Assembly: GCF_000150275.1 (NCBI RefSeq)
Contig: NW_002060943.1
Span: forward strand, 12,781,694 to 12,845,693
Origin: Trichoplax adhaerens
Lineage: Eukaryota > Animalia > Placozoa
Direction: 5' to 3'
Length of the DNA stretch: 64,000 nt
The number at the start of each line of letters is the position of its first letter. Positions within the stretch are counted from its first letter, which is position 1. Of the stretch, positions 1-64,000 are shown piece after piece. The position numbers were made by a program, and so were the translations under genes. Below the pieces are notes generated by a model. It searched no databases. It was not told the DNA's origin and saw nothing but the letters and a program-made list of their open reading frames with translations.

Positions 1-3000
1 AAGCTTCTGTAATTTTGCAATATAGTGAAATTGTTTTCTACATTGTGTTTTTTGTCATTAGATTATATTTCTGCAGCCGAATGTGGATAGGATACATCGA
101 GCTGAATTTTTAAATATGCAAGGTTATGAGCACTGAACAAGGTAATTCTAACCTTAATTTAATAGAGTTCAATTATTCGTTATTCCTAGCACTCGTCCTT
201 TTTAGATTAGCAATAATTCTCTTATGTCAGAACTTTGGGTCAAATTAATACACTCTATTATAATTGCAATTTCAATAGAATTTCAATAGATAGTCTATAT
301 CCTATATGTCAAACTTAGTTATTCTTCAATTGTAGTTTTTTTCATCTGAACTCTCATAAATATTATTTAAATCGAAAATACAAAGTGATACGAAGTTAGG
401 GTAAGAAACGAAAAGGCCAGTTTTCAGCTATGGCTGTTACTAAATTTTATTTTAAAGTTTTTATGTGGTAAAAGGTTTGCATTTTGCTACTGTTGACGAA
501 CTATAATAAGCTAAAGTATTATAGAAATAGTAGATGTTGATAGGATCATCACGTTCAAATAAATAGGACCAGCTGTATCGTGAGCAAAATTAACTAACTA
601 AAATAGCTGTTGAAATTAATATAAGAGATTCTATACTAATAGGGATGTATTATCCATTGTTAATGATTACAAGAACATTATCGATTAAAGGTTTATGAAC
701 AAGGTTATCAGTTATTTATGCCTTATTGGAAAACGTAGATAGTAATATGTGGTATATTGGTGTCAATAGAAGTCGCTACTGCACTAATTTGCAAGTTAAT
801 TTTACTTATCAGACGATAAATGATGTTTTTGTCAATTGCATATAAAGTAAAATCTTTCTCTAATGGGTAGTTTTTATCCTTCGTTAAGATTGCACTCCCA
901 ATAAATTGGAAGACAAGCTATTACTATTACTCCATGCTAAGGTTTTCTTTGGATTTGAATTTTATTGCACGGTCAATTTAATTTCCTAGCATAATGAACG
1001 AGTTATTTACGTTATTTTCTGGGGAATATTTTCTAACTTTGATAAACCTTAGAAAAATTTTCGAATAGGCGACCATAAACGTATACGAGTGTATATATAC
1101 ATACAATCTACAGGGCGATTCATTCTTTCAATTTGTCCTATAAATGAAGAGTTGTCTGTCATTCGTAATACCAATTTCATTATTGAGAAGTTAAAATAAA
1201 TAAAATTGTATGAAAAGCATATTCAAGCGGTGTCAATATGCTATCATACAGCTCAGTTGGGTGAATTAAGATCATGCAAAGAGCTTAAATTAATTATATG
1301 CAATTCGGTCTTTGTGGACGAAGGGAACTAGTCAGCTTAAGAATAATCAAGAGCCGAAAATACTAATATTTTCCAGTAGACTTTGTAACAAGGGCAACAT
1401 CAAAACTGTAAAATTATTTGCTGTAGATTTTAAGCGGTATTCTCTCAGTATTAATTATTATTCACTTGGGAATACATAACAAGGTGAGAATAATCAAGTG
1501 TACAATATGGCTTTCATGGAATAGTTATTGTATCTCTCTGCCACAAATTGCTTGTAACAAAGACACTCAATCCAAAAGTTTAGAGTAAACACTCTGCGAT
1601 AATGTTGTAAATAGTGTTAGATATTACGATATATGTTACATTAGCTATTAGATAGAGCGTTAAGTATATGATTAGAATATCATGAATATCATCTGTATAA
1701 GTACTTACAATATGATGACTTGTATGTAGTCTTGTAATACCGTACACGATTATACTGTAAAAGGCGGACTGATAATTTATTATATATATATGTATATGTT
1801 GTAAAGTAAATAATAGCTATAATAGTTAGTAATTAGATGTAAGCTTAAAATGCCACGACGTAAAAAGGCAAAATGTGTAAACTGGAATATCTATAAATAC
1901 CCAGCGTTTTTAATAATAAAGGCAACATAACAGGTTCTTTATTTAGTCAACAGCAGGCTAAGTTCATCTACGAATGCATGGATTAACTTACGTCTATTAT
2001 ATAATTATCCAAAACGATTGCATAGCATAAAGGTGTAGATTAACCTCCTTTTATTATCCAAGACCGATTGCCTGGTATACAGTATATTATACAGTATATT
2101 AATACAACGCCGACTATACTTTGAGTAGAATAAAAGACAACTATTAAACACTCATGATCAGTGATGTCAAACCATCCAACTTTGAGCTATAATTACGCCG
2201 AGCTTCTATGATTTTCTCAGCCTTTGCTGGTACACACGAAATTAATATTTACGTACAATGAATAAAACAAGTTAACGATGAAGAAGTTATTTTAAGGGTA
2301 AAGGGCTTTATTCGCTAATTCGTTTTTCAATAAAGATAGATAGCTTCTTCTATAACCAAGACTTCAAAAAATTCTTTAATCAGGCCAATCTCCATATAGA
2401 TTTCATGAGAATATTGTTGTAACAAGCAATTTTAGTTCAAATAGCTGCTATCCTATCATCATTTACAGGCTCATATAAAGTTTCAAAGCATTATAGATTG
2501 CAAAACTTTTTCAAAGGCAATGAATTATGTTTTCCAATTGCGAGATAGTATGAGAGCACTCTGTATAATTATAAATTATATACCGTAGTGTATATGTTAA
2601 TATATGCATACTTCAACTGTATTCCCTAACACATAACTAATGTAATTAGCTAAAGTCATTAAAAATGCGAAATTGTGGTCAATCCTCTTTCGCCTACTGT
2701 CGATCATATTTATAGCAACTTTATGTTTCGTAACAATTGAGTATAATTATAATTAGTTATGTTACATAACGTAGAATAAGACTAATTGTATATGGATAAT
2801 TCAATGGATCGGTAGGATATAGGATTAGTTGCCATTTAGAGAATGGCACAAATGCCCTTAAAAGTAAGCAGATATTTTATGGTAGATAACAATTTGCATT
2901 CAAAAATGGGATAGTGAGTGAAAGCATTGAATGCGTATAAGCTGCCATGTACAATGTGAGAAATACAAGCACTGTAACTAGCACAAATGAAATTAGAGAC

Positions 3001-5605
3001 AGGAATAAGTAGTATTATTGTTTGTATTATTTAAGATGGAAAGCATGTTGTGAGTAAGATTTCAGGATGAAATACGTCATTTTTTTTTATAATAGTAAAT
3101 AGAACGGCGAAGAGTGAAGGATGGTAAGAAATGGTTAAACTGCTCGTAATTGCTGTATACGGTATAACAGGATGTACTACATTTTTATCTAGGGCAGGAG
3201 AACCTAAATAGAAGGTGTATTTAAAGTAATCTAGGATATCTATGATCAAGGAAATGCTGAAAGCACAATATATTTCTTAATCTACTGCAACTGGCGTCTT
3301 TACAATCATGATGCATGTTGACTTTGCTACGAAGAGAAATTGGATTTAGGATCTCACTTTATTCACATAATACTTCCTTCCAGTTCAATGTTCCATTTTT
3401 AATTAATCAATCATCTTTCACTTAGTGGTATTAACTTTTATTCATCAACTTTATACTTCTTCATTATAAATTACTGGGACTTGTTTCCTAGTATACAAGT
3501 ACACTATGTGATGATACAAATAGTATATTACAACACTAAGCAGGTATGCTTCGCTATACGGACAAAAAAAAGTTAAAATTTTCACTTTGTTAGCGTGATT
3601 TCTCTCTCCTACTCTACAGCTTACTACCAAGGAATATCTATAATAATATATAATATATTTTGATCTGAAGCAAATTTGAGCTGCACTACATATTATAAGC
3701 TAATAAGATCCAAGAGAATACTCGTCCCATTCAAGCAAGTCTTGAGATAATAATAATATTATAAATGACCAGATCAATAAGGATTCAGTCGTCTAAAAAT
3801 GTTTTAAGATCGCCACTAGTACTGTGATTGTATCCACAGTTCTTGCACTCCTGTTTGTTATCATCGTCTCATCCACGTGCATCAAAAACGAATTTTATTA
3901 TTAATAAATTGTCTTGCTAATAAGAGCTTAAGAACATTAAAGGAACACATCGCGTGATCGGTACGGAAGCATAGCAAGAAATTACATGTTTATAATGGCT
4001 ATGAAAGCATCCATTGAAAAATGATCACGAAGTGTTAGAATGGGGAAGACATAAAGTAATTGCATCCTAAAATCATGGTGATATGCAAATGAGACGGCTT
4101 CAAGGATTGAAGCGAGTAGAATTATCGTAATGCAGCATGCTTAATCCCCTTAGCTAGCTAGACGAATGATTTAACGCTGTGATATCATCGTATATGATAG
4201 CATTCTGTATCATATGCCGTCATCAATTGAAAAATAACCCAATAATAGCCAGTATTAAGATTACGGAAATAGTATTATAGCCAAAACAATAATATCTAAT
4301 AGTGTGATATTGTTTATGAATGTTATCATCCACGCGTATCTTTCTTTTAATCAGTATCGCTATTATTGTTGTGCTGAAGATTATTGTTCTATCCTAGCGG
4401 ATATAATCTTATTTACCCTTTCAAATAGTGACAAATAAATTAAATGTTATGATAATTGCATAAAAAAAATTTTAAGCGGATTCACTAGTTGTCACAGCAT
4501 CAGTTGCATAATAGAAAAATGCTTCTTTCTCATTCATGATTATTCCGAATTGATTGGAGAAGAAATTAGTTGACGAGGTCCATAAGTCGAATGTGATCTT
4601 CATTCATGGTAGAATAATTATTTTGATACTGATTTAGTCGAGATATTGCGACTTTTTTACCCCTTGCTATAGTATAGTTATCACAGATTAGAGAAGAGCA
4701 CTCTTGACTTGTTCATATTCGGAACTACAATAAATATTTTTAAATAGATTTGGGTAATAGTAGGATTTGTACTTTTTCGCTCAAATTCATGAAAACGATT
4801 TTCATCACCAGACACTAGTGGAGCCAATCCAAGAAGGAAACTACAGGCTTATTCATATCACAAATAAATTTAAACTCTACAATTAATGGTAAGTACCGGT
4901 ATTGCATTTCAAGTTTTCGTGAGAGATGATTTTTGATTAAAGTTCCTCAAATAAGGGTGATTGATTGCCGTCAAGTTCTAGTTACTGCTTCGCTAGAATC
5001 AAAAATAAAACTGAACGTGACTTTGATGGTGATATTATGGATTAGAACTATTACAAGAAAAGTTATATATATTTAAATATCAAATACTGAGGGATTCTTC
5101 CTATTTTTATTGAGCTCTAGGTAATTAAGCAGGAAAGAAATTAATATATGCTGTACCTTTAAGGACGTTTTAATTACTATTACAATAGCGAGATCATGAA
5201 TTCAAATGACTCAAATAAGGTATTCGGGATTTTTACGTATAAAATAATGAAAAGGCCCATGTAGTTCTAGCAGATAGTGAAAACAGGATTTGGAATTACT
5301 TATGACAACAAGTTCTGAGTATAATCTTAAAGATCAAAGATCCAAGGTGTTGAGTAGACATGCTGGATTTTTAAACCACTGATGATGCGAAATAATTCTA
5401 GATGGTGAACAACTAGTTTTGGCTGATAATATTTACTAGTTAGTAAAGATATTTAATGTATAAATTATCACATGATGATCGCATGAGTGAAATAGTATGT
5501 GCAACCTAATTTAAATTTCTAATTTGTTTCTGAATCGCCAAACCTTGGCTATTGTTGATTTATAGTCCTGACTAATGGCAAAAGGTGGCTGTGGATAAGT
5601 GAAAT

Positions 5606-8600
5606 ATGAAAGTTGCAGCTTTATTAAAATTAGGCTACGTAAGTTTAAAATTTGTCTACTCTGATCAATCTATTTATCTTTATATTATTTTTTCCTAATG
5701 TATTTCTCTAAAATTGTACTTAGATATTAATATTGTACCTAAGAATTGTGGTAGATGGCCATTCAATTTCCTTTAATAGTGAAGAAATCAATTTCCTTAG
5801 TCAATTTGTACATACGGAAAGCACCGATGTAGATGAAGTTTCCTACCCATCCTTGCAATCCAGTGCAACTGCAGGTATAACTGGGCATAACAGAAAATCA
5901 AAATTAACTTTAGAGAATTTATTGATGAATTACTCAATGCTTAAGATTATTAGCTATAAGTTTGATCACTAATCTGTAAGAATTGAACTTTCGTTTAACC
6001 TGTGTGTTGCCTGGATCACGTAGGATTGCAAATTACTGAATCGAGTTTTGATAAACCAACAACAATTACGGAATATTTAACACTGCTAGACGATGGATCT
6101 CACATTTTCTCAGGATCAAGTAGCTCCTTTGGTGATCTCACATCAGTTACTGCATTTTCTACACTAACTTCATCAGAAATTAAAGGTGATATTTTAGGAC
6201 GCTTTCAAGCTTCTTCACTTGTTATAAAAACAAGTCTAATAGCTAGCATAGCTAAATATATATAGGCCGTAACATATACACCTTTATTCCGCTTTATCAA
6301 GCTGTATTAGTTTTACTAATCAAAAGTGTCGATATCATTCCTCCACAACAACGAATAATCTTGTTACTTTTACTATATTTTCAGATGTTCTTGCTGAAAC
6401 TAGCAAAGCCAGCTCCAGCGAGGCCTCCTTAGAATGGATGGGATTTTCTTCTTCTAATGGGAGTATCATATCAGCGAGCCGTATTTATACTCTTAATAAT
6501 CAACAGGAATCTTTACAAAGTTTAGATACAGAGGATCGTCAAACAACGGTTACTTCCGTGTTAACCATGTCTATCTTATTAGAAGACGACAGTAAAGCTT
6601 CCAGAAGTCAAGATAAATTATCACTGACTACTGCTACAGAAAATTCTTTCGTTATTTCGTCTTTTGATTCTAGTTCGTCCGATATTATAACATCAGCTAT
6701 TAGTAACCTACATGAAGAAAACTCTTTAGATACGATGAAAGGCGAGAATTTAATATTATCTGTAATATCTACTCTAACTACAACTTTGGTTGATATGGTA
6801 AGAGAAAGTAGCAATACTGTGAATGTTAAAGATTCCTTATTGACTACAATAACTAAACGTGATTTCCTGTCTTCCACCTTGGATAATGCAGTCAAAGAAT
6901 CGACTGCAAGCATGTCCAATGACGATATCATAACTTATCAGGATAAAAATTCGTTTATTACCTTTCTAGTTGACACTTCATCAACTTTAAGCGAAATGCC
7001 TACGCTCTTACTTCTAGAGAATAGCAATAGTTTAAACCGTGTAGATGATTCTATCCATTCGAGTGATAAATTCTCATCTACAGTCTCTTTGCCGTTAACG
7101 GAGGAAGCTTCTACAAAATCCGTTACGACTACCATCATTCCAAATGATCAAGGCGAAAAGCCATTAATTTTGCCCACAGACATTTTGTCATCGTTAAAAT
7201 TCGACCATACCATATCGACGAGAAGTTTAAATACCCCGGATCAAAATGACTCGTTATCGAGTTTGCATCCAGAAAATCTTTACATGATAACCACAATTAC
7301 TACAAGCGTAATCACATCTTTTATATTGAAAGAAAACAGCATGATTTCCAGTGATCAAAATACTTTTTCAGTCATTACCGCTACCGAAATTGTTTTAATG
7401 AATTCATCTCTGGCTATTAGTGCATCAAATGTCGCGATATCCAACAGTGATACCGTCAATGAAGACGAAAGTTCTTCAAATAAGATAGATACAGACAATT
7501 TGGCATCAACCATAACATCCAGTCTGACTACAACTTTAGTTAACATCGTAAAGGAAAGCAGTGGGACTGAAGATATTGAAGACAATTTATTATTGACTAC
7601 GATAACTAAATCTGATTTTCTATCTTCTTCTTTGGACAATTTGGTACGAGATTCTGTAATAAGCATAACCAAAATTCAAACCTTCAGTATTCAAGATAAA
7701 AGTTTATTCAGTAATTATCTATTAGTCATGACGTCAACTTCAACTTTCATTTCTTCAACTGCAGCTACTGATGACCGGTACAGTCTAAACTATCTAAACC
7801 ATTTCACGGATTCCATTGGTGAGTTTTCGTCTTCAATACCTGCAAAATCAACAGAAAACCTTAATACCTTAGGTGATCAAAAGGAATCTTTGCCGAGTTT
7901 TGACACAGAAAATCTTTCCATTGGAACCATAGTTACTTCGATATTAACCACCTCTTTCATAAAAGCAGAAGCTAGTATGGTATCTAGTAGTCAGAATGAT
8001 TTTTCAATTGCTACCACTACCGAAAACTCGTTTCAGAGTTCACCTTTACCCTCGAATATTACAAATATCGTCATATCCAGTAGCAGTATCCTAAATGAAG
8101 AAGAAAATTCTTCAAGTAGGATAGATAAAGACAACTTGGCAACTACCATAACCTCAGATTTAACCACAACTTTAGTTATAACAGTAAAGGAAAGTAGCAG
8201 TACTACTGATGTTGAAGATAATTCATTATTGACTAGCATTACCAAATCTGATTTCCTACTTTCTTCAGTGGATCATTCAGTGAAAGATTTTGTTATAAGC
8301 AAGACCAATATCTATACCTTCAGTATTCAAGATAAAAGTTTTACTTCAATTTTAACCACTTCTTTAATAGAAAAAGAAACAAGTTTAGCTTTAAATAGTC
8401 AGCACGACTTTTCGATCGCTTCTACAATTGACAACTCATTCCATAGTCCATCTTTACATTCGGAAATATCCCATGCTGTCATATCAAGTAGCGGTATCCT
8501 AAATGAAGGAGAAAATTCTAAAATTACGCTACATACAAACAATTTGACATCTTATATCACATTTGATTTGACCACTACTACTTTGGTTGATATAATTAAA

Positions 8601-11600
8601 GAAAGTGGCAGTACTTTCGGTACTAAAGATGGTTCACCGATTACTGCATTTACTATCAGTAAAAATAATTTCCAATCTTCTTTCATGGACAATTCCATAA
8701 GAGATTCTGCTATAACTGAGACTGATGCATATACACAGAACATCCAAAATTCATTTCATAATCTCCTGTCTGAGTATACATCAACTTCAATTGAAATCTC
8801 TTCTATCCTATCCATAGGCAGCGAGAGTAGTTTAAAAAATCATGATGGTTTATCGTCCATTCCCATTACGAATCAACTTTCTACCATCCATAATTCATCC
8901 TTGATTATGACTGCAATAAATAATTATAACAGTCAATCCACTACCGGTATCAACGCCATAAATGATGAAAGCCTATTGCCAATCATTTCTGCTACAGACG
9001 ATGTGGCATCTAGCATAGATTCGACTCCAGTGATAATGGCCTCGATGATATCACATGAAAATAACAGCATTGCCCCCTATCATTCTATTTCATCGACAAT
9101 TATTTACACTGAAAATGTGTCTACCATTTCATCCATTAATTTTATTGAGGAAGAATCGAATACTTTAACCTCTAAGATCAATATCTCAAGTGAGCAAGAA
9201 GTACTCTCAAGAGTAACCACACCGGAAGATTATGCACTCAGTCTTTCATCGACTCTACCTGCACCCTTTTCTACTACATCCGAAGAATTTTCGAGTATCA
9301 ATCATCCAGAGCGATCTTCTTTCATGGCCGATATTGACGGCAATTTACTCACTTCCTCTATCCAGCATACGGTAGGTGATTTTACTACACAAATCAGCAG
9401 CATCAACACTTTAAGTGGCCAAGATGAAATCTTAACCATCGTAGACACAAATATTCTGCTGCCGAGTACCGAATCTATTCTAGGTAAAATATCTTCCATA
9501 TCCTCGATAAATAGCAATAGAATATCAGATTATCAAGACCATTTCATTTCAACCATAGAGAGTGAAGAACTTCCTACAATAGCATCTTCAATTGAAACGG
9601 AATATACTTTTACTTTAAAAACTCCAAGCCATTATGCGCAAAGTAACCAAGATGGTCATCAGGATAACTCTTTATCGATAATAAACACATATGATCGCTT
9701 CAATAGCATTACTTCTACTCTAGTTATAGCTGCATCCATCTTGCCAATAAGTGATAGTAGTCATAGTAAATTAGAGTACGACGAGAGTTTATCATCGATT
9801 GCTAATGTTGGCGTGCCAATGAATAGCGCCTTATACTTCTCAGAGAGTGAATCTGTTACATCAATCGCTAGCATCGCTATTCCAAGCGATGGAAAGAACT
9901 CTTTCATAGTCACAGATTCAAAAAATCTTGCATCCACTATTTTCTCCACGGAAATTGATACTGGATTGATCTCATCAGTGGACAGCCATAGCGCTTTCGA
10001 GTATCTAGAAAGCGTATCCTTTCAGCAAGCTATAACCTCAAAGGATTACTCGCTTAATCCATCTAGCAACTTGATAGAAAATGTATCTAGTGTAACAAGT
10101 AGCAATACGATAGAGCAAATTGACCAAGACAAGCCTTCATTTATAAGTAATGTAAGTCTACTTAGTAACGTTCTGTCAACTCCAGTAATGGTAGCATCTA
10201 TCTTATCAACATTCTTCGATCATAGCAGTATTTTAAATCATCCAGATCAATCCTTAGCTAGTGATAGTGAACAAAATCTTGCTTCCATCACCGAATCCAA
10301 TTTGGTTCTAATCCCATCTATTTTTCCAATCAATAATAGCAGTATTGAAGGTGATTTAGATAGTTTCTCCATCATTGTAGCATCAGGTTCGAATGCTGGT
10401 CCATCCACTGCAGATTTCAATAGAACACAAACGAATACTATTATAATATCAGCTACTGTTAATATCCTGAGCGATCAAGATGAATCTTTACTGATTGATG
10501 ATACAAAAGAAGTACTAACCAACATTAAATCTATATTAGAAGTATCGGCATCGGCAACATTAAACTATCTTGATAATACTTCTGAAAACAGAGAAGAGTC
10601 GTCCATTCTATCCTCAATTGCTACAGCAGAGAATTCATTCTTTGCCAACTCTAAATCGAACGAAAAGGATTTCATTGCAACAACTATCGATTTATTAAGC
10701 GATGTAGATCTATCCTTACCTTTTATTAACCAACAAAATAGTCAATCCACTGTATCCAATCCGTCTGCGATGCTATCCATTTTCCTAACGGATGATAATA
10801 GTCTCGTCGATTCTTCAGACAGCCTGTTATTGACTCCAGATATTGGTCTTGATAATGGTTTATTGACTAAGAGCTTTGATTCAATACAAACTGCTACCAC
10901 TATCATATCAACTAACGTCCATATCCAAAGTGATGAAGACGAATCTTTGGTGATCACAAATACAAAAGATTTCCTATCGAATCATCAATCCACGTTAATC
11001 ATAACAACATCTACTACAATCATGAACAGTATTGATATCTCTCAATATGCAGAGGATTCTTTACTGGTATTCTCCATAACTACTGAGGATAATTCGTATG
11101 TGATTAGTTCTAAATCTGTACAAAAGGATATAACTACAACAAATGTTAATATCCTAAGTGACCAAAACGGGTCTTTGCTGATGATTACCACGGGAGAAGT
11201 GCAACAAAATGTCTTATCCGTCAGCGAATCTAACCTGAATATAACCGCATCGAATGCTCTTATAATCACATCTGTTTTATCAATAGACGATGACAGCTTT
11301 ACAGCTTCTATAAGCAGTCTGCCATTGACTACAAATACTGATCATGAAGATAGCTTGCTAACAAATAACTCTGATTCAAAACAGATTACCTCCTTTACAA
11401 TATCAACCAACATCAATATCTCAAGTGATGAAGATGAATCTTTGCTGATCGCGAACACAGAAGATTTCCTGTCAAATCATAAATCCACATTAGTTACAAC
11501 CGATTTAATAGCGCTAATAAATACTAATGGTATCTCTCAATATGGAGATGATTCATCATTGATGTTACCCATTGCCACTAAAGATAATTCTTTGATGACT

Positions 11601-14600
11601 AATTCTAAATCTGTACAATACAATTTAGCCATTACAAGTATCCATATCATAAGCGATCAATCTTTGCTAATTAATACAGAAGAAGAGCCACAAAATCTCT
11701 TATCCATTAGCGAATCTAGCCTGGATATAACCGCGTCAAATTCTCTTATAATCACATCTGTTTTACTGGTAGACGATAGCAGCTTTACAGATTCTTTAGG
11801 CAGTCTGTCGTTGGCTACTACAAACACTGGCCTTGGTGATAGTCTGTTAACCAATAGCCTTAATTTAATACAAACTATTTCAGCTGCAGAATTAACTAAT
11901 CTCAATATCTTAAGCGATAAAGACAAATCTTTGGTGATCGTTGACACAGACGATTTCCAATCGAATCATCAATCCACGTTAGCTATAACGGCGTCTGCTA
12001 CATTTATGAACACCAACGGTATCTCTCAATATGGAGAGATTTCATCAATGATATTCCCTATTGCCACTGAGGATAATTCGTTCGCGACTAGTTCTAAATC
12101 TGTACAAAATAAATCAGCTACAACAAGTATCACCATCCTAAGTGATCAATCTGTACTGATTAATACAGAAGAAGTGCCACAAAATCTCTTATCCATTAGC
12201 GAATCTAACTTGAATATAACCGCATCTAATCCTCTTATAATCACATCTGTATTACTGTTAGACGATAGCAGCTTTATAGATTCTTCCGGCAGTTTGTCAT
12301 TTATGACGAACAGCGGCCTTGATGATAGTCTATTAACTAACAACCTTAATTTAATACAAACCGTCTCTGCTGCAGAATCAACCGATCTCAATAGCTTAAG
12401 CAAAGAAGATGAATCTTTGGTGATCGCTAACACAGAAGATTTCCTATCGAATCATCAATCCACGTTAGTTAGTGGGGTATTCCTAAATACTAACGGTATC
12501 TCTCAATATGGAGAGGATTCATCATTGATGTTACCCATTGCCACTGAAGATTATTCGTTCACGACTGGTTCTAAATCTATACAAAACAATTTAGTTACAA
12601 CAAGTATCGCTATCCTAAGTGATCAATCAGTACTGATTGAGACAGAAGAAGTGCCACAAAATCTCCTATCCATTAGCGAATCTAACTTGGATATAACCGC
12701 ATCTAATCCTTTTACAACCACGTCTGTTTTACTAGTGGACGATAGCAGCTTTATAGATTCTTCCGCAATTCAGTCGTTTACTATGAATATCAATCTTGAT
12801 AATAGCCTGTTGACGAACAGCCTTAATTTAATACAAACCGTCTCTGCTGCAAAATCAACCAATCTCAATAGCTTAAGCAAAGAAGATGAATCTTTGGTGA
12901 TCGCTAACACAGAAGATTTCCTATCGAATCATCAATCCACGTTAGTTAGTGGGGTATTCCTGAATACTAACGGTATCTCTCAATATATGGAGGATTCATC
13001 ATTGGTATTTCCTATTACCATAGAGGATAATTCGCTCACGGCTAGCTCTAAATCTGTTCAAAACAATTTAGCTACAACAAGTATCACTATCCTAAGTGAT
13101 CAATCAGTACTGATTAAAACAGAAGAAGTGCCACAAAATCTCCTATCCATTAGCGAATCTAACTTGGATATAACTGCATCTAATCCTTTTACAACCACGT
13201 CTGTTTTACTAGTGGACGATAGCAGCTTTATAGATTCTTCCGCCATTCAGTCCTTTACTATAAATACCAATCTTGATAATAGCCTGTTGACGAACAGCCT
13301 TAATTTAATAGAAATCGTCTCTGCTGCAAAATCAACCAATCTCAATAGCTTAAGCAAAGAAGATGAATCTTTGGTGATCGCTAATACAGAAGATTTCCTA
13401 TCGAATCATCAATCCACGTTAGTTAGTGGGGTATTCCTGAATACTAACGGTATCTCTCAATATATGGAGGACTCATCATTGGTATTTCCTATTACCATAG
13501 AGGATAATTCGCTCACGGCTAGCTCTAAATCTGTTCAAAACAATTTAGCTACAACAAGTATCAATATCATCAACGATCAATCTGTACTGATTAATACAGA
13601 AGAAGAGCCGCAAAATCTCCTATCCATTAGCCAATCTAACTTGGATACAACCATATCTAATCCTCTTATCATTACATCTGCTTTACTAGACGTTAGCATC
13701 TTTACAGATTCTTTTGGCAGTCTATCGCTCACTACAAATATCGGCCTTGATGATGGTCAGTTGATGAACAGCCTTAATTTACTACAAACTATCTCCAAAG
13801 TAACATCAACTGATCTCAATATCTATAGTGATGAAAAAGAATCTTTGCTGACTGCTGACACAGAAGACTTTCCATCGAATCATCCATCTGCATTAGTCAT
13901 AACAACTTTGACTACATTAATTAATACCAACAGTATCTCTCAATATGTAGAGGATTCATCATGGAACTTCCCCATCGAGGATAATTCGTTTACGACTAGT
14001 TCTAAATCTGTACAAAACAATTTAGCTACAACAACCATCAATATCCTTAGTGATCAATCTGTACTGATTAATACAGAAGAAGTGTCACAAAATCTCTTAT
14101 CCATTAGCGAATCTAACCTGGATATAACCGCATCTAATCCCCATATAATCCCATCTGTTTTACCAATAGACGATAGCAGTTTTACAGGTTCTTCAGCCAG
14201 TCTGTCGTTGACTACAAATTTCGGCCTTGATGATAGCCAGTTGACGAATAGCCTTCATTTAATACAAACAATCTCCGCTGCAAGATCTACTGATCTCAAT
14301 AGTTTAAGCGATGAAGATGAGTCCTTAATGATCGCTGATACAGAAGACTTCCTATCGAATCATCCATCCTCATTTATTACTACAACTTTTACTACATTCA
14401 TGACTAGTAATAATATCTCTGAATACGTAGAGGATTCATCATTGGTGTTCCCCATTGCCACCGAAGATGATTCGTTTACGACTAGTTCTAAATTTGTACA
14501 AAGCGATTTAGCTGCAACAAGTATCACTATCCTAAGCGATCAATCTGTGCTGATTAATACAGAAGAAGTGCTACAAAATCTCTTATCCATTAGCAAATCT

Positions 14601-17600
14601 AATCTGGATATAACCGCATCTAATCCCCTTATAATTACATCTGTTTTACCAATAGACGATAGTAGTTTTACAGGTTCTTCAGCCAGTTTATCGTTGACTA
14701 CAAACACCAGCCATAATGATAGCCTATTGACGAACAGCCTTAATTTAGTACAAACCGTCTCCTCTGCAAGATCAACTGATCTTAATATCTTAAGCGATGA
14801 AGATGAATCTTTAATGATCTCTATCACAGAAGATTTCCTATCGAATCACCAATCTGCATTGGTTATAACAGCTTTAACTACATTAATTAACACCAACGGT
14901 ATCTATCAATATGCAGAGGATTCATCGTTGTTGCTCTCCATGGACACTAAGGAATATTTGTTCACGACTAGCTCTAATTCTGTAGAAAAGGATTTAATCA
15001 CAACCAATATCACTATCCTAAGTGATCAAAACGAATCTGTACAGATGATCACTATAGGAGAAGGGCCACAAAATCTCTTTTCCATCGTCCAATCCAATCT
15101 GGTTATAACTGCATCGAATCCTCTAGTAATCACATCTGCTTTTCCAATCCATGATGGCAGCTTAGTACATTCTTTAAACAGTCTATCGTGGACTACCAAC
15201 ACTGATCTTGTACATAATCTGTCAATAAACAGCTCTGACTTAATCCATACCACTTCCATTACAAAATCAAGCAACATTAATATCTTAAGTGATAAAGTTG
15301 ATTCTTTACTAATCACTGACACAGAAGATTTCCTATCAGATCATCAATCCACGTTAGCCATAACTGTGTCTACAGTCATGAATAGTCACGATATCTCTCA
15401 ATATGTACAAGATTCTACATTGGTATTCCCCACTGAGGCTAATTCGTTGACGATTAGCTCAAAATCTGCAGAAATGGATTTAGCTAAAACAAATGTTAAT
15501 ATCCTAAGTGATCAATCTTTGCTGATTACCACAGAACAAGTGCCAGGAAATCCCTCAGCTATAACCCAATCCAACCTGGGCATAACTACATCAAATCCTC
15601 TTACAATTCTAATTCCGTCTATTTTACCAATGGACGATAGCAGTTTTACAGATTCTTCAACCAGTCTATCGTTGACTATAAACATTAGTCTTAAAGACAG
15701 TTTGTCCACAAGTAGCTCCAATTCAATGCAAACCTCCCTCATTCGAATATCCACCAACATCAATATCTTAAGTGATGAAGATGAATCTTGGCTAATCACT
15801 AACACAGAAGATTTCCTATCGAATCACCAATCTACATTCGCCCTAACTGCATCGACAATATTGATCAATACCAATAGTTTCTCTCAAAATGGAGATGATT
15901 CAACATGGAGGTTCCCCATCGCCACGGAAGACAATTTGCTAAGGATTAGCTCAAACTCTGTCGAAAAAGAATTGACGACAGCCATCATCCCCATTTTAAG
16001 TCATCAAGAGGAATCAGTGCTGACAACAAATCTTGGGAATCTCCAACCGCTTTCCAGCATAGTATTGAGCATAGGTCCAGCTACCTTCCAACTCGAGGCA
16101 AGTATTTCAGAAGATTACCATGATTCCTCCAATGTTATTGCTAGCAACGAAATTCCTATTCTACCATCCTCTATCCTTACCGTCAAGGATACTCTACTCT
16201 TTAGCAGTGTTTTTAGCGCAGTAGATCAGTCTTTCATGACAAAAATGACCTTAAACGACCTATCTGACATAGTATCAATATCGGATGTCTCGAATCAATC
16301 ACTAGCCATGTTGGACAGAAGTAGTCGTTCAGAATATCAAGAAGGTTCATTGCTCATTTCGCCAACTACTTCATCTCTAATAATGTCGCCTTCACAAATG
16401 GATGAGAACGATTTCATTTCAGCCTTTAGCATCACTCAATTAATCCATGATGAGGAATATTCTTCGTCAGCAGAAGCATTGCTTCATCAATCGCTCTATC
16501 TATCCAATTCTGCCTTTTCGCAATTCTCCCATCTACCAATCTACAGCAATACCATTCCAAGCCATCAAGGCAATTTACCTTCAACCATTTCCTCCTTGTA
16601 TTCCAATGTTGTTCCCTCTAGCGGGATAGAGCTCGTTAGCAGCCGTGATATCTTCACTGATCAGGATGAAATTTTACTAGTAACTACAAAAGTAAATAAC
16701 TTAATTTCTATGACAGCATCTGGAAATGTCTTGATCATTTCAACGAGTAGGATAAATGCTATAAGTGATGGCGAAGATTCGTTATCGTATGGAAGTACAA
16801 ATACGATTCTATCTGATGTTCCATCGACTACTATTGCAACATGGTTGGACTCTAACACCATTTCAGATTATCAACAAGACTTATCGTTTGCAAGCACCAA
16901 TATCCTTCAGCCGGATATTGCATCCACTACCACTGCTACCCCTATCCTCTTTCAACTAGACACTAACACCTTGTCAGATTATCAAGAAAATTTGCCGTTT
17001 GCGAGCACTCACAATCTCCAGCTGGATATTGCATTGATTACCATTGCTACACCAATCACCTTCCAACTAGATACTAACACCTTTTCGCATTACCAAGAAA
17101 GTTTATCGTTTGCAAGCATAAACAATATTTATCCTGAGATAGTGTCGAAAACCATTGCAACATCTATCGCTTTACAGCTAGATACGAACTCGATTTCAGA
17201 TTATCAACAGAGTTTGCCGTTTGCAAGCACCAATATTCTTCAGCCGGATATTGCATCGGCTACCATTGCAACTGCAAACATCTTGCAGCTGGACACCAAC
17301 ACCATTTTAAATTATCAAGGAAGTTTATCGTTTGCAAGCACTAATAACTTTCAGCCGGATATCTCAAATTACAAGCAGAGTTTACCGCTAGTAAGCACTA
17401 AGATTTATCAGCCGGATATTGCATCGACTACCTTTGCAACACCAATCATCTTGCAGCTAGACTCAAACACCATTTCCAATTACCAAGAAAGTTTATCGTT
17501 TGCAAGCTCTAATAATCTTCAGCAGGATATTTCATATTACAAGCAGAGTTTACCGCTTGCAAGCACTAAGATTTATCAGCCGGATATTGCATCGACTACT

Positions 17601-20600
17601 ATTGCAACGCCAATCATCTCGCAGCTAGACACAAACACCATTTCAGATTACCAAGAAAGTTTATCATTTGCTAACACAAATAATAATCATCTTGAAAATG
17701 CATCGACTACCATTGCCACACCAATCATCTTACAACTAAATGCTAGCACAACTTTAAAGGACCAACAGGGTTTATCATTGGCAAGCACAAATATTCTCCA
17801 ATCCGATTTTAAATCGACTGCCAAGGAGAGTTTACCAACTACTGCAGAAACACATTGGATTCAAACACGATCCATTTCTGATTACAGTAATTTCTACAGT
17901 AAAGATGATCTATCAGCTGTAGTTTCCTTTGGCTTTAGTAGCATATCTATGAAACTGTCATCAACCCTCCTTGAAACTTTTCCAATGACCAGTTCGAAAG
18001 TTTATGAAGGTTTATCCAGTACTATTTTGGCTTCTGAAATAAGATCTTCTATAACGCTGTCTTCAACGGCTACCTTTAGCTTACCTACATTTTACACATT
18101 CAGTTCTAATCAGTACGTCTCTAGCTTTCGACCATCTTCATTAACAGCATCGACTGCAGCCAACATCAACACTTACGAAAGCTTGGCTTTCGCTTCGAAC
18201 ATTGCAAAGTCAGTGGAATCCATTAATACTCCATTTATTCCACAAAGTGAAGAATCCACGCAATTATTATCCAATATCATCACGTTATCCTTTCCTTCGT
18301 TCAGCATAGGCCATGTTACTTCATTCTATCCTCCTACGAGTAATTCGCCAACTCCTACTTCTGCTTTGGTTAACACTACCTTGCAGAGTTTATTAGACAG
18401 CATGCACACCTTGACATCAAGTTCTTCTGATATCAATGTAGCATCATCAGTTATTCCTAAACCTATAGCTAGCAGTTTAGACACTATCTCTCTGATTTTT
18501 AAGATAGACAATACGACTGGTAGCCTAATGGATTCGTATACTCCCTCTTATTCTCCAACATCATCTATCAATATCTTGCCCATATCGGCGAATCGATCAT
18601 CCGCAGCATCGACTACCATTTCAGCTGATGTTGAAATATCGAGCTCCATCATCAGTATAGATAAATCCCCTTCTGGGTTAATAACTACTAAAAATTTAGC
18701 GTCTTTACCTTTATTATCTGGCTCAACAGCAGGAATGATTAGCTCTAAACTATTTACTACCGATATTCTATCCTATACGAACAATTCCACTTCAAGCATC
18801 CAAGTAGAAATATCTGCATCCAAGCCAATTTTAATTGCAACAAATCCTCTTACTAGCGGTATAAATAATTATAATCCAAGTCCAACAACCTTACTTACAA
18901 CAACGTCTTCGGCTGTGTTTTCCGCTACGCCAACAATTAATCCTTGCCAAAGTAATCCTTGTAAACCGTTTGCAGTTTGTTATCCGCAACAATCTTTACC
19001 TAGCCAGTACTTCTGTCGATGTAGAGTAGGCTATTACCAGCTAAATCCGAACATTTTCTTAACAAGCAGCCAAGGATGTTTAGGTATCGTGATTGGAGTA
19101 ATTCTGCATTATAGATAGTTACCTGGGGCTATAAATTGATTGCCTTGCCATACGTCTTGAAGAGCGTAGATTCTCCATTTATCGTTTCATAATGAATAAT
19201 TTTTCGTGCTTGTGTACAAACTGAAAATTTTTACCGTCGTTATTTCAATCGTGTACTACGATGGCATTTTAAATTATTGTAATCGTATGTGAAAAATCTG
19301 AGGCTAAATATATCAATCTACAACTAAACAGTTTAAAATAGCGATTGATATGCTTTGTATTTTATCCACGGAATTGTAGAAGGAATCTATTTTTCTGGTC
19401 TGTTAACTCTCGATGCAGCTTTTTTCCCGTCGTTAAATGATGCCACTAGCCAAAAAGGACAACAAATTAAACATGAAAGCAAATTACTGGTATCGCCCTT
19501 TATTCGCACTAACGATAGTACCTTATCCAATCTATTAAACTACTGACATCTTTAACTGATCATTTTCATGTTGTCCTTAGATGGAAGAAGCAATACGAAA
19601 TAGCGCAGTGACTGCTAGCAACTTTATCTATATTTTCATTGTTGGCCTTAGGTAAGGAAATCATGTTAAGTAATCCTTAATAGATAAAGCAAGCATGAGT
19701 AAAGGAATGGGAATCAGGCAATTATTTCTTACACATTACAGCAATCTACAAAGCTGTTTGCATTTTAAAATGGCTTTTACTTTAACCAATAGCGAATGAT
19801 ATTTGCAGTATATCCAGTACAAGTAATTAATAAATTAATAACTGTGTTTATATTATAGATCTGGAAGCATTCTGGTCGATTTTTATGCTATCTATGATAG
19901 TAACGCGACAGTCAATGAAATCATTCTTGAAACAACTATTAAACAACATGTACGATTCGTGGATAATTTTGTAGTTCAAACTGTTAATATGACAGGTAGG
20001 ACAACTCGCTTTACATGTAATATTAGATATATCCGTTAAGTCTAACTCAGATATTACCATGGAAAATTAGAAACAAATGAATGCTTAGACGATAATGATC
20101 CCTGCTCTGGTGAAGAAAAGCTATGCATCGATTTAGAATATGGGTTTAAATGTGAAAACTGTCCTGTCGGCTTTCTATTTAATTCATCTAGCAAAGGGTG
20201 TTCAGGTAATTATTGCATACTATTCAATTTACAGTTTGCCATTAAATAGCCCTAGTGAGAGTATAGTCTTAGTTTTGACAAATCAACATTTATCAAATGC
20301 GAGAAATTATGTTTTAATAGAGTTAAAGCAGATTCATATCATTTATGCTGGTACTTGATCGATAATATGTACTAATGGATGAAAATACTATCTAGTGCTG
20401 CCTAAAATTTGGCTAATAGCAATAATCATTATTCCCGTACTAGACATCAACGAATGTATTGGCGGCACCAATCCTTGCAATAGCAATAAGAAATGTGTTA
20501 ATACCAATGGAAGTTATGCATGCCGGCCGGAATCAACTACTAAACCACCTCTCGGTATTTGCCTCTTAGAGATTACATCAATAAAACTTAGAAATGTCTA

Positions 20601-21598
20601 AAAGTTCTAAATAGTTATTAATAAGCACACGTCAGTATCTAGGTCGACTAATCTTTTCCTTTTACATTTTGTAGTGACTTGTAGTCCTTCCCATTGCAAA
20701 AATGGCGGAATTTGTAGTTTTAATACTTCTTCAAATGTCACCTTTTGCAGGTAAGTTTCATACTCACTGATTATATATTAGAATGCTATATTAACCATTA
20801 CGTTAAATAAAATAGAGGAACAGAATTGTTAAAATTACGGACTGTTGATCATTATTTCATAATGTATAGCAATCGAATTTTTATATTTAGTATCACTAGA
20901 GATACTATAATAGGAATGTAATAAAATCGATTTTAATTTTCTGTTTGCAATCTTTTTCAGATGTACAGCCTTCCATTCTGGTTCTCAGTGCCAAAATTTA
21001 AGCTGTAAGATTATTTTTATTGTACAGTACATAATTATTGGTATTCTTCTAAATTGATTATCATTTTTTAATTAGCGATCAGTATTATTATTATCACCCT
21101 TGGAATAGGAATATCTTCCGTTTTTGTTGTCATCATCGTGGTAATAATCTATTTTCGGAGTCAAAGGTAATAATCAAAGCAACTTTTAATGTTTCATGAT
21201 AATAAATTTTATTGTAGCTACTTTCATGCACAACTGCTTCTTTATCTTTGGAACGTGAAAAAGCTGCATATGTGAGCTGCCGCTATAGTATTAAAATCAT
21301 AGACAATGATGCAAATTTCGTAATAGTAAACGTAATATATCAATTCATCTGTTGCATTTCATGCTTATTACCAATTACTTACTTTATGTTTAAATATGTT
21401 ACATCACCCTAAATTTTCTTGAATCAAAATCTTTTTAAAAGAAAAAGGTCAAACTTAAATATTGAACAACTAGCTGGAAGTTCTGATCAAAGCAGTGAAG
21501 CAATTGACTTGGAAAGCAGTAAATTGGAACCTATTCCTTCTAGACCTTACACCGGCCGTCTTGGTGGAGAGGATACTGTAGTAATTTACGATGAATAG
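5606..21598 (+). CDS. Giant transmembrane SEA/EGF mucin (MUC13/MUC3/MUC17-type architecture), ~4658 aa, 13 exons
   Basis: Hand-spliced, phase-consistent GT-AG exons: 5606-5638, 5724-5874, 6024-6185, 6385-19083, 19380-19489, 19581-19651, 19859-19995, 20071-20205, 20444-20554, 20675-20750, 20961-21004, 21076-21166, 21442-21598 (13977 nt, divisible by 3). Signal peptide MKVAALLKLGYILILYLRIVVDG; S/T-rich repeats; EGF (NPCQSNPCKPFAVC...FCRCRVGY...GC); SEA (YFSGLLTL...LRSGSILVDF); cbEGF (ETNECLDDNDPC...); 4-Cys EGF-like; EGF (CSPSHCKNGGIC); TM (IIIITLGIGISSVFVVIIVVIIYF); tail ending TVVIYDE. Confidence 0.88.
6480..8750 (+). repeat. Coding degenerate repeat tier 1 of the giant mucin exon (4 copies, irregular spacing)
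   Basis: Recurrent motif: NLILSVISTLTTTLVDMVRESS / NLASTITSSLTTTLVNIVKESS / NLATTITSDLTTTLVITVKESS / NLTSYITFDLTTTTLVDIIKESG, each followed by a TITKxDFLSSxxD-like motif. Confidence 0.8.
10430..16030 (+). repeat. Coding repeat tier 2: ~159-aa (477-nt) tandem unit, about 11-12 copies
   Basis: ATAGCTTAAGCAAAGAAGATGAATC recurs at 12391, 12868 and 13345 (477-nt period). The protein motifs SDEDESLxIxNTEDFLSNHQSTL and ILSDQSVLINTEEVPQNLLSISESNLDITASNP recur throughout. Confidence 0.92.
16820..17810 (+). repeat. Coding repeat tier 3: ~40-aa unit (LDTNTISDYQESLSFASTNxxQPDIASTTIATPIILQ)
   Basis: About 8 copies with ~120-nt period, including shorter ~20-aa sub-units, visible in both DNA and translation. 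Confidence 0.88.
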
Positions 21599-23337
21599 TG
21601 GCCTAAAATTGGAATCAGTTTCGGGAGAAAGTACTTGCTAGTATAAAGACTTCGTATTAATTAATTGTATATAAAGTTGCACTATAATTTTGCTAAATTA
21701 GCATTTCAATGATAAAGCATAGAAAAATGACTTGTAAGGAAAAATTCTCTACTTAAAGTAATGACTTTTTAGGCAAGATACGTATAATTCTATCCTATAT
21801 ATCATAAAATAATTTTATCCAAGTATGTTTATGTGTACTTTTCAGTGCATACTATAAATAGAATAGACAAATATAGAATACACGAGTATTACGAGCGATG
21901 GGTGAACTAGTCAAGAAATAAATTATTTTTGAACAAATAAAATTATGAACGAAATAGATTACTCTTCAATTGTATCTTGATTATTAATTGTATCAACTTT
22001 ATAGTGTTATCTAATATTCTTTATCTTATGTTGTGTTAGTCCTTGGAATTAGCACAAGAGCCCTAGCCTTTCGAATTTAAATTTCACTAAGCAAAGGTTC
22101 AATTACAATTTCTAGATGATATCTAAACAAACTGACATTAAATTTTGAGGTTCAATATACTAATTTTATATCGATCTACTGTTTATTATGGACTTTTTAA
22201 AGATAATCTTAATTAATCTAAATTTTAAATTCAACGGGCCTTTATTTATACGATACTACCTATTAACAGAGATAGACTAAAAATAACGGTAATATATTTT
22301 TGGGCAATAATTTCATAAATGGCTTGTATATTTTAATAACAATATTTCAAATTTTTATTTTGTTGTATTATGATGCTAATACTAAACTTATCAATCTTAA
22401 TATGCTGTATTTTTGAAACTCATTAATAAAATGGTATAAGAAAAAATATCCAGAAAGACTAATAATCTATTTGATTTCTTTAAAACTTGTTACCTTCATG
22501 AATTGTCATGGTGACTGGTAAATATTATTACGCGATATAAACAAATAAATCTGCAATTCTACGATTGCATGTTGCGATAGATGCTATTCAATGGTGTTTG
22601 CACGTACTGTATAAGTGCTTATAATTGATAATACGATTTCAATATAAGGATGGGCTTTAGTTTTATATTCTGCTATAAAGTCATTGAATGCAGTGAGCAT
22701 GCATGCAAGATAGAAAAATATACGTGCAAGAGTTAATGTTTTTGCAGCGATAGTACAGCTCCAAAATTAGCTTACAACTAAAGTTATAGGATTGTACGAA
22801 AATAAATGAATTAAACGTTTTATCGTAAGATGTTTAGTATCTGTTTGTAGGAGGTGATTATAGTAAATATACTGACATGTTCATGTTAGGATTCTGAGAC
22901 ATAAATTAATTGCATAAAGTATGTGAGAATTGTAAGACTTTTATTATCACATTTTAATTAGAAACGCGAATTTGAATTGGGGGCACTAGTAACTTCGATA
23001 TGCTGATTGCAGCTAGATCGTCCTTGAAAGTTGTACGACAAACCTAATTTACGAGTGCATAATGTATTGAAGTTAACAAGAAAATAATAGTTCTTGTTTC
23101 ATTATTTGAAGTTGCTTTATCACAAGCAATCTTAACTCTCAGAAAAATACTCCAAGAAGAAAAAAATTATAGAATCAGTAAGCTTCATAAGAACAAACAG
23201 CAATGTACTTATGGTAAGGAAGTGCAATTAAAACGTGTATTCTATCAGCAGAGCAGCTAAGTACTTGTTATGCACTGCTTGCTTCGGATACAGAACAAAT
23301 TATATCCGCATTCCAAATTCTATGGAATAGCACCGAA

Positions 23338-26221
23338 CTATAGCTCTTGCTTATTTCGACTATCTTCCTGTGGATTATGTGTATTTGCTGATTCAAAATT
23401 GCATTGAAAACTTTTCACCAGCGAAGGTAAAAGCTTATTCCAAAAGTTCCTTGCAGCTGGTATAAAATTCCCTTCTACTTGTAAATCTTTTCTAACTAGG
23501 AGATATCTTTCATCACCTTGAGCATAAGGACGCCAATCATCTATATCCATTGGTTTCCTGGTTGTAATATATAATAAAGCACTTGATTAAAATTTATAAC
23601 ATCTTGCTAGATTGCTTCCATGGTTTTTACTGAATTAGATAATTTTCAGAAATTTGCTAGCATAGGACCAATGAGGCATGGACTATCTACTTGATTCAAA
23701 GATATCCTGCATTGCTCAATTACATCCATATTTTGACAAGATAATGTTTAGAGATTTGCTGGCACAGGATTAATCAGGTATGGTTTATCTACTTGATTAA
23801 AGGATATCCTGCATTGCTCAATTATATCCATATTTTGGCAAAATAATATTTAGAGATTTACTGCCACCGGATTAATCAGGTATGGACTATCTATTTGATT
23901 AAAATATATCCTACATGGCTAAATTACATTTTAATTTTTGCTTTACAAAGATAATTTTACGGGATTTGTTGGCACGGAGCTAATCAGGTATGGACTCTCT
24001 ACTTGATTAAAGTGTATCCTATATTGCTAAATTGCATCTTTTTTTTGCATATTAAGATAATTTTACCGAGGTTTACTAGAACTTGATCATTGAGATATGC
24101 ACTATCCCTACGCGTATTCACGACTCACTTAAGGATTAAAATTAATTTCTGCACTGGATTTACTTGTTATCGTTACGTCAATTTGCGATCAAATGATGCA
24201 GCTAAGCATTTTCATAACATAGCGCTTGTAAGCCATTTTAAGCTGGTGCAACACAGAGAAAGTTTGTATCCAGTTAATTATGCCTATCGTCCAAAATTTG
24301 GACAAGAACTGCAAATTGTTAGAGATGTATACTTTTTGAAAACAGAAGTCATAGTATTGTAAGTCGTACATGCTCAAGATGGACTCATATTTCTTCAATC
24401 TAGTTTCCTAACGTATCATATCAATTTAATTAAATGTATGAAATATCGTAACATGCAAGCATCTCGAAATGATATAGGATAAACAACGCCTAGCTTTTAG
24501 TGTTCTAACGATATACTGTCATAACTGATACCGTTAGTCGATATTGCACACATCTTTTATCGCGATTGGAGATTCTAACTTGACGTTAGCTATTCTTGTC
24601 TTCATTCTTGCCGTTTAGATCAAGCTTTAAAATCAAATTAGCTTGTTCTAGCAATGTATCAAACTGCTAATGTCTTACTACTGGCAGTATTGATTTAGAT
24701 TACTTACTCTCTTCTGGCTAATCCACCCATGATTCCCATCATATGCTTACTCACTTCTACATCATCTTTGGTATACGTATCTTTAATATAAGCTGGATGA
24801 TGCAATGGATAGCCAAATATATAGGGTACTTCCATTTGATGGATAATTCCTGCGGCAGGTGGAAAATAGGCTGAACCCACTGTAAATTGATCAAATAGCA
24901 TCATATATGGCGAATAGTTGTGGGTTGCTAATTGACCAGCAAGATAGGCAGCTGGGACTTGAAAAAGTGCATGAGTTGCAAGTCGATCCAATTGACAACG
25001 ATTTCCAATGGGATTATTAATATCTGTATAATTTGTATATTCATGAACGATGAGAGAATGAAGAGAGTCAGGTATAAAGGGTAATTTTGTAATTTGAACG
25101 AAAGATTCCCTAGAAAAACCGGCATTATAGCCAGGGAGCGAGGATGTCATGACAGCACCATCATTTTGCACCGTACTTATAAGTACCTTTTCCATTGGAT
25201 TGATTAAACCTTTATAGAGAAGGACTTTAGGATCATCAGGTATAAATTGTTTATCCACTGCTGGTCGAAATAGATACGGATCCAGATTTCTTATTTCCAG
25301 TTGTGCTGTTTGTAATTCATCTTCACTAAGCTTTCGTAAGCATTCTACGGATTCCTCAACCGAATTTTTGGTATTATTGCATGATGTCTTTGAAAGAAAT
25401 TTAGTAAATGCCCCATCTAACTGTTCCCATTTGGTATAATATGCATTCATCATCATATTGGTACCACTAAACATAGCCACACTATGGAATAAACCACGAC
25501 TGACAGGAGAAGTTAAATGATAGGATATTGAAATGGATCCCGCAGAATGCCCACTTAGCAAAACATTATTGGGGTTGCCACCAAAGGAGGCAATATTGGC
25601 TAGGACCCATTTCAAGGCTAGAGCTTGATCATAAAATCCTACGTTAGGCTCAATTAAGACTTTATGAGCAGCATTTCGTGCGGCTAGAAATCCAAAAGAA
25701 CCTAACCGATAGTTGATCAAGACCACAATCACATTCTCATAGCTGGATAATGTTTGTCCATGCCACCATGATCCATCTCCATGCAACAAACTACCACCAT
25801 GAACCCATACGATGACCGGTAGTTGATCTGAACTTTTTGTTGTAGGCGTAAAAACATCTAGGTAAAGACAATCTTCACTTATTTTCATTTCAGGACCGTT
25901 TGGATTACTTCGATCGAAAAACGACGTTGGAGATCGATACTGAGAGCAGGTTGATTTATACTGAAAACATGGAAGAGGTTTTTCCCATTTCGATTCATAA
26001 GGGACAGGTCGTTGATAGCGTAGCGAACCGATCGGAGGTTGTGCAAAGGGAATCCCTTTAAAGCTATAGATTGTTTTATCCAAAATTACTTGTTTTTTGC
26101 CTTGGATAGGACCATTACTAATATTGATGGTGATGGAATCATCCTTAGTGGCATCTAAATGAACGGCTAAAGATAGCAAGATCATCTTAATGATGATCAG
26201 ATTACGCAAAAGACAAGCCAT
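23338..26221 (-). CDS. Type-B carboxylesterase A (cholinesterase-like alpha/beta hydrolase), soluble, ~577 aa, C-terminal KQEL
   Basis: Exons 26221-24708 and 23557-23338 with a phase-2 GT-AG intron (RRE|KPMDIDDWRPY). Signal peptide; motifs FKGIPFAQPPIG, SEDCLYLDV, WVHGGS, NYRLGSFGFL, GHSAG, NDG, HQMEVPYIFG, FWN. The ATG is at 26221; the ORF track start at 26230 is a GTG. Confidence 0.93.
23580..24100. repeat. Intronic ~102-107 bp tandem repeat, 4 good copies plus 1 degenerate
   Basis: GGTATGGACTATCTACTTGATTAAAGGATATCCTGCATTGCTCAATTACATCC-like unit at ~23675, 23778, 23879 and 23986, inside the intron of esterase A. Confidence 0.85.
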
Positions 26222-26760
26222 ATCTTGCACTGCTTATTTCTTCGTCAACGGCAGTATTAGCAAATTGGAATGGTCAACAGGTCCTCTAGCAATATCCGAC
26301 TGTCGAAGAGCTAGGCGCAATGCATCTCTAAATGATTTTTTTCCCACTTGTTCAATAATTTATAATTAAAATGAAGCATATTGCTTGACCAAACTGCTAT
26401 CCTAAGGAAATAGTTTATGTACTCAACCATCACGTGTTGATTTAAAATAACAATCATGATAACCTATACTCCCATCACCTTTGCTTTGTTCGTTTATATT
26501 AGTATAATTACTCCTTATTTTGAAAGAGGGGATTGGAAAGAAGAGCAAGGGTACTGTTAGTTATGGACAAATCATGATACACCAACCGTATTGGCATTGA
26601 AAGCGAATTGGAGTGGCATAAACAACGTCAATAATATAAATTTCTGGATAAACGCTTGACGTGGGAATTTATGCTAATGATGTCTCATAAGCTAGGGCAA
26701 AAATGGTCGAGGTTGAAAATGATTTGATGATAATTCATTATTTTACTATTCGCTTAAATC

Positions 26761-27275
26761 ACTATTCTATATTCTGCTTTACTCCTTCTACTTTTAAGTC
26801 TTTAAATGGCAGTCTCAAGTCCTAGAGCGATAAGTAGCAACTATACCTTAAAATGTGATCTATTCTATTTGACTTTAATTGCATTCGTATACCTTCCACC
26901 ACATAAAAGGCCAGCAATCCAAACATACAAACTAGTTTGTAATAACTGCAGGGTGTTAGCAGAAAATCTTGTCTATTCTACATTCTTCTTTTACATGGTT
27001 TTACTGTTTGCTTGAATAACTATTCTATATTGTGCTTTACTTCTAATAAGTCCTTGCATAGCAGTTTCAAGTCCTAGTACTAACAAGTAACATCTCTAAA
27101 TTACAATGGGATCGACGATACCTAAGCTTAGATAGAAAAATAGAAAATTTTTCCTAAGCATTCTAATTTAATTACATCGAAGGCCTCCCACTCCTATAAA
27201 CGGCCAGAAACTCAAATATACATAACAGTATACTCGTATAATTACTATAGGGTATAAGTAAAAAATCCTGTTGCT
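26761..27275. repeat. Diverged ~258-bp tandem duplication upstream of esterase A
   Basis: ACTATTCTATATT(C/G)TGCTTTACT...TCAAGTCCTAG...ATAAA(A/C)GGCCAG at 26761 and ~27019. Confidence 0.7.
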
Positions 27276-29137
27276 TCGCCGATAGTATGCCTGCTTTTTA
27301 CGTTTGCAAATATCGAATCGACAAGCCTGAAATACTCTGGCGTCTATCGCAACATCTTAGCCAAGAATGGCTACAAATGCCAAAAAAAATTAAACGCATT
27401 TCTGTCATAAAGGCCATTCAAAATGAAGTATCTTGTCAACACCATGTATTTGTGGTTACCTTTAGTTCATCTTTTGTAAAATCAGAATGTCGACTTAACT
27501 GATCAAAGACTGCTGCTACGGTACAAGGAATAGTTCAAGGTAGGATCAATCATTGTGTGCCGCAAGATTTTGTCCAAAATTTGCAAGCTATACTCCCTGC
27601 GGGTAAAAATGCTTTAAGAATAGGAAGGCTAATTTGCAATATTTCTTACTAACAGTGAATCGCACCAACTACTGCGTTGGCATGCATCTAATGCCGTCTA
27701 AATCAACATTGATCGCTAAACTAGGCGTTTTCTTTGCACAAAAGGCTTGAATATTTATAGATTTATACGTACAGTAAAATGATTTTAAGCTAAAGTAGAA
27801 AACAAAGATGTAAGGTATCACTGAGACTACATTCATGATACAGCGAATAAATTTTTTTAACTGCGAGAAGGGTTTTAATTTCTAGTTTCCTACTGGAAAC
27901 ATGAAATATATTTTTAGTCTTGCAATGACTCCAATGGCGCCATCATAAACCTTGATCAAGGATTGCAGCAGTATGAATGATGGCCAAACCCAATAATTAT
28001 TTAATACAATTATTGCAATGAATCTCACATCATTCGACATCAGCTTGCAGCTAGAATAAATGGTCGGTAAAAGGAAATATATAACGGTTGATGACCTCCT
28101 TGTTGTAAATGGCCAAGTTCAGAAAAGATCATAGTACAGAAGAACTTTGTTTTAATGTTGTACCACGTATCAATTATGAAAACAGCTTTCCAATCGTAGC
28201 TTACGACGAGTAGCTCCAATGATCAGCGACAGGACATATTGTCTCCCACATTAAAAGACATTCAGAAATATTTCTTACACTATCGCCTAGGACTTGCATC
28301 ACTAGCAATGCTATTATATAAAGTATCCAACTAATATTTTAATTTTAGGAGATCAATTGATCTCTCTTGATACATAGATGACAAATATTTTCCTTGTATT
28401 ACATTGACTTTAAAAGTATTAGCATCAACTAAAATAATGGCGATAGTAGCATTTTTCTCAGATGAATCAGGTGTATCGGATACCCTATTAATTGATATTG
28501 ATATTGCTATACCATCTATACTTTTCACATAAACCGAAATCTATATATTAAGCCGAAGAAAAATCGCATGATCAAGGCCTCCACTCTGTAATTAATTCGT
28601 AATATGCTATCTATAGTAGCTTGTTTAATAAAGTTCAATAGAATTGATATCATGTACATATACATTACAATAGCTGCAATATTTTCAGTAGTAAATTTGT
28701 TCATAAAGAGTAAGACGACTTAATACTACTAAAAGATGAGGCAGATTCCAAGTAATTTATTTAATTATATGCAGTTGGTACTAAATGGAAAGTTCATAAA
28801 TATATCATCCAACAGCTTATAATAGATGAAATGATTAATATGGCCATTAATATGAATATAGAAATATCTTGTAAAATAGTTAACACGAAGAACACTTTTA
28901 ACGTACTCATTTTACATACATGTCGGCATGGCTATAAGATATTATATCTGTGTCATGATTTAAAATAAGTTAACCTAACAAATACTATTATGTTTGTGTC
29001 GTAATTACAAATAAGTCAACTTAGCAAGTACATTATTTCCTTACAAACGAGTATGCGAGTATGTTAATAATTTCAACTTTTAGGTCATTAATTTGCAGTG
29101 GTCTAGAATATTCCTGTATCAGGTATGTAGGCTTATT

Positions 29138-31884
29138 TTAGCTTTGTTTCTCTTTCTTTCTTATTGCATACCAATTAAATACAGAAAAGAAGATAATTAT
29201 AAAGGATAACATTATTGCAGTATAGAGATAGAAAATATTTTCTTGCTTTAGTCGATCATTTTCCATTTCGAATGCTTTGTTGGACGACTTTAAATCACTT
29301 TCACTATACTTCAACAACGAAGGAATGATTTCATTCCAAAACATCGTGGCTGCTGGTATAAAATTTTTCTGGACTTTCAACTCTTTCCCAACTAAGAGGT
29401 ATTTTTTATCACTGTCGGTATAAGGAGTCCAACCATCAATATCGATTGGTTTTCTAATTATTGTAAAATATAATAAACATGTTTAACATACTTCCAATAT
29501 TGCTACATGGCACAACAGTATCATTCTTTATCACTGCCTAGATCTGTTATCGAAGTTGGAGTTTTATAGAGAAGCAATAAAGAATCAAAAATGGTGTTAG
29601 TGGTATCTTATTGTGGTTCCTAAAACATAAATTATGGTCAGTTAATGCTAAAATGGATTAATTTTAGCATTATTTATTGGATAGTGCATGATTGAATTAC
29701 AGCAAGGCCGAATTATGATTGAGTAAATTATCAAGCCAAGTTAAAGTATGGATCAAGTTATACTAAATTTCAGTGAGTTCAATAGCTAGATTACTAATAA
29801 ACTTACGCAACTTTGCGATTGTGATGATTTTGTGAATTTTAATTTCATACTGTTATCCATTTTTATGCTAAAATCGATACTATACGTGTATATGCAATCT
29901 CCTATAGCGCTGTAATTTAGACTACCCATTTGACCTTTAGACAGGGTTGTCTATATTTGCTTAATTAAGGTACTGATACAAAGCAATGTCGCTGGTTTTA
30001 CCATCGCTATTCTATTCGATATGTATCTCCTATATATTCACAAATGCATATATACTGTACATCTTGTATGCTATGCACATTAAAACTAGCCTTATCTTAA
30101 GCCAGCTTTATCCAGTCAAGCTGCCCATTTAAAAGAAGTTAGTAAAGGATAATGTATTGCTACGAAGAATGTTATAACATGTCGTCAAAGTGATGAATTA
30201 TTCATAGCTTAAAACGAATAAATTACGACAATTAAAAATAGCTATTTACCACTTAATCGATGCCGAGACTGTTTAAACTATCAAACTAACTCAAACATAG
30301 ACTCCACGCAAAATATCACCAGATTGTCTATCGCATTTTAATGTTAAAATAATCGACATATTACCCATTCTTAGCTAAACTGCTCATCATCTTCATCATA
30401 TGCTTGCTCACTTCCACATCATCTTCTGTATAATTATCTTTAATATAATCGGGTTGATGCAATGGATAACCAAAGATATATGGCACTTCCATCTGATGAA
30501 TAACTCCAGCATAATGTGGATAATATGCTGAACCAGCAGTAAATTGATCAAACAGAATCATGTACGAGGAATAATTATGCTCTCCTAATTTACTGGCAAG
30601 TTCAGCAGCGGGTGCTTGAAAAAATCCTTGAGTTAACATTCGATCGAGTAGATGGCGATTTTGAATGAAATCATTTACTTCCACATTACGAGTATATTCA
30701 TGGGTGATTAGGGAGCGAATGGTCTCAGGATAGTCACTGTAGATATAGTGAATCATTTTATCCAGTACTTGTCGAGGGATACCATATTCCGAGCCCGGAA
30801 GCTCAGCGCTAAATACTGCACCATCATCTTTTACTGTACTTATAAGTATATTATTCATTGGGTTGATCAAACCTTGATCAAGTAGTAGTCTAGGATTATC
30901 AAGTATAAATTCAGAACCAACAACAGGTCGAAATGGAAATCTTGACGACTTCATGGCTTCTTCTTGCGCTATTAATAATTCATCATGACTAAGTTGCTTT
31001 AAACACTCTACCGATTTTTCAACTGCATCTCTGCTGTTATTGCAAGATGTCTTTGAAAGAAACAAATCAAATTCCCCATCTAACTCTTCCCATCCTTGAT
31101 GATATGCTTCTTTCATCATATTTGTGCCACTAAATAAAGCCACACTATGAAACAAATCTCGACTCTCTGGAGACATCATATGATATGTTATAGAAAGGGA
31201 TCCTGCAGAATGGCCACTTAGCACAATGTTTTTCGCGTTACCACCAAAGTAGGCAATATTATTTTGTATCCATTTCAATGCTTGATTTTGATCCCACAAG
31301 CTCAAATTGGGTTCAATAATTACTTTATTAGCGGAGTTTCGAGTAGCAAGTAGCCCAAAAGATCCTAAACGATAATTTATCGTAACTACAATCACATTCT
31401 CATGACTAGCTAACGTTTGTCCATGCCACCAAGCTCCATTACCATGCAACATGCTTCCACCGTGAATCCACACAATAACTGGTAGATTATCCGATGCTAC
31501 AAGTGTAGGTGTAAAAACATTAACATAAAGACAATCTTCGCTGAAATTATATTCCGGACCATTTGGATTTGTTCGATCATAAAATGAGGTTGGAGATCGA
31601 TGTTGAGAACATGATGATTGGTAGTGGAAACACTGGCGTGTTTTTTTCCATTTCGATTTAATTGGCACAGCTCGTTGATAACGTCGTGAACCGATCGGGG
31701 GTAGGGCATACGGAATCCCTAGAAAGCTATAAATTGTATTATTAAGAATAGCTTCTTTCTTGCCTTGGATAGGACCATTTGCGATATTGATCGTGGCTGA
31801 ATCATCGTTATTGGCAGATATCAATACAGCTATAGAGAGCAAACCGGCATTAATGATAATCAGATACCGTAAAACATAAGCCAT
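29138..31884 (-). CDS. Type-B carboxylesterase B, C-terminal membrane anchor, ~611 aa
   Basis: Exons 31884-30365 and 29453-29138 (phase-2 intron, KNG|KPIDIDGWTPY). Same catalytic motifs (HGGS, GHSAG, DDG, HQMEVPYIFG); TM IFYLYTAIMLSFIIIFFSVFNWYAI; tail RKKEKQS. Confidence 0.93.
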
Positions 31885-32020
31885 ATCTTATACCAAGAAG
31901 ACGAAGCATCAATCTATCCTATCCAAAGCATTCGGGCAATAATCATTCGCAAGCCTGAAATTTGGGTTGTAAAATAAAATACAATATTAGTATACAGATA
32001 TTGTACCCTTGCCAAGACTA

Positions 32021-32200
32021 CTAGTGATACAATATCCGACAATTATCACAACCATTTTGCATAACACAGTACTTAATAGAATGCCATGGATTGAATTTTT
32101 CGCCACAGTAGAATGGCTAGCGATACAATATCAAACAATTTTTCTAACCATTTTGCATGACAGAGAACTTAATAGAATTACTTGGATTTAATTAATTTTT
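32021..32200. repeat. ~96-bp direct duplication just upstream of the esterase B start
   Basis: CTAG(T/C)GATACAATATC...ACCATTTTGCAT...ACTTAATAGAAT at ~32021 and ~32117. Confidence 0.75.
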
Positions 32201-33180
32201 AATTTTTATATTAGAATGGTTTATGTACGATATAAGCACGTGCCCATATCATATAATAGCTTTTCTACTAGTTATGCTTTGTTTTTTGATATTAGCATAA
32301 TTGGACCATACTTTGAGATAAATGATTGAAAAGATTATATTTTAAGTCTAGGGTTAGTAATCTACGTGTAGTAAAACTTTTTTCTGATGAATATTAACGC
32401 TGCCTGCAGTAGCATAAGAACAATGAATGAGCAATGATGTCAATGTTTCGGTATGAATGAGACATGATTATATATTAATGAGATTGTTAAATTGGTATAA
32501 ATATGATTATAGGTTGAGTCCAAAATTGGCTAAGCAATTATTATTTTACTTATAACTACAATTGTACACAATATGAATTTCTCTTCTAATTATAATCATT
32601 TAGAAGTAGCTTCGATACTATCGGATATGAATAATTGTAATCATATTATCAAAGATGACAAAACACTGAATAGAATATATCCTCAAAATTCTCTGTATTT
32701 GCTAATGGGATTTAATTCATACAGTATTGGCGAAAGGCTACGAGTGGGTTTTGATGATAAATATTAACGTAGCTCATGCAAAAACATAGACTTTATACAT
32801 ACGATATTGCAACAATTGAGTGAATCAATGTTACATTATTGCTCTTCCTATTGTAAATAAAACATTTTATGCAGACATTTAGATTAGACAAGATTAGTCA
32901 GAGTCAATGAGACATAAGTACCGTCTACATTGGCTTTGGGGACTAACTTGCTATATAGATTGATTCAAATTTCTTTTAAAAGTAAGTAGCAAATCTTTAG
33001 CTGCTACAAAAAATTTTGCCATTCTTATTGCATAGTAATAAAAAGAAATTGAAGCATATAAAATCCATGTAGCGAAATTATTGGCACAGATGATTGATGT
33101 AATTCATTTTTTATACCTGTAACTTTTATATACTGCTGGCTTCGAAAATTTCTTAGTTTGAAATTATTCATGTATCAAAC

Positions 33181-33312
33181 ATGAATTTAATTTACGATTA
33201 AGTTGGTGTTTGACTGATTTTCTGATATGTTTCTGCGGTCAACAAAATTTCATGCTAGCATTTTATTTGTAAATATATCAAACACCAACTTAATTTACAA
33301 TTTAAGGTTCAT
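33181..33312. repeat. Short inverted-repeat element (MITE-like remnant)
   Basis: Perfect 17-bp inverted repeat ATTAAGTTGGTGTTTGA (33197-33213) / TCAAACACCAACTTAAT (33278-33294), extendable imperfectly to ATGAA...TTCAT ends. Confidence 0.55.
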
Positions 33313-35765
33313 ATGGGCGACTTTCTGATAAAACAAAAAATTTGTAATCGATAAAATGTCCAGTTTAGATGCCAATTACTATAATAGCACAAATTATGCC
33401 GTATCTTTAAAAGGAAATGTAAGTTTTTGCGTTATGCTGCTTGTCTAATTGATTTATGAGTCAATCGCAAATTTACGATTGATTAACTTAAGTTAATCCT
33501 GTGATTCACTTAAGTTTCGATAAATCATTAATATCAAACTTTATTTCTAATACCAATTAAAATTCTCTCCGCTTCCGAGAAATAGCAAAAGTATAATGCT
33601 CCATTCACTATCTTCTATCATCTATGAATCTCATGGAAGCATCATAATGTAATTTATTTAAAATATTACAAGTAAATGCAAAATTTGAGATTTCTTTATC
33701 TCAAATCAATGGCTGTTAGTTCCTGTCCAACAAAAAACTGCCAAACTACGATTGAAAAATAGTTGTACATGCAATTTAATGAACATGCTTTGCCATCCTG
33801 AAAGGAATAACTAACTAGCTGTTGTTACTGTATCAAGATTAAAATTTCTTAAAACGGTGAATTTATTCCTGTATAGTAATTACATTTCATGCACTGAATA
33901 GACACAATTTATAATGCTAGTATAACAATTTATAATTCAATAGTGAATATTTCTATAATATAGGAAAGTACCGGTACGTACTTGTGACAAATTTCCACTT
34001 CTTAACCAGTGATTTGAAAGTTTAATTTTATTCACAAGAGGATAATGATGTAGATTGCCTTTAGTTGGTCTATCAGGAGAACTGGAACCTAAACGGTATC
34101 GGCCAAGAAGGTGCTAATATGGTGAAGGTACTGGTATGAATAATCAGTTAACAACTACGATAGATCATGAATATTTATGCATGCATTATTTACATAATGA
34201 TTACCTTCGCCAGAGATCACTTCAAATAAGCTTTTACTTGTCGAAAAGCGCCACCCGCAGCGGTGGCATGTATCCAATATCATCTAAGTCTAGAGCATTG
34301 CAAGATTTGACATGACTCCTGGAGTTAGTATTGATGATGCTAATGATTTAAGTCGGTGCACACAGTATTTACTAGTTGCAAATTTCTTGGCCTACAGCAT
34401 GAAATTGCAACTATCGAATCTAAAATCTACAGATATTTATAGTTATTAAAACACTAATTTTTATGGCTAGAGAAATTTCCGGCTGCAGGAATAATATAGT
34501 CTAGAGATTTTAGTAAATATATTAATAACCTTGTTTCATACTTGCAGAACTATACATTTAAGAGCATCATGTGTGTTTGTGTAAATGTTCCAATCCTTGC
34601 TCTTTATAGCTTTATAAATATCATACAGTAAGAGTAATAATTCATTCCTGTGCCATAACCATGCAACTTAAAATAGAATGATTAGTACACTATAGTTATC
34701 AAGAATCTGTAAATTGCAGAGTCTAATATCGAAATGATTCTGAATTGAGCGAAATTCACGCAAATAGTCAAAAATGTATAAACCACAGAATTTGGTTCTG
34801 TATTACGTTTATTTATCAAACCCTATCTTTCGTAGCCGCCTTTATTGCATAAAGACGTACGCAGATTGTACGCTAAAAAGTAAACGAAGGATAGTTGCGA
34901 TTCCACTTCGTATCATGAAAACTTTATGTTTTAAGAAAGGAATAAGAAACATACAATGATGTATCCGATTTGATCATTATACGTAATACTGAAGAACAAG
35001 TAGCGATAATTATATATGCAAAAGAACCAAGTAAGCCCCAAAAAATACATTTAAAACGTTTAAATAAGTAAAGAGATGAAATTCTTAAAATTTTGCTCTA
35101 TAGTATCAGAATATGATCGCTAGACGAGAGCTAAGAACGTTTAAATGGTCATCTATGAAAATCACTGTCTAGAATATCAACGCTACTTTGCTAGTGATAT
35201 GTAGGATAACTATTGAAAAGAATATTTAACATTTCGCGAGAGCTAGATAATAATAACAATGTGCTAACGATTATGGCATCAAGTTCCCTATGAATCTAGA
35301 ATAAAAATTTTTGGATAAATGAAGTATTTGATAGTTGAATAAATGCTAAATAGAAGTACTAGTTATAAATTGAAAGTAATAACTTGATCATCCATCAAGC
35401 CTTATTTCCTTCTTTAATAAATAGCCGATTAAATTTTTAGGCTATTGGTGATTAGTATTACCTTGATATAAATAAAAGTTCAAACAGGCATCCAACACCT
35501 TCTTAACAAAGATTGCCAAGATTAAATATCAGCAGAATTTACTTCTAGAAGAGCTGAATGATAGCTCATCTAAATATCTGTATTAGAAGTCCCCTCTTAC
35601 TGCCTATATGGAGCACCAAGATCTAATTTTATGAAAGGCTTGATACAGTGTAAATTAAAATTTTTACTGAAATCTGTAACTACCTTTATAGTCTGCCATC
35701 ATTTAAGATAGCAATTAGGCTACCAAAAGGGTATCATCTTATTATTCTCGAAAGCCTACTAGCAA

Positions 35766-38184
35766 TTAATCTTGTTTGTTTTTGTCTTTGTTTAAATACT
35801 GAACTAACAAAATAATACTAAATGAAAATGCCAGTGATCCAACAGTAATGTAAAAATAGTTTCTATTTTCCTTTCGTAATTTATCATTTCCCAGTTGACA
35901 TTTTATGAAAGACATTTGCGCGTCTGAATCACTTCGGTCTATAAGAGATGGAATCACTTTATTCCAAAATGTAGTTGCTTGAGGGAGGTAATTCTTCTCA
36001 ATTTTCAATGGATTTTTAATATGCAAGTAAGATTTGTTACTGGATGAATAAGGCTGCCAGTCTACATCAACTTCAGGTTTCCTAGATACGTGGACATCAC
36101 GAAATAAATTTAAAGCGAGAATTGAAATCTATATACATTGATCATGACTGGATTATAAGCAAATTGCCAGGATACTGTACGACTCTATAAATTCTTATAT
36201 AGCTTATCCATACAGTGGTTGTTATTAAATTTTACGTTCGAGAATCTATTAAATCATTTCATTTGTAAAACTAAAGCGATTTGTAAGTAATGCTATGTAA
36301 TTACAAAAATCTTATTTCATGCAAAATGAAATTATCAGAACATGCTACTTTTAAACCACATTCTCAATGCCTTAGATATTTCTAATTGAAATCAAGAAAG
36401 TAGCACTTAATAAATGAGAAGTAATACTTATTCGTCTTCAAAATGGGCCAGTCAATTGATTTAAAAGTAGGCACTATTTCTATGCATTAGCATTCATTTC
36501 CATGGAGTATTGTTGTATTCGCTACTTGGTAAATAAGTCTATCATGTTACCGTAAAGGAAAACTCTCTCATTTGTGTTTCTTTTCTTAATTTACATTCAT
36601 ATCAAAACTAAAGTATTCCTTTAATCCTGTTAGACTACCAGACATAACTACTAAACATCATTAAAGCCATAATACTGACCCATTTCGAGCTAGACCACCA
36701 ATTATTTTCATCATGTTGATGCTAACTTGCCGATCGTCTTCAGTATAATTATCTTTAACGTAATCTGGATGATGTAGTGGATAACCGTAAATGTAAGGTA
36801 TCTCCATCTGATGTATAACTCCACTGTAGGATGGATAATAAGCTGATTGTTCTGTCTTTTGATCAAATATAAAGACGAAAGCAGGATAACCTCGTTTAGC
36901 TAATTGAATTGCCAATTCATCAACAGGCGCTTGAAACAGTGCTTCTGTTAGAAATTGATCCACCATTTGTCGATTTTTAATCAAGTCATTAGGAAGAGAG
37001 TAATCAGTGTAATGATGAACTATAAGGGACCGAATCTCGTCTGGATAACTATGATAGAATCCATAAACCATTTGATTTAATAGTACGCCTGGAAAACCTT
37101 GTTCGTAACCTGGTATAGTAGCGCTAAATACAGCACCATCGTTGGCAGTGGTACCAATGATAACGTTGACTGGGTTAAAGGAGCCTTGAGATATTAGAAG
37201 GGCTGGATCATCTGGTAGGAAGTAGGAATCAACAATTGGCCTAAAAGGATAAATAGCAGCCATAGATGCTTGATGCTGAGCAGTTAATAGATCTTCAGTG
37301 CTCAATTTTTGTAAACATTCGAGAGATTGTTGAGGAGTGAAATGGCTGTCATTGCATGAGGTCTTTGATCGAAAGAGGTCAAAAACACGATTAGAATCGG
37401 ACCATTTTGTATAATAGACGTCCTTTAACAAGCATGTACCTCCATATAAAGCGGCACTTCGAAATAAACCCCGACTTTGAGGCGATATCATATGATAAGT
37501 GGCAGAAATAGAACCCGCAGAATGGCCTGCTATAACAACATTCGTTGGATCGCCTCCAAATGCAGCAATGTTATCGCGTACCCAAGTTAAAGCCAAATGC
37601 TGATCTAATAAGCCAATATTAGCATCAATAACTGTATTTCCGTCGGAATCTTGAACTGTTAGGAAGCCAAGTGAACCTAATCGGTAGTTAATACTGACTA
37701 CCACTACATTCTCTTGAGATGCAAGTGTTTGACCATGCCACCAAGCCGCGTTGCCAACTCTCAAACTACCTCCATGGATCCAGAAAATAACCGGCAATTT
37801 ATCGGATGATTTTAATGAAGGTGTCATTATATTAAGGTATAGACAGTCTTCATTTAATTGCCAAGAAGGATCATTAGGATCCGTTCTCTCGAAAAATGCA
37901 GCCTCCAAGCGCTGCTGAGGACAAGACGCTTGAAATTGGATACTTTCTCGCGTTTTCTCCCATTTAGATTGAATTGGAACAGCTCGCTTGAAACGTCTTG
38001 CTCCGATCGGTGGTTCTGCATATGGAACTCCTAAAAACTGATAAATGGTCTTGCCTAAGACGACATCTTCCTTTCCACGGATTAAACCTTTATCGGTTTC
38101 AACAACGTTATTATCAGCTAGAACAGGTGTTAAAAGATAGGCTAGAAAGCAAGCTAGGATATTTGTCGCTAAAGATTTAGCCAT
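35766..38184 (-). CDS. Type-B carboxylesterase C, C-terminal membrane anchor, ~606 aa
   Basis: Exons 38184-36680 and 36081-35766 (phase-2 intron, RNG|KPEVDVDWQPY). Motifs FLGVPYAEPPIG, NEDCLYLN, HGGS, GHSAG, NDG, HQMEIPYIYG; TM YFYITVGSLAFSFSIILLVQYL; tail NKDKNKQD. Confidence 0.93.
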
Positions 38185-41100
38185 TACTTCGTTATTTAGC
38201 TAAGAATTGGTTGATTTCTTGGTTTCGACGCCTAGTGTGATAAATTAGCATACGGCCACAAGTTACATCCACGACTAGTTGCTGTGCTAATTAAGGACAG
38301 ATTTAAATAATTAGCAATTATAGAATAGAATTGTGTATCATCAGCGGTTAAGCTCACAGCATTGGAGCTGGTGTTTGAGCATCGTTGTTGCTATGCTAAC
38401 TAATCTTGCCGACGCCCATCTTATAGCGACTAGGTAAATAATTTAGACTATTAGGCTTGCCGATACATTACTAGTTACTAGATACTAGTTATACCTTGTA
38501 GTCGTATTGATTTTACGGCACCTACGGCGTGTTTGTGATATATTATAGTGATATAGTAGTAAGAACTTCTCATGACTTATTCATATAAAGTATCGCAAAC
38601 ATGATATCGATTAGCCTATAAATATATATATATCATATACATAGATAAATATATATACAAATGACGTCAACATCATTTACAGTTCTAGTGTAGCCATTTA
38701 GCATCCCAAACAGTTCGTAAAGGTTTCTACTATTTACTGTCTCATACACTGTATTCTTAATATTGAAATAGCAAAGGATTTGAATGAGAGCATCTAGCCA
38801 AACCGGTTAACCTGTCAAATTGCTAAAACCGCAAAATCTGATTCGAGATGATATTCATCCGTAGTAATTTATTTTAAGCGGTCCTACCATATGATCATGT
38901 ATTGCTATCTTCATGTTTACTCTTATTTACGACAATACTAAAAATAGTTCATAATAACATCTAATAACGTCATCCACGAACAAGCTATACCAGATTACAT
39001 GGCTTACTATAGTATTATCACTGATCTTGCTTTGAATCAACGCTAAAGATTATAAAATATTATCATCTTCTTAAAAATTTTTCAAATATTGTATACGTAG
39101 TTGTGTACGAAGTATTTCCTGAGAATTTGTCCTTCGTAATTAGGATGCTTTGTGATCAATACCGATAATTATAAATTTCGATTTACTTAAAAGTTGTCCC
39201 AAATATTGTAATTAGACATTTATTAATACTTAAGCTATTCCTGAGAATCTGTCATCGGAAAGGATATCGAAAAAGAATGCTTGAAGATACGAACGCTGAT
39301 AAATCTCTTTTTCACAATACGGTAGTATCATGCTATGTTTGAAATAACTATACTATGTATTACCCTAGATATTCAGGATGAGAAATATCAAATTATATAA
39401 ATTTTCTGCCCTAAATTCCATATTTATAGTTTTATCTGTCTATGGATTTAATGCAGATAGGTGCTTCTGCTCAAGCCTAATCATAGACGAAAGGCAAATT
39501 GGTAATACTAAATTTGGTACAGAGCTTATTCATCGAAATGTGTAATAAAACTCTAAATAGTCCTATCCTATAACACTTGCCCCATATATTCGTAGATAGT
39601 TTTCTTCAACCAATCTATTCCAACTGATATAATAATGCAATAACTACCAAATTTCAGTAACTCATTTTATTATCCTGCATTATGAAAACGACAGATAATT
39701 ATAAAATGCAGTCTCATTGCTATCCCACGTAAATTCTAACTAATTAAACCAATTAAGGCAACTGTCGTCAAAATATGGCCAAAAATTAGACTTGTAAAAT
39801 TTTGATATAAAAAACAATTACGCTATAAATATATGCACGTAATGGCACTAACTATAGCAAGGGAAATGTCTTAAAATGAACGATATCATAATTTTTCCAT
39901 AGGTAAAGTCATTGATTAGTGACTCTTGTATCCTATATGGCAGCATATTGTAGTAATAACTCAATAATTTTAAGGCTAACTGCCAAAAAATAAGTGTAAA
40001 CAATTAAAGTATGATCAGTAAGAGCCTAAAAGCAAAATTTTCTATCGCTAAGAGCTTTATTTGATTCGATATTTTTAGCTTAACAAGATACATTTATATG
40101 TCCAAATTATTTGAGCATATTATTTGGCCTTAGCAAAGCCTAGATATGACAGACAACATTCGAGTTCGAAAAGCGGAGAACTGTAATAATTATACCGCCA
40201 AAGATTGAATAATAAGACCAAGTTATTTTAAGATTTCAAATATAAGGCTATTATAAGGCCACAAACTGCTACATAGGAACGAATTAAGCCAGAGTTTACG
40301 ATCAGGATACATGCTAAGATAGTACTCACTAATTAAGTATCTAATGTAAATAATTATGTCTCTTTCATAAAGTAACTGTTAAGGATCGCGTCGACTTTTA
40401 TTTATAAACAGGGTTGATAGCTGCTTATGAAATGTTAAATAAAGATTATAGTCTTAACTATTTAAGTCAGAAAATAGTTTCTGCCAATTTTAATTAATCA
40501 CTATACTTTAGAGCTCGTCCCAACTAGAGTAAAATGCTTAATATTAAAATAAATCTAGTGATCTTATTCCTGGTGATTTTCTAACACTTAAATGCTTGGC
40601 TACAATTGCCAATGCATTAAAAGAAATGAACTAAAAATGAAATCCTATTGTACCCTACCAACTATGGGTACAACAACTGCTGGTAATAAGAAATTACCTT
40701 ATTCGTATATTATTGTTAGTTGGTCAATGTTATTGATATTTATAAATAAACTCTATTACCCTTTAAAATTATCATCAATTGAGGCGTTATGGTTATTCGA
40801 ATGAATGGTCTATAGTTATTTCAGTATGAAACCACAAATTATCAGTTACCTGTGAACAAAATTTATCGTTTTTATCATGAGATACACTATGTCAAAATAA
40901 GATAATCTATTTGTTCAAATACTCTGCCTAATTCAAGTTAAGAAATAAATTGGCTGTCAGTTCGTATACTTCTTACAATAAGCTAACATATACAGAATGA
41001 TATCAAATCACAACCGTAATAGAACGCTTATTTCTCTCAAAATATCAATTCTACAATAGCTTATCACGGTCTTTTTAAAATATCTTATTGCTTTCTATTC

Positions 41101-41657
41101 TTAAGACAAAAGTAGTGAAGACCCATGCAAGACTGGAAATTTGTAAGAAACAATTCATCCTTGTGTATCTCCCATTGAGCAAGCGATGGAGATTTTTTAA
41201 ACTCTTAAGTGGTTGTTTCGTGTTAAATGGAGAAACTAAGAAAATTATTTGTATTTCATTTTAGTACCCAGTTTGCTACTGGCAATTTATTTTTGCTGTA
41301 TATAGCGATCAACAGTCAACTATTTGATTATTTATGACATAATACGGGCTATTTTAATGTAGATTATTTTTATAAAGCTGGTCTAATATTTCAATAGATG
41401 CTTTCCAAGGCTATTTCAACTACTAATTCTTTACCTGGAAAGTATTCTAAAACATCAATACAGGGTGGAGTTTATTGACATTAGCAGAGCTTCGACACAA
41501 TAGCGATCAGCCAATCCTATAGCAATTCTCTAATTTAGAACAATAAAAATATAACTTATGTTTTGCATGATAGTTTACGCCTAATACATTATTTTCCACA
41601 TTTCTGCGTAGGAGCCTGACTGCACTATAAGTTAATTAAAACGAGACAACGTGAAGT

Positions 41658-41670
41658 TATATATAAAAAA
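41658..41670 (+). promoter_or_regulatory. Candidate TATA box of the short mucin gene
   Basis: TATATATAAAAAA about 135 nt upstream of the ATG at 41803; weak evidence in an AT-rich genome. Confidence 0.25.
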
Positions 41671-41802
41671 GGTTACTGCCTTTATTTCATAGTGTGCCAA
41701 GCTATCCCTTCATCCAAGGTTTGCGACCTAAATTGTTGATTTGATAAAACGTATAGAAATTTCGAATAAGTTCTTCAACGCGTCGATCGTTATTTCCTTA
41801 AC

Positions 41803-44800
41803 ATGAATTATTTGAAATTTTCCATCTCGCTTTATGTGGTAAGTTTATCCTTCAATCGATAATTGGGTTCAATATGAGGATAAAAGATGTCATTTAATGA
41901 ATTAAAGCTTTATTATATGGATGATGATGATATCATGTTGAAAGTCGATACTTGCCAATCGTAGTCGAGTAGAGTTTCAATTAGAAGAAAACTATCTCAG
42001 TTGGATATTATTAACTCTAAACGATACTATTTTCTCTATTCGTCACGTCGTAAAATAGGAATAAATTTATTATAATTATCTTTCGTAGACTAAAATGCCA
42101 TAAGTAGTCAATTTTCTAAACTAAAACGAACAATTTCCAAGAGTCTTTCAGGGCGTTATTAAGATAGTTTTTATATGAGTATAACTATTTACTATTTTCT
42201 CTCCTTTTAATTATGGATATGCATGTTTTTAGACTTTAGAATAGCAGATTAACAGATTATTCTTGGCATTACACCCAAGTAATTTTACACTAATTGAAAG
42301 CTGATTTATTTTCAAAGGAAAATTTGATGATTTCAACCTCGTGCCGATAAATGTTGGCTAGTATCATTAGAAATCTTGTTGGAACCATACACTACTTTTA
42401 AACACAGCTACAAATGTTAAACTATTTCAAGTCATCAACTTGAACTTTTACTAGCATTATCTTAGTCCAAGAGTCCAACATCGCTATTCCATTGGTTCTT
42501 GTACCATGCACTGACATCTTAGCTTACATTATTCATTTCTATTTACTTTAAAAATATTCTACTATACCTTCTATTTATTTTCTGTATGATGTCACGAGAT
42601 GAAATTAACTAGCATTGCCAATTACTGTTATTTCTTTAACCTGGACAGAAATACTTTCATGACACATTTTGACTGATTACTTTCACTCGATGTGGAAAAT
42701 CGATTAAAAATCATGATCATTTGGGTCGGTGATACCACTACTATTTCATTTCTTATTTCTACAAAATTCTCACTGGTGTCCGTAATTTAAAAAATTAAAG
42801 ACATTATACTACAGGGCTAAATCGCAATAGAAATTTATTCCTATTCATCAATCACCCATTCAATTATTTTACAAATTGAATATATAGTATATACTATAGA
42901 TTTGCCATAAAATGTACCTTTTAGCAAAGTATAAGTTGGCTGGAAAATCACACATTGTAAATTAGTTAAAGGATCATATAATCTATACGTCTTTATTAAA
43001 TTTTAATTCTGCCATCTAGTAAATAGTAAACAGTAAGTTTGGCTGATTAAGTATGCTTTAGTTTGAAGTAGAATTAGCAACAATAAATATAATTAATTGA
43101 ATATTCTAGTAGACATTTCTTACTACTATGCTCAGCAGTATTTTATAGCCTCCAATAGTGGATATTTTGTCAATGACTGTAGTCAAATGAATCAGTAAAT
43201 TAACTGAAACAGCAAAACGCTCAGAGAAAGGAATCATAAGAATTAAACAACTAACATAAAGGGGGGGGGGGTAATCTAAACTCTATGAAGCTGCTAGAAA
43301 ATTATCTTTGCCAGTCCTAGAACATATCCTCGAACTCTCATATACAGGACTGGCTGTAATCCTGCGTGCTTTATAGGAACTAAATAATTTTAAAATTTTA
43401 ACGTATCACAACTCGTATAATTTGCCCATTTAGCTAACTTTCTAAATTTAAAGAATTAGCGTATCGTTACCAAATTATGATGAAATTAAAAATGATATTC
43501 TTTTCTATTGCGCTTCCTGCTAGGCCTTCATCCTTAGTTTATTTGCCAAAAACGATGTGTTTGCTCAGTTGACTATTTCAGAATTATCGGATCAAATCTT
43601 GATAACATCAGTTGACTATTTTGAATCCTCTTTCAGTGGAGGTAAGAAAAAAGAGTAGTGTAATGATCAATTAAATACTCCACCAAATGAAAGCTAGAAG
43701 TAACAATAATAGTGCAGATTGAGCAGGCTATTATCCATTTAATTCTAATTAAAGTATTCATTTTATGCTATCCTCATCGGTAAAGCTCCTAGCGCGGTTA
43801 TCCAATCCTCAGCAGCTTTTGTAACAACTACTTCTGCATTAATTATGACCATTTCATCTACTTTACTTCCCACTTCTAACGTTGTTAGTAGCAAACCATC
43901 TGTAGATACCTCGACAAGTTCTCCAATGTCTACTACTACCAGCATTATCCAATCTTCATCAACAGCTTCAGTAGCATCCACAGCAACCTCTTCAGTAGTA
44001 TCCACAGCAACCTCTTCAGTAGCTGGAACTACCGCTACTAGTATATCAAGTGCTGCTAGTACATCGGCTACATTAGCTACCACTGGAGCAAGCAGTCAAA
44101 CTCCTATAACACCAACTCCAACCACTAATCCTTGCCTTCGTAATCCTTGTGGGCAAAAAGCGGTTTGTGTACTTAATGCGGCTCTCCAAAGTGGCTATAA
44201 CTGCCAATGTCGAATAGGCTATTATCAACAAAATTCGACAGCCACTTTACAAAATGACCAAAGTTGCCAAGGTTAGTAAGGAATCTAAGTTATGCTTGAA
44301 TGGATATATATATAATTCCAGGATATTAATTCCGAATTATAGCAAACACATAGCATACAGTAGCAAAAATTTAACCATTTATCATAATCTTCTAAATACT
44401 AAACGCTCATGCACTGTAAGTAAAGCTTCTGCAATGTAGCCTAATAATAAGAGCAGCAACCATTATTTCGTTTTAAATTCAACTGTTAATAATGAATATC
44501 TTCTACTTGTTTTCAATTTCTCAACAGCCGCAAAATACTTTACTGGTAATATTTCTATCAATACTGCCTTCAATAACAATCTCAATGATCCTAATAACGT
44601 AGAAGGAAAGAAAATTCGAAATCAGGCTAAACTAGAAGTCAGTTAAAAATTCTAGCATTCCATTAATTATAGTTGGATTACTGTATGTCTAGGCCAGATC
44701 AAGCAATAAATTAAAATTCATTCTTATTGTTACCCATCTTTCTAGTTGGAAAAAGCCATCAGAAACTCTTCAGACACCGCTCAAAATTTCTTAAGTGTCG

Positions 44801-46350
44801 TTATCGAAAAGATTAGGTTAGTCAAGTGGCCATAATTAGATATTTTTAGAAGTTCACATATCTTTTAGGAATAGACTATTGCATGATATAACGTAGAGTA
44901 TTCTAATCTTACATAAACTTGTTTTTCTTAGCCAAAAACCTGGTGGTGGCATTACAATTTCATTTTATGCTGTATATGGTGCCAATGCAGCGGTTCTGCC
45001 TGCTGCTATTCAGAGTACCGTGGAAAATAACGTTCAGAGCATTGATAATTATAATGTTACTCAAGTTGCAGCAATAACACGTAAGATCAACTGATAGCTT
45101 GCTGGTTAAAATTTTCTATTTTTAGTTAATACAGCGTTGCATCAATTTAAAAACTCATACGATTTTATATACTGTTGCCAAAGTGTTGATACGTATCAAG
45201 AGAATAACAAGAGTTATTATGATTTCATATTATAGAAACTAACGAATGTCAACTTGCCAACGATCCATGTTCTGGAGTGATGCAGGAATGTCAAGACACG
45301 AATGATGGTTATACTTGTAAAGTCTGCACAACAGAACAGTATTTTAATTCTTCTACAAAGAAATGCACAGGTAATAATGATTGATATAAAGTGCGATGAG
45401 TTTAATACTGCTATCATATTTCTCTCTACTTTCTCACTAAAATGCAGAATAGGCTATAATAATAGCTCATCGTTAATATATTCACAAACCTTGTTCAGTC
45501 TTTTAATTTACAGAATGAAAGCTTTTACTTATTTGTAAATTAACTATTTTGATTAGCTAAGCCTATAAAGAGTTGTCCCAGTCCATGTCTCAATGGGGGC
45601 ACTTGCCAGACTTCTCTTTCAGTTCCTACTTGCAGGTAATCCTTTACTCATTTTAGGCTATTATTCATCGAAATTTTAGACTAGAGTGATACTTGGATCA
45701 TAAGCATTTTTAATTGGGTAGAAAAATATAAAATAGATGTCAATTTGATCTAATTTTCTAGCTGTACTCAATTTTTTACCGGTTCCGCGTGTGAAAGTCT
45801 TTCTAGTAAGATCTTTAACATTAAGTTAATGAAAAAATGAATAATGCTGTACACAGAAATCATTTCTGAAACTAAGACTTTCATTGTTTTTAATCTATAC
45901 CTTCTATAGCTTTAACTATCATTTTAATTACCAGTGGTAGCACCGTCTTGGTCTTGGTTGTCATTGCTCTAGTAGTATGCTTAATTTATAAGAAAAGACA
46001 GCGGTAATGCAAAATTAGGAATTTCGTACATTATTTTGTAATAATGAGTTGACATTAATACGATATACAAGTAAAGATTAGTTCTATATTATTATACCTA
46101 AAGTTATTTTTAAATTATTCGTCATTCCTGTAGACCTATTAGATCAGGTACGAATTTATACGAAAATTCTGAGGACGGTAAAGGCCACGTTAACAATTAC
46201 TATGAGATGGCAACAACGGAAGATTACGCAGAAGTGGATGCGGGAGTTCCTAAGCGACCCTATGCCGGCGTGCTTGGTGGAAATCAAACTACCGTCATTT
46301 ATGATAGTAAACAAGCTTTAATTCGCCAGAGCCGAATATTCGAGGAATAG
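41803..46350 (+). CDS. Short transmembrane SEA/EGF mucin, paralog of the giant mucin, ~512 aa, 11 exons
   Basis: Exons 41803-41838, 43524-43641, 43786-44271, 44528-44637, 44746-44816, 44932-45080, 45236-45370, 45557-45635, 45762-45805, 45910-46003, 46134-46350 (1539 nt). Signal peptide MNYLKFSISLYVAFILSLFAKNDVFA; ~115-aa S/T region; EGF; SEA; cbEGF; EGF; TM. Four exon lengths (110, 71, 135, 44 nt) and the intron phases are identical to the giant mucin. Confidence 0.88.
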
Positions 46351-47034
46351 CATGGCAATGACTCTACTTAATTAGTTTAATGTACTTGCTTTTCTTTTTA
46401 CAATATGGCAAGATCATATAAAAAATTGTAAAGCATTCTTCCAACGCCGGGCTGAATATCCCTCAATGTTTTTTAATGCAATATTCAGGAAAAGTTCAAC
46501 TGATCGTGAGTACTTTAATTGCTTGAAACATTGTACTAGACATGGATTTAATCAATATTTATCATTACTATTACTGTTAATTTTTGTGTACCGGTAATAA
46601 TATGATTAGTTTTAAATTTCAATGAATACCAACCACGTAAATAAGCCATCGATTTATGGTTGGTGCTAAGCCTGGCCAGCAGTTTTAAATTACCGGTAAT
46701 AGGGCTTAAGTTTTGGTGCATCGATTCAACCAAAAATTGACAATATTTTTAATTTATGGAATGATGATCTATAAAAGAGATTATAAATGAAATCTAAACC
46801 ATTACGAGATGTATTTTTAAATCAAGCTTTGTCATTTTTAAAAGTAATGATATATATTACACATATACAGTAAATGATTGGCTTATAGATCTGTAAACTC
46901 TTCCTTGTTAATGTATGAAACTCCACTTTGATAAGAAAAATTAGAATTGTAACATCTTGGCAAACATTCCTTGAACGATCATTCATATTTCGGACTCTTT
47001 TGCCATTTGATAATAAATCATTTATTCCTAAGAT

Positions 47035-47652
47035 GATTAGTGTGATATTTATCCTCGTTGTCGATCTATTTTTGCGCGCTGTCTCCGTATTTTCTATCAG
47101 ATTGTTTATAAAGTATGTGCAATCTGCTATTCAAATAAACGGTAAGTACGTACTATGAACGTTCTATGTTTATGCTTTGATTTTAATGATAGTAAAAATA
47201 TACTTTTGGTGTAACAGCATGATAATGTCATCAATTCATTGTGACGATTAATGTAATTAGCAGTACTAGGAAAAGTGATGGATAAGGTTTCTATTTGGTC
47301 ATGGATTACTCAAATAGCAATACTAGTAATAAATAATTTATTCCTGAAATGGATAGCGTGATATTTATTCTCGCTTTCGAACTGTTTTTGCGCGCTGGAT
47401 TAGAGTTCTCGGTATTTTCTATCATCTCGTTAATGAAATATGTGCAATCGACTTTTGAAATAAGCCATCAATACGTACCATGAACGTTCTATATTTGTGC
47501 TCTGATTTTGATAATGGTAAAAATCATTTTAGGATAACAGCATGATAATATAACCAATTATTATTTTACCAATTAATTGTGTCTGTGTGTAATATGATTA
47601 CTAGTGCTAGCTAGGAAGTGATGGTTAAGGTTTCTATTTGGGTATGGATTAC
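47035..47652. repeat. Diverged ~320-340 bp tandem duplication
   Basis: GTGATATTTAT.CTCG...TTTTTGCGCGCTG...TATGTGCAATC...TGAACGTTCTAT...AACAGCATGATAAT...AAGTGATGG.TAAGGTTTCTATTTGG..ATGGATTAC occurs twice (~47035 and ~47352). Confidence 0.8.
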
Positions 47653-48831
47653 ACTAAAATTATTTTTTAAGTGGCCCATGATTCTATGGTTCGGGATTAG
47701 GGTTAGGTTTTAAATTAAATACTCGTAAGACAGATCTTTGGAAATGAGCTGATTTATCGATATGTCATGGAATACTAGTAGGGTAATATCATCTGAAGCT
47801 CCTGTATTCGAGTATTTCTAATTGCCTATCTACTACCGTACTTAGTAGAGGCTATAAAGGGGATAAATCGAGCCTATCTATGTGCTAGTCAAGCTGTAAG
47901 CGAGTTACCATAAGTTAATGTGTACGTCATGATAGCAGCTTTCATAATTCGTACTGCACAATCTATGTAATCCGATTCGAAATCATAAATTTCATAGCAA
48001 GCCATTTTATTTCATTGCGATCGACGTAAATTATTATCGACATCGGGGATGAAATAGGATCATCAAACATAATCTAGCATAAGTCGAAATGATGGCTAAA
48101 CAGGCCATGATGCCAATGTAGAATATAGGCCGTAAGCAACGTTTTAAGTCATCGGATATACGTTTCAAAAGATGTTTATTGCCGCAATGAACATTTTGAA
48201 CGTTTTTATTTACGTTAAGTTGTTAGTAGTAAATTTGAATTGGGCGACCCGTTGCGCATATTAGATATAAATGATCAGGAAAATAAATAATGCATAATGT
48301 TTCATTGCTGATGGTGGCAAGAATTTTCGAATCAATATCAACCAGTTAGAGAATTTCATGATGGCGTATTTTTATTACAGAATAGAGGCTACAGAGTTTC
48401 AACACCTTCATAACTAACTTAAACTATAAGCAAAGGCGACGGACTGTGTCGTCTATAACCTTGGCTTGTTTTGAAACACAAGTAATTGATTATCATTATA
48501 GGCAATCAAGCATTCGTTAAGGCCAATTAACAAGTTACACTACAACACTGTAAATGTAAATACTTATAGATATTTACTGATTCCATTTTCACTAGTTCAT
48601 TAAGCTTCAGTAATAATATAATCGAGCGAAAGCAAAAGTACGTATGCGTACAGAACTCAATTCAAAACTACGCTTACAAATTAAATAGTGCAAACACGAT
48701 TGTATATAGACGTTGGATACTAACTCAGATGCAAGTCATATTATAGGTAGGGTAAAAAAACTGAACGAATGATATCAAACGTAAACTGCGAGTAATTTGG
48801 CCATAACAATCCTTTCAAAAGCGCTAGGATG

Positions 48832-49704
48832 CTATTGATCTTTAGTTAGACTCGGTTCGGCGGATGCAGAAGCTGTACTTTCTGTAGGATTTTCATTTAT
48901 ACCAATATTATTATCCATGATGGACTCTTTACCTTCATATTGGCTATAAGCTTTTAGATCGGTTTCAAATTGTTCCACTTGATTTTCATGTACATTGATG
49001 TAATCCTCCGTAGTCTGCTGATTGCCATCTGCATCAATCAATGTTGTTAGCGTATGCTTTCGATCGCCAATACTTCTTGTGACAGTCACTTTCTTCTCTC
49101 CGTTACTTTTTGTGATGGTCGATTTATGATAGGTGTATCTCGCCTTGTCAATATTCTGATTTGCTTGTTTTGAAGAAGAATTATCCTCTTGCATTTTCCC
49201 CTCGCTCTCTTGGGGAAATGCGCGATTGTACATAGCGTTTCTTAATTTTAGATGGTGTTGAAACATGCTTTGAGGCGATAGTTCATCTAATGCTTCTTCA
49301 ACAAATCTTAATGGCCATGCTGGCATGGAGCCAAACCATGGAGAGAACGGCTTACACCTTGCAATGGATGTTTTATAGTATACATCATTATCATCCCGGT
49401 TATTCTGACTGGAACTATTTTCAGACTGCTTTGTCGTTGTTTTGCCACTTAAATTCTTGGCTTGAGCTTGATTTTCATCGTGAGACGGTTGATTTTGTTC
49501 CGCGGAAGCATGGCTTGATTCATCTTTCGTTTTACATTGTGATTTGTGTCCACTTTCCTCTTTCCCATGTGATTTTCGATCAGTCGTTTTAACTTCCCTT
49601 AATTTTTCCAAGTGGTTGATGAGCGGATTGAAGAAGCATGCCTCCGATAGAAAGGGGGGTCTAGCCAGTCTTCTCAAATGCCTATCAACAATGTAGAAGT
49701 CCAT
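48832..49704 (-). CDS. MLF/HAX1-like protein, copy 1 (290 aa)
   Basis: Intact ORF with a low-complexity Q/S/N middle. The C-terminal YHKSTITKSNGEKKVTVTRSIGDRKHTLTTLIDADGNQQTTEDYINVHENQVEQF resembles, from memory, the C-terminal segment of myeloid leukemia factor and invertebrate HAX1-like proteins. Family call not verified by search; upstream exons not excluded. Confidence 0.65.
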   Translation of the reverse strand: MDFYIVDRHLRRLARPPFLSEACFFNPLINHLEKLREVKTTDRKSHGKEESGHKSQCKTKDESSHASAEQNQPSHDENQAQAKNLSGKTTTKQSENSSSQNNRDDNDVYYKTSIARCKPFSPWFGSMPAWPLRFVEEALDELSPQSMFQHHLKLRNAMYNRAFPQESEGKMQEDNSSSKQANQNIDKARYTYHKSTITKSNGEKKVTVTRSIGDRKHTLTTLIDADGNQQTTEDYINVHENQVEQFETDLKAYSQYEGKESIMDNNIGINENPTESTASASAEPSLTKDQ

Positions 49705-50481
49705 ATAGAAAAAAATAAATAAAAAAAAAACATCATGATCGAACTTTCCTTCAATTTACCAGATACCCTTCTAAAACAATATGCATGAAACAGAATTTTA
49801 TAACAATAATTCTGCAGAATTTCTGCTACAGTACTGCTGAGCGATCGATATAAATGTAAATAAAAAAAAAAATCATCATTTTAATTCATTCCCAAACATC
49901 AAGTAAAAACACGCCGTCGCTATTGCATCATTGCTGATCAACATCATGACGGCTTCAATATCGATCAATGAGGTCGATTTTTCTTAGCAATGAGACATGA
50001 CTAAAGCATCGGCTACCATCGTTCAGCAAACAAGGATATTGGATCTATCTACATGTGCAACTATACTACCATGGCAAGTGGCTGGCGGAGGCCCAGCTAT
50101 CCAGGACGATTGCTCGCGGAGATTGATGCACCGCATAAGTCACCGTTCTCTGTACTACCGCACGGATGGACATTTTCCCAGCAGATCCAATTGGCAATTC
50201 TTCCAACAACTTATTTTTTTCAACGCTAAAGCAGTTGCAATGTGGCTTGCCCTAATTAATGGAACAACTGAAAGAATTGAAGCTCTTTTCCAACTTGGAC
50301 AGAAAATGATATTTATATCCAGATACCGGTATCTATATATATGGGGCGGAGGACCGCTGCCGAACTGCTTGTTTACCTATGAAGATTTTGCCCGAGTTTT
50401 CTGGCTTTTTCTACGGTATCGCCTTACCGTACGCACAGTACTTTGCATTGTCATCATGCATTGTAACATGCGCCGTCATGC

Positions 50482-50846
50482 TTTTCATACTAACTAGTAC
50501 TAAGTTTTATTTATAACTATTACGAAGTTTCTATACTAACTAGTACTAAGTTTAATTTATAACTAATACCAAGTTTTTATACTAACTAGTACTACGTTTT
50601 ATTTCTAACTAACTATTACTAAGTTTCTACACTAACTAGTACTAAGTTTCATTTATAACTAATACCAAGTTTTCATACTAACTAGTACTAAGTTTTATTT
50701 ATAACTAGTACTAAGTTTTATTTATAACTAGTACTAAGTTTTCATACGAACTAGTACTAAGTTCTATGTATAACTAGTACTAAATTTTCATACTAACTGG
50801 TACTAAGTTTTATTTATAGCTAGTACCAAGTTTTCATACTAACTAG
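50482..50846. repeat. 23-bp minisatellite, ~16 copies, with an A/B dimer higher-order structure
   Basis: Units TAACTAGTACTAAGTTTTCATAC and TAACTAGTACTAAGTTTTATTTA mostly alternate; each contains the palindrome TAGTACTA. Confidence 0.92.
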
Positions 50847-51104
50847 CTGCCATAGCCTGGCATGGCCTCTTGCAGTACTTTACACTGTACTTTACAGTAC
50901 TTTTGCAATGCCATCGTACCATACCTACTGTACATTCGTCAGCAAAATTGCCGCATCACTTTCTATCCAACGACACGAATAACACTTTCCGTTCTATAGT
51001 ACAGTATATCCAATTGCAGACTCCAATTTGGTTGGCAGATCGGACAGCGAAGGATCGTGATGATGTAATATTGCCAGCAATTTTTGCAGGCAGGAGGTGG
51101 GTTG

Positions 51105-51832
51105 GCTCGAGCATTTGCATATCCACAATTCATGGTCAATACTATCAATCAAGGATAGTAATACCAATAGAAAATCAATGACGAACATCCATTGATTGAC
51201 TTTAAACAGCCTAAACTGTAAATAATTTGCAAGTGGAGGCTGCAAAGTAAGAGCAAAGGTCCTCCGATTCCTTCTGTCATTGTGGTGGTGTGTCAATAGT
51301 GTACAGTCGACTTTTGAATGGTGCAACGGGAAGAGCATTTGCATCTCGAAAATTAGAGAATTGTAGAAGATTAATCAATGACTAAACTAAAATGAATTCA
51401 TTGAACCTAAACGGTCTCAATTGTATCAATACTTTGCAAATGTAGAGTCAAAAGTAAGAGCAAAGGCCCTCCTATTTATTCGTTCATCGTGGTAGTGTGT
51501 CTATAGTGCACACTTGACTTTTGAACGGTGCAACGGGAAGAGCATTTGCATCTCGAGAATTGTAGAAGATCAATCAATGACTAAAATAAAATGAACTCAT
51601 TGACCCTAACCGGTCTCAACTGTATCAATACTTTGCAAATGTAGAGTCTAAAGTAAGAGCAAAGGCCCGCCCTCCTATTTATTCTTTCATCGTGGTGGTA
51701 TGTCATGAACGCCCTAAACTGTACATTATACAATAAATACTTTGCATAAGTAGTGTGCAAAGTAAAAGCAAAGGCCCTCCCATTATTTTTTTCCCATCGT
51801 AGCGGTGTGTCAATAGTGCACAGTTGACTTCT
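51105..51832. repeat. ~200-225 bp tandem repeat, 3-4 copies
   Basis: GAGCATTTGCAT at ~51109, 51334 and 51540; AAAGTAAGAGCAAAGG(C/T)CC at ~51244, 51451, 51650 and (variant) 51758. Confidence 0.85.
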
Positions 51833-52559
51833 TAGCGGCCAACATTTGCTGTAGGTTAGCTGTAAAACGAGCTGGTCTTGTAAGGCAGAAGGATAACTTT
51901 TGCTCGATTACACCGCCATGAAGTGATCGATCGATTTGGATTGAAAATTATGCATCGTTTAGTTAATGATGTAATATTGCTTAATCAAATTTTCAGTTTC
52001 TTTTTTTATTTGCTTTCATTGCGATAAGATTACAGCCAAGATGAGTTGTTCCTGACATGAAATGATAAACCATCTCATTTATGGCCATGTGTGGAATTGA
52101 AAATGGAATAGTATTTTGTAGCAGACTAATCGCTTTTTCGTGGTCACATTACGAAGAAATGGCCACTATAGGATCTTAATCTGGAGCGCTGTGTGATAAT
52201 AATTGCACTCTCAGAGTAGACCCATCTTGACGTTGTGGAATACTTGTAGATGATGCAATCATGCAGAAAATTGCATCTTTTTTTTCTATACGTTACAGTA
52301 TGTCAAAATCGTTGGTCCATCTATTGGACTAGTGTATTTTTTCTTGAGCTCAGGTGATTGAGTTTAGAGTCAAATTCTTGCTTGTAATAACCGGCATGAA
52401 AATTACGTAAGTCATTTTGTACTGCTGTGCTTCTAAACTGTTGGATGGATTGATAGAATGATTAGGTTGCCGGGATCTATAAACAATCTGTGGCCGACTT
52501 ATCACTATACCATTAAAATGTACATTTTTAATGATATATCCATTGGATAGATAGTAAAG

Positions 52560-55500
52560 ACTAATTTACTGACGATTTAACGTTGGGGATCGAATTCAAC
52601 AATTCTTCAAACACGTCAGGTATTACTCCTAACATCATCCAAGTGGCAGAGAACTAAACTGTAACGATACCCTTTCCCGAGAGCAAGCTACTAACATCCC
52701 AAACAACCAATATGGAGTTTCACGTATTCTGATTTTACGAATTTAACTTAACAGATTACTTGTTTTGGATCACTATAATCTAGAAACCAAGTCGGCATAT
52801 CATGTCGGTATAGAAATCATACAAGAGAAATGAATTGAGATGGAAAAGATACCATGGTTAGGAACTACAATAAAAAAATTGGTACCTTTCCCTCCCCACT
52901 CTTCCACTTTATGAAGGAGACAAAATTGATGTTGTAATCCTTGCTATAGCTTAGCGGCAAGATCATCTGATGACGAGGATGATTAGAGAGAACTTGAGAA
53001 ATAGATGAACAGTAATATCCGACTCCCTGTAGTTTTGATGAGTCCGGTAAAGCTAACGCTTTCAATCTCAACCCTATCGTCCTTCCTGTACGGATATGCT
53101 GTTGAGTAAAACTAATGGTTAATAATACCCTAATACCCAGAATAAAATCACAGGCCAAGAATTCTTGGCAAGTGATATATAAAATATCAAAAGAATGTAT
53201 GAGAGCACATAAATTATCTACGATATAAGTTTTAACCTTTACCTGTCATAAATAGGAGTCTTACATAGTAAATCAATTACGAAATTTCGACTGTGTAAAA
53301 ATAACTCCTACAATATTTAATACTTCTAAATTTCCCCCAATTTACGCTTACTTTGATGTATCACTGGATATAGAGGAGGTTGGCTAATGATGTTTCACCA
53401 ACATCATTCAAATGACATGCTAATAATCATTCTAAGTATTTTCCAATAAAATATTGAAATGCCCTCGCTATAGCTAGTAATGTACCACTTTACGATATAT
53501 AATATTACTTACTTATTTTTATTTAATAATTTGCACCGTGGAAATCCATACATCTAATCTACTTCAATAGTGGATGGATCATTCATTCATTCAGTATTGC
53601 CTTGGTCATCATTATAGCCGTCGATCTTAAGCAGATTTTAGCGCTTGTTGCCGCTATTCGTCTGAAATTAATAATTAGAAATAAAAACTTCTTCGCCCGC
53701 CTATTCTTTCTTCTCTCTACTCTGTCTCAGCTGCAACACTTTGTTGTTTAAACCTATTCTTACGCGATTTGCGATTCATTCACTGTCAATCATAAAATGC
53801 AAGTGCAGCTGTCTGTTAATTGCCAAATCATGTATCCTTGATACGTAAATTTTTACGTGTTGAATATATCGGACTTTTGTTGTTAGGCAAGTACGTGGGT
53901 CATAACTTTTAAAGCAGCAACATCGAGACAATAACGGAGTCTAGAATAGATCGTATGCAAGTTATAGCACTTATAGTAGGCAAATTTCCTTGATTTCACA
54001 GTCAATGTCATAAAATTGTTTGGAGTTACGTGAAAATTAATAGAAATAAACGCAATAAGCAGAATCCTGAATTGTCAAATTTCTTTAAATATCGACTAAT
54101 TTTAACAAATACAATTTTACGTTGGAAAAATATTACAATTTAATGATATGCAAATTTATTTGTCCTCATCTAAACAGTCGCCTAGAAATGGATCCATCAT
54201 CATGGCCACTATACAAATTAATCCAAGATCAGCGTCTATTATATCATAACAGGAAGAGTAAATTAAACTTTCAACAATAGATGATTGACAATTCCATAAA
54301 GGCTAGTATGTTGTATTACCTTCAACATCGATATCAATAGGGATAATTATGTCGATCCCAGAGTTTCAATGTTTTTTTGATTCCTTTGATTTACTTAGAG
54401 GGTATAGTTGCTGAAATTAAATATAGCTGACCGTAGCTAATTGAATTTTCTATTTAGACTTCTGCTTTGTTATTTTAAATAATTTATAACGGGTATTTTT
54501 GTTCAATGGGTCCGGCTGATCAGAAATTAATGTCACTATCATTTCTTAGTAATTGATACTGATGTCTTAGTGACGTATTGTACTCCAAAGTGTTAACAGG
54601 AAATAGATTACGCTAAAATACAATATCGATCATAATTATTCAAAAGTCCTAAATTCTAATTCAGTTATTGATAGATTACGGACGTTAAACAATTATCGGC
54701 CTATTAAAAGTGTACCTACATATTATGTACTTCATCTTAGAATCTGAATTTGGCGGTAGGGAACATTTGAATTTGTTAGCTATAAGTCATGAAACTAGAG
54801 GCACAATATTATATTAGCAAATTAATGTCATATTCTACCTAAATTCAAGTCTGTTCGATTTTAATTCATAACATTTCTAATGACACTATCGTTAAATGAA
54901 ATTATGAACATCGAAAGAAGCAAAAGTTCTCTTAAACAAAGATCTAACTTGTGACTTATTGCCTTTGGGATATCATGTAAAAGATCTCTTCTTATTTTTC
55001 CAAAGTCATATATCAGTCAAGTAGCTGTACATTATAATATATCGAAGCTGTTGATCAAATAAATATTACCATACTAACTCTAATTATATTCGAATATAAT
55101 GAAAGCTTCAAATTTGAAGCTCTGTAGGCATATATTAAATATTTAGCATGCATACCCGTAAGTGGATGACTTGTATTATTTCACGGCATAATAATAATGT
55201 CGTATTAATATTAGCCAGCTTGCTAACTAAAAAAAAATCATCTTAATCAATTATAAGCCAAATCATACCAATAGATACTAGCTAAATATTATATTAATGT
55301 GTTAGGCTTGTGTCTACTTTGACATGGATAAGCAATTTAAAGGACTATTTTAATATCTTCATAACGGAAGTAAGCTACATCCGATGACCACTACGCTTTT
55401 TAGTAAAACATTTTACTAACCGACATAATTTGTGATATTGAAAACATACGCAAATAATATCCTACATTCCAATTGCTAGCTTAATTGCTATTCAAAACCT

Positions 55501-56807
55501 TATCAGTAGACAGTATCAAGGCTATTTTAGGCTAGAATAGCTATGGCAATAAATATTTTAGGGCTTAGTATCTGAAAGTTAAAGTACTTAGCTTAGGAAG
55601 TGTAACACTGCAAGCAAATTACTTAAGTCTACGGTCTGCAAATTGCGATCTATTATGGAGCCTAAATCCTGGAATTGAGCTTTTATGCTTCAACGCTTCA
55701 GAAAAAAATATATTGGAAAACTTATTAACAAAGAAATAATTTCTTTCATAGTTATTAAACTTCTAGACTTTTTTGCCTATAGTCAAAGTAAACAAGCAAC
55801 AAAACTTAAAATCAGATTCAACGATGCTAATCTTCCATTCTAATGAATAAAATGTTCTCGAGAAGTTGATAGAATAATAAAATATAGACTGTAATAATGC
55901 ATTATTTAAAAAGTTAATGTGAGTGGCTACACTAGAATTTTACTATAATAACCAGCAAAATAGATTGATATTATTATTAAGTGCTAATAAATTCAAATCT
56001 CTGCCACAAAATTTAGATATTTACCTATATCATAATGTCTTAAAAATTAGTAATTCATAAACTTACCTCACTAAATTGTTTTAATAGGACACGCTAATGA
56101 TACTAAAGGTTAATCATGCGTAAATTAAAACGATGTTATTTCTCTTTAATTAATAGTTACCTACGCAAAGGATATATAAACCAAAACTCTTAGTAATGAT
56201 TAAGTTTGCATTTTGCTACTAATTCGATAGTATTTTTTCTTGTGTTATCGCATGAATTAGCTGACCAAACGAACTAGCTAACCTTGGATAAACTGAAAAT
56301 TTATAAAACATATGCATATAATCAATTCAGTAGTATAGCCAGCTTACTTGGCCAAATAACTTCTTTTCAATTTTTTCTTAATTTCTTGTCCCGTAGCATT
56401 CAATTTCAAGTACAATTTTTACTCAGTTGCCGACATAACATATTCGCCTTACTGCAAGCGGGAAAAGCCAGAATAGAATACAGGTAGGTGATAAGTGATT
56501 AACACTAAATTGTTTGATTATGCTAATACGATTAATTTTCAAAATATGTTTATACAATATATTTTTGCTTAATAAATTAAATAGAAATTTGTAGTGCAAA
56601 TGGATGTTTGGCAATAATATCGATCATTTACAGCCAGAATAAAATATAAAACTTACCTAAATGATATCTTCCTGATTTTGAGCGAGATCAGACAGTACAG
56701 AATGACAGTTGAAATTTTTCACCTTTATTACCAACACTGATAATAGCATAACTTCGTAGCACTGACTGAATGAAAAACACTACGAGCAGTATTAAAGCTA
56801 TTTTCAT
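52560..56807 (-). pseudogene. Probable decayed multi-exon gene for a secreted protein (family unknown)
   Basis: Exon-like 56807-56657: MKIALILLVVFFIQSVLRSYA signal peptide, in-frame TGA, strong G|GTAAGT donor. Further exon-like blocks with acceptors or donors at ~56450-56349, ~54410-54150, ~53662-53535, ~53098-52885 and ~52779-52570 all contain stops or frameshifts. Confidence 0.4.
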
Positions 56808-57792
56808 GATATTACAGAAATAAGTAGAGAAGAGATTGAGAATTTTTCTTTATTACAGTCCTTTTCATAATCCATAGTCACATAAAATGAAATTAAAACA
56901 GGGACAAATACGACGATAAAATATACAACATCTGTAATTGTACCATCGTTGATAAGTTACATTTGCCTGTTAAATGTCTTACCGCGGATCAATACATTCA
57001 TATCGCTAAGTGCTCGTAAAGTTGTCGCACTGTTTAAACTATAACTGAACCAAATGAATAAGGCCAAAGATAAACTGCGAAAGAGTTATCCATTTCATGA
57101 TACACTGTTGCTTATTGCGAAATTATCAGATCAAGTAGATTTTAGTAAGTAAGCCATGTCATGAGTGAAATTTGGAGATGACGACTTACTGTACATGTAC
57201 ATTGCTCATCACATTCGCAATAAGAAAGAAATATAAAATTTCAAATTTGGAAGATTAGGAGATTGAATAAACATATTTGCGAGGTCTGCAATGTATTTAC
57301 AGGTCTTACATTAATTTAATACCCAAAAATACACGACTTTTAAAGTAGCATCATAAATAGAATAAGATAAAAATAACTTGGGCAGATTTTTTGCAAGTAT
57401 TTTATACACCATTGAACTACGGCTGAAACGTTATCACGACATTTTGATAATGACATATTTTATTTATCGTACCTTAACTATTAAGACTAACTTAAATAGG
57501 TGCTTATGCCATCAAGTATTTTTTTGCTGTTATGATTTTATTTTAGTAAATTTTACCGTAAAATTGCCGTATTTTTTCTCTTTATCGTTGGCATAATTGA
57601 TATAAAGATTTCTTGACCTACATATGGATTGGAAGGTGGCGTTTCAAATTTGAAGATGGATAGTATTACTTTTGCATAACTGTTGAGCACTGTATCCAGT
57701 ATTTTGGCGTTACAATAAATTTCAATTTCTGTAGAAGTTCGAACATCACTGGTATTTTATCTTCACTTCGTTTTTCTTTCGGTATCTATTTG

Positions 57793-58287
57793 CTACTCTT
57801 TGATTTTAATACAACTACTGGTATTTAATGAGCTTTGATTTATATGTAGACTTTCATTAGGCGGATCATCTGTAGTTTCCTCTTCTGTCACCTCTTCGAT
57901 TCGCTGTAAAGGATAAGAAGGTACCACAGGAAGCCAAGTCGATAAGGGTTTATAAAGTCTTGTGATCGTCACAGCTTGGTAGTCATCCTTTCTACCGCTA
58001 TCACTGTAGCATTTATCCTCCGGATGACATGTCGAATCAATATCTTCGCTTTCAAGTTGATTTTGACCTTGAAGCAATAAATCGCTTTCTTGATGAGAAT
58101 CTGCAGGCGTTGTTTGATGCTGATATTTGGATTTACAAATTTTTTGCCGATTTTTTTTCATCGTGCATTTTCTGGAATAAAATTGCATGGATTCTTCAAA
58201 GTCATTGGTTATTTTATTTAAGAACCACCCATCGGAAGCTATCACAGGATTGATGACTGTTTTTCTATAATACCTAAAAAATTGCAT
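57793..58287 (-). pseudogene. Truncated MLF/HAX1-like paralog, copy 2 (164 aa; lacks the C-terminal domain)
   Basis: TRLYKPLSTWLPVVPSYPLQRIEEVTEE aligns with copy 1 ARCKPFSPWFGSMPAWPLRFVEEALDE and copy 3 SRFYRPVPGYLHFFGQNPLEELEAAMDD. No TRSIGD domain found after the stop in the frames read. Confidence 0.55.
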
Positions 58288-59062
58288 TACGTGAATCAGT
58301 CAAGTTGTAGACGCGTACAAGAAAAAGGAGACCTTAATGCAACAATCATCGCTTTCGAGAGAATCTATATCTAAATCGATATTGATATCACGGATTAAGG
58401 TACACTATCGTATGCAAGTCGATTTTACAAAAGTTAAATACATCATAATTTCAAGTAAGATTACACTTTACTGTATTCATATCACCTTGGCATTAACATA
58501 TCAAAATAAGTCATTTATTTACTTTATTTCTATCCTGTTCCACTATCCAAGAAATGATCAAACTAGATGCATTTCGTATCGATGCTATGCATGATATGTG
58601 CTACTTATTGGTCAATTAAACAAACTATAGCATAAGTAAATTAAAACACAGCAGTCAATACTGTATTTGAACGTACCACCAAGGCAAATTCTTGCAAGTT
58701 GTCCACCTTTCCAAGATAACTTCACGCGGACAAAAAATGGTAAAAGCCATGCTGTATTTGATTTAATCTATTGCTGGAGATGCACCAGTACCTATCGACA
58801 GTAGCATAATTAATTACAATCTACGTGACTCTAAAATCCACTTCAACGATCAGCTACTACGATCAATAAGAATGCACTATCCAATTACTTTCCAATCAAT
58901 CGGATGATTGCTTTCACTTCTCACTGGTCTCCTGCTCAAGATCAATCCCTAAACAACCGATTCAATTCGACGCTAGTTCTCAATTTTTAAAGCTATCTCC
59001 ATTCGCTCCTTCTACTGGTTAGCGTATCCAAACAATAGCACCACTAGAATATGTTCAAGATT

Positions 59063-59080
59063 TATATATATATATATATA
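59063..59080. repeat. (TA)n microsatellite
   Basis: TATATATATATATATATA run. Confidence 0.8.
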
Positions 59081-60595
59081 CCGTGAGCAAGGTTTGTTTA
59101 TCTAAACTATTCTATTCTTCCTTTCTGGTCTATTCCAGAATCTCAGTCAGACGCTATAGGACGCCTAGTAGTGAATAGGTTTGTATACTCTTGTTGACTA
59201 CGTTAGAATAGTTTAAAAATTTTATTGTATTGGCCTTATTTCCTGCAATTGTCTTTCCTTCAAGTATAATTAGACCAATATACAAGACGTGCTGTTATGC
59301 ACGTTTAGCAGGCGGGTAATGAGGTAGCAAGAGTGCCCAATCCATCCTATTTATTTACTTATCGAGTATAGAAATCGATTTTTCTCGATGCAAGTATAGG
59401 CGATGTGCTTTGCTAATATTAGACAAGCCATTTCAATATCGTGGCTGCAGGATGACCTTGGTGACGTCAGATTGGGTGAAACCACTATGTACCGTATAGA
59501 GTGGTTTTGCCATTAGAAATTGAAAATTTTGAGCACTAAGTTTAGCTTGGTATTTTTTACTATATCAGTAGACTACAGCAACATGATTCATTCCTACTTA
59601 GATTCAACTGTGGCATGATAATGTGCTTGCAATGATAGTTAATCTCTGCTTGAGCTAGCAGTATACTGTATCCATGTCAATAATTTCTAGTCGTTTAGAT
59701 AACATTAGAATTGGATAGATAATAACTCTTATCAATTCATTTGAAGTTATAGTATCTTGTAGAAGGATGTTTATTCAGAAAGCAAAAGCCAGCCTGCAAT
59801 TAATTCGATGTTTAGTTACTACATACCCAAAATAATGTAGTAATAAATCGATATTGTATACGTCTTAATACAGAGAAATTGAATGGTGCTATTCAAGGTC
59901 AACTGAACAGTATCCTTAAATAAACCGGTGACATTTTTGCCAAATACATTTAGCAACAATAGCACGATGACGACTAATCTAAGGAATTAAACAATAGTAA
60001 AGTCTATATAATCGTAAGGTAGGTTTCCACGAGACAATGTATTTATGAAAAACACAACGATTATAATTATCCCCCAGTCACGTAGAACTGATCATTTTCA
60101 TGATAAATATAGTATTTTAAGGTATCTTTAGAACGTCAAAAATTGGCTTTACAATTGTGAAAAATGTGTGCATTGAAGAAATTAAATTTAGACATAGTAC
60201 TGGTACTCATCGAAATTTGTTGCCCTTTACTGAAATAACACTATCAAAGTACAGTGAGCAAGAAAGAGATCACCGCATGGTTAGTATTACCGTTCAAGTC
60301 AAATTCTTATTTATTGAGTAATTAATTGCTTAAGTAGAAATAGCTGTTCTTGTTGTACATAGGTACGGTGCGGGAATGCACCGAAGCAAGGCACTCTACT
60401 GTAAATCACCAATTCATCATTATATTTATAGAGTAATGAAAGCTTCTACGCGATAGTAGATAGATATTTATGTGTGTAGTGTTGCAGTTCCTTCAATAAA
60501 TTTATCATTTTCATGAGTAGTAAGTAACCTTACTGCCACAGTGAACTGCTAGTTCTTCATTAACAGTCCAATTCACTTTACGAAGTATTGAAAAT

Positions 60596-60680
60596 CAAAA
60601 TTTCATTTAGTTTCAGAATAGAATGCTTTTAATATTAATTAGTATTAAAGCATTCTATTCTGAAACTAAATGAAATTTTG
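60596..60680. repeat. 85-bp near-perfect palindrome
   Basis: 34-bp perfect arms CAAAATTTCATTTAGTTTCAGAATAGAATGCTTT (60596-60629) and AAAGCATTCTATTCTGAAACTAAATGAAATTTTG (60647-60680). Confidence 0.95.
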
Positions 60681-61589
60681 GATCTAAGTAACAGTTATAT
60701 TATATATCACACGTTGAATAATGGTTATCAACGGGCTGGGAAATAGCCAATCACAATCTTTAGTCTCATTGGAAACGCTATATTTATTCCTGCTGATAAT
60801 TTCAAAGAGAGTTGGAAACATCTTCGTGCTATCGATACTCACAGCAGTCCCGGTACTTAGCATTGGATCCTTGATTTTCAATACTTCGTAAAGACCAGTA
60901 GAAAATTTATCCTATCTAACCATCTTTTATTTACTACTAGATATTAAAATATTTTATTGTTGCAAATTTAAATTTTACTCCGTGAACCTTAGAACGAAAA
61001 ACATAATAAAACTCGTAGATTAGCTGCTATCGGAATATCTTCGTATCGAAACCACTTCAGAGATCTATTTATGAAGAACACATTAACAAGTCAAATGCTT
61101 AAGTTACAGCAACTATAAATAACGTTTGTAATCGTACGATAGTCTAAATTAAAGGAATTCAATCCTTACTTTCCAGCACAAATTGCAAGCTATAATTACG
61201 GCGAATTAATAATTAACATTTTACATTTTACACCGATAGCCTTTTACAGAACAGTAAATCAATTACTGGAAATAATATTCCAATAATTTACGCCGTACAA
61301 TAGAAGCGTGAAGTAAAAACAAAGCTGAATACAATAAGTAGAATAATACAAATTAATTAAACTAGTGAACTGTTAATTAATTAAAGGAGGTTGCTGATAA
61401 TAGAAACTTCTAATGCATGAACTTACGCAGAAATTACTAGAGCAAGGCAACAGTTTATAGATTTTACTAAGTAATTGGCTTTGGTTGCTCCTGTTTTTCA
61501 GCTGCATCCAATGAGCGACCTGTCGGATTTTTAAATAAGTCATGCCACTGATCCGGTTTGTTAAAAACTTTCAAATTTTCGTGAAAATC

Positions 61590-63064
61590 TTAAATGTTAT
61601 CCGTATCGACATTAACATAGTTCTCCAATTGGTGCTCATTACCATCGGCATCCATAATGGATGTAACAATATGTTTTTGATCACCGATACTACGAGTAAT
61701 AGTCACCTTGTGTTCACCATCCTCAGAAATGATCGTTGATTTATTGTAGCTATAACTTTTTCCTCCATTCACTCTAGTTTGTGAAGTAGATTGATAGCTC
61801 GAGGATTTCTGATGGTGTTGATGTGGTATAGTTCCATGCTCGCTCAGGTAGGGATTTTGAGAGTCGTGCATAGCGTCGACTGTCAGATCGTCCATTGCTG
61901 CTTCTAATTCTTCTAGCGGATTTTGTCCGAAAAAGTGCAAATATCCTGGTACTGGACGGTAGAATCGTGATTGGCTGCGACGTTCTTCATGTCCAGGTCT
62001 GACGGCATGGTGTCCATGTAATGCCTGGTTTGCATGTCCATCTTGCTCTTTGCTTTCTTTTTGATCATTATTTACTTGATTACTAGCATTTTTATCCGTA
62101 GTAGCAGACCCAGGAGCATTCTTGTTACGGTGTTCATGCCTGCATCTTTCGCTAGGTAGCATTGGCCGAAAAACAAAGCAATCGCCAAATGCGTCCATTT
62201 CAACTTCTGGCATGTCATGGTATGGCCAGTAAGAAGGATATAAACTTCTTCTGTATGGCCTAGAATCAGCACATAATTTAAATATTTTACTTCTTGTAAA
62301 ATAGACCAAATAAAAGTTATCCAAGATATGGAGATATAACCGATAAAGAAAATAAGAGTATAAATTCTCTTCAATTGATAACGTGCAGAGTGGTCAATAC
62401 TACGTTTAAAATTAGATATAGTTTTACTTATTGTTTGATCAATAAAAAATTTTAAAATTTATAGCAGCATCTTTTCTAGAAATTTTAAATCTGCGCAGTA
62501 TACTGTACTAATTATAATCGCAATTTTCAATATTTATTCGACAATTTCTTAAGGAATACAAGTAGTACAGTAGGTAGATGCACATCCATACTCATACAGT
62601 ACAGCCAATATCCAGTAAATGGGTCTATTAAGTTACAGTAAGTAATCATAAGTAGTAACAAAACACTTACTAGTCGTAGGCTACACCATTCTGCATTTAA
62701 AATGTAGAATTAAATCATTGAACGCCTATATCAAATTGCTCAATCTTAAGTTACCATTTCCATCGTTTCTCAATAATATTCTACTTACCACCTAGGTGGC
62801 TGGTCGAAGAAATTTCTCCTACCGGATCGTAGTCCTTTAGGATACCAGGGTGAAAATGACATTCTGTTGATGGAATTGAGCAATTTCAGTCTCTAATAGT
62901 ATCGATGAGTGCTGACTATTTATGTACCCAAAGCGTAGAAACAAATCTGGAAACTGATTTATCAACAAGCTAAAGGCAAACGGTGCAATTGGAAGAAACT
63001 GATCTATGCCATCGACAGCATCATCAAGTTCCCAGGCCGGCCACTTATATATCTTTGCCACCAT
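61590..63064 (-). CDS. MLF/HAX1-like protein, copy 3 (~293 aa, premature stop inside the conserved domain)
   Basis: Proposed exons 63064-62928, 62863-62789 and 62259-61590 (GT-AG, phase 2/2): MVAKIYKWPAWELDD...FLRFG|MSFSPWYPKGLRSGRRNFFDQPPRW|PYRRSLYPSYW... The C-terminal YNKSTIISEDGEHKVTITRSIGDQKHIVTSIMDADGNEHQLENYVNV matches copy 1. The ORF-track start at 62324 is a TTG inside an intron. Confidence 0.6.
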
Positions 63065-64000
63065 GAATTTCTAGTTCATTCTAGTTCTCCTTGGTCTCGT
63101 AGACTATCCTATTGTTGCACTTACCTCTGTTGTGTATATCCATTAGCTTCGCTATTATTCAATGGATTTATTTACAATTTTTGACTAGGAATAATATTCT
63201 AAATCTTTTCTTCATGATGATAATCAATGGTCCGATATTGTAAATAGTGTATAACTACTGTACACAGTGTAACAACGTTATCCAAGGTTTAAGAGTTGAT
63301 TTATGCTGTGATCATTGATCTGGTGCACTAGTTACTGAAAGTTTGCTTGTATATTAAGCGCCTTAATTAATAATGAGATCGACTTGAGTTGTAAACAAAT
63401 AGTAAATGAATTAAAGATGACAACTTTTAGATTCTAAATATCGACATTATGCACTACACTTAACCTACAGCTATTTTACTGGCTGACTATGAAAGAAGCA
63501 TTGAGAAACTACTGCTTCTGTTATCAAGCGGCCAGCAGAGTACTAAGAAATTACAGCATTACTTAATCAAGTGTTTCTTTGCTGAAGTCTATTGATGTTT
63601 TTTTGCCTTTTCCAGAACTTGATCCTAGCCGCTAGAATGGATGGCTTTACTGTAAAAATGCATCCGAAAAGGATTGCCTCAACTATAAATCAAGGCGCCG
63701 AGTAGTAAGGAACTGTTTATTCGTTTTGGTATGGATGCACTAACGTCCAGTAAACAGAAGGTTCTACGAATTGTTAACAACTCCAATCAACTTCTAGCAG
63801 TTCAATACTGACTGGCTTTCAAAACGCTACTTGAAAAGCTTTTAAAGTCCTGTAAAGCAATGTGTTAAGTAATAACAGACTGTTTATTAGTTGACTTAGT
63901 TATTTACCAACACCTACGGGAAGTACCTTATTATGCACCATTCTGGAAGTTTCGGGTAGTTCTAAATAACTTTGCTAATGTTAATTTCTTCTCAACTGTC

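Follow-up and report, generated by a model that had tools for sequence, protein, structure and literature searches.

The window analysed here is a stretch of 64,000 nt of the Trichoplax adhaerens genome (GCF_000150275.1, contig NW_002060943.1, 12,781,694-12,845,693). On its minus strand lie three tandem type-B carboxylesterase genes, A, B and C, whose products end in different ways. This raises the question of whether neighbouring enzymes of one family could be returned to the endoplasmic reticulum (ER) by two different mechanisms and, if so, which of the two came first. Each gene consists of two exons separated by a phase-2 GT..AG intron at the same codon, and this intron position and phase are also common to the C1395 paralogs. 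The relevant features are as follows.

24708..26221, minus strand: gene A exon 1, encoding a signal-peptide-like N-terminus and the carboxylesterase domain (PF00135, E 3.7e-108); donor GT at 24707-24706.
23338..23557, minus strand: gene A exon 2 (terminal), encoding the last part of the esterase fold, then a charged stalk of 28 residues and the stop; acceptor AG at 23559-23558.
23341..23352, minus strand: gene A codons for KQEL, a tetrapeptide that fits the PROSITE pattern [KRHQSA][DENQ]EL and is a candidate signal for retrieval by the KDEL receptor.
30365..31884, minus strand: gene B exon 1, encoding a signal-peptide-like N-terminus and the carboxylesterase domain (Pfam E 4.3e-111).
29138..29453, minus strand: gene B exon 2 (terminal), encoding the fold end, a charged stalk, a transmembrane (TM) helix at ~29162-29236 and the predicted cytosolic tail RKKEKQS.
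29141..29155, minus strand: KEKQS of gene B, a KxKxx dilysine motif read directly from the sequence (as defined in PMC3521961).
36680..38184, minus strand: gene C exon 1, encoding a signal-peptide-like N-terminus and the carboxylesterase domain (Pfam E 3.6e-117; protein P0004 of Trichoplax sp. H2).
35766..36081, minus strand: gene C exon 2 (terminal), encoding the fold end, a charged stalk, a TM helix at ~35793-35858 and the predicted cytosolic tail NKDKNKQD; the exon junction is that of P0004.
35769..35783, minus strand: KNKQD of gene C, a KxKxx dilysine motif read directly from the sequence and identical in the H2 ortholog P0004.

Exons were searched one by one, with database proteins of Trichoplax sp. 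H2 as full-length models for A and C. Both gene models are reproduced by these proteins, P0002 (577 aa, ending RNKQEL) and P0004 (606 aa, ending NKDKNKQD), respectively. The start of gene A exon 1 agrees with P0002, and the junction at which RRE is followed by KPMDID is identical in it. Exon 1 of gene C lies beyond positions 23338-36081, the range covered by an earlier, sequence-only reading of this locus.

On hydropathy, the N-termini of A, B and C are all hydrophobic and signal-peptide-like. At the other end, exon 2 of gene A encodes no hydrophobic segment (maximum 19-residue Kyte-Doolittle mean of 0.27), and A carries its KQEL, which matches PS00014, with no TM segment. B and C each possess just one hydrophobic helix near the C-terminus, 22-25 residues long (Kyte-Doolittle 2.33 and 1.97, respectively) followed by 7-12 charged residues, an arrangement that by hydropathy alone is that of a type I membrane protein. 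In both, Lys occupies positions -3 and -5, the arrangement recognised by beta'-COP (PMC3521961). The presence of both classes of candidate retrieval motif at the extreme C-termini is confirmed: the ORFs, the splice models and, for A and C, the H2 proteins give the tails as the sequence-only reading had described them, with A soluble and ending RNKQEL, B ending TM-RKKEKQS, C ending TM-NKDKNKQD, and both lysines in place in B and C. Its alignment of KQEL in A with the stalk that precedes the TM segment of B and C is also gap-free, placing RNKQE of A with RLKQE of B and KLRKE of C at equal distance from the conserved FWN..PSL motif. The stop of gene A is located exactly at the stalk/TM boundary, and its KQE is homologous to the stalk KQE of B.

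Both KQEL of A and the two lysines of C are kept in Trichoplax sp. H2, a near-identical strain to which the comparison of tails beyond T. adhaerens is confined. The contigs of other placozoans with P0003, P0005 and P0006 break off before exon 2 or within it, and the remaining cluster member is on an even shorter contig. A word search with the exon-2 alignment gave no match, a blank that says little because the search was limited by length; a scan of JGI metagenomes with the same alignment gave no match either.

How often such ends arise by chance was gauged from six-frame ORF ends in ~184 kb of the T. adhaerens genome. PS00014 is matched at 2 of 5372 ends, or about 4e-4 per end. The scanned stretch itself contains both A and another soluble paralog, C1395:444699, and each of these fits the pattern. 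C1395:444699 ends SDEL and is not sister to A on the tree. The only other soluble copy is interrupted in exon 1 by an in-frame stop and is pseudogene-like, and soluble relatives from cnidarians and hemichordates end KDEL or RQEL. KKxx or KxKxx is found at 0.6% of the same ORF ends. Among the TM-anchored paralogs, KxKxx is present in all three members of the lineage formed by B, C and 448426 (C1395:447972, tail KPKRH) and in 0 of the 14 others, the three counting as roughly one event because of their common ancestry. The other 14 have Lys at -3 in a single case and at -5 in two, the generic tails of the family carrying basic residues beside the membrane and not at the end; in B, C and 448426, the two lysines stand in exact register with the stop despite diverged TM segments. 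The stalks differ as well: 12 of these 14 have S/T/P-rich, mucin-like stalks (38-53% S/T/P), while those of the motif-bearing genes are charged and poor in S/T/P (13-29%). On these counts, both motif classes are commoner at these esterase tails than the chance background predicts.

The tree gives the direction of change. A and B are sisters (100/99) and are joined by P0003 (98/97); this group is sister to C with P0005 and P0006 (100/99), and 448426 is the outgroup (82/92). A second run returned the same topology. A is nested inside genes that have a TM segment and KxKxx, and therefore its soluble state is derived and the anchor was lost in A, as had been proposed. The simple stop gain that was proposed along with it fares worse. 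Where A has CTA-TAG, B has AAT-ATT and C has AAT-AGA, so that about 6 of 6 bases differ. With the codons at the truncation point differing at nearly every base, a path by one-step nonsense mutation is not supported. No relic of a TM segment was detected in the 100 nt after the A stop, which align locally with TM-coding DNA of B and C no better than random non-coding segments do, and a three-frame protein alignment after the stop is not significant. Over 300 nt, one marginal DNA match to C was obtained 130-193 nt downstream (p about 0.015, uncorrected; 0.41 for B); it was rejected as evidence of a relic. Of the earlier interpretation, then, the motif classes, their position, the polarity and the stalk homology stand, and the simple stop gain does not.

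Taking tails and tree together, we consider it somewhat probable that A, B and C work as enzymes in the ER or the early secretory pathway, held there by KxKxx in B and C or by KQEL in A, with A derived from a form that had a TM segment and KxKxx. The three genes stand in tandem and belong to an expansion of type-B (COesterase) carboxylesterases that is specific to placozoans; each product would be led into the secretory pathway by its signal peptide and carry its intact Ser-Asp-His triad in the lumen. B and C would be type I membrane proteins whose KxKxx tails are bound directly by the WD40 domains of COPI alpha- and beta'-COP for retrieval from the Golgi to the ER. A, having no anchor, would be retrieved by way of KQEL and the KDEL receptor, a receptor that is in turn carried back by COPI. 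The ancestor of the lineage would have had both TM segment and KxKxx; after the A/B duplication, A would have lost them where the stalk meets the TM segment, and a KDEL-type end would have been made from the KQE already present in its stalk. The motifs and their rarity, the topology features, the triad and the phylogenetic polarity are what the analysis shows; the ER residence of A, B and C, the binding to receptor or COPI and the mutational path are what we infer.

B and C might instead be post-ER membrane esterases, at the surface, cycling through the Golgi or in lysosome-related organelles, with lysines that follow the positive-inside rule; KQEL would then mark the relocalisation of A into the ER, a case of neofunctionalisation and not a switch of mechanism at constant localisation. 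We regard this as unlikely, though worth serious attention. Most paralogs of the family are TM-anchored and have no retrieval motif, and short K-rich tails raise the odds of a chance match; nevertheless, the basic residues of the other paralogs adjoin the membrane and seldom fall at -3 or -5, and in B, C and 448426 the lysines have kept their register with the stop while the TM segments diverged. Nor are the stalks of these three rich in S/T/P in the mucin-like manner of the paralogs presumed to be at the surface. In favour of a post-ER location, C. elegans CEST, which has the same architecture, is predicted in lysosome-related organelles (PMC12931606), and the yeast KxKxx protein Emp47p (KTKLL) is a Golgi protein at steady state (PMC2200007). 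To say that localisation was kept in A presumes that B and C reside in the ER, as their motifs suggest, and KxKxx proteins can sit in the Golgi.

It is improbable that the motifs are coincidental, A being a secreted truncated paralog (such as a digestive esterase) and no tail being read by the sorting machinery. The ancestral stalk already had KQE, and just Leu and a stop were needed; but the background rate of PS00014 is low, a second, independent soluble paralog ends SDEL, the one remaining soluble copy is pseudogene-like, and the cnidarian and hemichordate soluble relatives have ends of the same kind. Cholinesterase-family genes of other animals switch their C-termini by alternative splicing, which would allow for incomplete gene models, with another terminal exon or an anchored splice form of A, or other 3' exons of B and C. 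This is very improbable given that the H2 annotation ends exactly at KQEL for A and at KNKQD for C, that A, B, C and the C1395 paralogs have the intron in common, and that the ~1.7 kb between the A stop and a converging mucin gene contain no credible TM exon, only three short, hydrophobic stretches of ORF that all lack a basic tail. In GPI-attachment signals, strongly charged residues after the hydrophobic stretch are unusual, and B and C have 7-8 of them there, RKKEKQS and NKDKNKQD. That the hydrophobic segments of B and C are cleaved GPI signals, so that the lysines are never cytosolic, is very improbable, although the cholinesterase family does include GPI-anchored members (PMC12931606), such as forms of acetylcholinesterase.

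A wider reading is quite possible, and we offer it tentatively. The terminal exon may serve as a compartment code that separates a surface class, whose stalks are mucin-like and whose tails carry no retrieval motif, from an ER class that pairs charged stalks with a retrieval signal. At least two independent losses of the anchor would have occurred in the ER class, one in A (KQEL) and one in C1395:444699 (SDEL); for the latter, the compartment of the ancestor is less certain. Both losses would have come with a new KDEL-type end, selection having kept ER residence while the route moved from direct COPI binding to the KDEL receptor. Were this compartment code true, it would offer a natural and recent case, at the level of paralogs and in an early-branching animal, of interchangeable retrieval mechanisms. 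If the tails work as read, the locus would be a compact natural experiment in which a luminal enzyme keeps its compartment on passing from a TM segment with dilysine (COPI) to the KDEL receptor; both sorting codes would be used on one enzyme family in Placozoa, and stalk composition together with the last five residues would assign each of the 20-odd Trichoplax carboxylesterases to an ER or a surface class. Such a sorting rule, if true, would aid in reading what carboxylesterases do in the handling of lipids or xenobiotics. Both mechanisms are already known, from soluble carboxylesterases of KDEL type and from ER enzymes with a dilysine signal. What appears to be new, judged from the motifs, is that one gene cluster pairs the two and has switched between them; the value of the finding is evolutionary and annotational.

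Known systems provide partial parallels. Gene A shares PF00135, a signal peptide, a soluble luminal enzyme and a KDEL-type tetrapeptide with mammalian CES1 and CES2 (HXEL ends, for example HIEL or HVEL). Mammalian carboxylesterases are retained via HXEL, and the tail sets their paralogs apart in location, Ces1c without HXEL being secreted (PMC5818367). However, identity to CES1/CES2 is only ~30%, the tetrapeptide of A is KQEL, the catalytic acid is Asp and not Glu, and the soluble state of A is secondarily derived from TM-anchored ancestors. B and C resemble yeast Wbp1 and Emp47p, adenovirus E3-19K, ERGIC-53 and UDP-glucuronosyltransferases in signal peptide, luminal domain, single C-terminal TM segment and a short tail that has both lysines, at -3 and -5, before a free C-terminus (PMC3521961); they differ in that the luminal domain is a type-B carboxylesterase, and COPI binding is predicted from the motif. 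With C. elegans CEST and the neuroligins, B and C share a signal peptide, a COesterase domain, an unstructured stalk and a single C-terminal TM segment (PMC12931606). CEST is predicted in lysosome-related organelles, and that study describes no dilysine end for it; neuroligins are surface adhesion proteins without the triad, whereas the tails of B and C are very short and end in KxKxx. Our literature search found no paper on Trichoplax carboxylesterases, none linking carboxylesterases with dilysine signals, and none pairing KQEL with the KDEL receptor.

As to the enzymes themselves, exon 1 of A, B and C matches PF00135 at 363-393 bits (cut-off 27). The catalytic motifs are intact, namely GHSAG (Ser), (N/D)DG (Asp; NDG in A) and IHQME (His), and the oxyanion HGGS is present. 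The triad aligns to butyrylcholinesterase Ser198/Glu325/His438 (6emi in the case of B), with Asp replacing Glu. Butyrylcholinesterase and acetylcholinesterase are the best solved-structure matches (E about 1e-64), and automatic annotation names the H2 orthologs cholinesterases; but the residue of B aligned with the choline-binding Trp (BChE W82 / TcAChE W84) is Asn. On the tree, the three fall in a placozoan-specific clade. They are better named carboxylesterases of unknown substrate than cholinesterases.

Finally, several observations bear on retrieval by way of KQEL. All KXEL variants except KPEL sent a reporter to the ER in human (HeLa) cells (PMC2140024). When the last 40 residues of A were paired with a KDEL-receptor-like ORF in complex prediction, the score was 0.41 against 0.02 for the best control, with runs agreeing on at least 68% of contacts and a partner pLDDT of at least 57; scores up to 0.60 mislead in more cases than they are correct if the pairing was not likely beforehand, peptides fall outside the calibration of the tool, and the model may be reproducing solved KDELR complexes. 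The tool grades the result as "weak support", a mark that 51 of 78 solved complexes and 2 of 108 mismatches attained. The T. adhaerens genome has three PF00810 (KDEL receptor) loci, and its calreticulin ends KDEL.

The three genes A, B and C each have one long open reading frame (ORF) of 507-508 aa in the window's ORF listing, encoding a type-B carboxylesterase domain (Pfam PF00135, E 1e-108 to 1e-117), with a short terminal exon 0.6-1.15 kb downstream. The introns, as read from the sequence, are GT..AG, in phase 2 and at the identical codon position:

24708-26221, minus strand: exon 1 of A, junction with exon 2 ...RRE/KPMDID
30365-31884, minus strand: exon 1 of B, junction with exon 2 ...KNG/KPIDID
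36680-38184, minus strand: exon 1 of C, junction with exon 2 ...RNG/KPEVDV

When the exons were queried separately, the models of A and C were found to be exactly matched by the Trichoplax sp. H2 proteins P0002 (577 aa) and P0004 (606 aa), respectively. All three N-termini are hydrophobic, as in typical signal peptides, and the catalytic triad is intact (GHSAG, the Asp in xDG and the His in IHQME), these motifs aligning with Ser198/Glu325/His438 of butyrylcholinesterase. Given that Asn is aligned at the position of the choline-binding Trp, there is no justification for calling the H2 proteins 'acetylcholinesterase', as automatic annotation does. A, B, C and most placozoan paralogs use Asp as the catalytic acid where cholinesterases typically have Glu, which the homolog P0003 also has. 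The intron of A contains a 102-bp tandem repeat (23637-24038; 3.9 copies, 80% match).

The C-terminal tails are as the sequence-only reading had given them. A lacks a hydrophobic segment in exon 2 and ends in RNKQEL, while B and C have a hydrophobic helix of about 25 and 22 residues followed by RKKEKQS and NKDKNKQD, respectively, with Lys at -3 and -5 in both. That reading took the KQEL end of A and the transmembrane (TM) plus KxKxx ends of B and C as candidate ER-retrieval signals. In human cells, all KXEL variants but KPEL sent a reporter to the ER (PMC2140024), and HXEL retains mammalian carboxylesterases, a paralog without it being secreted (PMC5818367). The WD40 domain of beta'-COP binds KxKxx, with an absolute requirement for the two-residue spacing to the carboxylate (PMC3521961). 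KxKxx proteins may also reside in the Golgi, as exemplified by Emp47p (PMC2200007), and the C. elegans CEST esterases, whose architecture equals that of B and C, are predicted in lysosome-related organelles (PMC12931606). The interpretation of the tails as retrieval signals is partly supported, and we infer from them that A, B and C would localise to the ER.

At least 20 more esterase paralogs are present in the genome, and at least 17 of these form a tandem array on another contig (C1395:378000-478000), all on the same strand; their terminal exons were recovered by a profile made from the exons of the window. The closest of them to A, B and C (C1395:447972-449979, hereafter 448426) has a TM segment followed by ...SGKPKRH, again KxKxx, and a soluble paralog with an acidic stalk (C1395:444699-446781) ends in RPSDEL. 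The dilysine end is absent in 14 TM-anchored paralogs, 12 of which have mucin-like stalks (38-53% Ser/Thr/Pro) with few charges; all motif-bearing genes have a charged stalk with low Ser/Thr/Pro content (13-29%). Since the motif-less tails have Lys at -3 in only 1/14 and at -5 in 2/14, a generic lysine-rich tail does not account for the precise register of the lysines in B, C and 448426, which are KxKxx carriers of common ancestry. Among 5372 six-frame ORF ends from the window and 120 kb of other loci of this genome, KKxx/KxKxx is found in 0.6%, and PROSITE PS00014 fits two, the scanned sequence containing A and a second soluble esterase that both match the pattern.

In most paralogs of the array, the terminal exon encodes a mucin-like stalk, a TM helix and a motif-less tail, which suggests surface ecto-esterases. 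Besides A and the SDEL paralog, just one further copy (C1395:457820-459785) is soluble. It ends in CSRID and is probably a pseudogene, since its exon 1 is interrupted by an in-frame TAG and it has no retrieval motif. A recent duplicate whose terminal exon is cut short (C1395:407969-409865, NKNLR) is another probable pseudogene.

The polarity of the anchor loss was read from maximum-likelihood trees on exon-1 proteins, obtained by one careful search and one quick search with all paralogs. Three of the proteins, P0003, P0005 and P0006, are encoded on ENA and Logan contigs from other placozoan-like organisms. The careful tree is ((A,B) 100/99, P0003) 98/97, with (C,(P0005,P0006)) 100/99 as the sister group and 448426 branching off next outside them (82/92; SH-aLRT 91 in the quick tree). 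Against cnidarian, hemichordate, priapulid and vertebrate relatives, all placozoan genes form a single clade. A therefore sits inside a group of TM plus KxKxx genes, as the proposed loss of the anchor in A implied, and its soluble form is the derived state, arising after the A/B duplication. In the quick tree, the SDEL paralog is not sister to A and groups with a TM-anchored gene (support 84), which indicates a second, independent anchor loss. The metagenome or run assemblies ENA ERZ23499115 and ERZ27263980 and Logan SRR30660616 hold C-type and A/B-type orthologs at 50-68% identity, presumably from other placozoan species in the samples. The tails of A and C are covered by an ortholog in Trichoplax sp. 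H2 alone, a near-identical strain, as the other placozoan contigs stop before the tails; a length-limited word search with the exon-2 alignment and a JGI metagenome scan gave no match to further placozoan tails.

RNKQE of A lies over RLKQE of B without a gap from the conserved FWN..PSL motif, and the stop of A is aligned with the residue at which the TM region of B begins. Hence the truncation takes off exactly the anchor and tail, and KQE is inherited stalk sequence, as the sequence-only reading had proposed. However, its simple stop gain is not supported: at the truncation point A reads CTA-TAG against AAT-ATT in B and AAT-AGA in C, with nearly every base different, so the sequences as they stand do not point to a single nonsense mutation. 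Comparison of the DNA after the stop of A with TM-coding sequence yielded no significant similarity, the sole marginal match being to C, 130-193 nt past the stop (p about 0.015, uncorrected).

KDEL or RQEL ends occur among the best 120 database relatives in soluble esterases from corals, a sea anemone and an acorn worm, and TM plus dilysine in a Trichoplax protein only. Both KDEL-type and dilysine ends are already known; what appears new from these sequences, as a modest variant, is that a single tandem cluster combines them and that its soluble copy is derived.

The genome has three KDEL-receptor loci, and its calreticulin ends in KDEL. The predicted complex of a KDEL-receptor-like ORF with the last 40 residues of A scored 0.41 versus 0.02 for the best control, weak support by the tool's own grading and for a peptide, a class outside its tested cases (contact agreement between runs at least 68%, partner pLDDT at least 57). 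The tool's mark is reached by 51/78 solved complexes and 2/108 mismatches; passes at or below 0.60 are wrong in most cases if the guess was not likely beforehand, and the tool may have memorised solved complexes. Two of the receptor loci are rather divergent tandem single-exon ORFs of 237 and 241 aa (C1410:6045034-6045459 and 6050147-6050575), and a multi-exon gene lies on contig C1413; the KDEL receptor may have expanded in Trichoplax. Within the window, a single plus-strand ORF (6438-19118; 4226 aa), strongly negative in GC skew, converges on the 3' end of A.
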